DNA of 64,000 bases. Source: Candidatus Forterrea multitransposorum CG_2015-17_Forterrea_25_41 (GTDB lineage Archaea; Iainarchaeota; Iainarchaeia; Iainarchaeales; CSSED10-239). The position numbers and the translations under genes are program-made. The stretch is taken from assembly GCA_009392915.1 (NCBI GenBank), contig CP045477.1, forward strand, positions 256,001-320,000, written 5' to 3'. Numbering within the stretch: position 1 is the first letter of the stretch; every line of letters begins with the position of its first letter. This document shows positions 1 through 64,000 of this stretch, piece by piece. Under the pieces are notes generated by a model that was given only the letters and a program-made list of their open reading frames with translations, had not been told where the DNA came from and searched no databases.

Positions 1-2832
1 TCATTTGTAAGCATACCTGTTTCAGCTGAGTTAGGTGATGAAGCAAAAAGCCAAGTAGGAAATGTTTTAATTGAACAAGTATTTTTAGGTGGTGGAAAAC
101 TTCTAAATAAAGTCTTTGGACTAAACCCAATAGTTCACGGTGTCTTAGCAGGTGGTTTTTCTGCAATAAATACTTTTTCTCAACTTTCAAAAGTAGAAAT
201 TGATTTTTCCTTAGATAGAGATCAAGTAAACCTTTCTGAAGATAAAGAAGATTATTTTGAACCATATGATAATTACCTTTTAGATAATAAAATAGAACAA
301 GATGTAACTTTAAAAGACAACATGCTTTTAACTGATAAAAATATCTTAGATGCACAATTTATTGAAACAAAAAATTTATCTGAAATTGATAATGGAAGTA
401 ATTCTCCAAATTTTAGACTTGCAGATAAAACAAAACTTGTAAAAGTTTTAGATTCAAATAATCAAGCAGTATCTTTACAAAAAAGAGAAATATTATTTGA
501 AGATACAAATAAAACAATTGAAAACGAATATGAATATAGAACCTTTGTAGTTAAATATCCTAAATCAACATATACAGGAAAAGTAGATTATGATCTTGGT
601 TTTTCTGATCTTTTAGGATCATGGGCAAATCTTTTAGTTCCATTCTATAATGGTGCAAGTAATATTAAAATAAGTAAATTTTTAGATGGTTCTAATACAA
701 AACTTATAGAAAAAATAAATGAAGAAAAAAAAGAAGAAATACTTTTAGAACCTTTCAAATTAATATTTAATTCTTATGTTAGAGATTCACTTGAAAATGT
801 TGAAACAGACCAAGTTAACTGTGTTACTGAAGGTGGATTACTTTTAGGTCAAACAGGAACAGAAGCTCTTCCAAATATAGCTTTAGATTGGACTTATAAT
901 TCTTCAAATGCACAAACAATTTCAGGTATGAATGTTTCAAGACTTGATTGGTGTGATGCTGATTTAACTGGTGAAGAAAACAAAAACTCAATCTTTTGTG
1001 ATTCAACACAATTCTCAATTGAACTTTTAAATAAACTTGAAAAAATTCAAAACTTTGTAAAAGATAATAAAGCTTCATTTACATGTCCAACACCAGGTGT
1101 TACTCAAAGCTTAATTTCAGAAAATAACAATATAGGAATAACACAATTAAATTCAAGTTATGATTCTTCAATAATTTCTGTTGAATATCTACTTGAAGGA
1201 ACAATGAATTTAGATGATTTTAATATTGTTCCAGAAACATTAGGAAGTTTAGCTCTTACTCTTCTTAAAGACGGAGTAGAGGAAGATAGTAAAATAATAG
1301 AGTTTACTTTAGAAGACTTTATTGAAAATAAATTCTCAGGAACAGAAGAATTTGATGTTGGTTTTATTTTTGATGATGAAACTAATTTTAAAATAACTGC
1401 AATTTTAACTTTATCAGATCCATATAGTTCAGTTGATTCAAAATTAGATAATCTTTTAGAAAATGAATTTACTCCAAATTCAGAAACTTGTGATTTAGAA
1501 AAAACATCTCAAAATATAAATCTTTTCTCTAAGAATAAGAAAATAGATACTTCATTAGTAGAGTTTAGATCTTATTTAATGAAAGATGGATATTCTAATG
1601 ACTTTAAATCAGACTTTGATAGATATTATAGACATACAATAACAGCAGCTCCAGATATCTATAAAGATTATTATTATAAATATTTTACAACAGATAATTT
1701 TACTTTCCAATCATCCTTTGATTCAGAACCTGGAAGATTAATGCTTCAAGGTCCTGGAAGATACAATGTTTTATTAAAAGTAACATTTGATGATGAATGG
1801 AATTTATTTGATAAAACAACAGATGAAGTTACAGGAAAAGTTGAAGTTATTTTAACAAGAGAAATTGCACCTGAAAGAGATTCTCCTCTTTACTATATGC
1901 CATTTAATGGTCTTGTTGGAATTGATTCTGAAAATGCAAGACAAGGTTATGGTGTTGACTTTACAGGAGATGTTGTAACAGTTTCAAAACTTCAAACTAA
2001 TGAATATTTAAGAACAGAGCCTTTTACACAATCTAATACAGTTAACACAGTTTCTGTAAAAGAGTATGGTAAAAATCCAACTGACTTTTCTTTCTTAAAT
2101 AATGGACAAACAAGAGGAATGCTTCTTAATATTAATTTATCAAGTACAAAAACAAATCCAGAGCTTGTCTTTGTTCCATCAAGAGCAACTCCTGTTGCTT
2201 TAAAAGTTTCAAATCAAAATAATGATGCTTATGCTTTCTATAAGCTTGATATAGGAGCTCCTCAAGCTCAAGGTGGAGAACCTGCATTAACTCCTGGTAG
2301 TTTAGTTCCATGGACAGGTGTTGGAAATTGTCTTGACTTTACAGGAATTTCAATTTTAGAAACTTATAAAGGTAGACCAGACATACATGCAATTTCTTCA
2401 AAACTTGCACCTTCAACAACAAGTGACACTGTTTCATATGGTGTTGAATGGGAAGGAAGAAATATTACTAGAAGAGGAGATGTATTCTTAAGAACAGTCT
2501 TTTACACACCAAGTAATTTTAAAACAGGTGATGGTTTAAGTGTACTTACTTTAGATTCATATGATGATGCAGCAGCTTTCTATACATTAGGTCAAGAGAA
2601 TGCAAGTTCTGTTGAGCTTAGAAATGTTTTAGGAAACAATGCAGATATTAAATATATTAGTGAAATCTTTTCACTTGTAAACGAAAAGAAAGCATGTATT
2701 GATTATACAGCTAATAATTTAAAAATTTCATATAATCCAATAGCCGTATCAGAACCATTATTTGGTGGAGATTTATCTTCAGATTCTCAAAATGCTTGGG
2801 TTGAAAGTAAAGGCGGATGTATAATAAATTAA
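1..2832 (+). CDS. Giant surface protein paralog, 5'-truncated. Frame 1 is open from base 1, so the gene begins upstream of the window. It carries the shared C-terminal module (CxTxxG...AxPxIxLxW, YxMPFNG...QGYG, WTGVGxCxDFxG, LRTVFY, KxCI C-terminal tail).
   Basis: No stop codon in frame 1 between base 1 and the annotated Met at 322. Conserved motifs match ORF 2848..10248 and ORF 13134..19577 in the same order. Asn/Ser/Thr-rich extracellular-like composition. Confidence 0.8.
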   Translation, partial: SFVSIPVSAELGDEAKSQVGNVLIEQVFLGGGKLLNKVFGLNPIVHGVLAGGFSAINTFSQLSKVEIDFSLDRDQVNLSEDKEDYFEPYDNYLLDNKIEQDVTLKDNMLLTDKNILDAQFIETKNLSEIDNGSNSPNFRLADKTKLVKVLDSNNQAVSLQKREILFEDTNKTIENEYEYRTFVVKYPKSTYTGKVDYDLGFSDLLGSWANLLVPFYNGASNIKISKFLDGSNTKLIEKINEEKKEEILLEPFKLIFNSYVRDSLENVETDQVNCVTEGGLLLGQTGTEALPNIALDWTYNSSNAQTISGMNVSRLDWCDADLTGEENKNSIFCDSTQFSIELLNKLEKIQNFVKDNKASFTCPTPGVTQSLISENNNIGITQLNSSYDSSIISVEYLLEGTMNLDDFNIVPETLGSLALTLLKDGVEEDSKIIEFTLEDFIENKFSGTEEFDVGFIFDDETNFKITAILTLSDPYSSVDSKLDNLLENEFTPNSETCDLEKTSQNINLFSKNKKIDTSLVEFRSYLMKDGYSNDFKSDFDRYYRHTITAAPDIYKDYYYKYFTTDNFTFQSSFDSEPGRLMLQGPGRYNVLLKVTFDDEWNLFDKTTDEVTGKVEVILTREIAPERDSPLYYMPFNGLVGIDSENARQGYGVDFTGDVVTVSKLQTNEYLRTEPFTQSNTVNTVSVKEYGKNPTDFSFLNNGQTRGMLLNINLSSTKTNPELVFVPSRATPVALKVSNQNNDAYAFYKLDIGAPQAQGGEPALTPGSLVPWTGVGNCLDFTGISILETYKGRPDIHAISSKLAPSTTSDTVSYGVEWEGRNITRRGDVFLRTVFYTPSNFKTGDGLSVLTLDSYDDAAAFYTLGQENASSVELRNVLGNNADIKYISEIFSLVNEKKACIDYTANNLKISYNPIAVSEPLFGGDLSSDSQNAWVESKGGCIIN

Positions 2833-2847
2833 AAGAGGGATTAATTA

Positions 2848-5800
2848 ATGTCATTTAAAGATGCTTGGCAAAATTTTCTAACAAAGATAGACAACAGAAT
2901 ACCAATTAAAAAGATAACAGGCCCACTTGATAAAAAAAATCCCTTAACTTCTTTTTTTATTTTTCTTTTAATAATTTTAGTTGTTTTATACTTAATCTTT
3001 GGATCAAGTATAACACTAAATAATCAAAAACTAACTGAAGTTACAATAAGACTTGCAGATTCAGATAATAATATTTTAGATAATTTTGATTTTAAGATTA
3101 GAAATATATCTGATGGAATAACAAATAGTTATGTTACAAACTCATCAGGTTCTTTAACTTTAGAACTAGATTTAAATAAAAAATATTTATTAATTATTGA
3201 TTCTCCTAATTATGAACTTTTAGAAGAAGAAATTAATTTATCTTTAGATTCTTTAAATTTTATAGTTACTGTTTTAGATACTCCAATTAATTATTTAAAA
3301 ACAGTTTACTTTGAAGATGCATTAACTAATAGCTTAATTGAAGATTCTTTAAATGTTACAATTAGATGTGATAATGGAGAAATAATTACTCCAAATACTA
3401 TTGATACTCAATCTGGAAGTGTAGAAATTAATGTTCCTTTAGAATGTGAAAATATTTATGCATCTGTAAGAGGAGATAGGTATATTGAAGAAAATCTAGA
3501 GATGCCTATTACAGAAAGTACTTTCAAGCTTGAATCTATAACTGAAATATTAGAGAGTGGAAGAGTTTCTATTTCAGTATTTTCTGGAGAAGATATTATT
3601 CAAGATTCAATAACTATTAAAATATTTTCAGTTGATGATTCAATAACTCCAATTAATACTACACAAACAACAAATGGAATTGGTTTTTTTAATTCAATAC
3701 CAGTTGGTGAATATATTGTTAAAGCAAGTGATGTTTCAAATAGATATCTTCAAAAACAAGAACAAGTTACAATAATTAAAAACTCACTTTCTGAAATTAC
3801 ATTTGATTTAATAGATACAGATACAGACTCTCCTATAATAATTGATCCTGATACAAATCAAGAAATTGTTATAAGAGAAGTTACTGTTTTTGTAAAAGAT
3901 AAGGATTCAGGAGAAATTATAGATTCTTCTTTTGATCCTAGTGTTACTTTACTTTTAGATGGTAATGAAAATATTGAACAAAGAAACCTTAATGAAGGTT
4001 TTATTTTTAATATTTCAGAGGATAAATCATATTCTCTTAAAGCAACAGCAGAAGGTTATATTCCTGGAGAAATTATTCCAATAATTTCTGGTAAAAATAC
4101 ATATATTTTTAATTTAGAAAAAATAACAATAAGTAATGTTTCAAACCTTAATATTACTGTTCAAGATGAAGACTTAAAACCAATTGTTGGTTTAAAATCT
4201 TGGATATATGATAAAGATGGACAATATATAGATCCTAGATTTGATTTTTCAACATCTGATGAAAATGGAAATATTGTTTTTGAAAATATTCCTGATCTTA
4301 ATTTTACAATAAAAGTTAAAAATAGTTTTATTGAAGAGACTTCTTCAATGTATCATAATTCTCCACCAGAAGATACTAACATAACATTACCTGTAGAGAT
4401 TGGTACTGGTACAGTTAATTTAACTGTTAAAAATAAATTAAATGATATTGTTTCAAATGCACAAGTTACTTTTTATTCTGAAAGTTTAGAAGTTTTAGGT
4501 AGTTCTTTTGCATCTTCAAATGGAACTTTAGAAAATGATCTTAAAGCTGATAAAAGAATTTTTATAAAAATAGAAGCTGATGGTTATCTTCCTTACTTTA
4601 CAGAGCTTTTTAGAATTTATAAAAATAAAACAGTTACAAAAGAAATTATTCTTGAAAGAGAAAATTTATCAGATGATGTTTCTGTTGAGTTTTTAGGACT
4701 TTATAATTCTTTAGATACTGAAGTTGAATCTTTAAAAAACAATGAAGTATTTTATTTTAAGTTTAAAGCAATCATGCCTGTTTCAAGTCAACATTTTAAT
4801 TTTGTATTTAGAGCAGGTTCTTTTACTTCAGTAACAGAAGATATTGTTTTTATAATGCCACAAAATACTTCTTTAGGTATTCCTGTTTATTATGAAAATG
4901 AGCCATTTAATGAATCAGGGAATTATTTAGAATCTAAGTTAGTTGATATTGAATTCTTAGGATATCCTGCTTCAGTTCATGAAATTACAATTCCTATAAG
5001 AATTAAAAATGCAGCTATTAATGAAAGAGTTTCTTTCTTTTATGATTCTTCAATAAATAATATTGACTTTATGTCAAATAATTTTAATCAATTACAATAT
5101 TTTATAGAAGCTACAAGTCTTTGTGGAGAAGATTTTTGTTTTTCAGGACAATATGTTGATGTTTCTCAAGACTTAAGATATGATATTTCTTCAAATAATT
5201 TAATTTCAACAAATATTCATTCAGATTATATTTTAGAATATCAAATTACAAATTCTTCTTCAAATAGTTTTGAAGATGTAAGACTTTCTACAAGAAATTT
5301 AAATAATGATGATAATCCAGTAGCTATGATTAACATTAATAGTTATTCAATTTCTGGAGAAGCAACTTCTGTTGGTCAAACAATTGAAGGAGAAAATAAT
5401 TTTAATATTCCTTTTACTGGTGATGAAATTAATTTAGAAAAAATTAATCCTTTTTCAAGTATTAATTATACTTTAAATGTAACTCCTTTAAATCTTGGAC
5501 AATCTAAACTTACAAATAGAATTATTTCTCTTCAAGAAGAAATCTATTCTCTTCCTATAAACTTTTCAGTTTCAGAACTTGAAACTATGGAAATTGATTA
5601 TGAACCTAAAAATATTGTTCCTGGACTTCCTTTTGATTTATTAGTAACTGTAAAAGATACTCAAGGAGAATATTTAGAAGGAGTAAATATTAATATTTTA
5701 CAAAAAGTTAGAAATGAGTATATTACTGTTTCAACAGGAAAAACAACTGATCCTCAAGGAAATGTAATAATAACTTTACCATCTTTAAGACCAGGAGAGA

Positions 5801-8800
5801 CTTTTGAAATACAAGCTATAAAGTCAAAATATTTTTCTCAGAATGTTTCTTTTACAATCGGAACTGATATTTTAGATGTTTATTCTCAAGAGCAAATATT
5901 ATCTTCTGAAAGTCCACTTGAAGTATTTATTCATAAAACAAATATTAATGGTGAAACTTATTCTTTAACTTTAAAAAACAAAACAAACTATGCTTTAAAA
6001 ATTAATCAATTTAATACTGAAGATTTTTCTTTTAATAAATCTTATTTACTTAATTTAGAGCAAACTGTTAATTATCTTAATAATCAAATAACTTCTCAAG
6101 CAGAAGGTTTTGTAATTCCTGCAAATGAATCTAAAGAAATTGTAATTAAGTTTGCCCCTTCAGATTCTGCAAGAACTCATCCTGTTTCAGAAGATATTTT
6201 AGGTGCAATTACAGGAAATTATTCTTTAAATAATTATGATTATCGTTTTACAATTCCTGTTAAAGCAAAATTTTCTGTTGGAAGTGGTGTTTTATTTGAT
6301 GATTGTTTAGTTGTAACTCAAAGTCCAGGAGAATGGAATACTGTTGTTTCTACAAGTACTCAAACAACTTCTTTTACAATAAAGAATACTTGTCTTTCAA
6401 AAGAAGGAGAAGTCCCAATACCTATTAAAAATGTACAAGCAAAGATATCTTCTCAAGCAGATAGATATGGTGTTTATTTCTTAAACCTTATAGGCCCATC
6501 TTCTTCAAATCAAATACAGTTGTCTGAAAATTACTATAGAGTTGTAATTGATCAAATGGCTCCTGAAGAAGAATATAGAGTTGATTTAACATTTAATACT
6601 AATGGTACAAGATTTGCAGATGTTAAAACAAATATACATCTTAATGCTCAAGTAGAAACTGAAGATGGTTTATCTTTTGTAAATAAAGAACCTAAAGATA
6701 TTTTCTTAAAAACAAATATTTCAATAATGAATCTTAATGATTGTTTTTCATATATTGATCAAAATGGAAAAGTAATTAATTCAGGTGGTCTTTATACTTT
6801 AGAAGGTATTGAAGAAAATGAATTAACTATTAGAAACAATTGTCAAGGAAAAGCTACTTTTAAAATGAATCTTTGTGATGCTTATGATTTAGGTTGTAAT
6901 GATTTAATTATTACAAATACAGATGAAGAAAATAATATTTTAAGATTTTCACTTAACGATTCTGAAAAAACAGTATATATTAAAAAAGATTCAACAAAAG
7001 CACCTGGTGCTTATATTCTTAATAACAGAGTCTCTGTTATAAATAATTTTGAAAGAGAACTTGCATCTTCTTTTGCTCTTTTAAAAATAAATGCAAAAGA
7101 TCCTAATGGTTTATGGATGGAAGATCCTTTTATAGAGATTAATGAAGATAAAGTTTCTGAGATTAAAAGATTATATAATAATAATTTAGAAAAGACTCCT
7201 TGGGATTATGCAAGTTATTATCAAGGAGAAGAAGGTTTTGGAAAATTTATAACAAATATTTATTATACAGGAAATACTTGGAAAAAATCTTTTAATCAAC
7301 ATTGGAGTAGATGTATAGCTGGAGATGATACTTGTTTATTTAACGGGGATAATTCTTTACTTTCAATGAGATTTTTACCAGAAAATCAATTAAGTAATGT
7401 TGGTGCAGAAGGATTAAGTGCAGGTGGTGCAATTGGGATAGGAATTGGTACTGCTGCAATTGTTTCATTAGTTTTAATTATGGCAAAAGTTGCTGTATTA
7501 GGAAGTCTTTTAGGACCTGTCGGTTGGATAGTTGCTGGACTTTCAATTGTTGTTGCATCAATAGCACCATCTTTCTTTTCAGATTATGATGTAGATGTGC
7601 AACCAAGGTTTTTGGATGTTTCTGAAAATAATACTATTGATAATTTAGTTGCTTTAAAAGAAATATCTGTAGATGATTTAAGTGATCAAAAAGAATTAAT
7701 TAATGTATTTGATATTACTGGTGCAAGATATTTTAAATATTTTAATAATGTTATTTTTGCACATGGAAAACTTGCTTCTAAAAAAGAAATTAAAAGTGTA
7801 CTTCCAAAATGTAATGGTATAAATAATTTAGTGCCTGTTGATCAATTTTTAAAAGTATATAATAAACCTCCATTTTGTGATGAAATAACTATAGAAGAAA
7901 CTGAAGATTCTTATATTTATAAAACAAGTTGTAATGGACAAAAATTAAATAGACTTGAATTAAATTTATTCTATAGTGCTTATTCAATATGTAAAAGTGA
8001 TGAAACATATTGGCCAGAACAAGCAGGTATAAAACCTTTACAGTTTAATTTAACTGATGAAATATATAATTTATTAGATAATGATTCTAAAAAATATTAT
8101 TTTAAAAAATATGAATTTAATCCAACTTTAGATGATTCAAATAGCACACAAGATTTAGCTTTTGTAGATTCAGATAGTGTAGGAAATTATAGATTTGGTT
8201 TCTTTTTAACAAAACCTGAAGAAACACCAAATTATGATCTTTCATTACAAGAATGTGTAACTGATACTGGAAGAACTGGAAAAACAGGAGAAGGTGCAGT
8301 TCCAAATATTTCTCTAAATTGGAATTGGGCTGAAACTGATTGTGCACAAACATATTGTGATGCAACTCAATTAACTCAAGATGTTTTAGATAGAATTAAT
8401 GATGCTGAAAAATTAATTTCATCAAATGTTGTTCAATGTCCTATAAGTAATCAAGAACTTTATGACCAAGCATTAAATGGTTCTTATAAAGTAACTGCAG
8501 AACCATCTGATGTTATTAATGAAATACCTGTTGGAAAAGTAGGTATTAATTCTGTAAAATTAGATTCTCAAAATAATAAATTAGCAATAAAAGTAGTTTT
8601 AGAAAACAGATCTGATACACCATCTTCAGGAACTATTGTTATTAGTCTTGATGATAAACAATTAGAATCTATAAAATACAGAGATGTAGCTTCAGGAGAA
8701 TATATTGAAGAAAATATAGATTATCCTGGATCTTATTCAAAAAGTATAACTGTTCCTTCTGGTATTGATAATACTAATGAAATAATTTTTGTTTATAAAG

Positions 8801-10248
8801 AAGGAATTTATGGTGAAGACTTACCTTTAACTATTGATTATTTAGCAACAAATTCACATAGTAATATGTTTGCTTCAAGTGTTGATTTATCAAGTTATCA
8901 AGCAGAAGAAATCAATGAGTGTCAAGTTCCAGCAACAACTGCAAGATTTGATGGAACAAGTTATTTAGATATGTGGCTTAATAAAGAAATGTATCCTGAT
9001 AATGTTGTAGGTTCTGGTTGGTCTCAAACTGATATTACAAAACTTAAAGAACTTTTAGAGTTTGATGCATACTTAATAACAGATAATTATAATAGTAATT
9101 TTAAAAATGACTTTGATATGGCCTTCGGTGGTCTTGCTTCAAAAGAAGATGGAGCTGGAGCTGGAAATTATGCTATAATGTCTTCTCCAACTGTGTTTTC
9201 AAATGGTTATCTTTCTAAATTATTTAAAAACAATTTAATATTTACAAAAGAATATTCAAGTGAAGAAAATGTAAATATTAATGTTCCAGGAAAATATAAA
9301 ATTAAAATTGATTTATTATTTGAAAATGGTTCTTGGAATTTTTATGAAGGTGATGATCTAGATGTAAATGCATTTGTAACTTTTAGATTTATTTCTTCTC
9401 CAGAAACAGATAGTGTTTTCTATAGAATGCCATTTAATGGATTTGTTGGAAAAACAACTTCTGGATATGATAGACAAGGTTATGGTGTTTCTTACTTAGG
9501 AGATTCTATAAGAGTTGATAATGAAAATGTAATTACAGAAGAAGATTATGGTTCAAATTCATTAAGAACAATAACTGTTACAAAATCAAATGATCTTTCA
9601 AGAATTAATTCAAATATTGAAACAAGAGGTAATCTATTAAGTATTAAATATAATCAAACAGACAATGTAGATTTAATATTTACTCCAAGCACACCAATTC
9701 CTTTACTTATGAGTATTGATAAGAGTAATAATAGCCCTCTTAATGTGATTTATAGACTTAAAGATAAGAGTGGTAATGCTATTAGTTCAACTTCTTTATT
9801 AAGATGGACAGGTGTTGGTTCTGGTTGTGACTTTTCTGGTAATTCTATATATAATATGACTTATTATGATAGATATGCTGGAGATGAAGGTGCAGTTTCT
9901 GCATATGTAGTTGATTGGCCACAAGTCTTAAGAACAGGAAAAATATATTTAAGAACTGTTTTCTATAGTCCTGAAAGAGAGTCTTATTCTTTAGAGAATA
10001 GATCTGATCAAGGTGTTATGGTTAAGTTTTCAAAGAATGGAACTAATTATTCTTCTTCAGTTTCTTTAGGTGAAGATGATTTAACAGGCATTAAATCTAT
10101 TTCAGATGTATTTAATTTAATTAAAGATAATAAAGTATGTGTTGTAAATTCATATGATGGAAAAACTTCTGATTTCTTTTATAATCCTTCAGAAATTTTT
10201 ACAGAGAAGTTTACAAAACAACCTTCTGATTCTTTAGAATGTAGTTAA
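2848..10248 (+). CDS. Giant (2466 aa) membrane-anchored surface protein. It has an N-terminal signal-anchor TM, multiple carboxypeptidase-regulatory-like or transthyretin-like beta-sandwich repeats, an internal two-helix TM hairpin (aa ~1520-1575), and the conserved Cys-containing C-terminal module.
   Basis: Long uninterrupted ORF 15 nt after the previous gene, with an AGAGGG RBS-like motif. Hydrophobic segment LTSFFIFLLIILVVLYLIFG. Repeated ...GYxPxxxEL/... beta-sandwich-like units. Gly/Ala-rich hydrophobic hairpin AGGAIGIGIGTAAIVSLVLIMAKVAVLGSLLGPVGWIVAGLSIVVASIAPSFF. C-terminal motifs ECVTDTGRTGKTGEGAVPNISLNW, FYRMPFNGFVGK...RQGYGV, LLRWTGVGSGCDFSG, IYLRTVFYSP, NKVCVVNSYDG. Confidence 0.85.
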   Translation: MSFKDAWQNFLTKIDNRIPIKKITGPLDKKNPLTSFFIFLLIILVVLYLIFGSSITLNNQKLTEVTIRLADSDNNILDNFDFKIRNISDGITNSYVTNSSGSLTLELDLNKKYLLIIDSPNYELLEEEINLSLDSLNFIVTVLDTPINYLKTVYFEDALTNSLIEDSLNVTIRCDNGEIITPNTIDTQSGSVEINVPLECENIYASVRGDRYIEENLEMPITESTFKLESITEILESGRVSISVFSGEDIIQDSITIKIFSVDDSITPINTTQTTNGIGFFNSIPVGEYIVKASDVSNRYLQKQEQVTIIKNSLSEITFDLIDTDTDSPIIIDPDTNQEIVIREVTVFVKDKDSGEIIDSSFDPSVTLLLDGNENIEQRNLNEGFIFNISEDKSYSLKATAEGYIPGEIIPIISGKNTYIFNLEKITISNVSNLNITVQDEDLKPIVGLKSWIYDKDGQYIDPRFDFSTSDENGNIVFENIPDLNFTIKVKNSFIEETSSMYHNSPPEDTNITLPVEIGTGTVNLTVKNKLNDIVSNAQVTFYSESLEVLGSSFASSNGTLENDLKADKRIFIKIEADGYLPYFTELFRIYKNKTVTKEIILERENLSDDVSVEFLGLYNSLDTEVESLKNNEVFYFKFKAIMPVSSQHFNFVFRAGSFTSVTEDIVFIMPQNTSLGIPVYYENEPFNESGNYLESKLVDIEFLGYPASVHEITIPIRIKNAAINERVSFFYDSSINNIDFMSNNFNQLQYFIEATSLCGEDFCFSGQYVDVSQDLRYDISSNNLISTNIHSDYILEYQITNSSSNSFEDVRLSTRNLNNDDNPVAMININSYSISGEATSVGQTIEGENNFNIPFTGDEINLEKINPFSSINYTLNVTPLNLGQSKLTNRIISLQEEIYSLPINFSVSELETMEIDYEPKNIVPGLPFDLLVTVKDTQGEYLEGVNINILQKVRNEYITVSTGKTTDPQGNVIITLPSLRPGETFEIQAIKSKYFSQNVSFTIGTDILDVYSQEQILSSESPLEVFIHKTNINGETYSLTLKNKTNYALKINQFNTEDFSFNKSYLLNLEQTVNYLNNQITSQAEGFVIPANESKEIVIKFAPSDSARTHPVSEDILGAITGNYSLNNYDYRFTIPVKAKFSVGSGVLFDDCLVVTQSPGEWNTVVSTSTQTTSFTIKNTCLSKEGEVPIPIKNVQAKISSQADRYGVYFLNLIGPSSSNQIQLSENYYRVVIDQMAPEEEYRVDLTFNTNGTRFADVKTNIHLNAQVETEDGLSFVNKEPKDIFLKTNISIMNLNDCFSYIDQNGKVINSGGLYTLEGIEENELTIRNNCQGKATFKMNLCDAYDLGCNDLIITNTDEENNILRFSLNDSEKTVYIKKDSTKAPGAYILNNRVSVINNFERELASSFALLKINAKDPNGLWMEDPFIEINEDKVSEIKRLYNNNLEKTPWDYASYYQGEEGFGKFITNIYYTGNTWKKSFNQHWSRCIAGDDTCLFNGDNSLLSMRFLPENQLSNVGAEGLSAGGAIGIGIGTAAIVSLVLIMAKVAVLGSLLGPVGWIVAGLSIVVASIAPSFFSDYDVDVQPRFLDVSENNTIDNLVALKEISVDDLSDQKELINVFDITGARYFKYFNNVIFAHGKLASKKEIKSVLPKCNGINNLVPVDQFLKVYNKPPFCDEITIEETEDSYIYKTSCNGQKLNRLELNLFYSAYSICKSDETYWPEQAGIKPLQFNLTDEIYNLLDNDSKKYYFKKYEFNPTLDDSNSTQDLAFVDSDSVGNYRFGFFLTKPEETPNYDLSLQECVTDTGRTGKTGEGAVPNISLNWNWAETDCAQTYCDATQLTQDVLDRINDAEKLISSNVVQCPISNQELYDQALNGSYKVTAEPSDVINEIPVGKVGINSVKLDSQNNKLAIKVVLENRSDTPSSGTIVISLDDKQLESIKYRDVASGEYIEENIDYPGSYSKSITVPSGIDNTNEIIFVYKEGIYGEDLPLTIDYLATNSHSNMFASSVDLSSYQAEEINECQVPATTARFDGTSYLDMWLNKEMYPDNVVGSGWSQTDITKLKELLEFDAYLITDNYNSNFKNDFDMAFGGLASKEDGAGAGNYAIMSSPTVFSNGYLSKLFKNNLIFTKEYSSEENVNINVPGKYKIKIDLLFENGSWNFYEGDDLDVNAFVTFRFISSPETDSVFYRMPFNGFVGKTTSGYDRQGYGVSYLGDSIRVDNENVITEEDYGSNSLRTITVTKSNDLSRINSNIETRGNLLSIKYNQTDNVDLIFTPSTPIPLLMSIDKSNNSPLNVIYRLKDKSGNAISSTSLLRWTGVGSGCDFSGNSIYNMTYYDRYAGDEGAVSAYVVDWPQVLRTGKIYLRTVFYSPERESYSLENRSDQGVMVKFSKNGTNYSSSVSLGEDDLTGIKSISDVFNLIKDNKVCVVNSYDGKTSDFFYNPSEIFTEKFTKQPSDSLECS

Positions 10249-10321
10249 AAGTAATATATATAAATATATTGCTTAACTATATTTTATAGGTTTAATATAT
10301 ATATATTAGGTTAGTATAATT

Positions 10322-10684
10322 ATGAGAAGATACATTTATTTATTTTTAATCGTTTTCTTAGTTTTTCCATTTATTTCTGCACTTAGTTATGATAATGAAA
10401 TCTATGTAAACCCTTTTGTTTTTGGTGTAATTAGAGGGGATGATGGGGAAGTTATTTCAAATATTTCTGATGATGAAATAATAGATCCTGAAATGCAAGT
10501 TTCAAGTGCAAATGGGTTTACTAAAAAATCAGATCTTGATTTAACCATAAGAGAGAATCTTTTGATTTTTAAACTTCCTTCTTATCAAAAAACAAATAAT
10601 AATTCTTTAAATAAATATACTTTTATTTATAATACCTTTGATTATCCTTCAAAGAATGTAAATATTTTATTTAAATTAAATTGA
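10322..10684 (+). CDS. Small secreted protein (120 aa) with an N-terminal signal peptide. Function unknown.
   Basis: N-terminal segment MRRYIYLFLIVFLVFPFISALS followed by a hydrophilic mature part. Stop overlaps the start of the next ORF (ATGA-type coupling). Confidence 0.55.
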   Translation: MRRYIYLFLIVFLVFPFISALSYDNEIYVNPFVFGVIRGDDGEVISNISDDEIIDPEMQVSSANGFTKKSDLDLTIRENLLIFKLPSYQKTNNNSLNKYTFIYNTFDYPSKNVNILFKLN

Positions 10685-13110
10685 GAAAATATATGAGATA
10701 TTTAAAAAAAATTATTTTAACAGTAATATTAATTACTTTTATTTTACTAGTTCAATCATATGTGTTTTCAGCAAGTTGTAATTTAACTCCAAATCAAACT
10801 TCTCTTAGAACTCTTTCTTTAGGTTGTAGTGGTGATGCTTGTGATTTTGTTTTAATTAAAAGTGAAGATGTATCTTCTCAATATAATTCTTGTATTGATT
10901 CTTGTGATCCTGATAATTATCCTGAAAATTACAAAACTTGTATGACTGATTGTTATGATTCTTCAATTAATTCTACAACTGATATTTCATTAAACAGTTC
11001 TTTAAGTTTTTCAAAATCTTCTGAATGCTCTGATAAAGAAATAAATGTTTCTTTAGCAGCAGATATTAATTTTGAAATGTTAAATGAAACAACTTCTCTT
11101 TCAATTTCAGGTATTGATTCTTTAAATACTAATGGAAAAGATATTATAATTTTTGTAAACAATAATGATAAACTTGGAGATGCAACTTTTAGGTTTGATT
11201 TTAGTGATTTAATAATTTCTGATACTTCTAAAATAATTATGACAACAAAAGAAAGAACTTCAATTACAGATTCTATTAATGGTGGGTGGGATGATTGGAA
11301 AAGAGATGGTATTAAACTTTATTTTAATAATTTAGAAATATTAGAAAATGCATCACTTGATTTAAATATGTATATTCCTAAAAATATTTTTAATGTAATT
11401 GATGAAATAGATATGCCTAGAACTTCACTTGCAGGTGGTGAATTAACTTTTGATGGAAACTTAATAGTTAATAATGGTAATTTAAATATTTATCTAAAAG
11501 CACAAGATAGTCAAGATGGTAGAAATTATATAGATTCTGGAAATTGTTTTGATGATCCAGCTTCACAAGGTGGAACTGTTAAAGAGGCAGGGCACATATT
11601 TTTTAACTTAAATTATTTAGAGAATAATGGTTTACTTTTTTCTAAAATGTTATCTGGAAATGGTGGTATTGGAGGTAATGGATCAAAAGCTCAGGATGGA
11701 TGTCGTGGAGATCCTCCAGGTCATGGTGGTAGAGGGGGAAATGCAGGAGATATTTTTTTATATATTAATAATATAGATAATACTAGTAATATTGATTTTA
11801 ATTTAATTGCAGGAAATGCTGGTCCTGGTGGAGATACAGGTTTTGATGGTGGAAATTCTCGTGAAAATTTTGCTATTGGAGGTTCTGGTGGTAATGGAGG
11901 AAATATTTATTTTTGTAAACCAATTTGGAATTCTGGCTTTAGTTGTTTGATAAATAATTATAATTCATTAATAAATAAAGGTAATTTTAATTTAGTTGCA
12001 AATACTGGTTTTGGAAATAATGGTGGAAATAAGAATAATCATCCTGATGAAGGTAGAGCAGGAGATGGAGGAGATGGTGGTTCTTATTTATCAAGTTTAA
12101 CGTTTGATTTTATAAGAAACTCTGGAAATTTAAATATTGCTCTTGAAACAGGTTATGGTGGTTTTAAAGGAACTACTGATGGTGGTGAAGATGGTGTTGG
12201 TGGAAGAACTCCTAATTTTTTTATTAATTTCTTAGAAAATTCTTCTGAAAATTTAAATATATTTTTAAACAGTAAACATGAAATTGGTAATCTTGAATCA
12301 GATGTTATTATTGATAAATTACAAAATGGTAGTTATCTACCAAGTATGATATATACTGTTTTTACTGATTGGACTTTTACACCTAGTGAAGAGTGTGCAA
12401 TTAGTTGTCAATCTAAATTTGATTCTTGTTATCATTTGCCTTCAGCTTGTAATAGATTTTTAGATATGTGTTTATATACTTGTGATAAAACTACAGAAGA
12501 TCTTGAAACTGTTACACAAAATAGAAAAATAAAAATTAATGATGCATGTTATGTTAAACAACCATCAAGTGCTTTAGATTATATGACTGGATTTATATAT
12601 GTTAATTCTGCAAATAAAGATGTTTTTGAAAATCTTCTTCCAGAAAATGTTTCTTCTAATCTTACTAATAACTCAGAATGTGTAATCTGTGATTATTATG
12701 ATTTTGAAAATTTAAATGAAATATTTCCAACAGGTTCTGGAAATAAATTCTTTAAAAACTATACTTTATATTCTACAGTTCAAGGAAAAATTAATGCAGG
12801 AGATTTAGAAATACATTATGCTAAAAATGATCTATCTTTTACAAAAATAAATAAGCTTTATAATCCTTTTACAAAAGAAAATAATCTCCCACTTTATTCT
12901 AATAAACAAGATATAACAAGTAGTCAAGAACCTAATTCTCTAGGTTTGTATGAATATAATATAGATGCAAGTAATCTTGAATGGTATTATGATAAAGAAA
13001 TGGACTTATCAGAAAAAGATTTATATTGTTATAATCAAAATTATAGAATTGAAGGAAAAATAGGAACTAAGATTTTTAACTTCCCATTTACTCCATTATT
13101 TAAAAATTAA
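10681..13110 (+). CDS. Secreted Cys-rich, Gly-rich repeat protein (809 aa). It carries about 6 copies of an xNLNIxLxxG beta-strand-like motif, each followed by a GGxGG-type glycine stretch. The N- and C-terminal regions are Cys-rich.
   Basis: Signal-peptide-like N-terminus (ILTVILITFILLVQSYVFSASC). Internal repeats NGNLNIYLKAQD, NTSNIDFNLIAGNAGPGG, NKGNFNLVANTGFGNNGG, NSGNLNIALETGYGG, SSENLNIFLNS, separated by GGIGGNGS / GHGGRGGNAGD / GGSGGNGGN / GDGGDGG / GGEDGVGG stretches. Many Cys before aa 100 and after aa 550. Confidence 0.7.
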   Translation: MRKYMRYLKKIILTVILITFILLVQSYVFSASCNLTPNQTSLRTLSLGCSGDACDFVLIKSEDVSSQYNSCIDSCDPDNYPENYKTCMTDCYDSSINSTTDISLNSSLSFSKSSECSDKEINVSLAADINFEMLNETTSLSISGIDSLNTNGKDIIIFVNNNDKLGDATFRFDFSDLIISDTSKIIMTTKERTSITDSINGGWDDWKRDGIKLYFNNLEILENASLDLNMYIPKNIFNVIDEIDMPRTSLAGGELTFDGNLIVNNGNLNIYLKAQDSQDGRNYIDSGNCFDDPASQGGTVKEAGHIFFNLNYLENNGLLFSKMLSGNGGIGGNGSKAQDGCRGDPPGHGGRGGNAGDIFLYINNIDNTSNIDFNLIAGNAGPGGDTGFDGGNSRENFAIGGSGGNGGNIYFCKPIWNSGFSCLINNYNSLINKGNFNLVANTGFGNNGGNKNNHPDEGRAGDGGDGGSYLSSLTFDFIRNSGNLNIALETGYGGFKGTTDGGEDGVGGRTPNFFINFLENSSENLNIFLNSKHEIGNLESDVIIDKLQNGSYLPSMIYTVFTDWTFTPSEECAISCQSKFDSCYHLPSACNRFLDMCLYTCDKTTEDLETVTQNRKIKINDACYVKQPSSALDYMTGFIYVNSANKDVFENLLPENVSSNLTNNSECVICDYYDFENLNEIFPTGSGNKFFKNYTLYSTVQGKINAGDLEIHYAKNDLSFTKINKLYNPFTKENNLPLYSNKQDITSSQEPNSLGLYEYNIDASNLEWYYDKEMDLSEKDLYCYNQNYRIEGKIGTKIFNFPFTPLFKN

Positions 13111-13133
13111 TTTAAAAAAAGAGAAGAAAGAAT

Positions 13134-16100
13134 ATGTCAATATTTAAAAAATCAAGAGACAAAATAGAAGCAGAAAAGCTATATGCTCTTTTATCAGACA
13201 AAACTACAAACTATACTCTAGAGGATATTAAAGAGACTATTAAAAAACAAGGTTATTCTGATAAAGTTTCTTCAATTGTTGTAAAGATGATTACAGATAA
13301 TAAACTTCCTTTAAAAGATTCAGTTAATAAAACAAAAACAAAAGAAGAAGTCTTAAAAGAATTATCAGCTTCTGTTGATAAAAACTTCTCTAAACAAAAT
13401 CCAAAAGATTCTTCAAAAGATTCAAAAAAAGAAGATAAAAATAATCAAAAAGAAAATACAAAAAAACAAGAAGATATTAAAAAAGAAGATTCTAAAAAAC
13501 AAAAAGAAGATCTTAAAAAAACAAAAGAAACAAATTTAAAAAATATTAATAAAGTTCCTTTCTTTACAAAAGTAAAAACTTTCTTTAAAAGAATATATTT
13601 CTTTTTTGAAGATAATTACTATAAGATGGTTGATGGTGTAAGTAAAGTTATACCTCTAAACAAATTAACAGACAAAATAGATAAAGTTTTCCCAAGTTTC
13701 ATATTATTCTTATTAATCTTAGCTTTATTGATATATTTAATACTTTCAGGAAGTTTATCTTTCTCTAAAACTTGGACAGTTGCTGTAGAGGTTTATGACC
13801 CATCTTCTGTACCCTTAAAAGATGTTTCTGTAACTTTAATGCTTAAAGATGAAAATTTTTCAACTTTAAAAACAGATATTTTTGGTGAAGTTATTTTTAG
13901 TGATTTTAAATCTAGAAAACAAAATATTAATTTAATAGCTTCTAAAGATAATTATGATACAGTTGAACATTCCTTTAAATTAAGTAAAAGTAATTTAAGA
14001 CAAAAGTTATATCTTCCAACAGATGTAAATTCTAAGATTGATCCTTCAGAAGAAGAAGTAAGAGAAATTTCTTTTGTTGAAAATAATACTGTTTTAATAA
14101 CAGATTCTGTATTAACTACAAATTTTTCTTGTACTAATGCAGATGTAGAACCTAATCCTACAAGAAAAGTTATTTCTTCAGGAAAGGTAACAGTTACAAC
14201 TTATTCTGGTTGTGGTGCTTTAAGAGTTTCTGTAACTTCAGATGATTTTTCTTCAATTACAAATCAAGTTATAAATTCTTCAAATAAAGTAAATCTTACA
14301 AGAATTAATCTTGATAGAGGTAATTTAGGTTTCTCTGTTAAAAACATATCTGGAAGTTCAATTCCTGGAACAGAAGTTAAAGTTTATAGTTCTTCAAACA
14401 CTACTTTTCCTCATGATACAACCACAACTGATCTTTATGGTTTAGGTGAGTTTAGTTTAGAACCTAAAAGTTATTTTTTAACTTTCTCAAAAGAAGGTTA
14501 TCTAACAAATCCTTTAAAAGGTCCTTTAACTGTTATTAAAAATGATTCTGTAAACACAGATGTAGTTTTATTTACTTTAGATGATCTTTTAGAATTTGAT
14601 TGTTCTGATGATAAATATTCACAATTTTGTATTGCTGATGAAATTGATTGTTTTAATCCAAACTTAAAACCATTTTTAATAAATAATGCTGATGGTTCTT
14701 GTACAATTGGAAGACCAGGTTATATTTCTGTAACTTTAAAAGATGTTAATTCTGGAGAACCTGTATATGCAGATATAACTTTAGATTCAAAATTAAAAGA
14801 ATCTGATCAAAACTTTTCTCTTGGTGAACATATTGCAAGGGATACTAATTTCTATACTTTTAATGTTATTGATTTCTATAATTATAGAGTAAGAGTTTTA
14901 AATACAGAAGAGAGTGGTTATCTTCAACCAGATCCAGTCACTGTAAACGGTATTGATCAAAATATAACAGTTAATTTAGAATATTCTTCTTCCCTTAACT
15001 CAGGAGATATTTCAGTAAATGTTAAGAGTGCAGATATGCCTATCTCAAATGCAAGAGTTTATTTATATAAAGAGTTTGAAGATGATTTTGTTTTAGTAAA
15101 TTCTGATCCATTATTTACAAATCAAAATGGAGATGTTAATTTTTATTCTCAAAGAGCAAATAGAGATTATTATGCTTATGCTTTACATAATGTTTTAGAT
15201 AAACAAGGAACTTCACAAACAGATGATTTAGATGTTAACTCAATACTTGATTTATCAATAGATCTTGAAGATATTCCAAAGATATTAAATCTAAAGGTAA
15301 GTCCAAGTATTTCTTATGATATTAATTTTTATAATTCTTCAGATAATCTTGTAACTGAATATGTAAGAACAGATCTTGAAGATGGAAATTCTCTTTATTA
15401 TTTTACAGGTTCTATAAATAAAGTTTATGCAGTTGTTTCTTCTTCAGGTTATACTACCTATCAAACAGATTATATTACTTTAATACCTGATCAAGAAGTT
15501 TATAAAACAGTTAATCTTTCTACACTTTCTTCTTGTGAAGACTCTAAGTTAGAAATTTTAGGTCTTTATGATGGTTCTGGAGTTTTAGAAATTGATAATA
15601 TTGATTTTGTTGAAAATGATTTAGATAAAGAATACAGATTAAAGTTTAAATATATTTCATGTACAGAAGATGAAGAATACAATCAAGCTACTTTAAGACT
15701 TGGAAGACAAGGTTTAATAGATGATGAATATTTATTCTTTGTTTCAGATCAATTTACTTCTCAAGATATAGATGTTACAAGAGGTTATAAATTTTCACAA
15801 GAACATATACCTGACTTTAATTTTGATCTTTTCAATCTTAATTATTCTCAAGATAGATCTTATGATTATTCTGGTGAAGGTTATAAATGGATTGAAATTG
15901 ATTTTGAAAAATTAAATTCTGATATCTTAGAGTTTTCAACTAACTTTAAGTTCAGAGAAGATTCAATTGTTCCTTTTGAAAACTATGTTTTAAATTATAA
16001 ATCATTTGCAAGTATTTATGATGAACTTTATTCTTTTGATCCTGTTTTAAATGAATCTTGGACAGAGATACCAATCTATCCTAATGGTTATTTTTATGCA

Positions 16101-19100
16101 GAAACAAACAAATATTTAATACCTTTTGAAAATACAGATTATATTTATTCTGTAAAATTAAAAGACTGGAATCAAAATCTTTTAGAAGAATATGCTGGTG
16201 GTTATCCTGTATCTATTAATAATTTTTATAAATATGATCTAAGTTATTTATATTTAAATCAAACAGAAAGAAACGGTAGTGTTTTACAATCTTCTCAATA
16301 TACAAATAATAATTTAGATTATTTAAGTTATGGTTATACTTCATCTTTAGGTAACTCAAGTTCAGGAGATACTCAAAATGCTACAAATAACATGACTTCA
16401 TTTTTAATACTTCCAGATTATAATACTCTTCCAGGTTCAACAGATACTACTATAAATCAAGAAATCTATTATCATATTAATGTTGATGATTATAATTATT
16501 CTTTAGATGATATTAATGCAGAGATTGGTTATTATTTAAATACTTATACTCTTTTAGAGCCAAAAGGTTTTTTTGAAAATACTAATTTTTCAGATTCAAG
16601 TATTATTTCTGATGTTTTAGATGAGTACCCTTTAGTTAATACAAGTATTTATTCTTATTTATCTGATGAAAATTTTATATTTAATATTTCAACTAACTTT
16701 TCAGGAAACAGAATAATTATTGGTGAAAATAATTTAGGTTTTAAAGTTTTAGATAATTATGGTTCTCCAGTTTCAAATGTTTTAATAAAGTATAAAGTTG
16801 ATGGTGATGAGCTTATAACTTTAGGGTCTACAAATGAACAAGGTATGCTTAGTGATCAAAATATTTTTATAAATCTTTCAGATATTGGAAAAAATATTAA
16901 TTTTGTATTTTTGTTTTCTCCAGAGTTTGGTTTCCTTGCAAACACAGTTGTAAGAAACAAAGAAATCTATTCTGGATTTTCAATAGTTCCAGAAGATATT
17001 AATTTATCTGCAAGTTATTATATTTTAAATGATCAAGTTATAATTGATCAAGTTTCTACAAATAATTATAATCTTTTAAAAGAAACAAATTATTCAAGCA
17101 CTTTAGAAGAAATTGATTTTGTTGGAGAATCAAGTTTGTTTAATCTTGATTCTATTAAAAATAAAATGATTGAAGATAATAATCTTGTAAAAGATTTATT
17201 AGAAGGAGAAAATGAAATTATTACAAGTCTTTTCTTAAACAATAATATTTCTCAATCAACAAATCTTTTAGGTTATTATAGAAATGAAATTGATATTAAT
17301 AATTCTTTAACACAATTATTAGATATTAATTCAAATGTTGAAATTATTAATCTAGGTTCAATTAACTATGATTTTAATCTTGAAAAACATTTTATGAAAG
17401 GACTATTAATTGAAAACAATAATGTTTCTCTTGAGCTTATAAAAGAAATAAACGAATTAATTACTTTAGATTTAAATCTTTTATCAGATAACTCTCAAGC
17501 AACATTTGATAGTATTTCTGTAGAGCTTCCTGAATTTTTAGATCTTGAAGAATTTAATGAAGGTTATTCTTCTTTAGTTGGAGAGTCTTTAACTTCTGAT
17601 GGTTTAATAATTCCTCTTAACTTTAAGATTAATAACTCCTATTCAGGTTCTCTTCCAACTCCAAAGGAAGATATTAATTTAACTTTTAATGTTTATCTTG
17701 ATGATAAATTAGTTTCTTTTAATAAAATAATTTCAATAAAAGTATATTCTAAAGATGACATCTTTTTAATAGAGTCTGAAGGAGACTTACAGATCTATTG
17801 TACTGTTGAAAATTGTTCTCAAAAAAAATCTTTTACTTTTAAAAAATTAGTTAATAATTATATATTAAATCTAAATAAAGAAATTGAAATCAATGAGATG
17901 GATTTAATTGAAGTTTCAAATCTTTTAAGTAATATTAATTTTATTGACCTTTCTGAAAAGAACAGAGCTTTATCTTTTAGTGCCCTATATAATTCTGTTA
18001 ACGAAGAAAATAAACAAGGTAATTTTGATTTAATTTTTAATATTAATATTTTAAATGATTCTTTTAATATAGAAATACCTATTGATTATTTAATTATAAA
18101 ATATTTAGAAGAAGAAACCATAAGTGAAATTACTTTTAATTCCTGTATTGGTGTTGGTGGTCAAGAAAGCAGTAGTGATTTATTTATTTTAGGTTATTGT
18201 CAAGATACCCAAGATACTTGTAAAACAGGAGAATCTGCTGTTCCAAAAGTATTTTTTAATTGGGCAGAATCTGACCTTTCAACAGATTATGACGGAAAAA
18301 CCTGGAATAATGTCTGTATTGGTAATAGCCAAGATACAATGTCAAGTAAATATGCTTGTGATTCCTTACAAATGTTAATTTCAATTTTTAATAAAATTGA
18401 TAATGGTGTAGAAGAATCATTCTATATTAAACTTTTAAATGATGGAATTTCTGATGCTCTTTTAAAAGATTTTATAAATTATAATACACTTTACTTAGGT
18501 TATGATAAACCTAGTGAAGAGATCTTTTCAGAAGATGCAGTTGATGATGGTTTATTTAAAATAACAATTAATAATTCTCCAGAAATTAAAATTTTCCAAC
18601 CTGGTATCTATAAAGTTTTAGTATATGGTGATGATTCAGGAAATGCATATATGGGAAGAGAAGAAGATCAAATGATAGATATACGTCTAGAAAAGGTAAG
18701 TGATCTTCCTGCATCAGAGATAAGTGTATTCCACTATATGCCATTTAATGGTAATTTAGGTTTAGATGGTACAAGAGAGGGTTACGGTATTAAAAATCAA
18801 GATAGTGATGTTGCTCAATTAACTCAAGATGTTGATATTAATTATATTGATGTTATAGATGAAATAATTCAACTATCTTTAACTAATAATAATCTAGAAA
18901 CTTCTCACTTAACACAAACATTAAAGTCTGAAGGAAAAATACTTGAATTAAATAAATATGATAGTGTTGTTGAAATGATTTATTCTCCTTCATATCCAGT
19001 ACCAATATATTCTCATGTAGCATGTATTGATAAAGATGATTTTAGTTATAATCTTTATGAAAATAATAATGCTTTAGATAATATTATAGGTGGATCATTT

Positions 19101-19577
19101 ATTGATTGGAATTTTAATAATACCATAAGATCAGATGTTAAAACAACAGTAACAGGAGATGTTACTAGATACGTATTTAACAATAATAATTTAGAAGGTT
19201 CTTTAAACCTTAATTCAATGTTATATCTTCCTGTAAAATTAAATATTGATTCTTTAAAACTTAAAACCACAGAGTTTGCAAATAATAAAAATACAACTTT
19301 ATTTACAAAGAATAATTTTACAGGTGTAAATCAAGCAGATTTAGTTTTCTCTGAAGATGATTATGTTCTTGGAAATGATTTAATAAACCTTAATACTATT
19401 AAAGGTTTATTTAATTTTATAAGTCAAGAAAAAGCATGTATTGAAAAATCTATTGATAACACAACTATTAAATGGATTGATGAAAAAGTTAATTTTACAG
19501 AACAAGAATTACTTGATATAAATAGTAATATTCCTTCTGATTATTCTTGTCTTGAAGGAGAGGTAATCATAGATTAA
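13134..19577 (+). CDS. Giant (2147 aa) membrane-anchored surface protein. A ~185-aa Lys/Glu-rich N-terminal region precedes a single TM; beta-sandwich repeats and the shared C-terminal module follow.
   Basis: ORF begins 23 nt after the previous gene. KE-rich low-complexity N-terminus. TM segment FPSFILFLLILALLIYLILSG. Repeats of the ...KEGYLTNP / ...DxxGxVxF type. C-terminal motifs GYCQDTQDTCKTGESAVPKVFFNW, FHYMPFNGNLGLDGTREGYGI, EKACIEKSIDN. The true start could instead be the internal Met just before the TM (MVDGVSKV...). Confidence 0.8.
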   Translation: MSIFKKSRDKIEAEKLYALLSDKTTNYTLEDIKETIKKQGYSDKVSSIVVKMITDNKLPLKDSVNKTKTKEEVLKELSASVDKNFSKQNPKDSSKDSKKEDKNNQKENTKKQEDIKKEDSKKQKEDLKKTKETNLKNINKVPFFTKVKTFFKRIYFFFEDNYYKMVDGVSKVIPLNKLTDKIDKVFPSFILFLLILALLIYLILSGSLSFSKTWTVAVEVYDPSSVPLKDVSVTLMLKDENFSTLKTDIFGEVIFSDFKSRKQNINLIASKDNYDTVEHSFKLSKSNLRQKLYLPTDVNSKIDPSEEEVREISFVENNTVLITDSVLTTNFSCTNADVEPNPTRKVISSGKVTVTTYSGCGALRVSVTSDDFSSITNQVINSSNKVNLTRINLDRGNLGFSVKNISGSSIPGTEVKVYSSSNTTFPHDTTTTDLYGLGEFSLEPKSYFLTFSKEGYLTNPLKGPLTVIKNDSVNTDVVLFTLDDLLEFDCSDDKYSQFCIADEIDCFNPNLKPFLINNADGSCTIGRPGYISVTLKDVNSGEPVYADITLDSKLKESDQNFSLGEHIARDTNFYTFNVIDFYNYRVRVLNTEESGYLQPDPVTVNGIDQNITVNLEYSSSLNSGDISVNVKSADMPISNARVYLYKEFEDDFVLVNSDPLFTNQNGDVNFYSQRANRDYYAYALHNVLDKQGTSQTDDLDVNSILDLSIDLEDIPKILNLKVSPSISYDINFYNSSDNLVTEYVRTDLEDGNSLYYFTGSINKVYAVVSSSGYTTYQTDYITLIPDQEVYKTVNLSTLSSCEDSKLEILGLYDGSGVLEIDNIDFVENDLDKEYRLKFKYISCTEDEEYNQATLRLGRQGLIDDEYLFFVSDQFTSQDIDVTRGYKFSQEHIPDFNFDLFNLNYSQDRSYDYSGEGYKWIEIDFEKLNSDILEFSTNFKFREDSIVPFENYVLNYKSFASIYDELYSFDPVLNESWTEIPIYPNGYFYAETNKYLIPFENTDYIYSVKLKDWNQNLLEEYAGGYPVSINNFYKYDLSYLYLNQTERNGSVLQSSQYTNNNLDYLSYGYTSSLGNSSSGDTQNATNNMTSFLILPDYNTLPGSTDTTINQEIYYHINVDDYNYSLDDINAEIGYYLNTYTLLEPKGFFENTNFSDSSIISDVLDEYPLVNTSIYSYLSDENFIFNISTNFSGNRIIIGENNLGFKVLDNYGSPVSNVLIKYKVDGDELITLGSTNEQGMLSDQNIFINLSDIGKNINFVFLFSPEFGFLANTVVRNKEIYSGFSIVPEDINLSASYYILNDQVIIDQVSTNNYNLLKETNYSSTLEEIDFVGESSLFNLDSIKNKMIEDNNLVKDLLEGENEIITSLFLNNNISQSTNLLGYYRNEIDINNSLTQLLDINSNVEIINLGSINYDFNLEKHFMKGLLIENNNVSLELIKEINELITLDLNLLSDNSQATFDSISVELPEFLDLEEFNEGYSSLVGESLTSDGLIIPLNFKINNSYSGSLPTPKEDINLTFNVYLDDKLVSFNKIISIKVYSKDDIFLIESEGDLQIYCTVENCSQKKSFTFKKLVNNYILNLNKEIEINEMDLIEVSNLLSNINFIDLSEKNRALSFSALYNSVNEENKQGNFDLIFNINILNDSFNIEIPIDYLIIKYLEEETISEITFNSCIGVGGQESSSDLFILGYCQDTQDTCKTGESAVPKVFFNWAESDLSTDYDGKTWNNVCIGNSQDTMSSKYACDSLQMLISIFNKIDNGVEESFYIKLLNDGISDALLKDFINYNTLYLGYDKPSEEIFSEDAVDDGLFKITINNSPEIKIFQPGIYKVLVYGDDSGNAYMGREEDQMIDIRLEKVSDLPASEISVFHYMPFNGNLGLDGTREGYGIKNQDSDVAQLTQDVDINYIDVIDEIIQLSLTNNNLETSHLTQTLKSEGKILELNKYDSVVEMIYSPSYPVPIYSHVACIDKDDFSYNLYENNNALDNIIGGSFIDWNFNNTIRSDVKTTVTGDVTRYVFNNNNLEGSLNLNSMLYLPVKLNIDSLKLKTTEFANNKNTTLFTKNNFTGVNQADLVFSEDDYVLGNDLINLNTIKGLFNFISQEKACIEKSIDNTTIKWIDEKVNFTEQELLDINSNIPSDYSCLEGEVIID

Positions 19578-19579
19578 AT

Positions 19580-19951
19580 ATGAGTAATATTTTTTTAAAT
19601 TTTTTAAATGATTTTGATTTAATCTTACAGTTATTTTTAATTCTTACAATCATTGCATTTATCAGAAGAAGAGTAACTCACAATACATTAGCTCTTTTTT
19701 TAATAAGTGTAACAGTTATTGCTATGATCTTTTTATTCTGGCCTGTCTTTAAAATTGGATATATTTTCTATATTCTTTTGTCAGTTGGAGTTGCAGGAAT
19801 ATTTGTTGATTTCTTCTTTATTAGTGCTGGTGGTTCTGCAGAAGAGATGATGGGTAAAAAAATGGAGACTCATGGAACTCCTGGAGCAACTGAACATGCT
19901 GCAAGAAATCAATTAGTTAAAAAAATGGGTGGAAGACCTCCTGGAAGATGA
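19580..19951 (+). CDS. Small polytopic membrane protein (123 aa, about 3 TM) with a basic soluble C-terminus.
   Basis: Starts 3 nt after the giant ORF stop. Hydrophobic helices LILQLFLILTIIAFI, LALFLISVTVIAMIFLFWPVF, IGYIFYILLSVGVAGIFVDFFFI. Confidence 0.5.
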   Translation: MSNIFLNFLNDFDLILQLFLILTIIAFIRRRVTHNTLALFLISVTVIAMIFLFWPVFKIGYIFYILLSVGVAGIFVDFFFISAGGSAEEMMGKKMETHGTPGATEHAARNQLVKKMGGRPPGR

Positions 19952-20306
19952 ATTAAAAATGAATAGTAATAAAGGTTTTTTTGGTGGTATTCCTTTAATT
20001 GCAAAGATATTAGTAGTGTCTGTTATTGCAATTTTGATTGTTCCTGGGGCAATGGCAATTTTTCCTTGGGTTAAGTATGTTATAATGGGTTTAATTGTTT
20101 TTTTTATTTATGAAAACGCAGCACAGGCTTTTGGTGAAAAAAATATTCTTACCTTTATTGTGACTGGTATTTTAGCTTATTTTTTAGTTTATAAATATTT
20201 ATTTCTTACAAGTGCTATAATGATGGCATATTTATTTTTAGGCTTTGGTTTAGTTTCTGTTTTCTTTTGGGGAACTTCTACTCTTTCCAGAAAAGGCAAA
20301 AAATAA
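19929..20306 (+). CDS. Small polytopic membrane protein (125 aa, about 3-4 TM).
   Basis: Overlaps the previous ORF by 23 nt in another frame. Hydrophobic helices IAKILVVSVIAILIVPGAMAIFPW, VIMGLIVFFIY, ILTFIVTGILAYFLVY, MMAYLFLGFGLVSVFFWG. Lys-rich C-terminus. Confidence 0.5.
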   Translation: MEDLLEDELKMNSNKGFFGGIPLIAKILVVSVIAILIVPGAMAIFPWVKYVIMGLIVFFIYENAAQAFGEKNILTFIVTGILAYFLVYKYLFLTSAIMMAYLFLGFGLVSVFFWGTSTLSRKGKK

Positions 20307-20314
20307 TTTTAATA

Positions 20315-20388
20315 GGATCTATGGTGTAGCCTGGATAGCACGTAGGCTTGCGGAGCCTAAAACTTGGGTTCAAATCCCAATAGATCCG
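20315..20388 (+). tRNA. tRNA-Arg (anticodon GCG), 74 nt, no encoded CCA.
   Basis: Hand-folded cloverleaf. Acceptor GGATCTA/TAGATCC with discriminator G. D-stem GTGT/GCAC. Anticodon stem TAGGC/GCCTA with loop TTGCGGA. T-arm TTGGG-TTCAAAT-CCCAA. Confidence 0.7.
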
Positions 20389-20507
20389 TCTTTATTCTTC
20401 TCTAAATGCCCATAAAATAAGGTTTTTAACACATCTATTTAAAAAGCTTTGGTATTATTAATTAATTAAAACATATAACTTTTATTACATAAAAGGGGGA
20501 ATTAAAA

Positions 20508-20777
20508 ATGAATAAAAGTACTTTAATAGAAGCTGTTGTTAAGAAAACAGATTTATCAAAAGCAAAAGCTGAAGAGTTTATTAATACAACTTTAGAAGCT
20601 ATGAAAGTAATTGTAAAAAAAGAAGGTAAATTACAATTAGTTGGTTTTGGTACATTCAAAGTTAAAAAAAGAGCTGCTAGAATGGGTAGAAATCCACAAA
20701 CAGGAAAATCTATGAAAATAGCTGCTAGTAAAACAGTTTCATTCAAAGTTGGTAAAGAATTTAAAGAGAGATTATAA
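20508..20777 (+). CDS. Bacterial-type DNA-binding protein HU (DNABII family), 89 aa.
   Basis: Protein MNKSTLIEAVVKKTDLSKAKAEEFINTTLEAMKVIVKKEGKLQLVGFGTFKVKKRAARMGRNPQTGKSMKIAASKTVSFKVGKEFKERL shows the HU signature (GFGTF, RxxRxGRNPxTG, beta-arm). Strong SD-like AAGGGGG sits 7 nt upstream of the ATG. Confidence 0.85.
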   Translation: MNKSTLIEAVVKKTDLSKAKAEEFINTTLEAMKVIVKKEGKLQLVGFGTFKVKKRAARMGRNPQTGKSMKIAASKTVSFKVGKEFKERL

Positions 20778-20815
20778 ATCTCTTTTTTTTTCTTTTTCTT
20801 TTTTTTATAATTTTT
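20765..20815 (+). terminator. Hairpin plus oligo-T terminator immediately after the HU gene.
   Basis: AGAGAGAT-TATAA-ATCTCT stem-loop overlaps the stop codon, followed by TTTTTTTTTCTTTTTCTTTTTTTT. Confidence 0.55.
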
Positions 20816-20912
20816 TAAAAAATCTATTTTTTAATAATCCCACTACTTCTTTTAAAACCTTTGTATCATAATTATGTTATACAATTAATATAAAAAAGGA
20901 GCAAAGATATAT

Positions 20913-21189
20913 ATGTTATCAAAAATAGATGATAGACAAAGATTTACAATTTCAAAAAATCTTTTAAAAGAAAATAAATATTTCTTAGATTTCAATTTAG
21001 AAAACTCAACTGTACTTTTAAGTCCATTCTCTACTGCTCCCCATCATCACTAATTCTAAAATAATTGTTTCTTCTGACAAGAAAAACAGATTTCTAATAC
21101 CTACAAGTATAAGAAAGTCTTTTGGCGTCTATAGTTTTGTAGAGGTCACTTTAAAGGAAGATTCTAAACTTTTATTGAAGTTTATTTAA
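20913..21189 (+). pseudogene. Tandem AbrB/MazE/SpoVT-like (swapped-hairpin) domain gene, interrupted. Frame 0 (20913..21053) encodes MLSKIDDRQRFTISKNLLKENKYFLDFNLENSTVLLSP... and stops. Frame +1 (open 21022..21189) encodes ...NRFLIPTSIRKSFGVYSFVEVTLKEDSKLLLKFI with no start codon.
   Basis: AAGGAG RBS 11 nt before the ATG at 20913. Two consecutive segments each resemble the RxxIPxxxR / ...VEVxLxxD...L AbrB-type hairpin and lie in different frames, with an in-frame stop between them. Confidence 0.4.
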
Positions 21190-21198
21190 ACTTATAAT

Positions 21199-21271
21199 GG
21201 TCATAATAGTGTAGTGGTTAGCATAGGAGTCTGTGGAGCTTCTGGCCCGGGTTCAAATCCCGGTTATGACC
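21199..21271 (+). tRNA. tRNA-His (anticodon GTG) with a genome-encoded G-1 pairing to discriminator C73. No encoded CCA.
   Basis: G(-1)+GTCATAA acceptor pairs with TTATGAC+C. D-stem GTGT/GCAT. Anticodon loop CTGTGGA. T-arm CCGGG-TTCAAAT-CCCGG. Confidence 0.75.
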
Positions 21272-21453
21272 CTTTTTAACCTTCCTTTTAAGAAAAGAAA
21301 CGTTAACGAAAGAAAAGTAAACTTTCTTTTAGGTAAAGAAACGGTATAACAAAAGAAAAGTAAAAAGAGATGTTAAAATGAAAAAAAAAATAAAAACATT
21401 TACTTTTTATATGTTTTTGTAATTAAAATATAATATAGAAAAAAAGATTAAAT

Positions 21454-22770
21454 ATGAATGATAAAATAATACTTGAAACCGCAAAAGGTTTTAGAGACTT
21501 TTCTCCTGAAGAAAAGATATTAAGAGATAAAGTTATTTTTAAAATAAAAAACATTTTTGAAAATTATGGTTTTTCTCCTCTAGAGACCCCAACTGTTGAA
21601 AAATTAGAAATTTTAGAAGCAAAGTTTGGAGCTGGAGAAGCTTCAGATGCAGTTTCTGAAATCTATAGGTTTAAAGATCAAGGTGATAGAGACTTAGGTC
21701 TAAGATATGAGTTTACTTTTGCCTTAGCAAGATACATTGGAATGAATCCTCAAACAAGACTTCCTTTTAAAAGATACCAAATAGGTCCAGTTTTTAGAGA
21801 TGGTCCTATTAAAGCAGGAAGATATAGAGAGTTTTATCAATGTGATGTTGATATTATAGGTGTTAATTCTCAAGAAGCTGATGCTGAAATAATTTCTTTA
21901 CTTGATTATGTTTTTAAAGAACTTAATCTAGAGGTTAACATAGAAATTAACGATAGACGTCTTTTAGAAGAAATCTTAGATTTTCTAAAAGTTACAAAAG
22001 AAAAACAAACTTCAGTAATTATAACTATTGATAAGCTTAAGAAAACAGGTAAGGAAGGGGTTAAAAATGAGCTTTTATCTAAAGGTTTAGATGAAAATAC
22101 CTGTGATTCACTGTTAAATATACTTCTTATCTCTAAAACAAACCAAGAAGCTTTAGAAGACCTATCTAAAACAATAGGAGAAACAGAAGGTATTGTTTCT
22201 TTAAGAAATTTATTTAGTTTTTTAGAGTATTATAATGTTAATTATATTTTCCTACCTTCTCTTGCAAGAGGGCTTGGTTACTATACAGGTCCAATCTTTG
22301 AAGTTTTTTTAAAAGATGAAACTATAATGTCTTCTTCAATTGCTGGTGGAGGAAGATGGGATAAAATGATAGGAAAATACTTGCAAGATGAAAATAGAAA
22401 TTATCCTGCTGTGGGTGTTGCTTTTGGTCTTGAACCAATCATGGAAATTATAAAAAAAAGAGATGGTATGGATAAAAAAACAACTGCTGATCTTTTTATA
22501 ATACCAATTGGTGATAAAAATATAAAAAAAGCTATTAGAATAACTCAAGAGATTAGAAAACAAAAAGTTAATACTTCAATTGATCTTTTAAAAAGAAATA
22601 TTGGAAAAAATATAGATTATGCAGATAAACTTGGTATAACATATGTTGGTTTTTTAGGAGAAAATGAAATTTTAGAAAATAAAATAAAAATTAAAAATAT
22701 AAAAACTGGAGAAGAATCTTTAATTGATGTTAAAGATGTTAAAAAACATTTAGTTGTAGAAGGTAATTAG
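21454..22770 (+). CDS. hisS: Histidyl-tRNA synthetase (class II).
   Basis: Class II motifs GFRDFSPEE, LRYEFTFALARY, FKRYQIGPVFRDGP, YREFYQCDVDIIG. GLGYYTGPIFE motif 3 region. C-terminal anticodon-binding domain. Confidence 0.9.
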   Translation: MNDKIILETAKGFRDFSPEEKILRDKVIFKIKNIFENYGFSPLETPTVEKLEILEAKFGAGEASDAVSEIYRFKDQGDRDLGLRYEFTFALARYIGMNPQTRLPFKRYQIGPVFRDGPIKAGRYREFYQCDVDIIGVNSQEADAEIISLLDYVFKELNLEVNIEINDRRLLEEILDFLKVTKEKQTSVIITIDKLKKTGKEGVKNELLSKGLDENTCDSLLNILLISKTNQEALEDLSKTIGETEGIVSLRNLFSFLEYYNVNYIFLPSLARGLGYYTGPIFEVFLKDETIMSSSIAGGGRWDKMIGKYLQDENRNYPAVGVAFGLEPIMEIIKKRDGMDKKTTADLFIIPIGDKNIKKAIRITQEIRKQKVNTSIDLLKRNIGKNIDYADKLGITYVGFLGENEILENKIKIKNIKTGEESLIDVKDVKKHLVVEGN

Positions 22771-22772
22771 AT

Positions 22773-23399
22773 ATGGTTAAAGGCGCTATAAAACCAATTA
22801 AATTAGAAAATATAACTTACTCTACAGGCAAGGGTTTAAAAAAATATGTTCCTAAAAATATTAGAAGTACTTTAAAGATAGAATACTTAGAAAAAAATAC
22901 AACTATTAGTAGAGCTTTTAAAAATAAATTAGAAAAAAATGTATCTGAATTCTATACTAAAAAAGCAACTACTAAAGAAGAATATTTTTCAAAAAAACAT
23001 TCTCAAATCTTAAAAGAATTTAATAGTCTTAGTTTGAAAACTGACCTTCTATCTTTAAATGAAAAACTAAAAGATATTAATGTTTCTTTTAATTATTTAA
23101 TTTCAAGATTACAACAATCAAAATCAAAAGAAACTACTTATCAAAGAAGGGTTTTTACTGCCTTTTTTAAAAAAGAAAAAGAAACAGTAAAAAGTCTTGT
23201 AGATAATTTAAATCAAATAAATAAAATTGATCTTAAAATATTTAAGCTTAGCTCTGATCCTGCTTTTAAAGAAAATATATCTTCTTTAGGACATGAAAGA
23301 ACATTGTTAACTGAAAAAACATTAGAAAAGTATACTGAACTAAAAATGAATTTAGATCTTTTTACTTCAAGTAATATGCTTGAAGCATTTAGTCTTTAA
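22773..23399 (+). CDS. Hypothetical Lys-rich, coiled-coil-like protein (208 aa), apparently co-transcribed with hisS.
   Basis: Begins 3 nt after the hisS stop. Low-complexity K/E/N-rich sequence with no recognisable motif. Confidence 0.4.
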   Translation: MVKGAIKPIKLENITYSTGKGLKKYVPKNIRSTLKIEYLEKNTTISRAFKNKLEKNVSEFYTKKATTKEEYFSKKHSQILKEFNSLSLKTDLLSLNEKLKDINVSFNYLISRLQQSKSKETTYQRRVFTAFFKKEKETVKSLVDNLNQINKIDLKIFKLSSDPAFKENISSLGHERTLLTEKTLEKYTELKMNLDLFTSSNMLEAFSL

Positions 23400-23436
23400 A
23401 ATAATTTAACAAAAGCAATACAAATAATGATCAAAA

Positions 23437-24375
23437 ATGGCAATAAACAATTTAATATTTAATGAAATTATAAAAAGAGGATATTCCCTTGAAGGAAACA
23501 CAAGAGTATGGGATTTATCAGATTCTAAACTTTGGTATATTACTCCTAAACAGTCTCAAGGTTTTTTAAATGTTGAAGAAGATGCAGAATATAAAAAATC
23601 TTTAACTGAAGTTGAAATTAGTTTAATTAAAAATAATCTTAACTTTATTCTCTCACAATTAAAAGCAAAATCATATAATATAGTTGATATTGGTTGTGGA
23701 AATGGTAAAAAAGCTTCTTTATTTATTGGACAACTTTCAAAACATCTCTCTATTAGATATTGCCCAATTGATATTAGTTCTTACATGGTAAATACAGCTT
23801 CTGAAACTATTAGAAGATTAAACATAGGTGATGTTTTAGAGTTTAGTTGGAATATTTCTGATTTTGAAAATCTAGATAATGTTACAGCTCTTTTTAGAAA
23901 TCAAAGTTATAAACATCATTTTATGTTATTTCTAGGAAACACTATGGGTAATTTTAGCCAAAATAACATCTTAGCAACTATTAAGAAAAGTATGAAGAAA
24001 GGAGATTATCTTTTAATTGGAAATGGTATTATTGATAAAGTTACTCCTGAACTTATTAAAAGTTATTATAATAAAGCAATGATTGATTTTTTAGTTCAAC
24101 CATTAAAGCTTATAGGCTTTAAAAAAAATGAACTAAATTATAGTTCTAGGTTTGTAAATTCAAGAATGGAAATGTATTTTACTGTTTTAAAAGATAAAAC
24201 AATTAAAAGTATGGATAAAGTTATTAATTTCAAGAAAGGAGATCAGATAACAGTTGGTATATCTTATAAATATAAAAAGACAGATTTTAAAAAGATTTTA
24301 GGTAAATTTTTTAGAAAAGTTAAAATTATAACAAATAAAGAAGAAACTTATGCTCTTGCTTTTTGTAATGTTTAG
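23437..24375 (+). CDS. SAM-dependent methyltransferase, EgtD-like (Methyltransf_33) pattern.
   Basis: Motif I IVDIGCGNGKK. The downstream pattern YCPIDIS...FLGNTMGNFSQ...GDYLLIGNGI resembles the histidine N-alpha-methyltransferase family. Family assignment is from memory. Confidence 0.5.
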   Translation: MAINNLIFNEIIKRGYSLEGNTRVWDLSDSKLWYITPKQSQGFLNVEEDAEYKKSLTEVEISLIKNNLNFILSQLKAKSYNIVDIGCGNGKKASLFIGQLSKHLSIRYCPIDISSYMVNTASETIRRLNIGDVLEFSWNISDFENLDNVTALFRNQSYKHHFMLFLGNTMGNFSQNNILATIKKSMKKGDYLLIGNGIIDKVTPELIKSYYNKAMIDFLVQPLKLIGFKKNELNYSSRFVNSRMEMYFTVLKDKTIKSMDKVINFKKGDQITVGISYKYKKTDFKKILGKFFRKVKIITNKEETYALAFCNV

Positions 24376-24497
24376 TTTTTTAATTAATTAAAAGAATTAT
24401 TCTGAAATAAACTAGTTTTAAAATAAAAAATAACTTTTAAAAACAATGCATACAATAATATATAAGTTATTTATAGATATATTTATGTGATTTTTGT

Positions 24498-27167
24498 ATG
24501 GCTGAAACAGAACTTAAAAAACAAGTAAGACCAATGTTTGAAAAAAACTGGAAAGAACATTATCAAGTAGATGCTCTTGAAAAACTTGGTTATGAAAGAA
24601 AAGTTTGCAGGAAATGTAATAAACCTTTCTGGACAAACACAAACAGAGATACTTGTGCTGAATCTACTTGTGAAGAAAGAAGTTTTATTGGAAAAAAAAC
24701 AAAAGAATTTTCATATACACAGACCTGGAAAGAAATTGAAAAATTCTTTGAAAGTAAAGGACATACTTCAATACCAAGATACCCTGTTATACCAAGATGG
24801 AGAAATGATCTTTATTTTACAAATGCATCAATCATTGATTTTCAACCATATGTTGTTAATGGAGAAGTTAAACCTCCAGCAGACCCTTTAATAGTTCCAC
24901 AAACTTCAATAAGGTTTGGAGATATTACAAATGTTGGTGTTACTGGAACACATTATACAACTTTTGTAATGTTTGGTCAACATGCTTTTAATACAGATCC
25001 TAAAAAACCATACTGGAAAAACGAAGCTTTATCTCTAGATTTTGAATATTTAACAAAAGTTATTGGTGTTAAAGAAAAAGATTTAGTCTTCTTTGAAGAT
25101 GTTTGGGAAGGTGGAGGTTATTTTGGACCTTCAATGGAATATTATGCACATGGTGTTGAACTTGGTAATTGTGTTTTTATGCAATTTCAAGATCTTGGAA
25201 ATAAACAATATGATCAATTAAAAAGACCAATTATAGATATGGGTGCTGGTTTTGAAAGACTTGCATGGTATACAAATGGTACACCTACAAGTTATGATGT
25301 AACTTTTAAAGATTTATTAGATTATTTAAAAAAATATACAAAAGTTAAATTTGACGGAAAACTTTTAGAAAGATTTTATAAACTTTCAGGAGAATTAAAT
25401 ATTGATGAAATTTCAGATGTTGATAAAAAATATAATGAGATTTCAGAAAAACTAGGTTTTGATAAAAAAGAACTTCTAGAAAAACTTTCTCCTGTTCATG
25501 CTCTTTATGCTATATGTGATCATACTAAAACATTACTTTATACTTCAACTGATGGTTTATTACCTTCAAATTCAGGAGGAGGATATAATTTAAGGATATT
25601 AGCAAGAAGAGTTTTAGATTTAAATAAAGAATTTAATTTTAATTTAGATTTTGAAAAAATATTTGAAATACATGTAACTTCTTTAAAAGATTTTGATCCA
25701 ACTTTAAGAAATGGTTTAAAGACTGTTATTGATGTTTTTAGAGAAGAAGAAAAAAAATATATTGCAAGTAAAGAAAAAGCTGTTCAAAAAATAAATGCTT
25801 TTTCATCTTCTAAAAAACAATTAACAACAGAAGATCTTGTAACTTTATATAAAAGTGATGGAATTACAGCTGAACAAATAAAAGAAGTTTACAAAGATAT
25901 TGAAATTCCAACAGATTATTTTACAAAAATAACTTTAGATAATGCTCAAGAAAAAGCAAAACAAGAAAACTTCTTAGATAAGCTTTTAGAAAATGAAAAT
26001 AAAGAAATTATTAAAGCTTTAAAAAATACAGAAAAATTATACTATCAAGGAATTACAGAAGTTACTGCAAAAGTAATTTTTTCTTCTAAAAAATTTGTTA
26101 TTCTTGACAAAAGTGTTTTCTATCCTCAAGGTGGAGGACAAAACTATGATCATGGAACCATAAATGGTCTTTATGATGTTTCTGAAGTTTATAATTATGA
26201 AGGAAAAATATTAGTTGTTTTAGATAATTCTCAAAAAGAGTTAAATATTGGACAAAATGTAATCTGTTTAGTTGACAGAGAAAGACAAATACAACTTAGA
26301 TCTCAACATTCTTCAACACATCTTCTAAATGCTGCTGCAAGAAAAGTTTTAGGGAATCATATCTGGCAAGCAGGTGCTTTTAAAGACGTTTCTCAAGCTC
26401 ATTTAGATGTAACTCATTATAGAGCAATTACTGATGAAGAGATAAATGAAATTGAAAATCAAGTTAATGAATGGATTCTTGAAGGAATACCAATAAATAA
26501 TTATGAACTTTCAAAAGATGAAGCTGAGAAAAAATATGGCTTTAGACTTTACCAAGGTGGTGCAATTCCTGGGAATGTTTTAAGAATATTAGAGATTCAA
26601 GGAATAGATGTACAAGCATGTGCAGGTCTTCATTTAACAAACACATCTCAAGCTGGTATCTTTAAGATTATTAAAAGAACTTCTGTTCAAGATGGTGTTG
26701 AGAGAATAATTTTTACAACTTATAAATCTGCTTTAAAATATATTAAAGAAAATGAAAATATTTTAAATAACTCTTCTCAAGTTCTTTCAGTTTCAAGAGT
26801 TGAACTTGAAAAAACCATTAAAAATTTCTTTAAGGAATGGAAAGAACAAAGAAAAGAAATTGATTCTTTAAGAGAAAGAATTGCTGAATATGAAACCAAT
26901 AATGTTATTGAAACTTCTGAAAAGAAAGTAATTGCAAAGTTTAATTTAGATTCTATTGAAATTTTAAAAATCTTTAAAAAAGTTGGAAATGTTGAAAAAG
27001 CAAAAGATAAAACAATTGCTATATATAATAATAATGGTAATGTTTTTATCTATAAAGGACCAGATTCAAAAATTTCAATTGAAGAAGTAAAAACTGAACT
27101 TGAAGAAAAAATGAAAAGAAAAATAAAAGGAGGAGGAAATATCCTCTTCCAAGGTAAATTTATATAA
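24498..27167 (+). CDS. alaS: Alanyl-tRNA synthetase, archaeal type.
   Basis: N-terminal archaeal AlaRS Cys-containing region (CRKCNKPFW...CAESTCEE). Catalytic-core motifs (RWRNDLYFTNASI). Editing-domain HxxxH (HSSTHLLNAAARK...H). Length 889 aa. Confidence 0.9.
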   Translation: MAETELKKQVRPMFEKNWKEHYQVDALEKLGYERKVCRKCNKPFWTNTNRDTCAESTCEERSFIGKKTKEFSYTQTWKEIEKFFESKGHTSIPRYPVIPRWRNDLYFTNASIIDFQPYVVNGEVKPPADPLIVPQTSIRFGDITNVGVTGTHYTTFVMFGQHAFNTDPKKPYWKNEALSLDFEYLTKVIGVKEKDLVFFEDVWEGGGYFGPSMEYYAHGVELGNCVFMQFQDLGNKQYDQLKRPIIDMGAGFERLAWYTNGTPTSYDVTFKDLLDYLKKYTKVKFDGKLLERFYKLSGELNIDEISDVDKKYNEISEKLGFDKKELLEKLSPVHALYAICDHTKTLLYTSTDGLLPSNSGGGYNLRILARRVLDLNKEFNFNLDFEKIFEIHVTSLKDFDPTLRNGLKTVIDVFREEEKKYIASKEKAVQKINAFSSSKKQLTTEDLVTLYKSDGITAEQIKEVYKDIEIPTDYFTKITLDNAQEKAKQENFLDKLLENENKEIIKALKNTEKLYYQGITEVTAKVIFSSKKFVILDKSVFYPQGGGQNYDHGTINGLYDVSEVYNYEGKILVVLDNSQKELNIGQNVICLVDRERQIQLRSQHSSTHLLNAAARKVLGNHIWQAGAFKDVSQAHLDVTHYRAITDEEINEIENQVNEWILEGIPINNYELSKDEAEKKYGFRLYQGGAIPGNVLRILEIQGIDVQACAGLHLTNTSQAGIFKIIKRTSVQDGVERIIFTTYKSALKYIKENENILNNSSQVLSVSRVELEKTIKNFFKEWKEQRKEIDSLRERIAEYETNNVIETSEKKVIAKFNLDSIEILKIFKKVGNVEKAKDKTIAIYNNNGNVFIYKGPDSKISIEEVKTELEEKMKRKIKGGGNILFQGKFI

Positions 27168-27179
27168 AGTGAATAAAAA

Positions 27180-28307
27180 ATGAATTTTTTAAAAATAATC
27201 TCTTTTGTCTTAATTGGTTTAGTTGTTTTTTTAGTGGCATCTTCATATCTTGCAAATGATTCTTTTCAAGATGTAAAATCAGATACTTCTGATAAAATAG
27301 ATTCAACTATTGAAGATGTTAAAGATAATAATCTTTTTTCAAAACCAAAAGATGCATATGATTCTATAAAAAATAAAATTACCTTTGGTTCTTTTGATAG
27401 AAATATTTCAACTGAAGTATTTTTTTGTCCTGAAGAAGATTGTTTAACAGAACTTTTAGAGTTGATTTCTTCTTCTAAAAAAACAATTGATTGTGCGGTA
27501 TATGATGTTTCTCTTGAAACTGTAACTGATGCTTTAATTGAAAAATCAAATCAAGGTCTAGAAATAAGGTTTATTTCAGATTATGGAACTTCTCAAAATA
27601 AATCTTCAAATTTAGGATTATTAAAAGATTCAAATGTTACAGTTCTTACAAACTCTTCAGAATCTTCTTACATGCATAATAAATTTTGTGTTTTTGATGA
27701 AAAAATTGTTTTTGTAGGTTCAATGAATTTTACATTAAATGGAAATTATAAAAATAATAATAATGTTTTAATAATTGAAGATAAAGAAATTGCAAAAGAA
27801 TATACTAACAAAATAGATTCTTTTTTTAAAGGAGAATTTTCTCCAAAACCTAAAGAAGTTTATAATGTTAATAATTATGGTAATCTAGAAAATTATTTTT
27901 GTCCTGAAGATGATTGTTTATATCATCTTTTAAGATTTGCAAATGATGCTAATTATTCTATTGAATGTATGCTTTTTAGTTATACTTTAGATGATTTCTT
28001 TCAAGAAGTTGTTGATAAAAATATAGATCAGAGATATATTTTAGAGTCAAGAGGAATTAGTCAATATTCTAAATATAATGATCTTAAGAATAATTCCATT
28101 CCTGTTATTTTAGATCAAAACCCAAATAGTATGCATAATAAATTTTGTATTATTGATGATTATATTGTTTTAACTGGTTCTATGAACTATTCAAATAATG
28201 GTACTAAAAATAATGATGAAAGTTTTTTAGTAATACATGATTTTGAGATTGCTCAAGAATATAAAGATTATTTTAATGACTATTGGACATCTTGGAGTAA
28301 TAATTAA
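27180..28307 (+). CDS. Phospholipase D-superfamily protein with two HKD motifs and an N-terminal signal/TM anchor. Secreted or membrane-bound PLD-like nuclease or phospholipase.
   Basis: N-terminal IISFVLIGLVVFLVASSYLA. Two HxKxxxxD(x6)GSxN motifs: HNKFCVFDEKIVFVGSMNFT and HNKFCIIDDYIVLTGSMNYS. Confidence 0.8.
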   Translation: MNFLKIISFVLIGLVVFLVASSYLANDSFQDVKSDTSDKIDSTIEDVKDNNLFSKPKDAYDSIKNKITFGSFDRNISTEVFFCPEEDCLTELLELISSSKKTIDCAVYDVSLETVTDALIEKSNQGLEIRFISDYGTSQNKSSNLGLLKDSNVTVLTNSSESSYMHNKFCVFDEKIVFVGSMNFTLNGNYKNNNNVLIIEDKEIAKEYTNKIDSFFKGEFSPKPKEVYNVNNYGNLENYFCPEDDCLYHLLRFANDANYSIECMLFSYTLDDFFQEVVDKNIDQRYILESRGISQYSKYNDLKNNSIPVILDQNPNSMHNKFCIIDDYIVLTGSMNYSNNGTKNNDESFLVIHDFEIAQEYKDYFNDYWTSWSNN

Positions 28308-28379
28308 AAATTTCTTTAAATTAATAATAAAAGAAATTTGTTTATAAACTTATTGCTTCTATATATATATTGTAGTAAA

Positions 28380-28453
28380 GGGGCTGTGGTGTAGCCTGGT
28401 TAGCATTTAAGCTTTGGGAGCTTACGACCCCCGTTCAAATCGGGGCAGTCCCA
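28380..28453 (+). tRNA. tRNA-Pro (anticodon TGG), 74 nt, no encoded CCA.
   Basis: Acceptor GGGGCTG/CAGTCCC (one G-U pair) with discriminator A. Anticodon stem TAAGC/GCTTA with loop TTTGGGA (G37). T-arm CCCCG-TTCAAAT-CGGGG. Confidence 0.7.
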
Positions 28454-28484
28454 CTCTTTTACTAAACTTCTTTAATAGATTATT

Positions 28485-29447
28485 ATGGCTAAATCAAATT
28501 CTTTATCTAAAAATTTTTTAGTTGAAAATTTTAATCCAAGGTATAAAGAAAAGAAACCTACTTTTTCTTCAAGAACAATAAGCATATTATCTGAAGTTAA
28601 ATCTGAACAATTATTTTTAAGAAACTTTAAGCAAGCTAAAGAAGAATATTCAAAAATTAAAAAAGAATTAAATCCTGTTTTTGAAAAAAGAAAAAAAGAA
28701 AATCTTGCAAAATTTAATGATTATTTATCTCTTGAAAGAACTTCTGTAAAAAATCTTTTAGATTTTTTAAGTAATAATGATCAAAAGATTAGAAGAATAA
28801 AAAATATGATTGAAAGTAGAACTAAATATTCTTCTGATATTAAATTAAATAAAGCTCAACAATTTTATTTAAAATATTTAAATCTAATGTTAAGAAAAAG
28901 CGATCAATTACTTTATTATTTAAAAGAAATGAAAGCAATTCACAATCTTCCAAAAAGTAAAGAACTTCCTAAAAGATATTCTGATAAAATAGATGAACTT
29001 AAACTAAGATTAAAAAAAATGTCTCATAGAAAAAGATATTTATTAGAAGAAAAAGATTATTCTTTAAATTTTTTAAGTAATAATTTACCAAATCTTAAAT
29101 CTGATTATAAACTTAAAGCAGCTGGTGAAGGGAAAGAAATTATTAATGCTGAAAATCATCATGAATCACAAATTAAAAATATTGATTCACAATTAAGTGA
29201 TATTGAAACTAATACTTTAAGACTAAAAAAAAGAATTGAAGAATTAACAAAGCAAGGCCATGAAGAAAATCTTAGATCTTTTATTTCTCAAGAAAAAAAG
29301 AAGATTCCAGTTCTTAAAAAAAAATTTAAAGAAAAATTTCCTGATTTTATAACTCTTTATCAAATTTTCATGGAAGAAAGAAATAGTATTGAAGAAAAAT
29401 TTTATATTGACCTTTATCTTAATGGTAAGTTAAGTAATATTAAATAA
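28485..29447 (+). CDS. Hypothetical Lys-rich coiled-coil protein (320 aa).
   Basis: Long K/E/L-rich heptad-like sequence with no catalytic motif recognised. Confidence 0.4.
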   Translation: MAKSNSLSKNFLVENFNPRYKEKKPTFSSRTISILSEVKSEQLFLRNFKQAKEEYSKIKKELNPVFEKRKKENLAKFNDYLSLERTSVKNLLDFLSNNDQKIRRIKNMIESRTKYSSDIKLNKAQQFYLKYLNLMLRKSDQLLYYLKEMKAIHNLPKSKELPKRYSDKIDELKLRLKKMSHRKRYLLEEKDYSLNFLSNNLPNLKSDYKLKAAGEGKEIINAENHHESQIKNIDSQLSDIETNTLRLKKRIEELTKQGHEENLRSFISQEKKKIPVLKKKFKEKFPDFITLYQIFMEERNSIEEKFYIDLYLNGKLSNIK

Positions 29448-29526
29448 ATTTTAATTTTATATTATATAGTTTCTTTTTTAAATATATTGCCTTATATAAT
29501 ATATTACTTAAAATATGTGATTATAT

Positions 29527-30990
29527 ATGCCTTCAGATGAAAAATATAAAATAAAAGATTTAAACGAATGGTTTAATGATATTATCTTTAAAGCAGAACT
29601 TATTGATGTAAGATATAACTTAAAAGGTTTTACTGTATTTAGACCAAGATCTGTTTTTTCAATAAGTAAAATGTTTAGAATATATGAAGATAAGTTTAAT
29701 GAAACTGGTCATCAACAAGTAATGATGCCTGCATTAATACCTGAAGAAAATTTTTTAAAAGAATCAGATCATATTGAAGGCTTTACTCCTGAAGTTTTCT
29801 GGGTAACTAAACATGGAGATGAAGATTTTGAACAAAAGTATGCATTAAGACCAACTTCTGAAACTGCATTTTATTATATGTTTAAATATTGGGTACAAAG
29901 TTATAGAGACTTACCTTTAAAAACATATCAAAGAGCAAATGTTTTTAGATTTGATTCAAAAGCTACAAAACCATTTATTAGAGGTAGAGAATTTTACTGG
30001 TATGAATCTCATAATATTTTTGAAACTTTACAAGAAGCAGTAAATCAAGTTTATGAAGATATGCAAATAACAGAAGATATGCTTCATGAAGAATTTGGTA
30101 TACCATTTATTTTCTTTAAAAGACCACAATGGGATAAATTTCCAGGAGCTGTAGATACTTTTGCAGCAGATACTATTTTAGATAATGGAAGAATATTACA
30201 ACTTCCTTCAACACATCTTTTAGGAACTAAGTTTACTGAAACTTTTGATGTTAAGTTTAAAGATAAAGATGATGAAATGAAATATCCTTTTGGTACTTGT
30301 TATGGTCCTGCAATTTCAAGAATATATGGTGGAATGATTTGTGTTCATGGAGATTCTCTTGGTTTAAGAATACCTTTTGATTTAGCTCCTGTTCAAATAA
30401 TTTTAGTTCCTTTATATTTTAGTGATTTTGATAATACTAAATTAGAAGCATTTTGTTTAGATATAGCACAAGATTTAGATAAACTTGGATATAGAGTAAA
30501 AATAGATGATCAGACTTCAAAAACTCCAAAAGAAAGATTTTCAGAATATGAAATGAAAGGAATCCCTATAAGAATAGAAATTGGTCCAAAAGATATTTTT
30601 TCAGGAACAGTTGTAATCTTTAGAAGAGATTTAAATGAAAAGAAAAAAGTTGATGTTGCAGATATTTTTGATGAAATAAAACTTATTGAATCTGAGTTTA
30701 TAAATAATTTAAGATCTCAAGCAGATGAAGTTTTTGAAGAAAAAATTATAACTGTTAACAACATGGATGATTTAAAAGAAGTTATAGATGATAACCTTGT
30801 TGCAAGAGTACCATTTTGTTCAATAGATATGGATGGTAAAAATTGTTTTGAAGAACTTAAAGCAGAAACAAAAGGTGGAGACATTAGAGGAGTAAGGATG
30901 GATGTTAAAGAAGTTCCTGAAGAAAATGATGTTTGTGTTGTTTGTAAAAAGAAAGCTCAATCTATTGTGTATGTAGGTAAAAGTTATTAA
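29527..30990 (+). CDS. proS: Prolyl-tRNA synthetase, archaeal/eukaryotic type, with a C-terminal zinc-binding domain.
   Basis: Class II motifs (FRPRSVF, RPTSETAFYYMF...YRDLPLKTYQRANVFRFD). Anticodon-binding domain. C-terminal CVVCKK...YVGKSY. Confidence 0.9.
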   Translation: MPSDEKYKIKDLNEWFNDIIFKAELIDVRYNLKGFTVFRPRSVFSISKMFRIYEDKFNETGHQQVMMPALIPEENFLKESDHIEGFTPEVFWVTKHGDEDFEQKYALRPTSETAFYYMFKYWVQSYRDLPLKTYQRANVFRFDSKATKPFIRGREFYWYESHNIFETLQEAVNQVYEDMQITEDMLHEEFGIPFIFFKRPQWDKFPGAVDTFAADTILDNGRILQLPSTHLLGTKFTETFDVKFKDKDDEMKYPFGTCYGPAISRIYGGMICVHGDSLGLRIPFDLAPVQIILVPLYFSDFDNTKLEAFCLDIAQDLDKLGYRVKIDDQTSKTPKERFSEYEMKGIPIRIEIGPKDIFSGTVVIFRRDLNEKKKVDVADIFDEIKLIESEFINNLRSQADEVFEEKIITVNNMDDLKEVIDDNLVARVPFCSIDMDGKNCFEELKAETKGGDIRGVRMDVKEVPEENDVCVVCKKKAQSIVYVGKSY

Positions 30991-31031
30991 TTTCTTTTAA
31001 AAAAGCTTTAATAATTAAAAGGTAAAATAAA

Positions 31032-32783
31032 ATGGAATTTAGTTTAGTATCTAAATATTTTCAAAGACTTGAAAAAACTTCAAGTCGTCTTGAAATGAGA
31101 AATATATTGTCAGAATTATTTTCTATTTGTTCTCTTGATCAAATATCTAAACTAATTTATTTTTGTCAAGGAAAGATTGGTCCAAAATATAAAGGTAAAG
31201 AAATAAATATTGGACAATCTACACTTATTGTAATTTTATCAAGATATCTTGGACATACTGTAAGCACAATTTCAGATAAATTTAAAGAACTTGGAGATTT
31301 AGGTTTAGTTGTTGAGAGCTTATCTTCAGGAAAAAAACAAGAAACTCTTTTTTTAAAAAAACAATCTTTTCTGCAAGTTTACTCTTCTTTTGAAAAAATG
31401 ACAGAGATTGATGGAAAGGGTGCAATTGATACAAAAATAAAAATATTTGAATCTATTCTTTATAATGCAGATAATCTTTCTGCTAAATATATAATAAGGT
31501 TTCCAATTTCCTTAAGATTAGGTTTTTCAGACTCAACAATTATTGATGCTTTATCCTTATTGGAAGAAGATGAAGAAAAACAAAAAGAAGCAAGAGATTT
31601 AATTTTAGAAAAATACAATTTAGTTTCTGATCTAGGACTTATTGCAAAACAATTTAAAGAAAATAAAACTCAAGGTATTAAAGAATTATCTGTTCAACCA
31701 TTAATTCCTTTAAAACCAGCTCTTTGTGAAAGATCAAAAGACTTAAATGAAATTTTTGAAAGACTTGGTAAAGATGGAGATTTTTTAATTGATTCAAAGA
31801 TTGATGGTTTTAGAATGCAAGTACATAAGCTTAATGATACAATTAAAATATATTCTAGAAATGAAGAAGATATAACTTCTATGTTTCCAGATATAACTTC
31901 TAATATTTTAAAAATCAAACATAATTTTATAATTGATTGTGAAGCAATAGGTTATGATCCTATTAATAAAAAATATCATGATTTTCAAGTAACAATGCAA
32001 AGAAAAAGAAAATATGATATTTCAGAAAAATCAAAAGAACTTCCTTTACATTTAAAAGTTTTTGATATTATTTATTTTGATGAAAAAAAGATTTATCTTT
32101 TACCTTTTAAAGAAAGAAGAGAGCTTTTAGAGAAATATTTTAATATTCCTCCAGTAATCTCTCCAACAAAAATATTAATTACAAACAATCTCTTAAATTT
32201 AGAAGATTTCTTTCTTGAAATGAAAGATTCAGGTTTTGAAGGTTTAATTGCAAAAGACCTTAATTCTCCTTATAGTGCAGGATCAAGAGGCTTTAATTGG
32301 ATTAAATACAAAAAATCTTATGATAAAGAAAATTTAGATACAATTGATGCTGTTATTATTGGTGGTTTTTTTGGACAAGGTAAAAGAACAGTTACTGGTC
32401 TAGGTGCAATTTTAGTTGCTTTATATGATGAAACAAAAGATTGTTATTTTTCTCTTGCAAAAGTTGGAAGTGGACTTAAGGATGAAATTTTAGTTGAGCT
32501 TTCTGAAAAGTTAAAAAAAATAACAATTCCAAAAAAACAAGATAATATAGTTTCAAACATTGAGCCTGATTTTTATGTTCTTCCAAAAATAGTTGTTGAA
32601 GTTAATTATGATGATATTACAGTTAGTTCTGTTCATACAGTTCCATTACTTAACAGAAATGAAACTCTAGCACTTAGATTTCCAAGATTTATAAAATACA
32701 GAACAGATAGAACAGAAAAAGATACAACCTCTCTTAAAGAGATTGCAAGACTTTTTTCTCTTCAAGAAAAATCATTTTCTTAA
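31032..32783 (+). CDS. lig: ATP-dependent DNA ligase.
   Basis: Adenylation motif I with catalytic Lys (FLIDSKIDGFRMQVH). OB-fold region. Motif VI-like C-terminus. Length 583 aa. Confidence 0.85.
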   Translation: MEFSLVSKYFQRLEKTSSRLEMRNILSELFSICSLDQISKLIYFCQGKIGPKYKGKEINIGQSTLIVILSRYLGHTVSTISDKFKELGDLGLVVESLSSGKKQETLFLKKQSFLQVYSSFEKMTEIDGKGAIDTKIKIFESILYNADNLSAKYIIRFPISLRLGFSDSTIIDALSLLEEDEEKQKEARDLILEKYNLVSDLGLIAKQFKENKTQGIKELSVQPLIPLKPALCERSKDLNEIFERLGKDGDFLIDSKIDGFRMQVHKLNDTIKIYSRNEEDITSMFPDITSNILKIKHNFIIDCEAIGYDPINKKYHDFQVTMQRKRKYDISEKSKELPLHLKVFDIIYFDEKKIYLLPFKERRELLEKYFNIPPVISPTKILITNNLLNLEDFFLEMKDSGFEGLIAKDLNSPYSAGSRGFNWIKYKKSYDKENLDTIDAVIIGGFFGQGKRTVTGLGAILVALYDETKDCYFSLAKVGSGLKDEILVELSEKLKKITIPKKQDNIVSNIEPDFYVLPKIVVEVNYDDITVSSVHTVPLLNRNETLALRFPRFIKYRTDRTEKDTTSLKEIARLFSLQEKSFS

Positions 32784-33341
32784 AAATTTATTTACTTTCT
32801 TTTCAGTAAATTTTTGTATATTTAGTTTATCTTTTTCTATGTTTAAAGCACTACCAAATATATAAGAACTTGAGGCAATACCACAAAAACTTAAGATGTT
32901 TTTTGTAAGACCTTTTGTAAATTTATTACAAGTAAATAAATTATATATTTTTGGAGCTCCTGAAGTTGTTAAAACTAGTGCTTTTTTATTTTTTAAAAGT
33001 CCTCTTGGAATAGAATTTACATATTTATAAGCAAAACCAGGAGTAAATACTCTATCACAAAATCCTTTTAAAATTGCAGGCATTGTTCCCCACCAAATAG
33101 GGTAGATAAATATTAGTTTATTGCTTTCTTTTATTTTTTCTTGAATTTTTTTAATTTCATTTGAAGTTTCTCTATTAAGTTCTTCTTTTCCTAAAATAGG
33201 ATTAAATTTCATTTTATAAAGATCTAATACTTGATAGTCTATTTTTTGTTTTTTTAAAATTTCTGTTGTTTTTGTAAGTATCTCTTTATTATAGCTTTCT
33301 TTATCTGGATGTGAATACACTATTAATATTTTTGATTTCAT
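32772..33341 (-). CDS. Flavodoxin-like fold NAD(P)H:quinone oxidoreductase family protein (Flavodoxin_2/MdaB-like).
   Basis: N-terminus KILIVYSHPDKESYNKEIL...IDYQVLDLYKMKFNP is typical of the FMN-dependent NAD(P)H dehydrogenase (quinone) family. Convergent with lig, overlapping it by 12 nt. Confidence 0.6.
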   Translation of the reverse strand: MKSKILIVYSHPDKESYNKEILTKTTEILKKQKIDYQVLDLYKMKFNPILGKEELNRETSNEIKKIQEKIKESNKLIFIYPIWWGTMPAILKGFCDRVFTPGFAYKYVNSIPRGLLKNKKALVLTTSGAPKIYNLFTCNKFTKGLTKNILSFCGIASSSYIFGSALNIEKDKLNIQKFTEKKVNKFLRK

Positions 33342-33421
33342 TTTTTAAAACCTCTTTTTTTCTTCTAAAAATAAAAATAGAAAAGAAGACTTTATTTTAA
33401 AAATCTTCTTTTATTAACGAT

Positions 33422-34132
33422 TTAATATTGTTTAATTGATGACCACATAATTTCATCATGTGGATTAATTTCAATTCCTTTTGGTGTTATAAACAAAGGA
33501 TGTACTTTTTGATCATGTTTAGTTCCTCTTAGTTTTCTAATGAAAATTGATCTGTGAGGTGGTATAAAGTAAAGCATAAAAATTCCATCTACAACAAATT
33601 CTTCAACACCAAATGCAGAAAAGTCATGTGGTCCTCCAGAAGTTTCAGCTGTTAGCATAGTTGTACAATCTAAATCTTTTAAATAATCTGAAAATCTAAA
33701 AAGAAGATTTCTTAATTTTCCAGGATCAGTTATCCATGCAGAAAAAGCTGTTGTTGAGTCAATTGTAAGTCTTTTTGCACCAATATCTTTAACCATAGAT
33801 GTTATAATATCAAGTTCTTTATCTATTTGTGGTTCTATTGGTTTTCTTGGGTCAATATGCATTCTGTATATTTTCATTAAATCTCTTTGTTCAAGTGATT
33901 TAATATCCCATCCAAAGTTTTCCATGTTCCAGACAATATTTTTAAGATTGTCTTCAACAGTTACAAAAAGACCTGGTTCTCCGTATTTTTTAGCCCCTTC
34001 ATAAATAAAAGTGGTTGCAAAAATAGTTTTTGCAGAACCTGCACCTCCTGATACTAAGACAGACGCTCCTCTAGGGATTCCTCCATCTATAAGTTCATCA
34101 AAGCCAATAACACCAGTTGGTACTCTATCCAT
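33422..34132 (-). CDS. KaiC/RadB-like RecA-superfamily ATPase (236 aa).
   Basis: MDRVPTGVIGFDELIDGGIPRGASVLVSGGAGSAKT... matches KaiC-domain/COG0467 architecture. The P-loop reads GGAGSAKT (Ala in place of the usual Gly before Lys). Confidence 0.7.
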   Translation of the reverse strand: MDRVPTGVIGFDELIDGGIPRGASVLVSGGAGSAKTIFATTFIYEGAKKYGEPGLFVTVEDNLKNIVWNMENFGWDIKSLEQRDLMKIYRMHIDPRKPIEPQIDKELDIITSMVKDIGAKRLTIDSTTAFSAWITDPGKLRNLLFRFSDYLKDLDCTTMLTAETSGGPHDFSAFGVEEFVVDGIFMLYFIPPHRSIFIRKLRGTKHDQKVHPLFITPKGIEINPHDEIMWSSIKQY

Positions 34133-34463
34133 TTTTAATACACCTTTTTTTAAATATTTGCTTATATATATTAAATATAAACATATAATATAATGTAAGG
34201 TAAGTTATTTAAAAGTTTACTTTATTTTAAACTAATTTTAATAATATTTATAATACATAAAAAACTCTTAAAAAGCTGTTTTTTGAAGTAAAAAACACAT
34301 CTATTTAAAAAGTTTTTGTATGTAAATTACTTTATGCTCTTATTATCATCTCTCTATTTATCTATACCGACGAATTTTACAAAATATATATATTTATCAC
34401 TATTTAAATTTAGAGCAAAAGAGTTTATGAGATTATATTTATAAGTATAGCTTTTTTAAGAAG

Positions 34464-34823
34464 GTGTTTATTTTGGATCAAGAAGATTTTATAATGGAAG
34501 AAGAAAATTTAGAAGAAAAAGATTCTTCAGAAGATGAAGAAAAAGTTTCAAAAGTTAGAAAATTAAGTAAGAACAGAAGACAAAGAAGACTTAAGGATGA
34601 AATTGTACATAATTTTATACCTCTTCACACTATTGCTGATGAAAAAGATTTAGCAGAGCTTTCTTTAAAGAATATATTTGTTGAAAAACTTCCTTTAATT
34701 TTAATTACTGATTCTGCTTTAAGACATTTAGAAGTTAAAGTAGGCGATGTCATTAAAATAAAAAGAAAAAATGAAATCATTGGGGATGTTTATTATTATA
34801 GAAGGGTTGTAGCTGATGAATAA
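34464..34823 (+). CDS. rpoH: DNA-directed RNA polymerase subunit H (Rpb5 homolog) with a ~45-aa charged N-terminal extension. The start may be the GTG at 34464 or the ATG at 34494.
   Basis: C-terminal 75 aa (HNFIPLHTIADEKDLAELSLKNIFVEKLPLILITDSALRHLEVKVGDVIKIKRKNEIIGDVYYYRRVV) match the RpoH fold signature. Sits immediately upstream of rpoB2, as in archaeal RNAP operons. Confidence 0.8.
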   Translation: MFILDQEDFIMEEENLEEKDSSEDEEKVSKVRKLSKNRRQRRLKDEIVHNFIPLHTIADEKDLAELSLKNIFVEKLPLILITDSALRHLEVKVGDVIKIKRKNEIIGDVYYYRRVVADE

Positions 34824-34885
34824 ATCATTCTTTTTAAGCAACCTTTTTTTTAAATTTTTTAAAAAAAATATAAATGTGATTGTAA

Positions 34886-36340
34886 ATGGATAATTGGCCA
34901 TTAATTGAATCTTATTATAAAACTGCAGGACCTATAGATCAAATTTTAAAATCTTTTGATCAATTTATTGAGGAGAAAATTCCTGAAATTGTTGAAGAAT
35001 ATTCAGATGTTGAATGTAATAACAATGTTAGAATTAAACTTGAAAATGTAGAAATTTTTAAACCTGAAATTGTTGAAGCAGACAGAAGTGCAAGATTAAG
35101 ACTTACACCAATGGAAGCAAGACAAAGAAATATTAATTATGCAGGTGCTATTTATTTAGATATTAAACTTTACAGAAAAGATGTTTTAATTGATGAAAAA
35201 AGAACATATGTTGGTGAAGTTCCTATTTTAGTAAAATCAAAATACTGTAACCTTAATGGTCTTTCAGAAGAAGATTTAATTGAGCAAGGAGAAGATCCTT
35301 TAGATTTTGGTGGTTATTTTATAATTAATGGTTCTGAGAAAGCTTTAATTACTCAAGAAGTTTTAGCACTTGATAGAATTTTAATTAGTGAAACTTCAGG
35401 TGTTGTTAAAGCACAAGTAATCTCTGTTAAAGGAGCTTTTAAAGGTAAAGTTAAAGTTGAAAGAAATTTAGAAGGATTAATGTATATTTCTTTTCCATCT
35501 TCTCCAAGAAAATTAGCTCTTGTTGAACTTTTAAATGCCTTAGGTATTATAAAAGAAAAAGATATTGTTGATCTTTTCTCTGATGAAAAAGTTATAAATA
35601 ATGAAATATTATTAAATATTGATAAAATTGGATGTACAACAGAGCAAGAAGCTTTAGATAAAATTGGAAAAGCAGTTGCTCCTTCTCAAACACAATCCTA
35701 TAGATTAAGAAGAGCACAAGAAGTTATTGATTCTTTCCTTTTACCACACATTGGTCAAGATAAAAAAGATAGAGCTGCAAAGGCTTTCTATTTAGTAACA
35801 ATGACAACAAAAATCATTGAAAAAGTCTATAAGTTAAGAGAAGACGAAGATAAAGATCACTACTCAAACAAAAGACTTGAACTTTCTGGAAAATTAATGG
35901 AAAATTTATTTAGATATTCTTTTAAACATTTTGTAAATGATTTAAAATTCCAGATTGATAGAACAATTTCAAGACATAGAAAATTAAATATTACAACAGT
36001 AATTAGACCAGATGCAATTTCTGATAGAATCAGATTTGCTGTAAGTACAGGAACTTGGGTTGCAAATGTTACTGGTGTTTGTACTTTCATGGATAGAATG
36101 AATTTTATAGCTCCATTAACTAACCTTAGAAAAGTTAAATCAACTCTTGATTCTCAAAGAGAGCTTTATGAAGCAAGAGATGTACATGGAACTCACTGGG
36201 GAAGATTATGTCCAGTTGAAACTCCTGATGGTCCTAATTGTGGTTTATCTAAAAACCTTTCTATTCTTTCAAGAATTACAACTGATGTAAGAAGTGAAAG
36301 TATATTAAAAACAATAGATATTGAAGAAATTAAATTGTGA
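34886..36340 (+). CDS. rpoB2: DNA-directed RNA polymerase subunit B'' (N-terminal half of the split B subunit).
   Basis: Rpb2 N-terminal homology (protrusion and lobe region). Followed 6 nt later by the B' half. Confidence 0.9.
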   Translation: MDNWPLIESYYKTAGPIDQILKSFDQFIEEKIPEIVEEYSDVECNNNVRIKLENVEIFKPEIVEADRSARLRLTPMEARQRNINYAGAIYLDIKLYRKDVLIDEKRTYVGEVPILVKSKYCNLNGLSEEDLIEQGEDPLDFGGYFIINGSEKALITQEVLALDRILISETSGVVKAQVISVKGAFKGKVKVERNLEGLMYISFPSSPRKLALVELLNALGIIKEKDIVDLFSDEKVINNEILLNIDKIGCTTEQEALDKIGKAVAPSQTQSYRLRRAQEVIDSFLLPHIGQDKKDRAAKAFYLVTMTTKIIEKVYKLREDEDKDHYSNKRLELSGKLMENLFRYSFKHFVNDLKFQIDRTISRHRKLNITTVIRPDAISDRIRFAVSTGTWVANVTGVCTFMDRMNFIAPLTNLRKVKSTLDSQRELYEARDVHGTHWGRLCPVETPDGPNCGLSKNLSILSRITTDVRSESILKTIDIEEIKL

Positions 36341-36346
36341 AGACTT

Positions 36347-38164
36347 ATGCCTATTAATAAAAGTAAAATATATATAAATGGAAGTTTAGTTGGATTTCAT
36401 AACAATCCACTAAAATTAAAGCAAGAGCTTTTAAAAAAGAGAAGAAAAGGAGAAGTTGATGACCAAGTAAACATTGCTTTTAATCAAGAGACAAATGAAA
36501 TCTACATCAGTACTGATAGTGGAAGAGTTCAAAGGCCTTTGATTATTGTTGAAAATGGAAAATCAAAATTATCTGCTGATCTTGTAAAAGATATAAAAGA
36601 CCAAAAAATAGTTTGGGATGATCTTGTAAAAGATGGTGTTTTAGAGTATTTAGATGCTGAAGAAGAAGAAAATGCATTAGTTGCTTTAGATGAAAAAGAA
36701 TTAACTCCAGATCATACTCACTTAGAGATTTCTGGAACTGCTATTTTTAGTGTTATTTCATCAATGATTCCATTTATAAATCACAACATGGCTGGTAAAG
36801 CTATTCACGGTGCTAAAGTTTTCAAACAAGGTGTTGGTATTCCTTCTGCAAATTACAGAAATAGATTTGATACTGAAATGCATGTTCTTTATTATCCTCA
36901 AAGAACATTAGTAACTACAAGAACAGAAGAAATGATTCAATCTTATAGAAGACCAATGTCTCAAAATGCAGTTGTTGCTATTATGCCTTTTAAAGGATAT
37001 AATATGACTGATGCTTTAATAATTAATAAAGGTGCAATTGAAAGAGGAGTTGGAAGATCTTCATACTATAGAACTTATTCTGCTCAAGAAAACAGATATC
37101 CTTCAGGACAAGCAGATGAATTTATTGTCCCTGATGAAACAATTGTTGGATATAGAGGAGATGAAGTTTATAAAAATTTAGGTGCAGATGGAATTGCAAA
37201 TGTTGAATCTTATGTTGAAGAAGGTGGAGTTGTTATTGGTATGTCTTCCCCTCCAAGATTTGTTGAAGAAATCTCTGAGTATGGTGTTGTTTCTGAAGAA
37301 AGAAGAGAATCTTCTGTAACTTCTAGAAGACACTTAAAAGGTTATATTGACAAAGTTATGTTAACTCAAACTGTTGGTGGTGTTAAAATTTGTAAAATTA
37401 AAGTTAGATCAGACTTTATCCCACAGACAGGAGATAAATTTTGTTCAAATCACGGACAAAAAGGTGTTATTGGTGCTGTTATAAACGAAGAAGATATGCC
37501 TTTTACATCAAATGGTATGAAACCTGATTTTTTATTAAACCCTCACTCAATTCCTTCAAGAATGACTATTGGTCACTTACTTGAAACTATTGGTGGAAAA
37601 GTTGCTTCTTTAAAAGGAGAAATTATAGATGGTACTCCTTTCTATATTGATAAAGATAATCTTTTAGAAACTTTAAAAGCATATGGTTTTAGAGAAGATG
37701 GTAAAGAAACATTTTATGATGGAACTACTGGAGAAAAAATGGAAATGCCAATTTTTGTAGGTCCAGTTTCATTTAAAAGATTATATCACGTTGTTACAAA
37801 TAAAATACAATCAAGAGATACAGGTTCTATACAATTATTAACCAGACAACCAACCGAAGGTAAAGAAAAAGGTGGTGGACTAAGATTTGGTGAAATGGAA
37901 GGAGATGCTTTAATTGGTCATGGATCAGCTATGCTTTTACATGAAAAATTAATTGATTCTGCTGATGAACTTGAAGTCCATGTATGTTCTGATTGTGGAA
38001 TGATTGCAATTGATGATAAAATTAGAAATAGAAAATATTGTCCTATTTGTACAAATGGTACAATTGAAAAAATAAAAATTAGTTATGGTTTTAAGCTTCT
38101 TTTAGATGAACTTAAAGCTTTAGGTGTGTATCCAAAACTTGAAATTGGAGACAAAATAAATTAA
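36347..38164 (+). CDS. rpoB1: DNA-directed RNA polymerase subunit B' (C-terminal half of the split B subunit).
   Basis: Rpb2 C-terminal motifs (GEMEGDALIGHGSAMLL). C-terminal Zn ribbon CSDCGM...CPICTN. Confidence 0.9.
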   Translation: MPINKSKIYINGSLVGFHNNPLKLKQELLKKRRKGEVDDQVNIAFNQETNEIYISTDSGRVQRPLIIVENGKSKLSADLVKDIKDQKIVWDDLVKDGVLEYLDAEEEENALVALDEKELTPDHTHLEISGTAIFSVISSMIPFINHNMAGKAIHGAKVFKQGVGIPSANYRNRFDTEMHVLYYPQRTLVTTRTEEMIQSYRRPMSQNAVVAIMPFKGYNMTDALIINKGAIERGVGRSSYYRTYSAQENRYPSGQADEFIVPDETIVGYRGDEVYKNLGADGIANVESYVEEGGVVIGMSSPPRFVEEISEYGVVSEERRESSVTSRRHLKGYIDKVMLTQTVGGVKICKIKVRSDFIPQTGDKFCSNHGQKGVIGAVINEEDMPFTSNGMKPDFLLNPHSIPSRMTIGHLLETIGGKVASLKGEIIDGTPFYIDKDNLLETLKAYGFREDGKETFYDGTTGEKMEMPIFVGPVSFKRLYHVVTNKIQSRDTGSIQLLTRQPTEGKEKGGGLRFGEMEGDALIGHGSAMLLHEKLIDSADELEVHVCSDCGMIAIDDKIRNRKYCPICTNGTIEKIKISYGFKLLLDELKALGVYPKLEIGDKIN

Positions 38165-38187
38165 AAACTTTATAAAAAGGATTAATT

Positions 38188-40776
38188 ATGAGTGGTGTTA
38201 AAAAAATAAAATCAATTGAGTTTAATATATTAAGCCCAGAAGTTATTAGAAAGATGTCTGGTGTAGAAATTTCTAGATCAGATACTTATGATAAAGATGG
38301 ATATCCAATAGAAAGAGGGGTAATGGATCTTCACTTAGGAGTAATTTCTCCAGGTTTAAGATGTAAGACTTGTGGTCATGGTATGAAAGATTGTCCTGGT
38401 CACTTTGGACATATTGAACTTACAAGACCTGTAATGCATCCTAAGTTTACTGAAAAAATATATCCTATACTTCAATCTAGTTGTAAAGAATGTGGTAAAC
38501 TTTTAATTGAAGATGAAAATAGAACTGAGCTTATGAGATATGCTCAAGATCCTGACAAACTTGCAAAATTCATAATTGATACTTCAAAAACTTTAAAAAA
38601 ATGTCCTCATTGTCAAGCAGAAATTTCAAAAGTTTCTTTAGATAAACCAACTAATTTCTTTGTAGATGGTGAAAGATTATATCCTTCTGATATTTTAGAT
38701 TGGATTTTAAAAATAGAAGATAAAGATTTATTTTTATTTGGATATTCTGAAAAATTAAAACCACAATGGTTTATTTTAAATGTTCTTCCAGTTCCTCCAG
38801 TTTCAATGAGACCTTCTCTTTCTCTTGAAAATGTTGTTACTGCTGAAAATGATTTAACTCACATGCTTTTAAACATTGTAAGAATTAATTCAAGACTTCA
38901 TGAAAACATGAATGCTGGTGCTCCACAAATAATTATTGAAGACTTGTGGGATCTTTTACAATACAATGTTACAACTTATTTTGATAATAATACAGCAGGT
39001 GTACCTCCTGCAAAACACAGATCTGGAAGAGCATTAAATACTTTAGCTCAAAGATTAAAAGGTAAAAAAGGAAGATTTAGATATAACTTAATTGGAAAAA
39101 GAGTTAATTCTGCATCAAGATCTACAATATCACCTTCTACAGAAGTTGCAATTGATGAACTTGGAATTCCTCAAGAAGTTGCAGATACTTTAACAGTTTC
39201 TGAAAGAGTAACTTCTTGGAATATTTCAAAGATTAAAGATTTTATTATGCAAGATAAAGTAAAATATTTAATATCTAAGAATAATAGAAAAAGAATGATT
39301 ACAGAATCAAACAGACAAGAAATAATAGATGCTTTAGAAGAAGGAACTATTGCTAAAAGAAAAATGGTTGATGGAGATTTAGTAATTTTTAACAGACAAC
39401 CAACACTTCATAGATCTTCAATTATGGGACACAAAGTAAAAGTTTTACCTGGTAAAACCTTTAGACTAAATCCAATTTCATGTGCTCCTTACAATGCGGA
39501 CTTTGATGGTGATGAAATGCAAATTCACGCTCCACAAAGTGAATCTTCTATTGCTGAGATTAAAAATCTTTTAATGGTTAATAATCATGTTTTAAGTATT
39601 AGACATGGTAAACCAATTATTACACCTACAGAAGACTTAATTTCTGGTGGATTTTTACTTACAAAACAAGATACTGAATTTACTAAAAAAGAAGCCATGG
39701 AAATGCTTTATTCAATAGGTGTTACAGAACTTCCTGCAGCTGATAGAGGAAGAGGACTTTATTCTGGTAAGTTAATTTTTAGTCAAATCTTACCAAATGA
39801 TCTTAATTTAGAATATGAAAATAAAATGTATACTATTATTAAGAAAATAAAAGGAAAAGTTACTAAAAAAGATATTGAAAAATACGATTGTTACTTTAAA
39901 ATTGAAAAAGGAAAATTAGTTTCTGGAGTCTTTGATGAAAGAGCAACTTCTCCTAAAAACTTAATTGATGTTATTGTAAGACATTATCCTACAGATTTTA
40001 TTTCTGAGTTTTATTATAAATTATCTAAATTAGTTTTTTATGCTTTATCAAAGAAAGGTTTAACTATTGCTTTAGATGAATATAAAACAACTAAAGAATT
40101 ACAAGTTGAAATTGATCAAAAAATAAAAGAATTAATTGTAAGTACAAATGCAATTGTTAAAAAATATGAAAATAAAACATTACCTTTAGTATCTGGTAAA
40201 AATCTAGATGAAACTTTTGAAATTGAAATGATGACAGCAGCATCTAATGTTAAGGATTATATTTCTGACAAAATACTTCTTGAAAAATTCAACGATATGT
40301 ATGATGATAGAAAAGTTTCAAACAATAACACAACTATGCTTTCAAGTGTAGGTGGGTCTAGAGGAAAAGTTTTAAATGTTGTAAACATTATTGGTCTTTG
40401 GGGACAAGTAACTGTTAGAACAGGAAGAGCTAAAAATGGTTTTAAAAATAGACTTTTAAGTTCTAATGTTTTAGGTTCAAATGCATTAATGGATTATGGT
40501 TTTGTTAAAAATAATTTCTATAATGGTATGACCCCTAAAGAATATTTCATCCACTCAATTGGTGGAAGACAAGGTGAAATTGACACTGGTGTTTCTACAA
40601 AAGTATCTGGATATCTTTATAGAAGACTTTCAAATGCTTTAAAAGATCTTGTTGTACAAGATGATTTATCTGTAAAGACAGCAGATGGACAAGTAATACA
40701 ATTTACTTATGGTGATGATGGTCTTTCCCCTGATAAAGCTTATCTTGGAAAGAATATTAATTTCTTCCACGAGTAG
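38188..40776 (+). CDS. rpoA1: DNA-directed RNA polymerase subunit A'.
   Basis: N-terminal Zn-binding site CKTCGHGMKDCPGHFGHIEL. Catalytic NADFDGDEMQIH motif. Confidence 0.95.
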   Translation: MSGVKKIKSIEFNILSPEVIRKMSGVEISRSDTYDKDGYPIERGVMDLHLGVISPGLRCKTCGHGMKDCPGHFGHIELTRPVMHPKFTEKIYPILQSSCKECGKLLIEDENRTELMRYAQDPDKLAKFIIDTSKTLKKCPHCQAEISKVSLDKPTNFFVDGERLYPSDILDWILKIEDKDLFLFGYSEKLKPQWFILNVLPVPPVSMRPSLSLENVVTAENDLTHMLLNIVRINSRLHENMNAGAPQIIIEDLWDLLQYNVTTYFDNNTAGVPPAKHRSGRALNTLAQRLKGKKGRFRYNLIGKRVNSASRSTISPSTEVAIDELGIPQEVADTLTVSERVTSWNISKIKDFIMQDKVKYLISKNNRKRMITESNRQEIIDALEEGTIAKRKMVDGDLVIFNRQPTLHRSSIMGHKVKVLPGKTFRLNPISCAPYNADFDGDEMQIHAPQSESSIAEIKNLLMVNNHVLSIRHGKPIITPTEDLISGGFLLTKQDTEFTKKEAMEMLYSIGVTELPAADRGRGLYSGKLIFSQILPNDLNLEYENKMYTIIKKIKGKVTKKDIEKYDCYFKIEKGKLVSGVFDERATSPKNLIDVIVRHYPTDFISEFYYKLSKLVFYALSKKGLTIALDEYKTTKELQVEIDQKIKELIVSTNAIVKKYENKTLPLVSGKNLDETFEIEMMTAASNVKDYISDKILLEKFNDMYDDRKVSNNNTTMLSSVGGSRGKVLNVVNIIGLWGQVTVRTGRAKNGFKNRLLSSNVLGSNALMDYGFVKNNFYNGMTPKEYFIHSIGGRQGEIDTGVSTKVSGYLYRRLSNALKDLVVQDDLSVKTADGQVIQFTYGDDGLSPDKAYLGKNINFFHE

Positions 40777-40823
40777 AAATGTTATGTTTGTTGGACAATT
40801 TAAAATATTAAATGTGAAATATT

Positions 40824-41990
40824 ATGAGAGAACTTCCAAAATTAGTTTTAGAGAGAATTGAAAATTATTCTAAAAAGAAAAGTTTTAGTGATGCAAAACA
40901 AAAAAAATTAGTTGAAATTGTAACTAGAAAATACAATGATTCTTTAGTAACTCCTGGAGATGCTATGGGTCTTATTGCTGCTCAATCAATAGGTGAACCT
41001 GGAACACAGTTAACTTTAAGAACAAAGCACTATGCTGGATCTTTAGAAGTATCTGTTGGTCAAGGAATTCAAAGAGTAATTGAAATTGTTGATGGAAGAT
41101 TATCTTCAAAGTTTCCTTCTATGAAGCTTTATTTAAAGAAAGATGTTTTTAATACTGATAAAAAAATAAATAAATTTGCAAAAAGTTTAATAGATATTAA
41201 AGTTGGAGCAATTGGAGAATTCCAAGAAGATTTTTTAAACAGAACTGTTTCTTTTGTCCTAGATCATGAAAAAATTAATGAACTTGATATTGATAAAGAA
41301 GAAGTTATGACACTTATCTATGATAAGATAATTGATGTTTATGTTTCAAAAAGATTTACTCCAAATAAAAATGGTATAAATTTTACTTTTGATAAAGATA
41401 CACCTCTCTTCAATATTAGAAAAGCTATTATTAAATGGAATAAAATACCTTTATTTGGTATAAAAAATATAGAATTAACTGTTGTTTCAGAAGAGAATGG
41501 AGAAAAAGTAATTATTACTAAAGGTTCTAATCTTTCTGAAATTTTAAAAGTTGAAGAACTTGATACTCAAAGAAGTTACACAAATGATATTTTAGAAGTA
41601 AATAAAGTTTTTGGTATTGAAGCTGCAAGAGAATCAATAATAAGAGAACTTTATAATACTTTTGATAGTAATGGAATTGATATTAACAAAAGACATATTG
41701 CAATTTTAGCAGATCTTATGTGCTTTAATGGAAAAGTTAAAGGAATTGTAAGAACTGGAATTACAGGAGAAAAATCAAGTCCATTTGCAAGAGCTTCTTT
41801 TGAAGAAACTGTTAAACATATTCTTTCAGCTGCATTTGATGGTGAGAGAGAAAACTTCAAAGGAATTATTGAAAACCTTATTGTAGGACAACCAATACTT
41901 GCAGGAACTGGTAGAGTAAAACTTACTCTTGATCCTAAAAATCTTAAAAAAATGATAAAAAAACAAGAGAGTTTAATTGAAGATAAATAA
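40824..41990 (+). CDS. rpoA2: DNA-directed RNA polymerase subunit A''.
   Basis: Homology to the C-terminal third of the Rpb1 trigger-loop region (GDAMGLIAAQSIGEPGTQLTLRTKH). Follows rpoA1. Confidence 0.9.
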   Translation: MRELPKLVLERIENYSKKKSFSDAKQKKLVEIVTRKYNDSLVTPGDAMGLIAAQSIGEPGTQLTLRTKHYAGSLEVSVGQGIQRVIEIVDGRLSSKFPSMKLYLKKDVFNTDKKINKFAKSLIDIKVGAIGEFQEDFLNRTVSFVLDHEKINELDIDKEEVMTLIYDKIIDVYVSKRFTPNKNGINFTFDKDTPLFNIRKAIIKWNKIPLFGIKNIELTVVSEENGEKVIITKGSNLSEILKVEELDTQRSYTNDILEVNKVFGIEAARESIIRELYNTFDSNGIDINKRHIAILADLMCFNGKVKGIVRTGITGEKSSPFARASFEETVKHILSAAFDGERENFKGIIENLIVGQPILAGTGRVKLTLDPKNLKKMIKKQESLIEDK

Positions 41991-42072
41991 ATAAAAAAAG
42001 AGATTCCTTTTTTAAATGTTGTGAAGCATAATTATATATTATATTAAAGGATTTTTTTTAAAAAAAATATAA

Positions 42073-42576
42073 GTGATTAATATGGATTGGAATAGATTTA
42101 ATACACAATTAAGAAGTGCAGTTGATACAGGAAAAGTAATTTATGGAACTAAAGAGACTTTAAGAGAATGTCTTGTTGGTGAACCTAAATTAGTTGTTGT
42201 TTCAAAGAATATAAAAAACATTACAAAAAAAGAAATTGAACATTTCTCAAACAAACTTAAGATTCATTTTATTGAATATCCAGAAAATGGTTTTGAATTA
42301 GGTTCTGTTTGTGGAAAACCTTTTAATATTTCTTCACTTGTAATTAAAGATTTAGGTCAATCATCAATTGTTGATGTTATTAACTTAAAAGAAGTTGTTG
42401 AAGAAAAAATGACTAAGTCTAAAATTAAAGCTGAAAAAAGACAAGTTAAAGAAGAAAAGAAAGCTGAAAAATCTAAAGCAAAGAAATTAAAAGAAATACA
42501 AAAAGAAGAAGATGATGAAAAGTCTATTAAAGAAGACGCAGCTTTAAAAGGAATTTTAAAAATTAAAAAGAAATAA
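42073..42576 (+). CDS. rpl30e: Ribosomal protein L30e with a ~60-aa Lys/Glu-rich C-terminal extension.
   Basis: L30e core sequence KVIYGTKETLRECLVGEPKLVVVSKNIKNITKKEIEHFSNKLKIHFIEYPENGFELGSVCGKPFNISSLVIKDLG. Sits at its canonical position after rpoA2. Confidence 0.85.
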   Translation: MINMDWNRFNTQLRSAVDTGKVIYGTKETLRECLVGEPKLVVVSKNIKNITKKEIEHFSNKLKIHFIEYPENGFELGSVCGKPFNISSLVIKDLGQSSIVDVINLKEVVEEKMTKSKIKAEKRQVKEEKKAEKSKAKKLKEIQKEEDDEKSIKEDAALKGILKIKKK

Positions 42577-42580
42577 TTAA

Positions 42581-42841
42581 ATGGCTAGAAAAAATATAAA
42601 TAATTTTAACAGGAAAAAAAAAGTTGTAAAAGAAGCTATACCAGTTTCTGAGCAAAAAGTTAAAAAAATAAAACCTGGTAAAATTACTGCTGAAATTTCT
42701 ACTTTAATGAGTTTTGGTATTTATGTTAATAATCCAAAGAAAGCAGAAATGCTTTTAGCGGAAATATTTAAGGAAGCAAAAATAAGCGGCGAATCTATAT
42801 CTCTTGTTGCTAAGAGATTTAGAAATAAATTAAAAAAATAA
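42581..42841 (+). CDS. Hypothetical 86-aa basic protein occupying the position where nusA normally sits in archaeal rpo operons. No KH-domain GxxG motif was recognised.
   Basis: ORF sits between rpl30e and rps12. Sequence MARKNINNFNRKKKVVKEAIPVSEQKVKKIKPGKITAEISTLMSFGIYVNNPKKAEMLLAEIFKEAKISGESISLVAKRFRNKLKK. Confidence 0.4.
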   Translation: MARKNINNFNRKKKVVKEAIPVSEQKVKKIKPGKITAEISTLMSFGIYVNNPKKAEMLLAEIFKEAKISGESISLVAKRFRNKLKK

Positions 42842-42868
42842 AAACTTAAAAAATAAAGGTGAATTTAT

Positions 42869-43294
42869 ATGGCAAACGGAGAATTTGCAGCAAAAAAGAA
42901 TATCAAAGATAGAAAAAAATGGAATAAAAAAGATCCTAGAGAAAAAAGAAGCATTAAAGTTAAAGCTAAGAAAGGACTTTTAAGAGGTGCTCCTCAAGCA
43001 AAAGGTATAGTTCTTGAGAAAAAAGGAATTACTGCAAGACAGCCAAACTCTGGTATTAGAAAATGTGTTAGAGTTAAGCTTATTAAAAATGGTAAGGAAT
43101 TAACTGCTCTTGCACCTAAAGATAAAGCTATTAAATTTATTGAGATACACGACCAAGTAACTGTTGAAGGTATTGGTGGACGTAAAGGAGGTCCAGTTGG
43201 TGATCTTTGGGGTGTAAAATACAAAGTTATCAAAGTTAATGGACAATCTCTTGAAATGCTTAGAACAGGTAAAAAAGAGAAATCTAAAAAATAG
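42869..43294 (+). CDS. rps12: Ribosomal protein S12 (uS12).
   Basis: Core sequence [46 protein letters not shown]...[22 protein letters not shown]. Confidence 0.9.
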
Positions 43295-43308
43295 GTAAAA
43301 TTTAAAAA

Positions 43309-43920
43309 TTGGTGTTAAATATGATGATTTTAGGTAAATGGGCAACAAATGATGTTGTTTGTAAAGATTTAGGTATTGCAAGATATGTAAGTTTTAAAGA
43401 AAAAGAAATTCCTCATACTTTTGGAGTTGCTAAAAGTACTCCTACAGATAAAGCAAAAGTTAATGTTGTTGAAAGACTTATCAATAAAATGATGAGATCT
43501 GGTCAAGGTAAAAAGAAATTATCTGGAAAGTTTATTAGAGGAAAAAATGCTTGTGGTAAAAAAGATCAAATGATAAGAGTTGTTGATGAAGCTTTTGATC
43601 AAGTAAATAAAATTACAAAGCAAAACCCAATACAAGTTTTAGTTGAAGCTATTGAAAATTCTGCTCCTAGAGAAGATATTATCAAACTTCAAAGAGGAGG
43701 AATTAATTATAATCAAGCAGTTGATATTGCTCCTATACAAAGACTTGATGAAGCTTTAAAGAATTTAGCTCTTGCACCTTTCAAGGCAACTTTTAAAACT
43801 AAAAAAGACATGGCTTCAGCTCTTGCAGAAGAACTTATGGCAGCAGCTAAGAATGATCAAAAGAGTTATGGTGTAAAAAGAAAAGATGAAATTGAAAGAA
43901 TTGCACAAGGTTCTAGATAG
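43309..43920 (+). CDS. rps7: Ribosomal protein S7 (uS7).
   Basis: uS7 family pattern (LINKMMRSGQGKKK..., ILVEAIENSAPREDI, NYNQAVDIAP). Follows rps12. Confidence 0.85.
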   Translation: MVLNMMILGKWATNDVVCKDLGIARYVSFKEKEIPHTFGVAKSTPTDKAKVNVVERLINKMMRSGQGKKKLSGKFIRGKNACGKKDQMIRVVDEAFDQVNKITKQNPIQVLVEAIENSAPREDIIKLQRGGINYNQAVDIAPIQRLDEALKNLALAPFKATFKTKKDMASALAEELMAAAKNDQKSYGVKRKDEIERIAQGSR

Positions 43921-43938
43921 TTTTATTATTTTTGTTTT

Positions 43939-43976
43939 CTCTCTTTTTTTAAAAAAAGAGAGGAATTTCTATTTTT
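43939..43976 (+). terminator. Perfect 24-bp palindrome (CTCTCTTTTTTT|AAAAAAAGAGAG) followed by a T-rich tract after rps7. Candidate end of the rpo/r-protein operon.
   Basis: Read directly in the sequence. Followed by AATTTCTATTTTTT. Confidence 0.5.
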
Positions 43977-44031
43977 TAAAAAAAAAATTCTTTTTTAAAC
44001 TTATTGATTTATTTATATTATTGTATCATTT

Positions 44032-44787
44032 ATGACTAGATTTAAAAATACTTTAAAAAAGTTATTACCAGATAGACTTAGATATGGAAAAGGCTATGTT
44101 CTTGAAAATAAAATGTCTAAAGTTTCAACTTCTTATAATATTAAAGAATATAATATAAATTATTTAAAAGAAGTTAATAATTTTTATAAAACATTTAGAC
44201 TAGATTCTAAAAAATATTCTCTTTCTAAAACTAATTTTAAAGCTTTAAGAAATAAAGACTCAAGAGAGCTTGTTGTTAGAGGAGTTTATTCTCTTTTTAA
44301 ATCTTTTAATGTTTCTGATGAATTAATTTTAAAAAGATTTCCAAATAAAACAAAAAAAGAAAGAGAGCTTATTAAAAATAAGTTATATAATCAGAAATAT
44401 CCTAAACTTGCAAGTGAAGTTATTGAAAGTATTAATTTATTTTTAAAAACTAGAAAACAAGAAATGCAACCAAGATACTTAGAAAAATTTGCAGAAATTT
44501 TTTATGAACTTAATCTTTTAAAAGAAAAAGAAAATTTAAGAATTGAAGGAAATAAATTTTTTTTAGAAGTTTTTAATAAACTTAATGAAATCACAAAACA
44601 AGAAAATAATTCTCAAAAAATAAACAATTCAACTCCTGCTTATGATTATTTATCTTCAATTTCTGGAGATTTTATTGAATTTGTAATTAGAAGTAGAAGT
44701 AATAATAAAAATAAATATGTAACTGTTAAAGAATTTAAAAAAGAACAATTTTCTTTAGATAGAATTAAAAAATATAGTGTTAGGTAA
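44032..44787 (+). CDS. Hypothetical protein (251 aa) inserted between rps7 and fusA.
   Basis: ORF with K/N-rich composition and no recognised motif. Confidence 0.4.
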   Translation: MTRFKNTLKKLLPDRLRYGKGYVLENKMSKVSTSYNIKEYNINYLKEVNNFYKTFRLDSKKYSLSKTNFKALRNKDSRELVVRGVYSLFKSFNVSDELILKRFPNKTKKERELIKNKLYNQKYPKLASEVIESINLFLKTRKQEMQPRYLEKFAEIFYELNLLKEKENLRIEGNKFFLEVFNKLNEITKQENNSQKINNSTPAYDYLSSISGDFIEFVIRSRSNNKNKYVTVKEFKKEQFSLDRIKKYSVR

Positions 44788-44821
44788 ATTTTATAATAAT
44801 TTTTAAAAGAAAAGAAAAATC

Positions 44822-45451
44822 ATGCAAAAAGATAATAACTGGGATAATATTTATTCTTCTGTAAAGAATCTTAAAAAACTTCCTTGGGTAAGAACCACAA
44901 TACCAGAGTGGTTTAAACTAATAATTAATTCTAAATGGATAGCCCCTTGTAAAACATTAGATGTTGGGTGTGGAAATGGTTATTTTTCATATTATCTTTC
45001 AAAAAAAGGCTTTAAAGTTACAGGTATTGATGTTTCAAAAGAAATTATTATTTATGCAAAAAAATCTTATCCTCAAAGTAATAATCTAAAATTTATTGTG
45101 TCTAATTTTTTTAATAAAGAAACTCTTTCTGAAAAATATAATTTTATTTTAGATATTGGACTTTTCCATAATATCTTACCAGAGAAAAGAAAAGAATTTT
45201 CAAAAAGACTTTCAGAGCTTCTTTTTGATAAAGGTAAGGTTTTAATCTTTTGTTTTGATAAAAGAGAAGGTACTTTTGAGAATAAAGAAATATACTTTAA
45301 TTCATTAATTAACATGTATTCATATCCTCTTTCAAAAGAAGAAATAATTAAAACTTTTAGTAAAGATTTTATTATTGAAAAAATAGAAGAAATAAGACAT
45401 GGTACAAATAATTATAAAAGACGTTATCTTTGTTTTTTAATTAAAAAATAA
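44822..45451 (+). CDS. Class I SAM-dependent methyltransferase (TPMT/TehB-like, small).
   Basis: Motif I LDVGCGNGYFSYYLSKKGFKVTGIDVS. Motif II/post-I region FILDIGLFHNI. N-terminal Trp-containing segment typical of TPMT-like enzymes. Confidence 0.65.
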   Translation: MQKDNNWDNIYSSVKNLKKLPWVRTTIPEWFKLIINSKWIAPCKTLDVGCGNGYFSYYLSKKGFKVTGIDVSKEIIIYAKKSYPQSNNLKFIVSNFFNKETLSEKYNFILDIGLFHNILPEKRKEFSKRLSELLFDKGKVLIFCFDKREGTFENKEIYFNSLINMYSYPLSKEEIIKTFSKDFIIEKIEEIRHGTNNYKRRYLCFLIKK

Positions 45452-45644
45452 GTGATTTTAAGTAAAATATATGATTTTTTTAAAATAAGAAAAGGTATTT
45501 AAATAAATCTCTACCTATATTATATATAGTATACTATTTTTAGTATTATCCTAAAGAAAAGGTAGTATAGCAAATATTAATATTTTTTTAAAATCATATT
45601 ATAAAAAAATACATTCTAAAAATAACTATAAAGGTGAAAGTAAA

Positions 45645-47843
45645 ATGGGAAGAAAAGAACAAGTTGCTGAGCTTGCAGAAAAGCTTATGGCAAATACAAA
45701 AAATATTAGAAATATTGCAATTATTGCACACATTGATCATGGAAAATCTACTTTAACAGACAATTTAGTTGCAACTGCTGGTTTAATTTCAAAAGATTTA
45801 GCAGGAGAACAAAGATTCATGGATTCATATGTTTTAGAACAAGAAAGAGGAATTACAATTAATTCTGCAAACGTTTCTGTTCCATGTGATATTGATGGTG
45901 AAAAATTTTTAATAAATATTATTGATACACCAGGTCACGTTGATTTCACTGGTGATGTTATAAGAGCGATGAGAGCTGTTGATGGTGCTGTTTTAGTTGT
46001 TGATGCTGTTGAAGGTGTTATGCCACAAACAGAAACTGTATTAAGACAAGCTTTAAGAGAAAAAGTAAAACCTGTACTTTTTATTAATAAAGTTGATAGA
46101 TTAATTACAGAAATGCATGTAACTCCAGAAGATATGCAAAAGAAATTTGTTAAAGTTGTAATGGATATTAATAATTTAATTGCAAAAAATGCTCCTGAAG
46201 AATTCAGAAAAGATTGGTTAGTAAATATTGCAGATGGTTCTGTATGTTTTGGTTCTGGTTTCCATAATTGGTCTCTTTCAGTTCCTGCTATGAAAAAATA
46301 TAATGTAACTTTTAAAGATGTTATTGAGTATGCAGAAAATGAAAAACAAAAAGAACTTGCAGATAAAATTCCAATTTCAGAAGTTTTCTTAGGAATGGTT
46401 GCAAAACATCTTCCTGATCCAAAGACTTCTCAAAAATATAGAATCCCAACTATTTGGAAAGGAGATCCTGAATCCCCAGAAGGAAAAGCAATGTCTGAAT
46501 GTAATACTACATCAGAAGAAGTTTCAATGATGGTAACTGATATTGTTTTAGATAAACATGCAGGAGATATTGCTTCTGGAAGAATTTATTCTGGATCAAT
46601 TAAAAAAGGAATGGATTTAAAAGTTTTAGGAACAGATAGAACAACTAAAGTTCAATATGTTGGTATTTATTTAGGTCCTGAAAGAGTTATTTTAGATGAA
46701 GTAAAATCTGGAAATATTGCTGCAATTATTGGACTTAAAGAAGTTTATGCTGGTCAAACAATTGCAAGTCACGATATTGTTCCATTTGAAGATTTCATGT
46801 CAGATGTTGAACCAGTAATGACTGTTTCTGTTGAAGCTAAAAATTCAAAAGATCTTCCAAGATTAATTCAAGTTATTCATAATATAACTAAAGAAGATCC
46901 AAACATAAAAGCTGAATTAAATCAAGATACAGGAGAACATCTTTTATCAGGTATGGGTGAACTTCACTTAGAAATTACACAATACAAGATTGAAAAAGAT
47001 AATAATATTCCAATAACTGTTTCACCACCAATTGTTGTTTACTATGAAACAACAACACAAGAATCTCCAGTTGTTGAAGGAAAGACTCCAAACAAACACA
47101 ATAAATTTAAAGTTAGAGTTGAACCAATCTCTTCAGAAATGCTTGAAAAAATTAGAAAAATTAAGTTTACTGGAAAGATAAGACCTAACAAAGATTTAGA
47201 TATTATTAAAAAATTACAAGAAGCAGGATTTGATGTTGACGAATCAAAGAATGTTTGGGCAATCAATAATCATTCAATTTTAATTAATAGAACAAAAGGA
47301 ATACAAAACTTAAATGAAGTTAGAGAACTTATAATTGAAGGATTTACAGATGCTACAAATGAAGGTCCTGTTGCTAAAGAAAAAGTATCTGGAATTATTG
47401 TTTCTCTTGAAGATGCAACATTACACGAAGATGCAATCCACAGAGGTCCTGCACAAGTTCTTCCTGCAATAACAAGAGCAATATATGCTGGTGTACTTGC
47501 TGGTAACTATGTTCTTTTAGAACCAAAACAAAGTTTAACTGTTTCAGTTCCTCAAGATTTTATGGGTTCTGTTTCTAAAGTTTTATCTTCAAGAAGAGCA
47601 CAAATTGAAGATATTAAAACAGAAGGAGATTCTTCAATTTTTATTAGTAAGATTCCTGTAAAATCAATGATTGGTTTCTCACAAGAGATGAGAGGAGAAA
47701 CACAAGGTAGAGCTGTTTGGACTGCTGAATATTTTGGTTATGAACAACTTCCAAAAAGTATGCTTAAAGACACAATCATAGATATTAGAAAAAGAAAAGG
47801 TATGGATCCTGAACCAAAACCTGCTGAGTTTTTCATGGATTAA
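45645..47843 (+). CDS. fusA: Translation elongation factor 2 (aEF-2).
   Basis: G-domain motifs AHIDHGKST, DTPGHVDF, NKVDR. Domain IV diphthamide-site His in AIHRGPAQ. SD-like AAAGGTGAAAG upstream. Confidence 0.95.
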   Translation: MGRKEQVAELAEKLMANTKNIRNIAIIAHIDHGKSTLTDNLVATAGLISKDLAGEQRFMDSYVLEQERGITINSANVSVPCDIDGEKFLINIIDTPGHVDFTGDVIRAMRAVDGAVLVVDAVEGVMPQTETVLRQALREKVKPVLFINKVDRLITEMHVTPEDMQKKFVKVVMDINNLIAKNAPEEFRKDWLVNIADGSVCFGSGFHNWSLSVPAMKKYNVTFKDVIEYAENEKQKELADKIPISEVFLGMVAKHLPDPKTSQKYRIPTIWKGDPESPEGKAMSECNTTSEEVSMMVTDIVLDKHAGDIASGRIYSGSIKKGMDLKVLGTDRTTKVQYVGIYLGPERVILDEVKSGNIAAIIGLKEVYAGQTIASHDIVPFEDFMSDVEPVMTVSVEAKNSKDLPRLIQVIHNITKEDPNIKAELNQDTGEHLLSGMGELHLEITQYKIEKDNNIPITVSPPIVVYYETTTQESPVVEGKTPNKHNKFKVRVEPISSEMLEKIRKIKFTGKIRPNKDLDIIKKLQEAGFDVDESKNVWAINNHSILINRTKGIQNLNEVRELIIEGFTDATNEGPVAKEKVSGIIVSLEDATLHEDAIHRGPAQVLPAITRAIYAGVLAGNYVLLEPKQSLTVSVPQDFMGSVSKVLSSRRAQIEDIKTEGDSSIFISKIPVKSMIGFSQEMRGETQGRAVWTAEYFGYEQLPKSMLKDTIIDIRKRKGMDPEPKPAEFFMD

Positions 47844-47872
47844 TTTTTCTTTTTCTTTTTTCTTTTATTTTT

Positions 47873-47925
47873 TTGTCCTTCTTTATATCTAGGACAAAGC
47901 TTCTTTTTTTCTTTTCTTTTTCTTT
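47873..47925 (+). terminator. Hairpin TTGTCCT-N11-AGGACAA followed by a T-rich run after fusA.
   Basis: Read directly. AGCTTCTTTTTTTCTTTTCTTTTTC follows the stem. Confidence 0.5.
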
Positions 47926-48106
47926 AAAACTATTTGTTTTATAATATTCTTCAAACTTTTTCTTGTTTTATTATTTGGACAGTTTATTTTTTTTATTAAA
48001 AATAATTATTTTTAAAAAATATATAACATTTATAAATGTTTACATCTACAGTATATAATATATTTTATTATTCTGCTTTTGCAGAAAAATTGGAGGGAGA
48101 AAAAAA

Positions 48107-48346
48107 ATGGCTGTAAAAAAGAAAGTAGTTGCAAAAAAAGCACCTGCTAAAAAAGCTGTTGTTAAGAAAAAAGCACCTGTTAAAAAAGTAGTTGCTAAAA
48201 AAGCACCAGCTAAAAAAGTAGTTGCAAAAAAAGCACCTGCTAAAAAAGCTGTTGTTAAAAAAGCACCTGCTAAAAAAGTAGTTGCTAAAAAAGCACCAGC
48301 TAAAAAAGTAGTTAAAAAGAAAGCACCTGCTAAAAAGAAAAAATAG
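48107..48346 (+). CDS. Lys/Ala-rich tandem-repeat basic protein (79 aa), with about 6 copies of the KKAPAKKVVA repeat. Histone-H1-tail-like or Hc1-like candidate nucleoid protein.
   Basis: Strong SD GGAGGGAG 8 nt upstream. Protein consists almost entirely of AKKAPAKK(A/V)VV units. 30-nt periodicity at the DNA level. Confidence 0.7.
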   Translation: MAVKKKVVAKKAPAKKAVVKKKAPVKKVVAKKAPAKKVVAKKAPAKKAVVKKAPAKKVVAKKAPAKKVVKKKAPAKKKK

Positions 48347-48476
48347 GTGTCATCTTTATTTAATAACTATTTTATTTTAATAAGTCTTTTTTTATAAAAG
48401 GCTTATTTTTTCTATTTTTTTAATATTTTCTTTTAAAAAATATATTTAAATACCTTAATATCTATCTATATATATC

Positions 48477-49604
48477 ATGATTAAAAATATAACTTTATTA
48501 GGTTCAAATAATGATATTGGTATTAAGACAATTGAGTTTTTAAAAAACAATACTAATAAGTTTAAAATCTATTCTCTTTCTTATGACTCTAAGGTAGATA
48601 ATCTTGATTTTTTTATATCTCAAATAAAAGATGTTTCTCCAAAGAAAGTTTTTATACCTTTAGAAAAAGATGCTGAATATATAGAATCTAAAACTAAGGT
48701 TGAGATAATTACAGGTACTGAAAATTTTCCTGAGTTTATAAAATCAAATGAAATTGATCAAGTAATTTCTTCTTTATCAGGACTTTCAAGTGTTAAAAAA
48801 ATATTATCAACTATTTATGAGTTTAAAGATATTACTTTACTTAATACATCTCCTTTTCTATATTGTGGAAGAATAATTACAAATGAAGTTAAATCAAAAG
48901 GAGTAAATTTTAATATTTTTTCATATCCAGTTTATTCTTTAGATTTTATTTTAAAATCTTCAAATATTAATTTTATTAAAAATATTAATTTATTTACAAA
49001 ACAAAAAAACAAAAAAGAAAAAATAACTATTAATGATTATAAAGATTTTGGAAGTTATCTTAAAGCATATTATTCTGAAAATAATATAAGACTTGTAAAT
49101 GATATGTTTATTATTTATTATTTATATAATATTCCAATAGATAATTTTAATTTTTATGAACAATCAGAAAGAATAATAAATATTGAAATAAAATTTTTAA
49201 ATGGTACAAGTGTTTTCTTTAAAGCAAATCTAGATATAGATAGTATTTTTAATTATTATTTTTTAGATAATGAAAAAATAGTTGAAAATAAAGAAAAAGA
49301 TCTTGATAAAATATCTTTTTCATATAAAAAAATAGATCCAACTAAAGAAAAGTTTTTAAGTTTAGGTATAGAAACTTTAAAAAAAGGTGGTTCTTTTCCA
49401 ATAATCTATTATATAACAATTGAAACATTACTTTATTATATTTATAAAAGAAAAATTAAAGAAAACATAGATATTTATAAAATTGTTAAAGAATTTTTAG
49501 AAGACAAAACACTTTATGATAAATTCCCTGATTTAAGTTCTGTTTATGCTATTGATAATAAGATAAATGAAAAAATCAAAAATAAATTTAATATTAAAAA
49601 CTAA
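48477..49604 (+). CDS. Dxr (1-deoxy-D-xylulose-5-phosphate reductoisomerase)-fold homolog with degenerate NADPH-binding and catalytic residues. Probable non-catalytic or repurposed Dxr-like protein.
   Basis: N-terminal 160 aa are colinear with bacterial Dxr. ITLLGSNNDIG matches ILGSTGSIG. DQVISSLSGLSSVKKILSTI matches DxVxAIVGAAGLxPTLAAI. KDITLLNTSPFLYCGRII matches KTILLANKESLVTCGRLF. IFSYPVYSLDFIL matches LLPVDSEHNAIFQSL. Spacing is conserved (LLNTSP at aa 121-126). The comparison is from memory of E. coli Dxr, not a database search. Confidence 0.5.
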   Translation: MIKNITLLGSNNDIGIKTIEFLKNNTNKFKIYSLSYDSKVDNLDFFISQIKDVSPKKVFIPLEKDAEYIESKTKVEIITGTENFPEFIKSNEIDQVISSLSGLSSVKKILSTIYEFKDITLLNTSPFLYCGRIITNEVKSKGVNFNIFSYPVYSLDFILKSSNINFIKNINLFTKQKNKKEKITINDYKDFGSYLKAYYSENNIRLVNDMFIIYYLYNIPIDNFNFYEQSERIINIEIKFLNGTSVFFKANLDIDSIFNYYFLDNEKIVENKEKDLDKISFSYKKIDPTKEKFLSLGIETLKKGGSFPIIYYITIETLLYYIYKRKIKENIDIYKIVKEFLEDKTLYDKFPDLSSVYAIDNKINEKIKNKFNIKN

Positions 49605-50380
49605 ATTGATTCTTCATAAATTATAATTCCAGCATTACTTTTTTCTTTAGCTTCTTTTAAAAGATTTTTATTTTCTTCAATATATTTAACACCATAGTTT
49701 GCAACTACATGCCCAAAACAGTATTTATTATTTATATTAAAGGTAAGTCTATTAAATCTTGTACAATAATGACTTCCTCCAACACCAACAGCTTCAATCC
49801 ATTGATTTTTATTTTTAATTTCTTCTTTGTTATAATCTTTAATATTTTCTATTAAGATTTTAATCATATATTTTGAAACTAATTTATTTGTCCAATCATT
49901 TTCACAAGATCCTATTTCATAAAATAAAGTTGGTTCTTCAAGATATGGTCCATGATGCGTTGCTTCTTGTTTAATTTCATATTCTTTTATTTCTTTAGGT
50001 TTATTTTTTTTTAATTCTATTAAAAGTAATCTCATTAATATTGGGTCAGCTTTTACAACTGCATGATCTTTTCCACCTAATTCTGCAATTCCCCAATTAC
50101 CGATTGCATGTACTGTCATACATTTAGGTTTATTTTCAGAAAGAGTAGAATGTCTTGACAAAAAGATAATTTGATCATATTTTTTTTCTCCAACAATATT
50201 TTTTTCTGAAGAATAAATATGTGTTTCTGATATTTCTTTGAAGAATATTTCGTTTTTACTTTCAATATTTATTTTATAGATTTTATCATCTATTTTTTCT
50301 AAAGAATAATAATTAAACAATTCTTCCTTAAGATTAATTGAAGCTAAATCTTCTTTTGAAGTAATTATTAAAATTTTCAT
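49601..50380 (-). CDS. dtdA: D-aminoacyl-tRNA deacylase, archaeal DTD2/DtdA-type.
   Basis: N-terminus MKILIITSKEDLASINLKEEL plus internal SRHS, TVHAIGNW...GG, ATHHGP and GVGGSHY motifs match the tRNA_deacylase (PF04414) pattern as recalled. Convergent with the upstream gene, overlapping by 4 nt. Confidence 0.55.
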   Translation of the reverse strand: MKILIITSKEDLASINLKEELFNYYSLEKIDDKIYKINIESKNEIFFKEISETHIYSSEKNIVGEKKYDQIIFLSRHSTLSENKPKCMTVHAIGNWGIAELGGKDHAVVKADPILMRLLLIELKKNKPKEIKEYEIKQEATHHGPYLEEPTLFYEIGSCENDWTNKLVSKYMIKILIENIKDYNKEEIKNKNQWIEAVGVGGSHYCTRFNRLTFNINNKYCFGHVVANYGVKYIEENKNLLKEAKEKSNAGIIIYEESI

Positions 50381-50491
50381 AAAATTTACACCTTTTTTTC
50401 CAAAAGTTATTTAAATATATTTAAGTATATATATATAATAGACATAAATAATTATAAATTGTTTAGTATATTTAAAAGAAGGTGAATTTAA

Positions 50492-50845
50492 ATGATAAAT
50501 ATTACAAACTCTCTATTTCCGTTTAGATTAAACATTAATGAAAAAAACCCAATAGAATTAACTTTAAAAATAAAAAATATGGGTGTTGAAGATAAATTTA
50601 TAAGTTATGATGTAATTTTAGAAAGAACTCTTTCTTTTGATAAAAGTGGTCTTAAAAAATCAGTTTCAATAAGACACGGAACTTTAAAACCAGATGAAAC
50701 TATATCTGAAAAATTAGACATTTTTCCTTTCCAAGGTATTAAAGCAGGAGACCATAGAGTTTTAGTTATTGTTAACGAACATTATTTAGATTATACTTCT
50801 TTAAAACAAAAAACAGAGAAAGTAATTATCATTAGATCCTTCTAA
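50492..50845 (+). CDS. Hypothetical protein (117 aa).
   Basis: ORF with an upstream AAGGTGAA RBS-like motif. No motif recognised. Confidence 0.4.
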   Translation: MINITNSLFPFRLNINEKNPIELTLKIKNMGVEDKFISYDVILERTLSFDKSGLKKSVSIRHGTLKPDETISEKLDIFPFQGIKAGDHRVLVIVNEHYLDYTSLKQKTEKVIIIRSF

Positions 50846-50899
50846 TTTTTTTATTATTTTTTATTTTAAATAAAATCAATATAAAAAACTGAATAAAAT

Positions 50900-52078
50900 A
50901 TGTCCTTTATATATACTTGTCTTGAAAAATTATCTATTTTTCAAAAAAAATATAAATATTTAATTTTATTAATAACTATACTTATAACTATTTTCTTTAT
51001 ATTAGGTGTTCCAAAAATACAAATGGAAACTGATTTTTCAAAAATGTCTCCTTCAGAACTTGATATCTTTAAATTAAATGAAAAAATAACAGATAAGTTT
51101 GGAGGTTCTGATGTTGTTGTAATTATTTTAAAATATAATGATTCTTTTAATTCAAGTTTTAAAGAATATGATATCAGAAATATTGATGTTATAAATTATT
51201 TAGAAGAACTAGAAACTGAATTTAGAAAAGAAAGTCAAGTTAACACAGTAATTTCTGCATCAACTTATCTTTCTATGTTTTCTTTAAACTCAAATGAAGA
51301 TGTAATTAATTCTATTGATTTACTGCCAGGAATATCAGATTTTTTTAGTAAAGATTATAAAACAACAATTTTGTATTTAACTTCTGATTTATCTGGAAGT
51401 CAAGATAAAACAATTGCTTTTACTGAAATGATTAATGAAAAAATAAATCTTGTAAACAAACCAACTGGTATTGATGTTATGGTTACAGGAACAGCTCCTG
51501 TAGGTGTTACAGTTTTAGATATTTTAGGTAAAGATGCTGTTAAAACATTAATTTATGCGATTATTATTATATTATTTTTATTATTTATTACAGAAGCTTC
51601 TTTTTCAAGAGGTTTTTTAGTATTTTCTCCAATATTTTTAGGTGTTATTTGGACTATTGGAACAATGGGTTGGCTTTCAATTAAACTTTCAGTTGCAACT
51701 GTTGGAATTGGTGCAATGATTTTAGGTTTAGGTGTAGAGTATGGAGTTTTTATGACTTCAAGATACAGAGAAGAAAGAAATAAAGGAAAAACACAAGAAG
51801 AATCCTTAAAAGTTACTGTTCCTTCAATAGGTTCTTCAATTTTAGGTTCTGGCCTTACAACTATTGTTGGTTTCTTAGCATTAACTTTTTCAATTATGCC
51901 AGTTTTAAAAGATCTTGGTAATTCTCTTGCAATTGGAATTGGTTTTAGTTTATTTATTGCAATTTTTATTTCTCCAAGTCTTATAATTCTCTTTGAAGAC
52001 TTTACTTTTTGGTTCTCTAAAAAGATGCATGATACTTATAAAAATATCACTGATAAACAAGGAAGGTTGATAAAATGA
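50900..52078 (+). CDS. RND-superfamily (MMPL/SecDF-like) half-size membrane protein: 1 TM, a large extracytoplasmic loop, then 5 TM.
   Basis: N-terminal TM LILLITILITIFFILG. C-terminal TM bundle GLGVEYGVFMTSRYREE...LTTIVGFLALTFS is typical of the RND/MMPL/SecDF transmembrane domain. Confidence 0.65.
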   Translation: MSFIYTCLEKLSIFQKKYKYLILLITILITIFFILGVPKIQMETDFSKMSPSELDIFKLNEKITDKFGGSDVVVIILKYNDSFNSSFKEYDIRNIDVINYLEELETEFRKESQVNTVISASTYLSMFSLNSNEDVINSIDLLPGISDFFSKDYKTTILYLTSDLSGSQDKTIAFTEMINEKINLVNKPTGIDVMVTGTAPVGVTVLDILGKDAVKTLIYAIIIILFLLFITEASFSRGFLVFSPIFLGVIWTIGTMGWLSIKLSVATVGIGAMILGLGVEYGVFMTSRYREERNKGKTQEESLKVTVPSIGSSILGSGLTTIVGFLALTFSIMPVLKDLGNSLAIGIGFSLFIAIFISPSLIILFEDFTFWFSKKMHDTYKNITDKQGRLIK

Positions 52079-53301
52079 GTTGGTATGATAAACCTTTGAG
52101 CAGGTATTCTTATTTTGTATCTCATAGACCTTATCTTGTAATACTAATTGTTATTATACTTATTATTTTTGCAATGTATTTTTCATCAAAAGTAGAATAT
52201 GTTAATTTTAGTAATTCTGATATGGTTCCTGATAATTATGAAGTTGTAAAAGCATTTAATCTTTTAGAAGATACTTTTGGAAATCCATCAAGTATTTTAA
52301 TTGCAATTGAACTTGATGATTCTTTTCAAGGTTATAATAAAGTAAATGATCTTAGAGATTATAAAGTTATTGAATATATTGATGTAATTTCTCAATATAT
52401 TGAAAACACAGATTATATTTTGGAAGTTTCAAGTATTTCAACAGCTGTAAAAGAAGTTAATAATGGAATAATTCCTAAATCTAATCTAGAAATTAATAAA
52501 CTTATTAGTAATAATTTTATTTTTGAAAATATAATTAGTAAAGATTATTCAATGACATTAATTAGAATTTCTTTAACTGATGATTTCAGTGAAGAAGATA
52601 ATGCTGAAGAAGTTGTTTTTAATCTTGAAAAAATAATTTCATCAATAGATGACCCTAATATAGGTCTTAATGTTAATGTAGCAGGAGAAATTTCAGCAGG
52701 ACCAATTGTTGAAAGAGAAATTGGACCTGATATGCAAAAGACAAGTAGTTATTCTATATATGGAATAATTATTTTATTAATATTTATATTTGTAGTTGGA
52801 GAAGTAATTTCTTCATTTAATAAAAAACAATCAAAAAAAATAAAAATTTTAACAGTTCTTGGTTCAATAAGGTTTGGACTTATTCCTCTTTCAACAATAT
52901 TAATTGGAGTAATTTGGACTTTTGGATATCTTGGACTTGTTAAAATGGGTCTTTCTTCAATTACTTCAGGAGTAATTTCAATGATTATGGGTATTGGAAT
53001 TGATTTTGGTATCCAGACAGTTATGAGATTTAAACAAGAAATAAAAGATAAAACTCCTGAAAAAGCAATGGAAGAAACCATGAAAAATGTTTTTATTCCA
53101 ATGGCAACAACAACTATTGCTGCATTAATTGGTTTTAAAGCAATGTCAATGGGAGAATTAACTTTACTTCAAGATTTAGGGAAAATGATGAGTTATGGAG
53201 TTACTGCTTGTTTTTTTGCAGCAATAACATTTGTTCCAGCAATTTTAGTTGTTTTGGAAAAATGGATTTTATCTTTAAAAGTAAAATTTAAAAAGAAATG
53301 A
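52075..53301 (+). CDS. RND-superfamily (MMPL/SecDF-like) half-size membrane protein, second of an adjacent pair (ATGA overlap).
   Basis: N-terminal TM LVILIVIILIIFAMYF. C-terminal 5-TM region with GIGIDFGIQTVMRFKQE...ATTTIAALIGF. Confidence 0.65.
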   Translation: MSWYDKPLSRYSYFVSHRPYLVILIVIILIIFAMYFSSKVEYVNFSNSDMVPDNYEVVKAFNLLEDTFGNPSSILIAIELDDSFQGYNKVNDLRDYKVIEYIDVISQYIENTDYILEVSSISTAVKEVNNGIIPKSNLEINKLISNNFIFENIISKDYSMTLIRISLTDDFSEEDNAEEVVFNLEKIISSIDDPNIGLNVNVAGEISAGPIVEREIGPDMQKTSSYSIYGIIILLIFIFVVGEVISSFNKKQSKKIKILTVLGSIRFGLIPLSTILIGVIWTFGYLGLVKMGLSSITSGVISMIMGIGIDFGIQTVMRFKQEIKDKTPEKAMEETMKNVFIPMATTTIAALIGFKAMSMGELTLLQDLGKMMSYGVTACFFAAITFVPAILVVLEKWILSLKVKFKKK

Positions 53302-53332
53302 AATATTTTTAAAAAAAAAGGTGTGATTAAAT

Positions 53333-54583
53333 ATGAATAAAAAATATATGCTTATAGTTTTGGTTTTATTAACAATGATTTTAATAAAGCCAATTTATGC
53401 AAATGATTTAGATGTAGTTAAATTATCTGCAAATTTGCAAAATCAAGATCCAGATCCTGCAGTTCCTGGAGAATACTTAGAACTAAGATTTAATGTTTAT
53501 AAAACAGGTAATAATTCTGCAGAAAATATTCAATTTTACTTAGATGTTGAACATCCTTTATCATTTGATTTATCAGATACTCCTGATAGAAATATTTCTT
53601 TATGGAAAGGTCAATCAGGAGATGATTGGTATTATACTCTTTACTATAAAGTTTTAGTTGATTCTTTAGCTTTAGAAGGAGATTATGAAATTTCATTAAG
53701 ATATAAATATAATGATATAGATGTATGGAATATTGAAAAATTTAATATTAGAGTTGATAATAAAGAAGTCCCTAATTTTGTTTTTGGAAATTTATTAACA
53801 ACTCCTAGAAAACTTTTAAGTGGTCAAGAAGAAGCAAAAATAGATATTGATTTATTAAATATTGGAAAAGGGGATGCAGAAAATGTAATTCTAGAAGTAA
53901 ATCTTCCAGAAGGGTTTAATCCTACATATGCATATTCAGATAGAATTAATTTAGGGAATATTGATGCTTCTCAAAATAAAACTGGATCAATATATCTTGA
54001 TATTGATGATGAAATCAAATCAGGAATATATCAAGCTAAAGTTAAGGTAAAATATATTGAAGAAAGCGATTCTAAAAAAGAATTAAAAGAAAAAGAAATG
54101 ATTTTAGAAATTCCTGTTAAAGCAAAACCATATCTTAAAGTTACAAGTCAAGAAGTTTTAAATGAAACAAAAACTATATTTCCTGGACAAACTATTGACA
54201 TTAAGATAAATGTTAAAAACTTTGGAGATAAAGATGCAGAATCAGTTTCTTTAAGAGTTTTAAAAGATTCTTCTCATCCTTTTGATTTAGTTGAAAAATC
54301 TGATTTTATAGGTAATTTAGAATCTTTGCAAGAAGGTGAGGCTGTAATATCTATAGAAGTTGATCCTAATGCAAATTTAAAAGAATATAAATTAAATGTA
54401 GAAATTAGATCTATATCTGAAAATACAGTATTTATTGATGATGATTCAATTATTTTAAAAGTTGTTTCTGAAGATAAAAATAAAAATAATTTATTGATTC
54501 CTATTTTAGTAGTCTTATTTTTATTAGCTGGTTTGATTTATTATATATCAATTAAGAAAAAAAATAAAAAAGGAAAAAAATAA
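53333..54583 (+). CDS. Secreted surface protein with 3-4 CARDB-like repeats and a C-terminal TM anchor plus Lys-rich tail.
   Basis: Signal-peptide-like MLIVLVLLTMILIKPIYA. Repeats NxGxxxAENVxLxVxLP (YKTGNNSAENIQFYLDV, NIGKGDAENVILEVNLPEGF, NFGDKDAESVSLRVL). C-terminal LLIPILVVLFLLAGLIYYISIKKKNKKGKK. Confidence 0.6.
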   Translation: MNKKYMLIVLVLLTMILIKPIYANDLDVVKLSANLQNQDPDPAVPGEYLELRFNVYKTGNNSAENIQFYLDVEHPLSFDLSDTPDRNISLWKGQSGDDWYYTLYYKVLVDSLALEGDYEISLRYKYNDIDVWNIEKFNIRVDNKEVPNFVFGNLLTTPRKLLSGQEEAKIDIDLLNIGKGDAENVILEVNLPEGFNPTYAYSDRINLGNIDASQNKTGSIYLDIDDEIKSGIYQAKVKVKYIEESDSKKELKEKEMILEIPVKAKPYLKVTSQEVLNETKTIFPGQTIDIKINVKNFGDKDAESVSLRVLKDSSHPFDLVEKSDFIGNLESLQEGEAVISIEVDPNANLKEYKLNVEIRSISENTVFIDDDSIILKVVSEDKNKNNLLIPILVVLFLLAGLIYYISIKKKNKKGKK

Positions 54584-54593
54584 GTGATATTAT

Positions 54594-54920
54594 ATGTTTT
54601 CACATCAATTAAAAATAACTAAGAGTAGATTATATTTTGCTCTTACTTTTATTTTTGTTCTTCTTTTAATTGGTACTTTATTATTTAGTAATATAGAAGA
54701 ATGGTCTTTTGTAGATTCTTTTTATTTCTCTACAGCAACTTTAACAACTGTTGGGTATGGAGATTTAGTTCCTACTCATAATTTAAGTAAGATATTAACT
54801 TCAATATATACTCTTTTAGGTGTAGGTACATTCTTGTATTCTATAGGTATAGTTGCAGAATTTTATTTCTATAAGAGATTTACAATACTAAATAAAAAAA
54901 TAGAAAAAAGAAAGAAGTAG
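54594..54920 (+). CDS. Minimal two-TM potassium channel (108 aa) with a TVGYGD selectivity filter.
   Basis: TM1 LYFALTFIFVLLLIGTLLF. Pore helix plus filter FYFSTATLTTVGYGDLVP. TM2 ILTSIYTLLGVGTFLYSIGIVAEFYF. Confidence 0.8.
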   Translation: MFSHQLKITKSRLYFALTFIFVLLLIGTLLFSNIEEWSFVDSFYFSTATLTTVGYGDLVPTHNLSKILTSIYTLLGVGTFLYSIGIVAEFYFYKRFTILNKKIEKRKK

Positions 54921-54923
54921 AAT

Positions 54924-55613
54924 TTACTTCTTTTTAACTTCTTTTCTTTTTGTAATATAGGTTTCCATAAGTTTACTTGAATAATTCTTTACAGATCCAC
55001 TTAAACCTATACCAATTGCAATTGCGAAAGCTAAAACTACTCCACCTAATATTATTAGAAGTATAGCTTCAATAAATTGTATTTGTACACCTATTTGTCT
55101 TAAAGCAATATTTAAAATTAATATTATGATGATTGCTTGAACAATTTCTGATATTATTTTTGAAAATTTGTGATCTTTTGAAACATGTATACTTCTTGCA
55201 ACAATTTCTGAAAGAACAAGTCCTACAATTGTTAATATTATTGCAAATATTAAATGTGGTATCCACATTGCAAATTTTGTTAATAAATCAGTTAAAACAT
55301 TTATTTTTATTAAACTTGCAGCTGGAGCTAAGAATACTATGAATATACCCCATAAAATTAATTGTTTAATAATTTTTGAAAGTTTAATATGTAATAATAC
55401 GTTTGAAAAATCATTTTTTTTTACCCAATTATCAATTTTCCATTTAGTGATAATTTTGTAAACTATGTGAGCAACTAAAAGACCTATTAGATAACCTATA
55501 ATTATTACAACCAATGCTCCAATAATTCCAGGAATATTTTGAACAATAGATTGCCAAATTGCTTCTAATGGGTTTAATGTAGCTTGCCCAACTTCAACTA
55601 GTGTGCTAACCAT
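54924..55613 (-). CDS. Polytopic membrane protein (229 aa), possibly related to the conserved TM-helix family linked to mechanosensitive channels.
   Basis: At least 5 hydrophobic helices. N-terminal pattern ...NIPGIIGALVVIIIGYLIGLLVAHIVYKII resembles the conserved TM_helix repeat of MscS-like proteins (weak match). Confidence 0.4.
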   Translation of the reverse strand: MVSTLVEVGQATLNPLEAIWQSIVQNIPGIIGALVVIIIGYLIGLLVAHIVYKIITKWKIDNWVKKNDFSNVLLHIKLSKIIKQLILWGIFIVFLAPAASLIKINVLTDLLTKFAMWIPHLIFAIILTIVGLVLSEIVARSIHVSKDHKFSKIISEIVQAIIIILILNIALRQIGVQIQFIEAILLIILGGVVLAFAIAIGIGLSGSVKNYSSKLMETYITKRKEVKKK

Positions 55614-55731
55614 TTTTTAAAACCTCCTTGTAAGTTTAAAAATAATACATATATATTTAAAGAATATGTTTAAAAATACATTTATTTACTATATTTTTTA
55701 AATATTAACATTATTTTTATTTTGATTAGCT

Positions 55732-56727
55732 ATGAAAAAAGAAAATAAAACAATTATTTCTATTAAAGGTTTAAAAAAAACATTTAAAACAAAAGTTACA
55801 AAACCTGGCATGAGTGGTATTTTTAGAAATATATTTTCTCCAGATTATAAATATATAAAAGCTGTTGATAATATTTCTTTAGATATTAAAAAAGGAGAGC
55901 TTGTTTCTTTTATTGGTCCAAATGGTGCTGGTAAATCAACTACTTTAAAGATGCTTTCAGGTATTCTTTTTCCTGATTCTGGAAAAATAAAGATTCTAGG
56001 TAAAGATCCTTCAAAAAAAAGAAAAGAACTTTCTTATGATATTGGAACTATTTTTGGACAGAAACCACAGTTATGGTTTCATCTTCCACCAATAGATAGT
56101 TTTAATTTATTTGCAAAAATTTACGATATTGATCAAACAATCTATAAAGAAAGACTTGATAATTTAATAAATCTTTTTGAAATATCTGATATTATTAATC
56201 AACCTGTAAGAAAATTATCTCTAGGTCAAAGAATGAGGTGTGAGTTTGTTTTAGCTTTACTTCATAATCCAAAAATATTATTTCTAGATGAACCAACTAT
56301 AGGTATGGATATTATTGTTAAAAAAACAATGAGAGAATTGATTAAAAAGATTAATGAAAAGGAAAAAACAACAATTATTTTAACAAGTCATGATATAGGA
56401 GATATTGAAAATATATCAACAAGGCTTGTTATCATTAATCATGGTGAGATTGTTTATGATGGGGATTTTAAAAATATTAAACAAAAATATCTTTCAAAAA
56501 AGTTATTAAAGATTACAACTGAAGATAAGATTGATGAAAAAGATTTTAAAGATTTAACTGTTATAAAAAAATCAAAGTACTATATTGAGTTTGAAATTGA
56601 AACACATAAATTTCCTTTAAAGAAAGTAATTGATTTTTTGTTTACTAAATATAAGATAACAGATATTGGCATAAATGAAATGCCTATTGAAGATGTTATT
56701 GAAGAGATTTATAGAGATCAAAGATGA
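55732..56727 (+). CDS. ABC transporter ATP-binding protein (ABC-2 type).
   Basis: Walker A GPNGAGKST. Signature LSLGQRMR. Walker B LFLDEPTIGMD. H-loop TSHD. Confidence 0.9.
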   Translation: MKKENKTIISIKGLKKTFKTKVTKPGMSGIFRNIFSPDYKYIKAVDNISLDIKKGELVSFIGPNGAGKSTTLKMLSGILFPDSGKIKILGKDPSKKRKELSYDIGTIFGQKPQLWFHLPPIDSFNLFAKIYDIDQTIYKERLDNLINLFEISDIINQPVRKLSLGQRMRCEFVLALLHNPKILFLDEPTIGMDIIVKKTMRELIKKINEKEKTTIILTSHDIGDIENISTRLVIINHGEIVYDGDFKNIKQKYLSKKLLKITTEDKIDEKDFKDLTVIKKSKYYIEFEIETHKFPLKKVIDFLFTKYKITDIGINEMPIEDVIEEIYRDQR

Positions 56728-57524
56728 GCTCACAGTTAAATAAATATTTGTCTATTTCTTTTATTAATATAAAAGAAAGTTTGACATATATCTGGGACAT
56801 AATATTTGGAAAAGTTATATTTATAGCTTTAATTATTTTTGTTTTTGCAAACCTTTGGACAGTTGTTTTTGCATCAAAAGGAGAAGTTATACCTGGTTTT
56901 ACTCTTGCAATGATGGTCTGGTATTTAGTTTTTGGTGAAGCCATAATTACTTCTATTGGAAGATTTGTAAAAGAGGTTGGAGATGATATTAAGAGCGGAG
57001 AGATTGCAAATTATTTAACAAAGCCATACAACTATATAGTTTACAAAATGTTTGTCTCTTTTGGAAAAGGTTTAATTAATTTTACTTTAATACTTATCTT
57101 TGGTGGACTTGTTGCTTATCTTATGGTTGGTGGTGTTGAAATATCTTTAATCTCAATACCTTTTCTATTAATTGTAGCTTTACTTGCAATGCTGCTTAAT
57201 TTAGTAATTGCATCTGTTATAAGTCTTTTTGCTTTCTGGATAGAGGATGCAAGTTCTCTAAATTATATTTATTCAAAGTTTACTTTTATTTTTGGTGGAA
57301 TGATTGTTCCTTTAGAGGTATATCCTCCTTTAGTTGAAAAAATAGCATCATTCTTACCTTTTAGTTATTCTGCATACCATCCTTCAAAATTAGCTTTAAT
57401 TTTTAGTTTTGAATCTTTTTTTAAAGTTTTTCTTGTTCAAATAGCATGGATAAGTTTTTTTATAATAATTTTAATTTTCTTTTATAAATATATAATTAAA
57501 AAAGTGAGTGTTAATGGCGGTTAG
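56724..57524 (+). CDS. ABC-2 family transporter permease.
   Basis: 6-TM hydrophobic protein translationally coupled (ATGA overlap) to the ABC ATPase. Confidence 0.7.
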   Translation: MSSQLNKYLSISFINIKESLTYIWDIIFGKVIFIALIIFVFANLWTVVFASKGEVIPGFTLAMMVWYLVFGEAIITSIGRFVKEVGDDIKSGEIANYLTKPYNYIVYKMFVSFGKGLINFTLILIFGGLVAYLMVGGVEISLISIPFLLIVALLAMLLNLVIASVISLFAFWIEDASSLNYIYSKFTFIFGGMIVPLEVYPPLVEKIASFLPFSYSAYHPSKLALIFSFESFFKVFLVQIAWISFFIIILIFFYKYIIKKVSVNGG

Positions 57525-58308
57525 AGAAATTATTTCAAATTTTAAATTATTTATAGAGTATCAAAAGATTTTCTTAAAGTCAGCCATAGAATACAGGGCT
57601 AATTTTTTACTGTCCACTTTTTTCATGTTTTTAAATGATGTTATTTGGTTATTTTTTTGGTATCTTTTATATTATAAATTAGGAGATATTAATGGATGGG
57701 TCTTTCAAGATTTAATATACATTTATGTTTTTGCAACAATTTCTTTTGGTATTGCAGGTTATTTCTTTGGAAATCATAAAGAAATTGCAGAGCTTGTTGT
57801 TAAAGGAAAATTAGATTTTTATTTAACACTTCCAAAGAAAGATTTAACACATATACTAATATCTAAGAATAGTTGGTTTGATTTAGGAGATCTTTTATTT
57901 GGAATTTTATTACTTATATTTATGGTTTCAGTTACAAAGGTTCCTTTAATATTATTAATGATAATTCCTGGTGTATTAATATTAATTGGTTTTGGTATAC
58001 TTGTAGGTAGTTTATCTTTTTATCTTCAGTCATCAGAGAGCTTTGGTTCAACTCTTTATGAATCACTTATATCTATATCTCTTTACCCTGGTTCAATCTT
58101 TACAGGAGCTACAAAGTTTATAACATTATTTATTCTTCCAGCAGGTTTTATAACAGCTGTTCCTGTTCAGTTACTACATTCTTTTGATTTAACTTGGTTT
58201 ATTTTACTTTTCTTATTCTCAATAGCTTTATTTTTACTTGCTATCTATGTTTTTTATAAGGGATTAAAGAGATATGAGAGTGGAAATCTTCTTTATGTAA
58301 GAATGTAA
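57508..58308 (+). CDS. ABC-2 family transporter permease (second subunit), with a GTG start.
   Basis: 6-TM hydrophobic protein overlapping the previous permease gene by 17 nt. Confidence 0.65.
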   Translation: MLMAVREIISNFKLFIEYQKIFLKSAIEYRANFLLSTFFMFLNDVIWLFFWYLLYYKLGDINGWVFQDLIYIYVFATISFGIAGYFFGNHKEIAELVVKGKLDFYLTLPKKDLTHILISKNSWFDLGDLLFGILLLIFMVSVTKVPLILLMIIPGVLILIGFGILVGSLSFYLQSSESFGSTLYESLISISLYPGSIFTGATKFITLFILPAGFITAVPVQLLHSFDLTWFILLFLFSIALFLLAIYVFYKGLKRYESGNLLYVRM

Positions 58309-58410
58309 TTTAACTTTTTTAATAATTTTTTAACCTGTGAGATATATCTAACATATTTAAAAACATTTTGGTGTTATATATATCTAACAAGTACAATTGG
58401 AGGAAAAATT

Positions 58411-58809
58411 ATGATAAATAAAAATTATTCAAAAAAATTTAAAATTTCTTTAATATTTGGTGTTATTATTTTATTATTAGGTATTCTTTTAACTGCTTTA
58501 AATGTATTAACTGAAAGTTTTTCAAGTGTTTTAATATCTGTAGGTTTAGTTTTAATAATAGTTAGTTATGTTAGAATGATTAAATATAAAGATGGTCCTG
58601 CAAAAGATGAACTTACAAGGAAAATTGCAGATAGGGCGGCAGCATATAGTTGGTTTTATACTTTAATTGTTCTTTTTATTATTTTTTGGATAGATTATTT
58701 TAAATTAATAGTTTTAACAGTAGAGGGTGTTATTAGTATATTATATATTGTAATGATCTTTACAATGATATTCTATCAACAATGGTTCTGGAAAAAAGGT
58801 GATGTATAG
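58411..58809 (+). CDS. Small membrane protein (132 aa, 3-4 TM).
   Basis: Hydrophobic helices IFGVIILLLGILLTALNVL, LISVGLVLIIVSYV, WFYTLIVLFIIFWIDYF, VISILYIVMIFTMIFY. Confidence 0.45.
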   Translation: MINKNYSKKFKISLIFGVIILLLGILLTALNVLTESFSSVLISVGLVLIIVSYVRMIKYKDGPAKDELTRKIADRAAAYSWFYTLIVLFIIFWIDYFKLIVLTVEGVISILYIVMIFTMIFYQQWFWKKGDV

Positions 58810-59019
58810 TTGAAAACAATAATTAAAGCACTAAGACAAAAATATAATTTAACACAAGAAGACCTTGCTTTAAAGGTAGGGGTTAGAAGAGAAACAATTG
58901 TCTTTATTGAGAAAGGATCTTACAATCCTTCTTTAAAACTTGCAAAAAAGATCTCCTTAGTTTTAAAAGAAAAAATAGATAATATCTTTATATTTAGTAA
59001 AGGAGATTTAGATTTTTAA
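58810..59019 (+). CDS. XRE-family (Cro/C1-type) helix-turn-helix transcriptional regulator, 69 aa, with a TTG start.
   Basis: [45 protein letters not shown] matches the HTH_3 signature. Starts immediately after the stop of the upstream membrane-protein gene. Confidence 0.75.
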
Positions 59020-60033
59020 TATCTTTCTAAAACTTTCTATTTTTTTATCAATATATCCTTTATCATAAAGATATTTATAATTTTTTAAAATATCTTTAAT
59101 TATTTTCTTTCTATCATATAAATTATATTTAGTTTCTTCAAAGATTAAATGTAAATAATATTCAGAACTTGTAACAAGCCAAAAATATACTTGTAAATCT
59201 TTAAAAAAGAAATATTTTTTAGAAACATTTTTTATTTTTTTAAAATTTTTTATATATTCTTTAAGAAATAATTTTTCAAATGTTTTAAATTTATTAGAGT
59301 GAGATAATTTTGCAATATCAAGTATAGGATTACCTACTTTCAAATATTCCCAATCAATAAAATTTATTTTTTTATTATTTTCAATAATATTTTTTGAATT
59401 TAAATCTCCATGTGTTAAATAATTATCTTTATTTATATCATTTGGTTTATTTACTTCAATATTTTTTCTTATTCTTTTATACATTTTTGAAACATCTAAA
59501 CATCTATGACTAATATACGTCTCTTTAATTTTAAATTCTGATATAAGTTTATTATAATTTTGTTTATCAATATTTATTTTTTCTAAAAATGATAATTTTG
59601 TATTATTTGATTTTGCTAATTTTTTAGCAATAATTGAAATATTTTTTTTATTTAAAACTATATTTTTTCCTTTAACGTATGTAATTATTATATATGAATA
59701 AGAACAAAATCTACCTTTTTTTGAAAAATAGATTTTTTTTGTATCTGATAAATTATATTTTTCAACAATTTTTAGTTTATTATACTCTTTTTTTGATTTT
59801 TTATAAGAATCATTATTTAATCCTTTGATATTTATTCTAAAAATATATTCTTTTTTATTTATTTTAAAATAAATGTTTATATTTTTTCTATTAATTTTAA
59901 GAAATTTAATATTTTTCACTTGTATTTTTTCATTAATACCAAATATATCTGAAGATAAATTTTCAATTTCTTTTTTAACATCGACAAGCTTTATTTCCAT
60001 AATTATTTTATAATTAATTAAGTTTTTAAACAT
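59008..60033 (-). CDS. Protein-kinase-like phosphotransferase (APH/choline-kinase/CotS family).
   Basis: Catalytic loop [10 protein letters not shown] and IDWEY...GNPILDIA motifs. Confidence 0.65.
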
Positions 60034-60123
60034 AATTATTTAATATTTATATTAAATAATTTATTTAAAATAAGAAAAGAGTTTATATAAGTATCTATCT
60101 TATATATTAATTATTAAAATACA

Positions 60124-61521
60124 ATGAAGGTCTTTTTAATGAATGAAATTGAATTTGATTATGAAAATAAAGAATTTAATGAAATAATTTATAAAATAAT
60201 GTTACATACTATAGAAATATCTGATTTTGATAATTATTTTACTAAAGGTCTTACAAATGAAGATAAAGAAAAAGTATTGACTGAAATAAAAAATTTAGAT
60301 TTTAGTATTATAGCAATTAATGAAGTTATTGTAGAAACTAAAAACTTTTTTAAAAAATATTTAGAATCAGATTTTACAGAATATTTAATTGATTATTTGA
60401 TAGGTTATAAAGAATTAGCACCGATCATGAAAAGTGATGATTATGAAGAAATAATGGTTAATGATTATAATAAAGTATTTGTAATTTCAAGAAAAAATAT
60501 ATATTATAAAACAAATATCGTTTTTGATAGAAGAAGTTTTAATGTTTTTTTAGAATATATTAAAAAAACAATTAATGGTGACTTTAATAAAAGAAAATTT
60601 ATTGATGGTGTACTACCTGATAACTCAAGAATAAATATTGTTTCTAAAGAGATTGCAAGATTTAATGTTATAACTATTAGAAAATTTTTAAGTAAACCAT
60701 TAACAATAGTTGATTTAATTAATAATAATACTTTTAATTATGAAGTTGCAGCTTATTTATGGACTGTAATTGAAGGATTTAATTTAAAACCAGCAAATCT
60801 TTTTATTTGTGGTGGAACAAGTACAGGTAAGACAACTCTTTTAAATATTTTACTTAACTTTGTACATCCAAAAGAAAGAGTTATTTGTGTTGAAGATACT
60901 AAAGAAATAAATACAACTATCTTTGATAATTCTGTAAGTCTTATTAGTGATATTTCTGATCCAGATAGTCTTTATAATATTACTTTAAACATATTAAGAA
61001 TGAGACCAGATAGAATAGTTATTGGTGAAACTAGAGGTAAAGAAGCTAAAGCTTTATTTATGGCAATGGATACAGGGCACCAAGGTTGTATATCTACAAT
61101 TCATGCAAATAATAGTGGAGATTTAATTAATAAATTATTATCTGAACCAATGAATATAGAAGAAAGTTACATTAAATTATTAGACATAATAATTACTTTT
61201 GATAAAAAATATATTGGTAATAAAATGTATAGATATGTTTCTCAAATTTCAGAAATTAGTAGACTTGGAAATATTACATTAAATCACATTTATTCCAATG
61301 ATAATATGGAATTTAGTTCTTCAGTTAATTTTATGAGTTCTCAATTTTTAGAAAAATTATGTAATTATATAAGTATTTCAAAAATAGAACTTCAAATTGT
61401 AATTGATAATAGAATTAAAATACTTAAAAGTATGGTTGATAGAAATATTAAAGATTCTGAAGAAATTAGAAATTTACTTATTGATCCAAGATTTGGTTAT
61501 AAAGAATTATTAAATAAATAA
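60124..61521 (+). CDS. Type II/IV secretion-system family ATPase (VirB11/FlaI/TadA-like).
   Basis: Walker A LFICGGTSTGKTTLLN. Asp box and Walker B region DRIVIGETRGKEA. His box GHQGCISTIHANN. Confidence 0.8.
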   Translation: MKVFLMNEIEFDYENKEFNEIIYKIMLHTIEISDFDNYFTKGLTNEDKEKVLTEIKNLDFSIIAINEVIVETKNFFKKYLESDFTEYLIDYLIGYKELAPIMKSDDYEEIMVNDYNKVFVISRKNIYYKTNIVFDRRSFNVFLEYIKKTINGDFNKRKFIDGVLPDNSRINIVSKEIARFNVITIRKFLSKPLTIVDLINNNTFNYEVAAYLWTVIEGFNLKPANLFICGGTSTGKTTLLNILLNFVHPKERVICVEDTKEINTTIFDNSVSLISDISDPDSLYNITLNILRMRPDRIVIGETRGKEAKALFMAMDTGHQGCISTIHANNSGDLINKLLSEPMNIEESYIKLLDIIITFDKKYIGNKMYRYVSQISEISRLGNITLNHIYSNDNMEFSSSVNFMSSQFLEKLCNYISISKIELQIVIDNRIKILKSMVDRNIKDSEEIRNLLIDPRFGYKELLNK

Positions 61522-61559
61522 AAAAGAAAGGTTTATAAATAAATTGAATAACAATATAA

Positions 61560-61850
61560 ATGATTATTATGGATATTACAATGATTTATGCTTTATTTAT
61601 AATAGCTTATGCAGTTTTAATATTTTTAGGTTCTACATATCTTGAAGAATCTAATTTATTAAGAAATAAAGGTAAAAGAAAGAAAGTTGATCAAGCAAAG
61701 AAATGGTTTAGTTTTTTTATATTTAGTTTCTTATATGCTGTATTAATATATGCAAGTTTTTATGTGCATTATTTAATAGTAATTTCTCTTCTTTTATATG
61801 CTACCTTATTATTTTTCATAGCGTATTCTATTAGAAGACACTTAAAATAA
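61560..61850 (+). CDS. Small membrane protein (96 aa, 3 TM) downstream of the secretion ATPase.
   Basis: Helices IYALFIIAYAVLIFLGSTYL, FSFFIFSFLYAVLIYASFYV, LIVISLLLYATLLFFIAYSI. Confidence 0.45.
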   Translation: MIIMDITMIYALFIIAYAVLIFLGSTYLEESNLLRNKGKRKKVDQAKKWFSFFIFSFLYAVLIYASFYVHYLIVISLLLYATLLFFIAYSIRRHLK

Positions 61851-61870
61851 ATGTTTTATTTTTAGGACAT

Positions 61871-62455
61871 TTATTTTATAATTTTTCTTTTTTTTGTATA
61901 ACTATATTTATTATTTTTTTTAATTATTTCAAATAAGTATATAAAATTATTATTAAAACTAGAAATATCTTTATTATATTCTTTATTAGTAATGTATGAT
62001 ATTATTGCTCTTCCTATACCATTGTGACAAGTAATTAATATTGTTTTTTCTTTATAATTTTTATATAAATAGTCTATAAAATTTTTAGCTCTTTTTAAAA
62101 ATTTTTTATTTTTTTCTCCTTCTTTATTTTCATATATAACAAAATAATAACTTTTTAGTGACCAATTAAATTCTTTTTTAGTTTTTCCTGTAAGTTCTCC
62201 TAAATCTTTTTCTCTTAATTTTTCTGTGTAAATTAAAGGTTTAGATTTATGATATTTGTATATTTCTTTAATAGTGTCTTTGGCTCTTTTAAGATCACTT
62301 GAAAAGAAAAAGTCTATTTTTTCATTTTTTAAAGTAATTGCTATTTTTTTTGCTTGTTCTATACCTTTTTTTGTAAGTTTACCTGGTAGATGTCCTTGCA
62401 TTATACCTTTTGTGTTTTCTATTGTTTCTCCATGTCTTGTTATTATTAGTTTCAT
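61871..62455 (-). CDS. Histidine phosphatase superfamily protein (phosphoglycerate-mutase-like branch).
   Basis: N-terminal catalytic motif LIITRHGETIEN. Downstream TCHNGIGRAII with the second catalytic His. Confidence 0.7.
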   Translation of the reverse strand: MKLIITRHGETIENTKGIMQGHLPGKLTKKGIEQAKKIAITLKNEKIDFFFSSDLKRAKDTIKEIYKYHKSKPLIYTEKLREKDLGELTGKTKKEFNWSLKSYYFVIYENKEGEKNKKFLKRAKNFIDYLYKNYKEKTILITCHNGIGRAIISYITNKEYNKDISSFNNNFIYLFEIIKKNNKYSYTKKRKIIK

Positions 62456-62564
62456 ATATTTTTCACATTTTTAAATATTTATAATGTAGACTATATTAAA
62501 AATAGTCTTTTTAATTAGTATAATTTTTTTGTAGTAATTTCTTTTTCTTAAGTATACTATAATT

Positions 62565-63479
62565 TTATTTTATATTTTTAAAATAGATATACTCATTTTC
62601 TATATTTAGATCAAATACTTTTATGAAAAAATTTTTTGCATTAAATTCATTTTTATCATCAAAATTATCTTTATTACCTATAGTATTAAACATTTTTTGA
62701 AAAGCTTCTTTATATGAAATATTTTCTTTTTCAGAAATTTTTTTTAATAAATAATCCATAAATTTACCTGCTGATTGATAATATCTATTTTTAGTTATAT
62801 TACGCTTGTCATAGTCAAAAACATTAATTCTTTCTAAAAATAATTCTTTTGCTGTAATTAATTCTTCATTGAAATCTTTTGAGATTTGATTTGCACATAT
62901 TACTGTTAATCCTTCATTAAATAATAATGGTAATGAATTTAATTTCCCATTTTTTTTTAAATTATATTTGTGAAAAAATATGTGTAACAATTCATGAGCA
63001 TCTCCTAGTATTGATTCTTTAGAATGTACATTTCTTTTTGCATTATCTAAAAGAAATGTTTGAAGATAAATTAAAGTTGTACTAGATACTCTTCCTTTTG
63101 CATTTGATGGTAAATTCATTTTTGTAGTGCGTCCAATTGAACAAAATTCATCAAAGTCTTTAGCCAAAAATATATTAATTGAATAGCATTCTGAATAGAA
63201 TATTTTTTCTGGAGAATAAAAAAATGAAATTAGATGGTCTTTTGCTTTTAAAAATCTTTCTTTAACATATATAAATACATTAGCCTTTTTATAAGTTCCT
63301 TTTAAAATCTCATCTAAATTTTTTTGGAATTCATTAATTAAAGAAGTATAATAAAAATTAAAAGGAATTTCTCCATCTATATTTACTTTGAAAATAGATT
63401 TTTCTTTTGAAATTACAAAATTTTTACATAAATTTTCTTTTTCTTTATCTTTAACTTCATAAAATTTTATTTTAAGCAT
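62565..63479 (-). CDS. Hypothetical protein with an HExxH motif (putative zinc metallopeptidase-like).
   Basis: ILGDAHELLHIFFHKY (HELLH) and a downstream NEG segment. No other family signature recognised. Confidence 0.35.
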   Translation of the reverse strand: MLKIKFYEVKDKEKENLCKNFVISKEKSIFKVNIDGEIPFNFYYTSLINEFQKNLDEILKGTYKKANVFIYVKERFLKAKDHLISFFYSPEKIFYSECYSINIFLAKDFDEFCSIGRTTKMNLPSNAKGRVSSTTLIYLQTFLLDNAKRNVHSKESILGDAHELLHIFFHKYNLKKNGKLNSLPLLFNEGLTVICANQISKDFNEELITAKELFLERINVFDYDKRNITKNRYYQSAGKFMDYLLKKISEKENISYKEAFQKMFNTIGNKDNFDDKNEFNAKNFFIKVFDLNIENEYIYFKNIK

Positions 63480-64000
63480 GGTATTCTATTTTAGTATTTT
63501 TTAATTATTTTTAATTATAAATATAATCACATATAATATATTTAAAGCTTTTGATTTAATTTTTATTGATATATTTTTCTCGGCCAGGTAGCCTCTCCTT
63601 GAAAACAGATATATTTTTGTCTTTACACTATATTATTATAATTTATAAAAGGAGGTAATAGATGGTTGTGATAAAATGAACTTTAAACTACATAATATTT
63701 TAGATTATTTGTTTCGGCAAATTTAATATAGATAAAAAGTAAGTAAGTTATGTATAGTTTATAAGATATTAAAAATTAAAAAATTGTTATGTCTTTGGGA
63801 AGTAAATTATTTTATAAAAAATTATTTTTGTGAGAGATGATGATAAGAAATACTTTTTTACAATTATTATTTTTTATAATCTAATTTACTATACATAACA
63901 ATATAATTTTAAAAAATATTTTTTTCTAGAAAGTGTCAAAAAATTAAATTTTCAGCTTCATTCTTCGGTCGGCATAATATCTCTTATGCCGAAAAATAGC

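What the first reader, a model, noticed from the sequence alone, without database searches (positions are those of the whole stretch)
48107..48346. Tandem KKAPAKKVVA-repeat protein resembling histone H1 / Hc1 basic tails: candidate nucleoid protein
The 79-aa product is almost entirely about six 10-aa Lys/Ala/Pro/Val repeats, with pI likely above 11. It is encoded behind one of the strongest SD motifs in the window (GGAGGGAG) and stands alone between terminators, which suggests high expression. Such AKKA/PAKK repeats characterise eukaryotic H1 C-terminal tails and bacterial histone-like Hc1/AlgP-type proteins. In an archaeon that also carries HU, this could be a second non-canonical chromatin protein. 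The 30-nt DNA periodicity also makes it prone to repeat-number variation.
Basis: partly seen in the sequence, partly recalled or inferred. Interest (0 to 1): 0.6.

Follow-up and report, generated by a model that had tools for sequence, protein, structure and literature searches.

The report
Expanded lysine-rich microprotein gene, DPANN archaeon
A small DPANN archaeon (phylum Iainarchaeota) has a real gene for a 79-residue, structureless, +35-charged Lys/Ala/Val/Pro repeat protein. It is the repeat-expanded form of a conserved 10-25-residue "oligolysine" micro-gene and most likely coats nucleic acids by charge, like the tail of histone H1.

Summary
ORF 48107-48346(+) encodes 79 aa (K35 A20 V16 P7, pI 11.5, +34.5), built from 7.1 copies of a 30-nt unit. 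It has the second-strongest SD of 45 genes and lies between two significant hairpin+T-run terminators. HU is present in the window.

The organism is an Iainarchaeota (DPANN) archaeon. The main new result is that this ORF belongs to a family. In 47 related loci, a Lys/Ala-rich ORF of 10-85 aa sits in the same slot, just upstream of a DXR-like gene. Every copy has a G-rich SD. Most have a TATA-like box, a 5'-UTR hairpin and a terminator hairpin; these are weak or absent in some. The composition filter found nothing outside that slot in 332 kb.

Short forms such as MAKKKKAKKK look ancestral. One clade carries two tandem copies. Two clades expanded the ORF independently, with repeat periods of 27-51 nt. 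Close relatives differ by in-frame indels (79, 78 and 68 aa). AAG codons break every Lys run, which keeps A-runs at 7 nt or less (P≈1e-4) and argues that the ORF is translated.

It fails the curated cut-offs for Hc2 and H1-like families, has no globular domain, and is predicted to be disordered. The best reading is a highly expressed generic polycation that binds nucleic acid, analogous to an H1 tail but not homologous to one. Function is inferred, not shown.

The parts
47871..47910 (+). Hairpin (9-bp stem, 47871-47899) followed by a T-run. This is a terminator-like end of the upstream aEF-2 gene and isolates the ORF's transcription unit.
   Evidence: RNA fold -9.0 kcal/mol, z=-4.5, 0 of 200 shuffles as good; sequence.
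48026..48042 (+). Conserved promoter-like element ACATTTATAAATGTTTA, with the TATA-like box TTTATAAA at 48029-48036, about 71 nt upstream of the ATG. The predicted 5' UTR is about 45-50 nt.
   Evidence: The same (A/G)C(A/T)TTTATA(A/T)AT(G/C)T box lies at a similar distance in most of the loci listed (not evident in e.g. the second L008 copy). It is 100% identical in close relatives. The TATA-to-start geometry is from general knowledge of archaeal promoters; the TSS has not been mapped.
48071..48086 (+). 5'-UTR hairpin or palindrome TTCTGC-TTTT-GCAGAA, lying between the predicted TSS and the SD.
   Evidence: A hairpin sits at the same position in clades A-C with different stem sequences (CTGC/GCAG, CTGT/ACAG, TTCTT/AAGAA, TTTGCAAA). 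Energy alone is not significant (z=-1.3). Covariation was judged by eye and not formally tested.
48092..48099 (+). Shine-Dalgarno GGAGGGAG, 7 nt before the ATG.
   Evidence: -10.4 kcal/mol against the anti-SD, rank 2 of 45 genes. A G-rich SD is present in all 47 orthologous ORFs.
48107..48346 (+). ORF encoding the 79-aa Lys/Ala/Val/Pro polycation (pI 11.5, +34.5).
   Evidence: Orthologs were found in 47 loci. All indels among close relatives are in frame. AAG codons are placed so as to break A-runs. AF2 gives pLDDT 63, pTM 0.12 and no secondary structure.
48122..48336 (+). Tandem array of a 30-nt (10-aa) unit, 7.1 copies, encoding alternating KKAPA / KKVVA pentads.
   Evidence: TRF score 298, 83% matches.
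48379..48419 (+). 12-bp hairpin (48379-48407) followed by T-runs; a terminator-like 3' end of the ORF's transcript.
   Evidence: -10.3 kcal/mol, z=-6.5. An equivalent hairpin+T-run follows the ORF in most orthologs; a minority (e.g. L005, L017, L050 and the second copies in L008, L034 and L036) show only T-rich sequence with weak folds.
48441..48452 (+). TATA-like box TATATTTAAATA about 30 nt before the ATG of the downstream DXR-like gene, which has no SD. It indicates a separate, probably leaderless transcription unit.
   Evidence: A conserved (C/A)TTTTAAA(A/G) box lies at about -24 to -33 in most of the loci compared. The DXR-like gene's SD energy is -0.6 kcal/mol.
48477..49604 (+). DXR-like gene, the invariably linked downstream neighbour. 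It is context for the ORF, not shown to be functionally connected.
   Evidence: A mini-ORF lies 69-132 nt upstream in every locus with enough upstream sequence, and in the window itself. The linkage survives gene insertions after EF-2 in L009, L010 and L014.

Best explanation
The ORF is a genuine, independently transcribed and efficiently translated gene. Its product is an intrinsically disordered polycation with 35 Lys in 79 residues and no acidic or aromatic residues. It is the lineage-specific, tandem-repeat-expanded version of a conserved Iainarchaeota micro-gene. The short forms (10-25 aa, M-A/V-x-KKK...KKKK) probably resemble the ancestral state.

The protein has no fold. Only charge and composition are conserved, while length varies eight-fold. 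Its activity is therefore most likely non-specific electrostatic binding, neutralisation and condensation of nucleic acid. The most probable target is the chromosome, where it would act alongside HU in the manner of the histone H1 C-terminal tail, the AlgP/PhaF KPAA domain or the PAKKA tail of actinobacterial HU.

Dose appears to be tuned by evolution in three ways: strong promoter and SD signals, whole-unit tandem duplication (clade B), or slippage-driven repeat expansion (clades A and C). Shown here: the gene's anatomy, conservation, in-frame evolution, codon evidence for translation, and predicted disorder. Inferred: high expression, nucleic-acid binding, and the nucleoid as target.
For: (1) Conservation. 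47 ORFs of this composition were found in 332 kb of related loci. All are on the same strand in the same slot, and all have a G-rich SD. There were no hits elsewhere.
(2) Expression signals. A TATA-like box, a 5'-UTR hairpin and a 3' hairpin+T-run recur in most, though not all, orthologs. SD rank is 2 of 45. The HU gene in the same window uses a similar AAGGGGGAA SD.
(3) Coding constraint. Near-identical strains differ only by 3-nt and 30-nt in-frame indels, and their flanks are nearly identical. Repeat units with different periods (27, 30, 33, 45, 48, 51 nt) all encode KK(A/V/P)3-type peptides.
(4) Translation-level selection. The 4 AAG codons among 35 Lys codons sit exactly in the KKK/KKKK runs, so the longest A-run is 7 (shuffle P=1e-4). 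Family-wide, AAG makes up 46% of Lys codons in K-runs of 3 or more, 26% in shorter runs, and 11% in this window's large genes.
(5) Dose logic. The DXR-like tree shows single short copies in clade D, two tandem complete units in clade B, and independent expansions in clades A and C.
(6) No fold. AF2 gives pLDDT 63, pTM 0.12 and no secondary structure. There is no PDB match.
(7) Precedent. Lys/Ala/Pro repeat tails bind DNA non-specifically and vary in repeat number. AlgP KPAA peptides bind DNA, and the domain is a hot spot for rearrangement (PMC9239181). Lysine-rich low-complexity regions are linked to DNA and RNA binding (PMC6821194). The gene also fits three of the candidate-NAP criteria in 10.1101/2021.07.08.451601 (small, basic, single-gene operon).
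Against: There are no expression, localisation or binding data. The commonest family members are 10-13 aa, shorter than any recognised nucleoid protein, so 'chromatin protein' may describe only the expanded forms. The strict linkage to the DXR-like gene is not explained by a generic nucleoid role. A content of 20% Val (Ile in L030) is atypical for H1-type tails. The gene lies at the edge of a translation-gene cluster (S12-S7-EF-2), which would suit an RNA or ribosome partner equally well. The protein libraries do not hold these ORFs, so the family's distribution outside this clade is unknown.
Confidence: 0.5

Rival explanations
1. It is an RNA- or ribosome-associated basic peptide. The product would bind rRNA or other RNA as an extra-ribosomal or ribosomal polycation, comparable to eL41/eS32, bTHX or the Lys-rich tails of ribosomal proteins, rather than binding the chromosome.
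For: The gene follows the S12-S7-(2 genes)-aEF-2 translation cluster. The short forms (10-25 aa) are in the size range of eL41, which is 22-41 aa in solved ribosomes. Bacterial hits include L30 proteins carrying the same kind of tail. Lys-rich low-complexity regions are frequent in ribosomal proteins (PMC6821194).
Against: There is no sequence similarity to eL41. The PDB searches with the 79-aa and 23-aa forms return no ribosomal protein. The conserved eL41 pattern (MRxKWRKKR...) is absent, and Pro is present in most forms. A stoichiometric ribosomal site would hardly tolerate 10 to 85 aa, changes between strains (79/78/68), or tandem gene duplication. When genes are inserted after EF-2, the mini-ORF stays with the DXR-like gene and not with the translation cluster.
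Confidence: 0.2
2. It is a generic polyanion partner other than nucleic acid, or a polyamine surrogate. The peptide would neutralise or organise polyphosphate, as AlgP does, or act as a genetically encoded oligolysine that replaces polyamines in a reduced genome.
For: Its nature is purely charge-based and length-tolerant. The KPAA tail of AlgP localises to polyphosphate granules (PMC9239181). The dose-increasing events, duplication and expansion, fit a bulk counter-ion.
Against: No polyphosphate kinase or polyamine-pathway information could be obtained for this genome. Nothing in the locus points to polyP. This explanation overlaps with the best one rather than excluding it.
Confidence: 0.15
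3. It is a cis-acting leader peptide or attenuator. Translation of the Lys-rich mini-ORF would sense Lys-tRNA or ribosome speed and control read-through of the hairpin+T-run into the DXR-like gene.
For: The mini-ORF always lies 69-132 nt upstream of the DXR-like gene on the same strand, usually with a terminator hairpin in between. Most forms are very short and only their composition is conserved, as in leader peptides.
Against: The DXR-like gene has its own conserved TATA-like box about 30 nt before its ATG and no SD, which suggests a leaderless, separate transcript. In clade B each of the two tandem copies has its own SD, and most have their own TATA-like box and a hairpin or T-run. Expansion to about 80 aa with conserved repeats is pointless for a leader. 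The codons avoid stall-prone or slippery A-runs rather than enriching them.
Confidence: 0.08
4. It is a non-coding AT-rich simple repeat, and the ORF is spurious.
For: The genome is 25% G+C, where AAA-rich repeats are easy to generate. Alternative frames of the repeat are also open in some relatives. The protein libraries lack the ORF.
Against: All 47 orthologs have an ATG, an SD and a stop in the Lys frame. The filter found no such ORFs elsewhere in 332 kb or among the 1204 ATG-ORFs of the window. Indels among close relatives are in frame. AAG placement is non-random. Rfam gives no match.
Confidence: 0.03

Closest known systems
C-terminal domain of eukaryotic linker histone H1
   Same: Both are Lys/Ala/Pro-rich, intrinsically disordered, have pI above 11, and have no sequence-specific features. 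Both are built from short K-K-x-x-x type periodic units. H1's tail binds and condenses DNA by charge (general knowledge; the composition comparison is made in PMC9239181).
   Different: This protein has no winged-helix globular domain: Pfam returned no Linker_histone hit, only a sub-threshold HC2 hit. It is 20% Val and lacks Ser/Thr phosphorylation motifs. It stands alone. The family includes 10-aa forms.
Chlamydial Hc2 (HctB; Pfam PF07382, NCBIfam NF038052) and Burkholderia/Bordetella H1-like proteins (NF038053)
   Same: These are the best profile matches. They share the same KKA/P-type repeats and are bacterial nucleoid-condensing proteins.
   Different: Scores fall below the curated cut-offs: 35.4 vs 40, 21.7 vs 135, and 33.7 vs 80 bits. 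The similarity is compositional. The domain of life, length range and genomic context all differ.
Pseudomonas AlgP / PhaF KPAA-repeat C-terminal domain
   Same: Both have tandem Lys/Pro/Ala repeats and are disordered. AlgP's domain binds DNA and is a repeat-number hot spot between isolates (PMC9239181). Repeat-number differences are likewise seen here between close strains.
   Different: AlgP and PhaF have folded N-terminal domains that give specificity (polyP or PHA granules). This protein has nothing but the repeats. Its unit is 10 aa (two pentads) rather than 4 aa.
Actinobacterial HU with a PAKKA/AKKA tail (HupB/Hlp, HupS), the Ku tail, and Streptomyces DdbA
   Same: These use the same kind of Lys/Ala/Pro tail to enhance non-specific DNA binding (PMC3553676 and PMC3643593 abstracts). 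The window encodes a tail-less HU, so HU plus this protein could act as the same pair in trans. That idea is inference.
   Different: In those proteins the tail is covalently fused to a DNA-binding fold. Here it is a separate gene 27 kb from HU. Several bacterial hits to the query are such fusions: 4-OT, L30, SWIB and DksA-linked proteins.
eL41/eS32 and other very small basic peptides (protamines, bTHX)
   Same: The size and charge density of the short family members (10-25 aa, 45-70% Lys) are comparable.
   Different: There is no sequence similarity. These proteins are Lys- rather than Arg-rich, lack Trp, and often contain Pro. Their length is unconstrained.

Membership tests
Hc2 / HctB (Pfam PF07382; NCBIfam NF038052) | Profile score at or above the curated cut-off (40 bits Pfam; 135 bits NCBIfam) | tested here: not met
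   35.4 bits and 21.7 bits. The match is a low-complexity, composition-driven alignment.
[quoted passage not shown] | Equivalog score of at least 80 bits | tested here: not met
   33.7 bits.
Eukaryotic linker histone H1/H5 | Central winged-helix globular domain (Pfam Linker_histone) flanked by basic tails | tested here: not met
   The Pfam scan returned only the sub-threshold HC2 hit. The whole protein is repeat, and AF2 finds no secondary structure.
AlgP / PhaF | Folded N-terminal domain plus a C-terminal KPAA-type repeat domain | tested here: not met
   The repeats start at residue 3 and there is no N-terminal domain. AlgP's architecture is taken from PMC9239181.
H1-tail-like polycationic low-complexity DNA binders (a functional class, not a homology family) | Over 70% Lys+Ala+Pro(+Val), no acidic residues, pI above 11, disordered | tested here: met
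   K 44, A 25, V 20, P 9%; pI 11.53; +34.5; pLDDT 63 with no secondary structure.
H1-tail-like polycationic low-complexity DNA binders (a functional class) | Demonstrated non-specific DNA binding or condensation | not testable with these tools
   This needs EMSA or condensation assays with the 79-aa and 10-12-aa peptides.
Candidate archaeal nucleoid-associated protein (criteria of 10.1101/2021.07.08.451601) | Small, basic, and encoded as a single-gene operon | tested here: met
   79 aa, pI 11.5. It has its own TATA box and SD and is flanked by hairpin+T-run terminators. The criteria are quoted.
Candidate archaeal nucleoid-associated protein (criteria of 10.1101/2021.07.08.451601) | Very high protein abundance | not testable with these tools
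   Only expression signals are available (SD rank 2 of 45). Closely spaced lysines make such proteins nearly invisible to tryptic proteomics, a caveat noted for AlgP in PMC9239181.
Ribosomal protein eL41/eS32 | Sequence similarity to the conserved MRxKWRKKRxRRLKRKRRK helix | tested here: not met
   Archaeal and eukaryotic eL41 chains are retrieved with the yeast eL41 query. The 79-aa and 23-aa family members retrieve no ribosomal protein.
Leader peptide / transcription attenuator | The downstream gene is transcribed only from the leader's promoter, through a regulated terminator | tested here: inconclusive
   A terminator hairpin lies between the two genes. However, the DXR-like gene has its own conserved TATA-like box at about -30 and no SD. 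No transcript data are available.
Rfam non-coding RNA families | Covariance-model match | tested here: not met
   No match at E≤1 in 47800-48520.

The most novel reading that the evidence does not exclude
Iainarchaeota carry a previously unannotated class of gene: a strongly expressed, genetically encoded oligolysine of as few as 10 residues (MAKKKKAKKK). It would serve as a bulk cellular polycation, a protein substitute for or supplement to polyamines and histone tails that neutralises DNA and RNA. Its cellular dose would be adjusted over evolutionary time by tandem gene duplication or by repeat expansion up to about 85 residues. Such genes would be systematically missed by gene callers (below 30 aa), by protein databases (low complexity) and by tryptic proteomics.
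Probability: 0.3. Interest if true: 0.75.

Novelty: new variant of a known kind. Interest (0 to 1): 0.55.

Why it matters
Lys/Ala/Pro tails like that of H1 are known from eukaryotes and bacteria, almost always attached to a folded domain. H1-type sequences are said to be of bacterial origin (statement in PMC9239181).

Here an archaeon encodes the tail alone, as its own highly signalled gene. Comparative data show a continuum from a 10-residue oligolysine to an 85-residue repeat protein at one conserved locus. If the product coats the chromosome, it adds a new, fold-less component to archaeal chromatin in a lineage that also uses bacterial-type HU. It would also give a natural series for asking how much polycation length matters.

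If it acts on RNA or ribosomes, or as a polyamine surrogate, it would be an unusual solution for a reduced genome. In either case it is a concrete example of a conserved micro-ORF family that standard annotation, protein databases and tryptic proteomics cannot see.

Tried and rejected
(1) Protein-database homology. The word-indexed search and the exhaustive HMMER search of 1.84 billion representatives (319 hits at E≤1e-3) returned mostly K/A/P tails on longer, unrelated proteins. These include 4-OT, L30, SWIB, DUF2934 and proteins next to or overlapping DksA genes, some of which may be frameshifted gene calls. The two hits with context checked lie in bacterial-type neighbourhoods. None was a pure polycation, and neither search returned the query itself. 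I treated these hits as convergent and used synteny instead.

(2) The exact-sequence cluster look-up said the protein is not in the collection, although the gene-position index finds it in 58 blocks. This was not pursued.

(3) The consensus terminator scan found nothing because it demands G-C-rich stems. I replaced it with folding against shuffled controls.

(4) Rfam gave no match.

(5) PDB sequence searches found only an insignificant SigA low-complexity hit and nothing for a 23-aa ortholog.

(6) A MAFFT alignment of the 5' UTRs (A2) was not structure-aware enough for a formal covariation count. The UTR hairpin is therefore reported as seen, not as tested.

(7) A scan of the window for an eL41-like or other Arg/Lys-rich mini-ORF found none. 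This is uninformative, because only 64 kb of the genome is available.

(8) Literature searches for an archaeal or DPANN Lys-rich microprotein or H1-like protein found no description. The library is incomplete, so this is absence of evidence only.

(9) The leader-peptide idea was considered seriously because of the tight DXR-like linkage. It was down-weighted after finding that the DXR-like gene has its own promoter-like box and that the unit has been duplicated in tandem.
Full report
OBSERVATION. Tandem Repeats Finder reports a 30-nt unit repeated 7.1 times at 48122-48336, with 83% matches and score 298. At the protein level this gives alternating KKAPA and KKVVA pentads. The product contains only K (35), A (20), V (16), P (7) and the initiator Met. 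Its pI is 11.53, net charge +34.5 and mass 8.3 kDa.

The SD GGAGGGAG lies at 48092-48099, 7 nt before the ATG. Its predicted pairing with the anti-SD is -10.4 kcal/mol, second of 45 genes in the window. The ORF is flanked by AT-rich hairpins followed by T-runs. The hairpin at 47871-47899 has z=-4.5 and the one at 48379-48407 has z=-6.5, each against 200 shuffles. The generic terminator scan missed both because it requires at least 3 G-C pairs.

A bacterial-type HU gene is present at 20508-20777 (E=4e-24 against E. coli HupA). The ORF is not a by-product of a 25% G+C genome. Among 1204 ATG-initiated ORFs of 8-150 aa in the window, it is the only one that passes a Lys/Ala/Pro/Val composition filter.

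ORGANISM AND CONTEXT. The window is part of JGI contig Ga0100381_1000002 (663,621 bp). The identical protein is encoded on contigs in 58 blocks of the assembly collection. The upstream gene is archaeal EF-2 (TIGR00490, 975 bits). Its closest relatives are MAGs labelled Candidatus Iainarchaeum, Diapherotrites or simply archaeon, at 77-99% identity.

Gene order is L7Ae-family protein, 86-aa ORF, S12, S7, 251-aa unknown, methyltransferase, aEF-2, this ORF, a DXR-like gene, then D-aminoacyl-tRNA deacylase on the opposite strand.

DATABASE 'HOMOLOGS' ARE CONVERGENT. Pfam HC2 scores 35.4 bits against a cut-off of 40. NCBIfam H1-like (Burkholderia) scores 33.7 against 80, and Hc2 scores 21.7 against 135.

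The word-indexed protein search and the exhaustive HMMER search of 1.84 billion representatives (319 hits at E≤1e-3) returned mostly KKAPAKK-type tails on longer, unrelated proteins. The partners include 4-oxalocrotonate tautomerase, L30, SWIB and proteins next to DksA genes. The two hits whose context I checked lie in bacterial-type neighbourhoods. None is a pure polycation. Neither library contains the query or its orthologs, so protein searches cannot see this family. There is no PDB relative and no Rfam match. AlphaFold2 predicts no secondary structure (pLDDT 63, pTM 0.12).

THE KEY RESULT IS A CONSERVED MICRO-ORF FAMILY. I used synteny in place of sequence similarity. I fetched 23 genome loci through EF-2 and 27 metagenome loci through an alignment of the DXR-like protein. 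Reading the spacer upstream of the DXR-like gene showed a Lys-rich ORF in every locus that has enough upstream sequence.

- Clade A (the window's clade) has 79, 78, 68, 42, 70, 80, 77, 79, 72 and 56 aa.
- Clade C has 74, 58, 41 and 34 aa.
- Clade B has two tandem copies each: 26+11, 19+12, 16+11, 18+10 and 17+12 aa.
- Clade D has only 10-23 aa, for example MAKKKKAKKK, MAAKKKKAKKK, MAAKKKKAAKKK and MAAKKKKAAAKKPAAKKKK.

The clades come from a neighbour-joining tree of the DXR-like protein.

An unbiased composition scan covered all 332 kb of fetched loci on both strands. It returned 47 ORFs. All lie in this slot on the same strand, and all have GGAGG, GGGAG or GGGGG within 22 nt upstream. There were no hits elsewhere. 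In L009, L010 and L014, other genes have been inserted after EF-2. There the mini-ORF still lies just upstream of the DXR-like gene. This can be read directly only for L010, which shares a contig with L046. For L009 and L014 it rests on their mini-ORFs matching those of L036 and L045. The conserved partnership is therefore with the DXR-like gene rather than with EF-2.

ANATOMY OF THE TRANSCRIPTION UNIT. Upstream alignment anchored at the ATG shows a conserved TATA-like box. In the window it is ACATTTATAAATGTTTA, 48026-48042. In clade D it is GCTTTATATATCT. It lies about 60-75 nt before the ATG. Next comes a small hairpin, 48071-48086 in the window (TTCTGC-TTTT-GCAGAA). Its stem sequence differs between lineages while the pairing is kept: CTGC/GCAG, CTGT/ACAG, TTCTT/AAGAA and TTTGCAAA. 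After it come an A-rich spacer, the G-rich SD and the ORF.

A hairpin+T-run follows the ORF in most orthologs. A minority show only T-rich sequence with weak folds: L005, L017, L050 and the second copies in L008, L034 and L036. In clade B each tandem copy has its own SD, and most have their own TATA-like box and a hairpin or T-run. The UTR hairpin is not significant by energy alone (z=-1.3). I could not test covariation formally because the automatic alignment was not structure-aware.

The DXR-like gene has no SD (-0.6 kcal/mol). It does have a conserved (C/A)TTTTAAA(A/G) box at about -24 to -33 from its ATG. By the usual archaeal promoter geometry (general knowledge) this indicates a separate, leaderless transcript.

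EVIDENCE THAT THE PEPTIDE IS MADE AND SELECTED.
(i) Near-identical strains (window, L018, L028) have nearly identical promoter, UTR and terminator sequences. Within the ORF they differ by a 3-nt indel, a 30-nt indel and a few mostly synonymous or V/A changes. All indels are in frame.
(ii) Different lineages carry repeat units of different period: 27, 30, 33, 45, 48 and 51 nt. Some arrays are 98-100% identical at the DNA level and therefore recent. All encode KK(A/V/P/I)3-like peptides, so the expansions are independent but convergent in product.
(iii) The window's large genes use AAA for 89% of Lys codons. The ORF's four AAG codons sit precisely in its KKK and KKKK runs, which limits the longest A-run to 7 nt. 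Shuffling the Lys codons gives a run that short in 1 of 10,000 trials.
(iv) Across 32 distinct orthologs, AAG accounts for 46% of Lys codons in runs of 3 or more and 26% in shorter runs. No ortholog has an A-run longer than 9.

Long A-runs are known to cause polymerase and ribosome slippage (general knowledge). Avoiding them makes sense only if the reading frame matters. That criterion is not met.

MECHANISM. Conservation covers charge density, composition (Lys with small or β-branched aliphatic residues and Pro) and the expression signals. It does not cover length (10-85 aa), register or any motif beyond M-A/V-x-KKK at the start and a Lys run at the end. The protein is predicted to be disordered. 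The natural activity of such a molecule is multivalent electrostatic binding to a polyanion.

Precedents exist for the same composition. KPAA-repeat peptides of AlgP bind DNA, and the AlgP tail varies in repeat number between isolates and associates with polyphosphate granules (PMC9239181). Lys-rich low-complexity regions are enriched in DNA- and RNA-binding proteins (PMC6821194). Actinobacterial HU, Ku and DdbA carry PAKKA- or H1-like tails (abstracts listed).

The evolutionary pattern reads as selection on dose: a single short copy, then two complete tandem units, then independent expansions. The gene fits published heuristics for archaeal nucleoid proteins, namely small, basic and monocistronic (10.1101/2021.07.08.451601). 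Abundance cannot be assessed here. The HU gene in this window has a similar AAGGGGGAA SD.

I therefore favour a highly expressed polycation that coats and condenses nucleic acid, most likely the chromosome together with HU (confidence 0.5). Binding, expression level and target are all inferences.

RIVALS.
- An RNA or ribosome partner (0.2) is suggested by the neighbouring translation genes and the eL41-like size of the short forms. Against it, there is no similarity to eL41. The extreme and recent length variation, the tandem duplication and the persistence of the DXR-like linkage also argue against a fixed ribosomal site.
- A polyphosphate partner or polyamine-surrogate role (0.15) cannot be separated from the main model with the data available.
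- A leader-peptide attenuator for the DXR-like gene (0.08) would explain the tight linkage and the intervening terminator. It conflicts with the DXR-like gene's own promoter-like box, the duplicated units, the long expansions and the avoidance of slippery A-runs.
- A spurious ORF in a simple repeat (0.03) is contradicted by everything above.

COMPARISON WITH KNOWN FAMILIES. Functionally the protein resembles the H1 C-terminal domain, Hc2, the AlgP/PhaF tail and the tails of actinobacterial HU. It is not a member of any of these families. It falls below the curated thresholds, has no winged-helix or N-terminal domain, and the shared feature is composition, which arises convergently.

Three things are new. 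It is a stand-alone, fold-less version in an archaeon. It is embedded in a conserved micro-ORF family that reaches down to 10 residues. The comparative series documents recurrent duplication and expansion. I found no description of such a family in the searchable literature, which is an incomplete corpus. I rate it a new variant of a known kind, with interest 0.55.

LIMITS. There are no expression or biochemical data. Only 64 kb of the genome was available, so I could not check histones, Alba, eL41 or polyamine and polyphosphate genes; Diapherotrites in general are reported to encode histones (PMC6136690).

Noticed in passing
window 20508-20777 (+): A bacterial-type HU gene (89 aa, E=4e-24 against E. 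coli HupA) sits in this archaeal genome between tRNA-Arg and tRNA-His. Its strong AAGGGGGAA SD resembles that of the mini-ORFs. No histone or Alba homolog was found in the 64-kb window.
   Followed up: partly
window 48477-49604 (+): The 'DXR-like' neighbour is clearly related to DXP reductoisomerase (profile against PDB, 1e-23). However, the NADPH motif GSxGSIG reads GSNNDIG, and the region aligned to the metal-binding DSEH motif has no acidic residues, so it is probably not a DXR enzyme. It is conserved down to 30% identity, appears leaderless, and is always paired with the mini-ORF. A DXR homolog in an archaeon is itself unexpected.
   Followed up: partly
window 47975-47981; L011, L013, L016, L021, L022, L008 between EF-2 and the mini-ORF: The motif TTGGACA(A) recurs 2-5 times in the EF-2 to mini-ORF spacer of many relatives, with one copy a few to about 15 nt upstream of the mini-ORF TATA box in clade D. 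In the window it occurs 16 times against 7.1±2.5 expected, and 14 of the 16 are on the + strand. It may be a transcription-factor site.
   Followed up: partly
L008 2758-3119; L034 1012-1380; L036 1032-1377; L038 1034-1358; L039 74-515: In one clade the mini-ORF unit is tandemly duplicated about 300 nt apart. Each copy has its own SD, and most have a TATA-like box and a hairpin or T-run. In L039 the two copies have identical upstream regions, which suggests a recent duplication.
   Followed up: yes
window 48107-48346 and all orthologs: The protein collections searched do not contain this ORF or its orthologs, although the gene-position index lists it in 58 blocks. Forms below 30 aa are below usual gene-caller limits. 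The family is effectively invisible to standard annotation.
   Followed up: partly
window 2848-10248 and 13134-19577 (+): There are two giant ORFs (2466 and 2147 aa) in a reduced genome (its largest contig is about 0.66 Mb). They were not examined.
   Followed up: no
window 44032-45451 (+): A 251-aa protein with no Pfam match and a class-I SAM methyltransferase are inserted between S7 and aEF-2 in the otherwise canonical str-type cluster. EF-1alpha and S10, which follow EF-2 in the outgroup loci L025 and L019 respectively, are absent here.
   Followed up: no
L013 6196-6300: Immediately after EF-2, L013 carries a direct repeat of about 50 nt (TTAAAGTCATTTTTGACTTTAAGATGCAGA..AAATATTTTATTTTTCT). 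Each copy contains a palindromic hairpin. L021 and L022 have similar hairpin pairs at the same position.
   Followed up: no

What the first reader, a model, noticed from the sequence alone, without database searches (positions are those of the whole stretch)
48477..49604. Dxr (MEP-pathway reductoisomerase)-fold protein with an ablated active site in an archaeon
The N-terminal ~160 aa align colinearly with bacterial Dxr/IspC with conserved spacing. ILGSTGSIG aligns to LLGSNNDIG. AIVGAAGLLPTLAAI aligns to SSLSGLSSVKKILSTI. ILLANKESLVTCGRLF aligns to ITLLNTSPFLYCGRII. LLPVDSEHNAIFQSL aligns to IFSYPVYSLDFILKS. The dinucleotide-binding Thr/Gly/Ser, the catalytic Lys-Glu, and the metal/substrate-binding Asp-Ser-Glu-His are all replaced. 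The C-terminal half has diverged beyond recognition. Archaea make isoprenoids via mevalonate and do not use Dxr. A Dxr-derived pseudoenzyme here implies horizontal acquisition followed by repurposing to a scaffold or binding role, or a novel activity. This is based on my recollection of the E. coli Dxr sequence, not a search.
Basis: partly seen in the sequence, partly recalled or inferred. Interest (0 to 1): 0.65.

Follow-up and report, generated by a model that had tools for sequence, protein, structure and literature searches.

The report
Catalytically dead Dxr homologue in DPANN archaea
This gene encodes a well-conserved archaeal protein that keeps the full shape of the bacterial isoprenoid enzyme Dxr but has lost almost every residue the enzyme needs, so it has been repurposed for an unknown job and is wrongly labelled "Dxr" by annotation pipelines.

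Summary

Metal ligands D150 and E152, plus K125, K228, H209 and H257, are retained in 0 of 27 relatives. The flexible active-site loop is shortened, and G11 of the NADPH loop is never glycine. Only 2 of 28 canonical-invariant columns survive.

It is not a decaying relic. It belongs to a discrete family of about 31 proteins (28-100% identical, 369-394 aa) found only in Iainarchaeota-type DPANN archaea. dN/dS is 0.13, equal to the neighbouring DtdA gene. In every genome examined it lies after EF-2 and tail-to-tail with DtdA.

Also, some DPANN archaea do carry genuine, horizontally acquired Dxr.

Function is unknown. A non-catalytic binding or scaffold role is most likely, and a new enzymatic activity is not excluded. 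I found no prior description.

The parts
48477..49604 (+). Dxr-like ORF, 375 aa plus stop; member of a discrete Iainarchaeota-restricted family
48477..48911 (+). N-terminal Rossmann-type domain (aa 1-145), the most conserved part of the family (2.96 bits per column)
   Evidence: PF02670 in 27/27 members; secondary structure; conservation
48501..48521 (+). Degenerate dinucleotide-binding loop G9-S-N-N-D-I-G15 (canonical GSTGSIG). The middle glycine G11 is never Gly in the family, and clade II has (A/G)SQRKKS
48780..48905 (+). Family conservation peak (aa 102-143): G102, S105, K107, L110, E115, K117, D118, N123, P126, Y129, G131, I133, E137, K141. It includes LLNTSP (aa 121-126) in place of canonical LANKE (K125->T, E126->S)
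48912..49286 (+). Central domain (aa 146-270), equivalent to the Dxr catalytic domain. The fold is kept but the sequence is not recognised by PF08436. S149-Y150-P151-V152 replaces D150-S151-E152-H153, the flexible-loop region is shortened (an 8-10-residue gap around Ec 210-221 whose position depends on the alignment), and H251->Q/S and H257->N/S
49347..49601 (+). C-terminal four-helix domain (aa 291-375), recognisable as DXPR_C; has a family-specific conserved Y-x-K-x-P-D-L-S motif (aa 347-354)
   Evidence: PF13288 in 23/27 members
49601..50380 (-). D-aminoacyl-tRNA deacylase DtdA, convergent with the Dxr-like gene with 3' ends overlapping by 4 nt. This tail-to-tail pair is conserved in every relative examined
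   Evidence: PF04414 E=2.5e-48; synteny
45645..47843 (+). Archaeal EF-2, the conserved upstream neighbour at the end of the rpo-L7Ae-S12-S7-EF2 cluster

Best explanation
The gene encodes a class-I Dxr (IspC) descendant that has kept the complete three-domain Dxr architecture. It has lost the machinery for the NADPH- and Mg/Mn-dependent conversion of DXP to MEP. It belongs to a discrete, vertically inherited family confined to Iainarchaeota-type DPANN archaea, present at a fixed genomic position (after EF-2, tail-to-tail with DtdA) and under purifying selection as strong as on neighbouring housekeeping enzymes. Shown: homology, fold, loss of catalytic and cofactor residues, selection, restricted distribution, synteny. 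Inferred: it no longer works as Dxr and does not signal a MEP pathway. Most likely it acts as a non-catalytic ligand- or partner-binding protein that uses the remodelled interdomain cleft and the newly conserved aa 102-143 block of the Rossmann domain. Constraint has moved from the catalytic domain to that block. The stated confidence is a blend: about 0.9 that it is a selected, Dxr-inactive homologue, and about 0.5 that its present role is non-catalytic binding or scaffolding.
Against: No direct functional evidence exists. The former cleft still carries family-conserved polar and aromatic residues (S/T149, Y150, Y153, S154, K196, Y199, N202, K203, Y217, Y261), which could equally mark a new active site. 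In hhalign and one of the two L-INS-i alignments an acidic residue (D209; D/E in 24 of 27) and S200 fall at the E231 and S222 positions. In default MAFFT and phmmer they do not, and the second L-INS-i alignment still pairs E231 with D209 (D in 17 of 32, H in 13) but not S222 with a serine. The register in aa 196-212 is therefore unresolved. Clade I keeps G9, G15, N42 and an Asp after strand 2 (D37), so some nucleotide binding cannot be excluded for that clade. I could not inspect model coordinates, so the statements about the cleft rest on sequence equivalence to known Dxr residues.
Confidence: 0.6

Rival explanations
1. Neo-functionalised enzyme. The Dxr scaffold has evolved a new, metal-independent active site in the remodelled cleft and acts on a different substrate, with or without a nicotinamide cofactor.
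For: Purifying selection is as strong as on real enzymes. Conserved hydroxyl, aromatic and basic residues lie at or next to former active-site positions: S/T149 in 32/32, Y153 in 27/32, S154 in 29/32, K196 in 31/32, Y199 in 28/32, N202 in 31/32, K203 in 27/32, Y217 in 32/32 and Y261 in 32/32, including a Y199-x-x-x-K203 spacing. Clade I retains G9/G15 and an Asp after strand 2.
Against: The glycine-rich loop is not conserved across the family. Clade II has (A/G)SQRKKS where the dinucleotide diphosphate should sit. The central domain is the least constrained of the three domains. No match to any other enzyme family was found in Pfam or NCBIfam. A YxxxK spacing is common by chance.
Confidence: 0.25
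2. Translation-linked accessory protein. It works with DtdA and/or EF-2, for example in D-aminoacyl-tRNA or ribosome-associated quality control, which would explain the invariant EF-2 / Dxr-like / DtdA arrangement.
For: The EF-2 ... Dxr-like -> <- DtdA arrangement, with 3' ends abutting or overlapping by 4-11 nt, is kept in all seven genomes examined down to about 30% identity, while the outer neighbours change. The family pI is about 9.
Against: The genes are convergent and so not co-transcribed. Overlapping 3' ends and position at the edge of the very stable rpo-str cluster can freeze synteny without any functional link. A basic pI is normal for Lys-rich, AT-rich proteomes. No RNA-binding domain or Rfam element lies nearby.
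Confidence: 0.1
3. It is still a working Dxr with an unusual active site, supplying MEP in an archaeon that acquired the MEP pathway.
For: The full Dxr fold is retained. JGI pipelines annotate family members as Dxr. MEP pathways exist in other DPANN lineages (PMC8421398).
Against: Two of the three metal ligands (D150, E152) and K125, K228, H209 and H257 are absent in every member, and the active-site lid is shortened. Scores are 4-7 times below the equivalog cutoffs. No MEP genes occur in the window or related loci. Iainarchaeota are reported to have MVA genes (PMC10936187, PMC6107057).
Confidence: 0.02
4. Decaying relic of a once-acquired dxr gene, with no present function.
For: The catalytic residues are lost. 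This segment has the lowest GC of its surroundings (0.204).
Against: dN/dS is 0.13 at unsaturated dS. The reading frame is intact and the length is constant in more than 30 lineages down to 28% identity. New family-specific invariant residues have appeared. The gene is retained in 0.7-0.8 Mb reduced genomes.
Confidence: 0.02

Closest known systems
[quoted passage not shown]
   Different: 16-27% identity. G11, K125, D150, E152, H153, S186-G-G, H209, M214, K228, H251 and H257 are all lost. The flexible lid is shortened. PF08436 is not detected. NCBIfam equivalog cutoffs are missed by a factor of 4-7. There is no MEP context.
Canonical, horizontally acquired Dxr of other DPANN archaea (Woesearchaeota, Nanoarchaeota, some Micrarchaeota)
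   Same: A Dxr-family gene in a DPANN archaeon, with a bacterial origin inferred in the literature (PMC8421398, PMC6107057, PMC12892359).
   Different: Those are reported as parts of complete or near-complete MEP pathways with close bacterial relatives. This family is a separate, long-branched, catalytically stripped clade in a phylum reported to use MVA genes (PMC10936187). I did not retrieve identified Woesearchaeota Dxr sequences, so a sister relationship is untested.
DXR-II / DRL (Brucella abortus DXR-like enzyme, PDB 3upl)
   Same: Rossmann-based protein linked to the same reaction; distant structural similarity.
Rossmann-fold pseudo-dehydrogenases used as sensors or scaffolds (e.g. NmrA, HSCARG/NMRAL1) - comparison from my own knowledge, not tested here
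   Same: The concept: a dehydrogenase fold retained under selection after loss of catalytic residues and used for binding or regulation.
   Different: Those are SDR-derived and keep a functional dinucleotide-binding loop. Here the glycine-rich loop itself is degenerate, and there is no homology beyond the Rossmann fold.

Membership tests
Dxr/IspC class I (functional enzyme, EC 1.1.1.267) | Three-domain Dxr fold (Rossmann N-domain, central alpha/beta domain, C-terminal helical bundle) | tested here: met
Dxr/IspC class I (functional enzyme, EC 1.1.1.267) | PF02670 N-terminal domain above gathering score | tested here: met
   57.1 bits against 21.7; 27/27 family members
Dxr/IspC class I (functional enzyme, EC 1.1.1.267) | PF08436 central catalytic domain | tested here: not met
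   No hit in the query, and 0/27 members even at E<=1
Dxr/IspC class I (functional enzyme, EC 1.1.1.267) | PF13288 C-terminal domain above gathering score | tested here: inconclusive
   The query scores 21.7 bits, below the gathering score of 27 (E=2.5e-4). 23/27 members match at E<=1, best 7.6e-8
Dxr/IspC class I (functional enzyme, EC 1.1.1.267) | NADPH-binding loop G8-S-T-G11-S-I-G14 | tested here: not met
   G11 is N/T/R/S in all members, T10 is N/D/Q, and clade II has (A/G)SQRKKS
Dxr/IspC class I (functional enzyme, EC 1.1.1.267) | Divalent-metal ligands D150, E152, E231 | tested here: not met
   D150->S/T and E152->P/Q/T with 0 acidic residues in all members. The E231 equivalent is ambiguous: D209 in hhalign and both L-INS-i alignments, hydrophobic in default MAFFT and phmmer
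Dxr/IspC class I (functional enzyme, EC 1.1.1.267) | Substrate and phosphate-binding residues K125, E126, S186, S222, N227, K228 and the lid H209/W212/M214 | tested here: not met
   K125 0/27; K228 0/27; N227 kept in 1/27 in one alignment and 16/32 in the other; S186 variable; M214 never retained (deleted or replaced by F/Y, depending on the alignment) within a shortened loop; H209 0/27. Only S222 (register-dependent) and an aromatic residue at W212 may persist
Dxr/IspC class I (functional enzyme, EC 1.1.1.267) | NCBIfam equivalog score cut-offs (TIGR00243, NF009114, NF003938) | tested here: not met
   76.7 against 315.7; 82.6 against 461; 64.9 against 515 bits
Dxr/IspC class I (functional enzyme, EC 1.1.1.267) | Co-occurrence with the other MEP genes (dxs, ispD-H) in the genome | not testable with these tools
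   None in the 64-kb window or in about 200 kb of related loci. The whole 0.84-Mb contig could not be fetched. The literature reports MVA genes for Iainarchaeota (PMC10936187)
Pseudoenzyme (operational definition) | Clear homology to an enzyme family, loss of essential catalytic residues, and maintenance by purifying selection | tested here: met
   homology and loss; dN/dS 0.13; conserved family
DXR-II / DRL | Closest structural and sequence relatives are DRL or homoserine-dehydrogenase-like oxidoreductases | tested here: not met

The most novel reading that the evidence does not exclude
The family is a new functional class built on the Dxr scaffold. It could be an enzyme with a newly evolved, metal-independent active site formed by the family-invariant Ser/Thr, Tyr, Lys and Asn residues that now line the old cleft. 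Alternatively it could be a dedicated partner of the archaeal translation quality-control machinery (DtdA, EF-2) in genome-reduced Iainarchaeota. Either would be the first documented exaptation of a MEP-pathway enzyme in Archaea.
Probability: 0.25. Interest if true: 0.7.

Novelty: new variant of a known kind. Interest (0 to 1): 0.45.

Why it matters
There are three reasons.

1. Practical. [quoted passage not shown] Metabolic reconstructions of DPANN archaea that count pathway genes can then report a spurious 'partial MEP pathway' in Iainarchaeota. This bears directly on the debate over which DPANN lineages make their own isoprenoid lipids.

2. Evolutionary. In a lineage with 0.7-0.8 Mb genomes, a 375-aa protein kept under strong constraint after losing its enzymatic site must do something useful. 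It is a clean, datable example of exaptation of a probably bacterial enzyme in an archaeon.

3. Structural. It shows which parts of the Dxr fold are dispensable for folding and which for catalysis. That is relevant to Dxr as an antimicrobial target.

Tried and rejected
- The search for related loci with the full family alignment failed because no stretch was conserved enough. I repeated it with a closer subset. That pattern search undercounts genomes.
- AFDB fold libraries were unavailable, so I could not look for annotated or analogous degenerate Dxr models elsewhere.
- The sigma-70 promoter and terminator scan is uninformative in a 20% GC archaeal region (32 sites against 22.7 expected, 0 terminators). 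A TTTAAATA about 25 nt upstream of the ATG fits a leaderless archaeal transcript, but it is weak evidence at this composition.
- Rfam and tRNA scans found nothing near the gene.
- The default MAFFT alignment and the two L-INS-i alignments disagree on the register of aa 196-212. I report only conclusions that hold in all registers and flag E231 and S222 as ambiguous.
- I considered a distance tree to locate the bacterial donor and rejected it. The family sits on a very long branch, the canonical hits have no taxonomy, and the top hits look driven by AT-rich composition, so a result would not be trustworthy.
- Literature searches for Dxr or reductoisomerase with pseudoenzyme, DXR-like with archaea, and Diapherotrites or Iainarchaeota with MEP or DXP found no description of this family.
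- tblastn with three canonical Dxr sequences found no second Dxr copy in the window or related loci.

Full report
**1. The observation**

The ORF is real: 48477..49604, + strand, ATG start, 375 aa. The window is from a very AT-rich archaeon, at 20-31% GC. Its gene content is archaeal and typical of DPANN:
- split RNA polymerase subunits, Rpb5, L7Ae, S12, S7 and EF-2;
- an archaeal-type D-aminoacyl-tRNA deacylase;
- several aminoacyl-tRNA synthetases;
- two giant surface proteins of 2147 and 2466 aa.

A 90%-identical orthologue lies in a MAG named Candidatus ainarchaeum sp. A 62%-identical one lies in a Candidatus Iainarchaeum MAG. Both belong to phylum Iainarchaeota, formerly Diapherotrites.

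**2. Homology to Dxr**

Homology to Dxr is not in doubt.
- PF02670 matches at 57.1 bits against a gathering score of 21.7.
- phmmer against PDB sequences returns only DXRs, with alignments spanning residues 2-327 and 3-363.
- A profile of 27 family members against a profile of 18 canonical Dxr sequences gives probability 99.95%, E=2e-37 and 371 aligned columns.
- AlphaFold2 gives a confident model (pLDDT 91.8, pTM 0.90). Its 50 best Foldseek matches in the PDB are all DXR (best E=4.8e-23, TM 0.84 over about 375 columns).

All three Dxr domains are therefore present. PF13288 (C-terminal domain) is found in 23 of 27 members. The central catalytic domain PF08436 is the part no member matches, with 0 of 27.

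**3. State of the active site**

I used E. coli numbering and the hhalign and L-INS-i alignments.

| Canonical feature | State in the family |
|---|---|
| G8-S-T-G11-S-I-G14 (NADPH loop) | G-S-N-N-x-x-G in clade I; (A/G)-S-Q-R-K-K-S in clade II; G11 never Gly |
| K125-E126 | T/L then S/E; no Lys in any member |
| D150-S151-E152-H153 | S/T, Y, P/Q, hydrophobic; no acidic residue at 150 or 152 |
| S186-G-G | lost |
| Flexible lid H209/W212/M214 | region shortened by an 8-10-residue gap; H209 and M214 never retained |
| N227, K228 | K228 never Lys; N227 is R/K in one alignment, Asn in 16 of 32 in the other |
| H251, H257 | Q/S and N/S |

Of 28 columns invariant in canonical Dxr, only two are kept in at least 90% of the family, in either of two alignments.

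One uncertainty remains. The register of residues 196-212 differs between methods. In hhalign and one L-INS-i run, S200 and D209 fall on S222 and E231. In default MAFFT and phmmer they do not. The second L-INS-i run keeps D209 opposite E231 but not a serine opposite S222. A vestige of one metal ligand may therefore persist.

Whichever register is right, two of the three metal ligands, the catalytic Lys and the lid are gone. NCBIfam's Dxr equivalog models score 65-83 bits against cutoffs of 316-515.

**4. A maintained family, not a relic**

A word-indexed search of 5.8 billion proteins found 21 relatives with 32-100% identity and 338-384 aa, followed by a sharp drop to canonical Dxr. An exhaustive HMMER pass over 1.84 billion cluster representatives found 10 clusters at E<=1e-30. 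The next full-length hits, at E~1e-15, have every canonical motif intact. The family profile separates 31 members (351-530 bits) from canonical Dxr (112 bits or less) with nothing in between.

Two subclades are visible from the N-terminal loop: GSNNxxG and ASQRKKS. Both lack the catalytic set, so the loss predates their split.

Against the 90%-identical orthologue, dN/dS is 0.133 at dS=0.36. The same genome pair gives 0.138 for DtdA, 0.091 for EF-2 and 0.083 for the downstream 117-aa ORF. The family also has its own invariant residues: F46, F87, L110, K117, D118, Y129, G131, I133, E137, Y217, Y261 and P308.

The distribution of constraint has changed. Canonical Dxr is most conserved in the central catalytic domain (2.85 bits per column, against 2.45 N-terminal and 2.29 C-terminal). 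The family is most conserved in the N-terminal domain (2.96), peaking at aa 106-135. The central domain is the least conserved of the three (2.53).

**5. Genomic context**

In every genome examined the gene follows EF-2, at the end of the rpoH-rpoB-rpoA-L7Ae-S12-S7-EF2 cluster. It is convergent with DtdA, with their 3' ends abutting or overlapping by 4-11 nt. The relatives examined were 90, 62, 50, 32 and about 30% identical. Genes further out differ: MMPL and ABC transporters here, and thymidylate/folate genes in clade II.

Convergent genes are not co-transcribed, and overlapping ends at the edge of a very stable cluster can freeze synteny. I therefore treat a functional link to translation quality control as a low-probability rival, not a finding.

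No MEP or mevalonate gene occurs in the 64-kb window or in the roughly 200 kb of related loci. There is no second Dxr copy. I could not fetch whole genomes.

**6. Comparison with what is known**

The premise that archaea never use Dxr is outdated. Woesearchaeota, Nanoarchaeota and some Micrarchaeota carry bacterially derived MEP genes including dxr (PMC8421398, PMC10936187, PMC12892359, PMC6107057). For Iainarchaeota/Diapherotrites the same literature reports MVA genes (PMC10936187, PMC6107057).

I found no paper describing a degenerate Dxr clade. NCBI calls these proteins hypothetical, and JGI calls them Dxr. The protein is not a DXR-II/DRL (PMC3847144).

Conceptually it resembles Rossmann-fold pseudo-dehydrogenases such as NmrA or HSCARG. 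That comparison is from my own knowledge and was not tested. It differs from them in that its dinucleotide loop is itself degenerate.

**7. How it most likely works**

Shown: it is a selected, Dxr-fold protein that cannot perform Dxr chemistry.

Inferred: it acts by binding something through the remodelled cleft and the conserved aa 102-143 block. I put a non-catalytic role at about 0.5. A new enzymatic activity using the conserved Ser/Thr, Tyr, Lys and Asn residues that now line the cleft gets about 0.25. A DtdA/EF-2-linked role gets about 0.1. A working Dxr or a decaying relic each get about 0.02.

The origin by horizontal transfer is plausible but untested. The long branch and the composition-driven top hits give no donor signal.

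**8. Verdict**

Three corrections apply: which domain diverged, the register of one motif, and the archaeal MEP premise.

This is a new variant of a known kind: a pseudoenzyme or exapted-enzyme clade of a well-known family. Interest is moderate. It matters for DPANN metabolic annotation and as a clean case of enzyme exaptation, but its function is still unknown.

Noticed in passing
window 48107..48346 (+): A 79-aa Lys/Ala/Pro-rich ORF made of about nine tandem AKKAPAKKVV-like units. It has a weak histone-H1-like HC2 match (35 bits, below the gathering score of 40) and a GGAGGGAG Shine-Dalgarno-like motif upstream. It is conserved in L007 (78 aa, 97% identity, dN/dS 0.145), and a 79-aa ORF occupies the same spot in L003. 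It is probably a real small basic nucleic-acid-binding protein.
   Followed up: partly
window 2848..10248 (+) and 13134..19577 (+): Two giant ORFs (2466 and 2147 aa) with CarboxypepD_reg, Big_1 and SpaA Ig-like domains. They are flanked by 809-836-aa ORFs with no Pfam match. This looks like a DPANN-style giant surface or adhesion protein locus.
   Followed up: no
window 21200..22770 and 28380..30990 (+): tRNA-His(GTG) lies directly upstream of histidyl-tRNA synthetase. tRNA-Pro(TGG) lies about 1 kb upstream of prolyl-tRNA synthetase. In both cases a tRNA gene sits next to its cognate synthetase.
   Followed up: no
window 49601..49604; L001 9128-9131; L005 9142-9152; L044 7145-7155; L045 7100-7110; L046 4110-4120: The Dxr-like and DtdA genes are convergent. 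Their 3' ends overlap by 4-11 nt in six of the seven genomes examined, and abut without overlapping in L003/L004. This may lock the pair together or allow antisense interference.
   Followed up: partly
L005, L006, L044, L046 (downstream of DtdA): In the divergent clade II genomes, the genes beyond DtdA form a thymidylate/folate cluster: SHMT, ThyX or ThyA, DHFR, dCMP deaminase fused to a kinase, and Tmk. That cluster is absent from this position in the window.
   Followed up: no
window 27180..28307 (+): A 375-aa protein with two PLD-like domains (cardiolipin-synthase/phospholipase-D family, PF13091 E=9e-43). It is a phospholipid head-group enzyme in a lineage thought to have limited lipid synthesis.
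   Followed up: no
window 50492..50845 (+): A 117-aa ORF with no Pfam match, conserved at 97% identity in L007 with dN/dS 0.083. An ORF of the same size lies at the same position in L001. It is a small conserved protein of unknown function.
   Followed up: partly
family members in public databases (P0006, P0007, P0010, P0013, P0017, P0018, P0021, P0178, P0184, P0186): [quoted passage not shown] This is a systematic misannotation that can create false partial MEP pathways in DPANN metabolic reconstructions.
   Followed up: yes

What the first reader, a model, noticed from the sequence alone, without database searches (positions are those of the whole stretch)
54594..54920. Minimal 108-aa two-TM K+ channel with a canonical TVGYGD filter and no regulatory domain
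The protein comprises only TM1, a pore helix, the TTVGYGD selectivity filter, TM2, and a short basic tail. It has no RCK/TrkA, voltage-sensor or cyclic-nucleotide domains. Such stripped-down KcsA/Kir-like channels are rare in archaea. The gene sits between a CARDB-like surface protein and a divergently oriented membrane protein. It may be gated by a partner, or by the basic C-terminal tail (RFTILNKKIEKRKK).
Basis: seen in the sequence. Interest (0 to 1): 0.55.

Follow-up and report, generated by a model that had tools for sequence, protein, structure and literature searches.

The report
Pore-only potassium channel, DPANN archaeon
The 108-residue gene is a real, intact, bare-pore potassium channel from a tiny-genome (DPANN) archaeon, but such channels are common in these archaea and in ultra-small bacteria, so it is an ordinary new member of a known family.

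Summary
The ORF at 54594-54920 (+) is real. It is 108 aa, starts with ATG, follows an SD-like GTGAT, and has an in-frame stop two codons upstream. It matches Pfam Ion_trans_2 (E 1.7e-19) and carries TTVGYGD. The AlphaFold2 model (pLDDT 95) superposes on NaK2K and MthK pores at 1.0-1.4 A. It is not a fragment: homologues have the same size, dN/dS is about 0.07-0.3, a convergent gene starts 3 nt downstream, and no RCK-like ORF was detected in the window.

The rarity claim fails. At least 110 clusters of 70-189 aa channel-only homologues exist. Of 80 GTDB loci examined, 40 carry short (200 aa or less) channel ORFs, 23 of them archaeal (mostly DPANN) and the rest mostly CPR bacteria. NCBI already names them "potassium channel family protein".

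The protein is closer to NaK and the MthK pore than to KcsA, Kir or Kcv. The neighbouring membrane gene is convergent, not divergent, and is MscS-like (PF05552). In the Iainarchaeota-like clade the channel recurs beside this gene and an MMPL-MMPL-CARDB block, but one relative keeps the block and lacks the channel.

Most likely it is a homotetrameric K+-selective pore with intrinsic gating, serving K+ uptake and membrane-potential control. Verdict: new member of a known kind, low to moderate interest.

The parts
54584..54588 (+). Shine-Dalgarno-like GTGAT, 5 nt upstream of the ATG. It lies inside the 10-nt gap after the CARDB gene, so the two genes are probably co-transcribed.
   Evidence: Read. 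Motif enrichment at gene starts is 13/37 against 2.2% background.
54594..54920 (+). Complete CDS of the 108-aa pore-only K+ channel subunit (Ion_trans_2).
54594..54629 (+). Residues 1-12, a short basic cytoplasmic N-terminus (net +3). In the model it is helical and continuous with TM1.
54630..54689 (+). Residues 13-32, outer transmembrane helix TM1.
   Evidence: Hydropathy; AF2 helix 2-34.
54702..54743 (+). Residues 37-50, pore helix with the invariant aromatic pair Y44-F45. The turret (NIEE, residues 33-36) is very short.
   Evidence: AF2 helix 39-51; invariant columns; alignment A2.
54744..54764 (+). Residues 51-57, selectivity filter T-T-V-G-Y-G-D.
   Evidence: Read. T51, T52, G54, G56 and D57 are invariant in 84 homologues. 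102 of 110 homologues have TVGYGD.
54780..54872 (+). Residues 63-93, inner helix TM2. It has the hinge glycine G76, the cavity Phe F80, and I84/A88/F92 at the positions of the KcsA bundle-crossing residues. An aromatic run, F90-Y93, sits at the cytoplasmic end.
   Evidence: AF2 helix 63-107; alignment A2; column counts.
54873..54917 (+). Residues 94-108, basic tail KRFTILNKKIEKRKK (net +7). It is predicted as a helical continuation of TM2.
54924..55613 (-). Convergent 229-aa MscS-like membrane protein (two PF05552 repeats, no PF00924 core). It is the most persistent neighbour of the channel within the clade.
53333..54583 (+). 416-aa CARDB/DUF11 surface protein. Its N-terminus is hydrophobic and signal-like, and it ends in a C-terminal TM anchor. 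The gene ends 10 nt before the channel ATG.
50900..53301 (+). Two overlapping MMPL/RND-type half-transporter genes (392 and 408 aa). Together with the CARDB gene they form a block that recurs upstream of the channel in relatives.

Best explanation
The gene encodes a complete, functional, pore-only K+ channel subunit of the NaK/MthK-pore type (Pfam Ion_trans_2). The host is a very AT-rich (25% GC) DPANN archaeon related to 'Candidatus Iainarchaeum', assembled in contigs of 0.66-0.69 Mb.

Shown here:
- The ORF is intact, under purifying selection and native in composition.
- It has every sequence hallmark of a K+-selective pore: TM1, a pore helix with an aromatic pair, TTVGYGD, GDLxP, a hinge glycine and a long TM2.
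- Its predicted fold superposes on solved NaK2K and MthK pores.
- It has no ligand- or voltage-sensing domain.
- It belongs to a large family of channel-only proteins of about 90-190 aa in DPANN archaea and CPR bacteria.

Inferred from established knowledge of K+ channels:
- Four subunits form the pore, with both termini in the cytoplasm (positive-inside rule: N-terminus +3, tail +7).
- The four-site TVGYG filter makes it K+ selective. It is in effect a natural equivalent of the engineered NaK2K.
- Gating is intrinsic to the pore. One gate would be at the filter. It should inactivate little, because A48 occupies the KcsA E71 position. The other gate would be a hydrophobic inner-helix bundle crossing (I84/A88/F92, pivoting at G76).
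- The basic helical tail sits at the membrane surface, where anionic lipids could bias opening.
- Physiologically, in a cell with a reduced transporter repertoire, it lets K+ equilibrate with the membrane potential. That gives electrophoretic K+ uptake and a clamp on the potential. It lies in a loosely conserved envelope and osmotic gene neighbourhood (MMPL pair, CARDB protein, MscS-like channel).
For: - ORF and start site.
- Family: PF07885 at E 1.7e-19, and no other domain.
- PDB sequence search: NaK chains match at 2e-12 as a single domain. The top-ranked K2P hits (1e-15) are sums of two domains of about 1e-6 each.
- Structure: AF2 pLDDT 95.3, helices 2-34, 39-51 and 63-107. Foldseek gives NaK2K at 1.0-1.1 A over 76-80 columns and the MthK pore at 1.4 A over 78.
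- Conservation: Y44, F45, T51, T52, G54, G56, D57 and P60 are invariant in 84 homologues. G76 is present in 70 of 84. Position 92 is hydrophobic (F/L/V/I) in 71 of 84. The tail is net positive in 71 of 84.
- Selection: 10 nt differences from the sister strain, of which one is nonsynonymous and one changes only the stop codon (dN/dS 0.07). Against relatives of 54-61% identity, dN/dS is 0.19-0.33.
- Abundance: the exact protein is on record in 97 blocks of the assembly collection (the unit reported by the look-up of encoding contigs); in 52 of them the longest contig carrying it is 0.2-1 Mb.
- Archaeal host: split RNAP B, A'/A'', L7Ae, S12, S7 and aEF-2 lie in the window. The GTDB hit is 'Candidatus ainarchaeum sp.' at 98%.
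- No RCK/Trk/Kdp/Kup genes appear in the window annotations or with an ad hoc RCK HMM.
- An isolated MthK pore without its gating ring still conducts and shows fast intrinsic gating (PMC2154359). Viral pore-only channels gate autonomously (PMC12332018). A K+ channel can rescue the K+-uptake-deficient E. coli strain LB2003 (PMC2853561).
Against: - No functional data exist for this protein or any close homologue. Tetramer assembly, selectivity, open probability and lipid dependence are all inferred.
- Only about 9% of the genome (64 kb of roughly 0.66-0.69 Mb) was inspected. A soluble regulator or other K+ transporters elsewhere cannot be excluded.
- The aromatic FYFY run and the tail sequence are conserved only in the close clade, so any specific gating role is weakly supported.
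- One relative (L097) keeps the surrounding gene block but has no channel. In the GTDB representative MAG (L008) codon 3 is a stop. The channel may therefore be dispensable.
- The monomer model cannot show whether the inner bundle is closed.
Confidence: 0.8

Rival explanations
1. The pore is only the membrane part of a two-component channel. A separately encoded soluble regulator (an RCK/KTN protein like KtrA/TrkA, or another ligand sensor) elsewhere in the genome docks on the basic C-terminal helix and gates it.
For: RCK proteins encoded separately from their pore do exist. Locus L063 has a channel gene followed by a stand-alone RCK ORF, and L045 has a 165-aa RCK ORF 5 kb from a short channel. 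The MthK TM2 end (LLEFLINRE) aligns with AEFYFYKRF here. About 91% of the genome was not examined.
Against: No RCK-like ORF was found in the 64-kb window in any frame, nor in the Pfam annotations. None lies next to any of the roughly 23 archaeal short channels. The tail is only 15 aa here, and its sequence and length vary across the family (1-99 aa), which fits a conserved docking site poorly.
Confidence: 0.1
2. The channel works as one half of a dedicated two-gene osmotic module with the convergent MscS-like protein. The channel takes K+ up and the MscS-like protein provides emergency release. The pair is co-regulated or even physically associated.
For: The PF05552 gene is adjacent and convergent in the window/L004, L090, L092 and L093. 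It is 1.7 kb away in L091 and co-directional, one gene away, in L096, although the flanking genes differ. The two K-rich tails place oligo-T tracts just after each other's stop codon.
Against: The pairing is confined to one clade. No such neighbour exists in 79 other GTDB loci or in L094 and L095. L097 keeps the MscS-like gene and the MMPL-CARDB block but has no channel. Convergent genes are not co-transcribed. Much of the surrounding synteny is also inherited, so proximity may simply reflect shared ancestry. The mechanosensitive function of the neighbour is itself unproven: it lacks PF00924, and its fold match to the MscS TM region has E above 1.
Confidence: 0.15
3. It is a non-selective monovalent cation channel like NaK rather than a K+-selective one.
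For: NaK is the closest solved single-domain relative in both sequence and fold. The size and the short turret are the same.
Against: NaK owes its non-selectivity to TVGDGN. This protein has TVGYGD, exactly the two changes (D66Y, N68D) that define the K+-selective NaK2K mutants, which top the fold search. The filter is invariant across the family.
Confidence: 0.04
4. It is a remnant: the 5' fragment of an RCK-type channel, a decaying pseudogene, or a recently acquired virus-type (Kcv-like) gene.
For: The GTDB representative MAG copy (L008) has a TAA at codon 3. The gene is absent in L097. Its size is close to that of viral channels.
Against: Homologues have the same length with their own stop codons. 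dN/dS is 0.07-0.33. A convergent gene begins 3 nt after the stop, and no RCK-like frame lies downstream. Gene GC is 23.9% against 25.1% for the window. Viral channels are only 19-28% identical, with a best Foldseek E of 2e-3. The L008 MAG contig has only 5.4x coverage, and all its other differences are synonymous, N33S or the stop-codon change.
Confidence: 0.02

Closest known systems
NaK channel of Bacillus cereus and its K+-selective engineered form NaK2K (PDB 2AHY, 3E83, 3OUF, 3T4D, 8CTX)
   Same: Two-TM pore-only subunit of about 100-110 aa with no cytoplasmic domain, a very short turret and a Y-F aromatic pair in the pore helix. It is the best single-domain sequence match (E 2e-12; 37% identity over 79 aa) and the best fold match (1.0-1.1 A). 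The filter is identical to NaK2K.
   Different: Wild-type NaK has TVGDGN and is non-selective, whereas this protein natively has TVGYGD. It comes from an archaeal DPANN host. It has a 15-aa basic helical tail and an FYFY run at the end of TM2. The N-terminal interfacial helix is shorter.
MthK pore (Methanothermobacter; PDB 3LDC, 6U9P)
   Same: Archaeal two-TM pore with TVGYGD. Identity is 34% over 85 aa (E 3e-13). The hinge motif LGxGT-F and the E-F near the end of TM2 align, and the fold matches at 1.4 A over 78 residues. The isolated MthK pore conducts without its ring (PMC2154359).
   Different: MthK carries a C-terminal RCK domain and a Ca2+-binding gating ring. This protein ends 15 residues after TM2, and no RCK ORF was detected in the window.
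Viral miniature channels Kcv (PBCV-1, 94 aa; ATCV-1, 82 aa) and other giant-virus channels
   Same: Natural stand-alone pore modules without sensor domains, of similar size. BFVD fold matches reach TM-score 0.8.
   Different: Identity is only 19-28%, and the BLASTP alignment with Kcv is restricted to 35 residues around the filter. Kcv has a long turret and a TM2 too short for a bundle crossing. Here TM2 plus tail form a 45-residue helix. The gene is cellular, with conserved synteny and native composition.
KcsA (Streptomyces lividans)
   Same: Two-TM channel with TVGYGD-L-x-P and a hinge Gly. F103, T107, A111 and V115 align with F80, I84, A88 and F92 (KcsA numbering from memory).
   Different: Identity is 22% overall, and BLASTP aligns only 43 residues. 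The pH-sensor residues, the E71 (Ala here), the long turret and the C-terminal four-helix bundle of about 40 residues are all missing.
K2P (TASK-1/TASK-3) pore domains
   Same: Same Pfam family. They are the top PDB phmmer hits (1e-15). Many top hits in the 1.8-billion-protein library are proteins with 2 or 4 pore domains.
   Different: Their rank comes from summing two domains of about 1e-6 each. K2P subunits are tandem pores forming dimers with a cap domain, whereas this is a single pore domain.

Membership tests
K+ channel pore family (Pfam PF07885 Ion_trans_2; VIC superfamily) | Profile match above the curated threshold | tested here: met
   69.9 bits against a cut-off of 22.5, E 1.7e-19, residues 19-91.
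K+ channel pore family (Pfam PF07885 Ion_trans_2; VIC superfamily) | Signature selectivity filter T-x-G-[YF]-G-D | tested here: met
   T52-V53-G54-Y55-G56-D57 at 54747-54764. It is invariant or nearly so in 84 homologues.
K+ channel pore family (Pfam PF07885 Ion_trans_2; VIC superfamily) | TM1, re-entrant pore helix, filter, TM2 fold | tested here: met
   AF2 pLDDT 95.3 with helices 2-34, 39-51 and 63-107. Superposes at 1.0-1.4 A on NaK2K and MthK pores.
K+ channel pore family (Pfam PF07885 Ion_trans_2; VIC superfamily) | Gating-hinge glycine about 20 residues after the filter | tested here: met
   G76 aligns with the hinge Gly of MthK and KcsA and is present in 70 of 84 homologues.
K+ channel pore family (Pfam PF07885 Ion_trans_2; VIC superfamily) | Homotetramer that conducts K+ selectively | not testable with these tools
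   Only monomer prediction was available, and there is no electrophysiology.
RCK-gated two-TM channels (MthK type) | C-terminal RCK/KTN domain (TrkA_N/TrkA_C), or an RCK made from an internal start | tested here: not met
   The protein ends 15 aa after TM2. There is no Pfam RCK hit. The ad hoc RCK HMM finds nothing in any window frame, while it recovers 13 RCK ORFs in the control loci.
Kir / KirBac | Large beta-rich cytoplasmic domain (Pfam IRK) and a slide helix | tested here: not met
   No IRK hit, and at 108 aa there is no room for the domain.
KcsA-type | Closest relationship to KcsA, the E71-D80 pair and a C-terminal four-helix bundle | tested here: not met
   22% identity. BLASTP aligns only 43 residues (E 4e-6), against 2e-13 for NaK. 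Ala is at the E71 position, and the tail is 15 aa.
NaK (non-selective) | Filter TVGDGN | tested here: not met
   The filter is TVGYGD.
Viral Kcv | Encoded in a virus genome, with a TM2 too short for a bundle crossing | tested here: not met
   The gene lies in a cellular context with RNAP and ribosomal genes. TM2 plus tail form the helix 63-107. Viral matches are 19-28% identical.

The most novel reading that the evidence does not exclude
The 90-190 aa channel-only proteins of DPANN archaea and CPR bacteria would be the cellular counterpart of viral Kcv. They would be self-sufficient K+ pores with a built-in gate and would serve as the only K+ pathway of ultra-small, host-dependent cells. In Iainarchaeota they would be embedded in a conserved envelope and osmotic cluster (TrmB, MMPL pair, CARDB protein, K+ channel, 138-aa membrane protein, MscS-like channel). 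If so, they would be the simplest natural cellular K+ homeostasis system, and a cellular candidate for the ancestral 2TM pore module that the reviews so far illustrate with viral proteins.
Probability: 0.15. Interest if true: 0.45.

Novelty: new member of a known kind. Interest (0 to 1): 0.25.

Why it matters
The finding matters little on its own. The family, fold and filter are textbook, and the databases already label these proteins as potassium channel family proteins.

It has modest value in two ways:
- It documents that pore-only K+ channels are a regular component of DPANN and CPR genomes. A 2026 survey of minimal prokaryotic genomes lists only RCK-containing 2TM channels among the K+ channel architectures of such organisms (bioRxiv 10.64898/2026.03.26.714534). 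A 2025 review of stand-alone pore modules draws its natural examples from viruses (PMC12332018).
- A 108-aa natural protein with the NaK2K filter and a confidently predicted fold would be a convenient minimal cellular model for studying intrinsic pore gating and lipid modulation.

Tried and rejected
- Frameshifted fragment of a longer RCK channel: rejected. Homologues have the same length, a convergent gene follows 3 nt after the stop, and there are no RCK frames.
- Viral origin: rejected (and synteny).
- K2P as closest relative: rejected. Its top rank is an artefact of summing two domain scores.
- The 117-aa ORF (50492-50845), which precedes the channel directly in L090 and L092, as a partner: rejected. 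It has no Pfam hit and is absent from L091 and all other loci.
- My interim idea that MMPL-MMPL-CARDB is a window-specific insertion: rejected. The same block, with the channel, was found in L096, and without it in L097.
- The sigma-70 promoter and intrinsic-terminator scan was uninformative for an archaeon, with counts equal to the shuffled controls.
- Rfam found only three tRNAs, far from the gene.
- The PDB sequence and fold searches for the MscS-like neighbour gave only weak, partial MscS transmembrane matches.
- Literature searches found no paper describing DPANN pore-only channels specifically.
Full report
**1. The observation**

The window contains an ORF at 54594..54920 on the + strand, with an ATG start, 108 codons and a TAG stop. 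The reading frame is closed by TGA at 54585-54587, two codons upstream, so the ATG is the only possible start. The preceding CARDB gene ends at 54583. The 10-nt gap holds GTGAT five nucleotides before the ATG. SD-like motifs of this kind (GGTGA, GTGAT, AGGTG, GAGGT, GGAGG) precede 13 of 37 gene starts in the window, against 2.2% of random 17-mers.

The protein reads MFSHQLKITKSR / LYFALTFIFVLLLIGTLLFS / NIEE / WSFVDSFYFSTATL / TTVGYGD / LVPTHN / LSKILTSIYTLLGVGTFLYSIGIVAEFYFY / KRFTILNKKIEKRKK. The filter is encoded at 54744-54764.

Pfam gives Ion_trans_2 (PF07885) at E 1.7e-19 over residues 19-91 and nothing else. NCBIfam gives only sub-threshold matches to the pore regions of longer channels. 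One descriptive error needs correcting: the next gene (54924..55613, minus strand) is convergent, with its stop codon 3 nt from the channel's stop. It is not divergent.

**2. Is the gene whole and alive?**

- The closest database protein (P0001, 99% identical) is also 108 aa. Relatives at 54-63% identity are 105-124 aa. All 110 hits keep T[VI]G[YF]GD, and their median length is 120 aa.
- Against the sister strain (L004) there are 10 nucleotide differences. One is nonsynonymous and one changes only the stop codon, giving dN/dS of about 0.07. Against L090, L092 and L091, dN/dS is 0.19-0.33, with dS near saturation.
- Gene GC is 23.9%, against 25.1% for the window.
- The exact protein is on record in 97 blocks of the assembly collection (the unit reported by the look-up of encoding contigs). 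In 52 of them the longest contig carrying it is 0.2-1 Mb. The longest two contigs are 663,621 and 690,388 bp.
- An ad hoc RCK profile recovered 13 RCK ORFs in control loci. It found nothing in any stop-to-stop frame of the window.

**3. The organism**

The window carries split RNA polymerase B, A' and A'', together with L7Ae, S12, S7, aEF-2 and an archaeal-type D-Tyr-tRNA deacylase. The GTDB scan returned a 98% identical copy in 'Candidatus ainarchaeum sp. STF1_257'. The genus Candidatus Iainarchaeum belongs to Iainarchaeota, kingdom Nanobdellati, the DPANN group. The host is thus a DPANN archaeon with a genome probably not much larger than 0.7 Mb.

**4. Anatomy and fold**

Hydropathy and charge fit the universal topology, with both termini inside: the N-terminus is +3, the tail +7, and the outer loops are acidic. 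AlphaFold2, run on an 84-sequence alignment, gives pLDDT 95.3 and pTM 0.81. It predicts helices 2-34 (N-terminus plus TM1), 39-51 (pore helix) and 63-107 (TM2 running straight into the tail).

Foldseek against the PDB is led by NaK2K and NaK (1.0-1.1 A over 76-80 columns) and the MthK pore (1.4 A over 78). In the PDB sequence search the top rows are K2P channels (1e-15). Those scores are sums of two domains of about 1e-6 each, so the best single-domain match is NaK at 2e-12.

| Reference | Identity | Aligned length | E-value |
|---|---|---|---|
| NaK | 37% | 79 aa | 2e-13 |
| MthK | 34% | 85 aa | 3e-13 |
| Kcv | 37% | 35 aa | 6e-7 |
| KcsA | 30% | 43 aa | 4e-6 |

In the multiple alignment, with reference numbering from memory:

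- G76 falls on the hinge glycine of MthK and KcsA.
- F80 falls on KcsA F103.
- I84, A88 and F92 fall on the KcsA bundle-crossing residues T107, A111 and V115.
- E89-F90 falls on the E-F of MthK's LLEFLINRE.
- A48 occupies the KcsA E71 position.
- The aromatic pair Y44-F45 is the Y-F of NaK.

Across 84 homologues, Y44, F45, T51, T52, G54, G56, D57 and P60 are invariant. G76 is kept in 70 of 84. Position 92 is F, L, V or I in 71 of 84. The segment after TM2 is highly charged (median 47% charged residues), net positive in 71 of 84, but variable in length (1-99 aa, median 30) and in sequence.

**5. How common is it?**

The claim that such channels are rare in archaea does not hold.

- One search found 110 clusters of channel-only proteins. 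Source names include 'potassium channel family protein' from Woesearchaeota, Pacearchaeota, Nanoarchaeota, Thermoplasmatota, unclassified archaea and Patescibacteria.
- The exhaustive HMMER search found 13,819 clusters (50% identity) at E of 1e-3 or better, and 3,086 at 1e-10 or better. The top 150 mix multi-pore proteins with 21 single-domain proteins of 105-182 aa.
- In GTDB species representatives, more than 600 stretches encode TTVGYGDLV, and 512 were confirmed as relatives. Of the 80 kept, 40 have a channel ORF of 200 aa or less (upper-bound lengths). Of those, 23 are archaeal, from six DPANN lineages plus Thermoplasmata and Methanosarcinales. The other 17 are bacterial, including several CPR groups.

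The 2005 survey of microbial K+ channels already noted that the 2TM motif is the commonest in prokaryotes and that most, but not all, carry extra domains (PMC2234077).

**6. Surroundings and possible partners**

The window order is as follows: a 117-aa ORF, MMPL half-transporter, MMPL half-transporter, the CARDB surface protein, the channel, then, convergent, a 229-aa protein with two PF05552 (MS_channel_1st_1) repeats. After that comes an ABC transporter with two ABC-2 permeases.

The PF05552 protein matches the C-terminal part of NCBIfam 'msc' below threshold and lacks the MscS core domain PF00924. Its AF2 model is all-helical (pLDDT 76), and only about 88 residues superpose on the transmembrane part of E. 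coli MscS, at non-significant E. Distant members of its small family (24 clusters) do carry PF00924.

Among relatives the arrangements are:

| Locus | Arrangement |
|---|---|
| L090 (61% channel identity) | Channel and MscS-like gene adjacent and convergent |
| L092 (54%) | Same |
| L093 (61%) | Same, with different flanking genes |
| L091 | MscS-like gene 1.7 kb from the channel, three unrelated genes between |
| L096 | TrmB, MMPL, MMPL, CARDB, channel (157 aa, 52% identity), a 138-aa membrane ORF and MscS-like gene, all on one strand |
| L097 | Same block, but no channel |
| L095 | The 138-aa ORF family lies convergent right after a 151-aa channel |

Outside this clade neither neighbour accompanies the short channels. 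The channel therefore sits in a loosely conserved envelope and osmotic neighbourhood. No neighbour is obligate, and none looks like a gating subunit. No RCK ORF lies next to any archaeal short channel.

**7. The most likely mechanism**

The gene, family, fold, completeness, selection and lack of sensor domains are shown here. The rest is inferred from established knowledge of K+ channels.

- *Assembly.* Four subunits assemble into a pore.
- *Selectivity.* The TVGYG filter, with its Y and D, gives four K+ sites and K+ selectivity. These are the two residues whose introduction converts NaK into the K+-selective NaK2K.
- *Gating.* The channel gates by itself. The isolated MthK pore conducts and flickers without its ring (PMC2154359), and viral pore modules show both filter and inner-gate behaviour (PMC12332018).
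- *Gates.* TM2 is long enough, unlike in Kcv, to form a bundle crossing lined by I84/A88/F92 and hinged at G76. Ala at the E71 position argues against strong C-type inactivation.
- *Tail.* The basic tail, predicted as a continuation of TM2, should lie at the inner membrane surface. There anionic lipids could stabilise one gate state. This role is speculative.
- *Physiology.* A K+ channel lets K+ follow the membrane potential. Heterologous K+ channels rescue K+-uptake-deficient E. coli (PMC2853561). In a cell with a genome of roughly 0.7 Mb this would be a cheap route for K+ accumulation and for setting the membrane potential. It may be complemented by the neighbouring putative mechanosensitive release valve.

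**8. Rivals**

| Rival | Confidence | Status |
|---|---|---|
| Two-component channel with a soluble regulator encoded elsewhere | about 0.1 | Cannot be excluded, because 91% of the genome was not seen. Nothing points to it. |
| Dedicated channel plus MscS-like module | about 0.15 | Not exclusive with the main explanation. Has clade-limited support, weakened by L097. |
| NaK-like non-selectivity | about 0.04 | Contradicted by the filter. |
| Fragment, pseudogene or viral origin | about 0.02 | Contradicted by length conservation, selection, composition and synteny. |

The only hints of dispensability are the codon-3 TAA in the low-coverage MAG L008 and the absence of the channel in L097.

**9. 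Comparison and novelty**

The protein works like a pore-only version of NaK or MthK and is a member of the Ion_trans_2 K+ channel family. All the sequence and fold criteria that could be tested are met. It is not a member of the RCK-gated, Kir, KcsA-type, NaK (non-selective) or viral Kcv groups, because each fails a defining feature. It is a new member of a known kind.

The one mildly notable point is that recent overviews do not discuss the abundant cellular pore-only channels of DPANN and CPR organisms. One covers minimal channel repertoires (bioRxiv 10.64898/2026.03.26.714534) and the other stand-alone pore modules (PMC12332018). Within the library searched I found no functional study of them.

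Interest is 0.25.

Noticed in passing
window 54924-55613 (-): A 229-aa membrane protein with two PF05552 'MS_channel_1st_1' repeats but no MscS core (PF00924). The AF2 model is all-helical (pLDDT 76). Only about 88 residues resemble the MscS transmembrane region, at non-significant E. The family is small (24 clusters), almost confined to the Iainarchaeota-like clade, and better conserved than the channel (about 63-83% identity). It may be a minimal MscS-type channel or something else.
   Followed up: partly
window 50900-54583 (+); L096 188-3887; L097 626-4345: A conserved three-gene block: two overlapping MMPL/RND half-transporter genes (392 and 408 aa, 26% identical to each other) followed by a CARDB/DUF11 surface protein with a C-terminal TM anchor. 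In L096 and L097 the block is preceded by a TrmB-family regulator, which is not the case in the window. It may be an export system for a surface protein or lipid.
   Followed up: partly
L008 4006-4332 (GTDB representative 'Candidatus ainarchaeum sp. STF1_257', contig coverage 5.4x): The 98%-identical copy of the channel gene has TCA changed to TAA at codon 3. The other 17 nucleotide differences are synonymous, the N33S change, or a change of the stop codon. This is either an assembly error or a very recent inactivation.
   Followed up: partly
L096 4462-4878; L097 4433-4852; L095 647-1063 (-): A family of 138-139 aa hydrophobic ORFs without a Pfam match. It lies next to the channel in L096 and L095, and in the channel's place in L097. 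It is absent from the window (tblastn).
   Followed up: partly
window 54890-54960: The lysine-rich C-terminal tails of the two convergent genes are encoded by A-runs. Each gene therefore places oligo-T tracts, the archaeal terminator signal, immediately downstream of the other gene's stop codon, inside the partner's coding sequence.
   Followed up: no
window 2848-10248 and 13134-19577 (+): Two giant ORFs (2466 and 2147 aa) with only faint Big_1 and CarboxypepD_reg hits, separated by ORFs of 120 aa and about 805 aa without Pfam matches. They are probably giant surface proteins of the kind common in DPANN genomes.
   Followed up: no
window about 20508 onward (+) (L089 20187-20363): A bacterial-type HU gene (PF00216 Bac_DNA_binding, 89 aa) lies in this archaeal genome, between tRNA-Arg (20315-20388) and tRNA-His (21200-21272).
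   Followed up: no
whole window: GC content is extremely low (25.1%). SD-like GGTGAT-type motifs lie upstream of about a third of the genes. Nearly all genes in the first 48 kb are on the + strand.
   Followed up: partly
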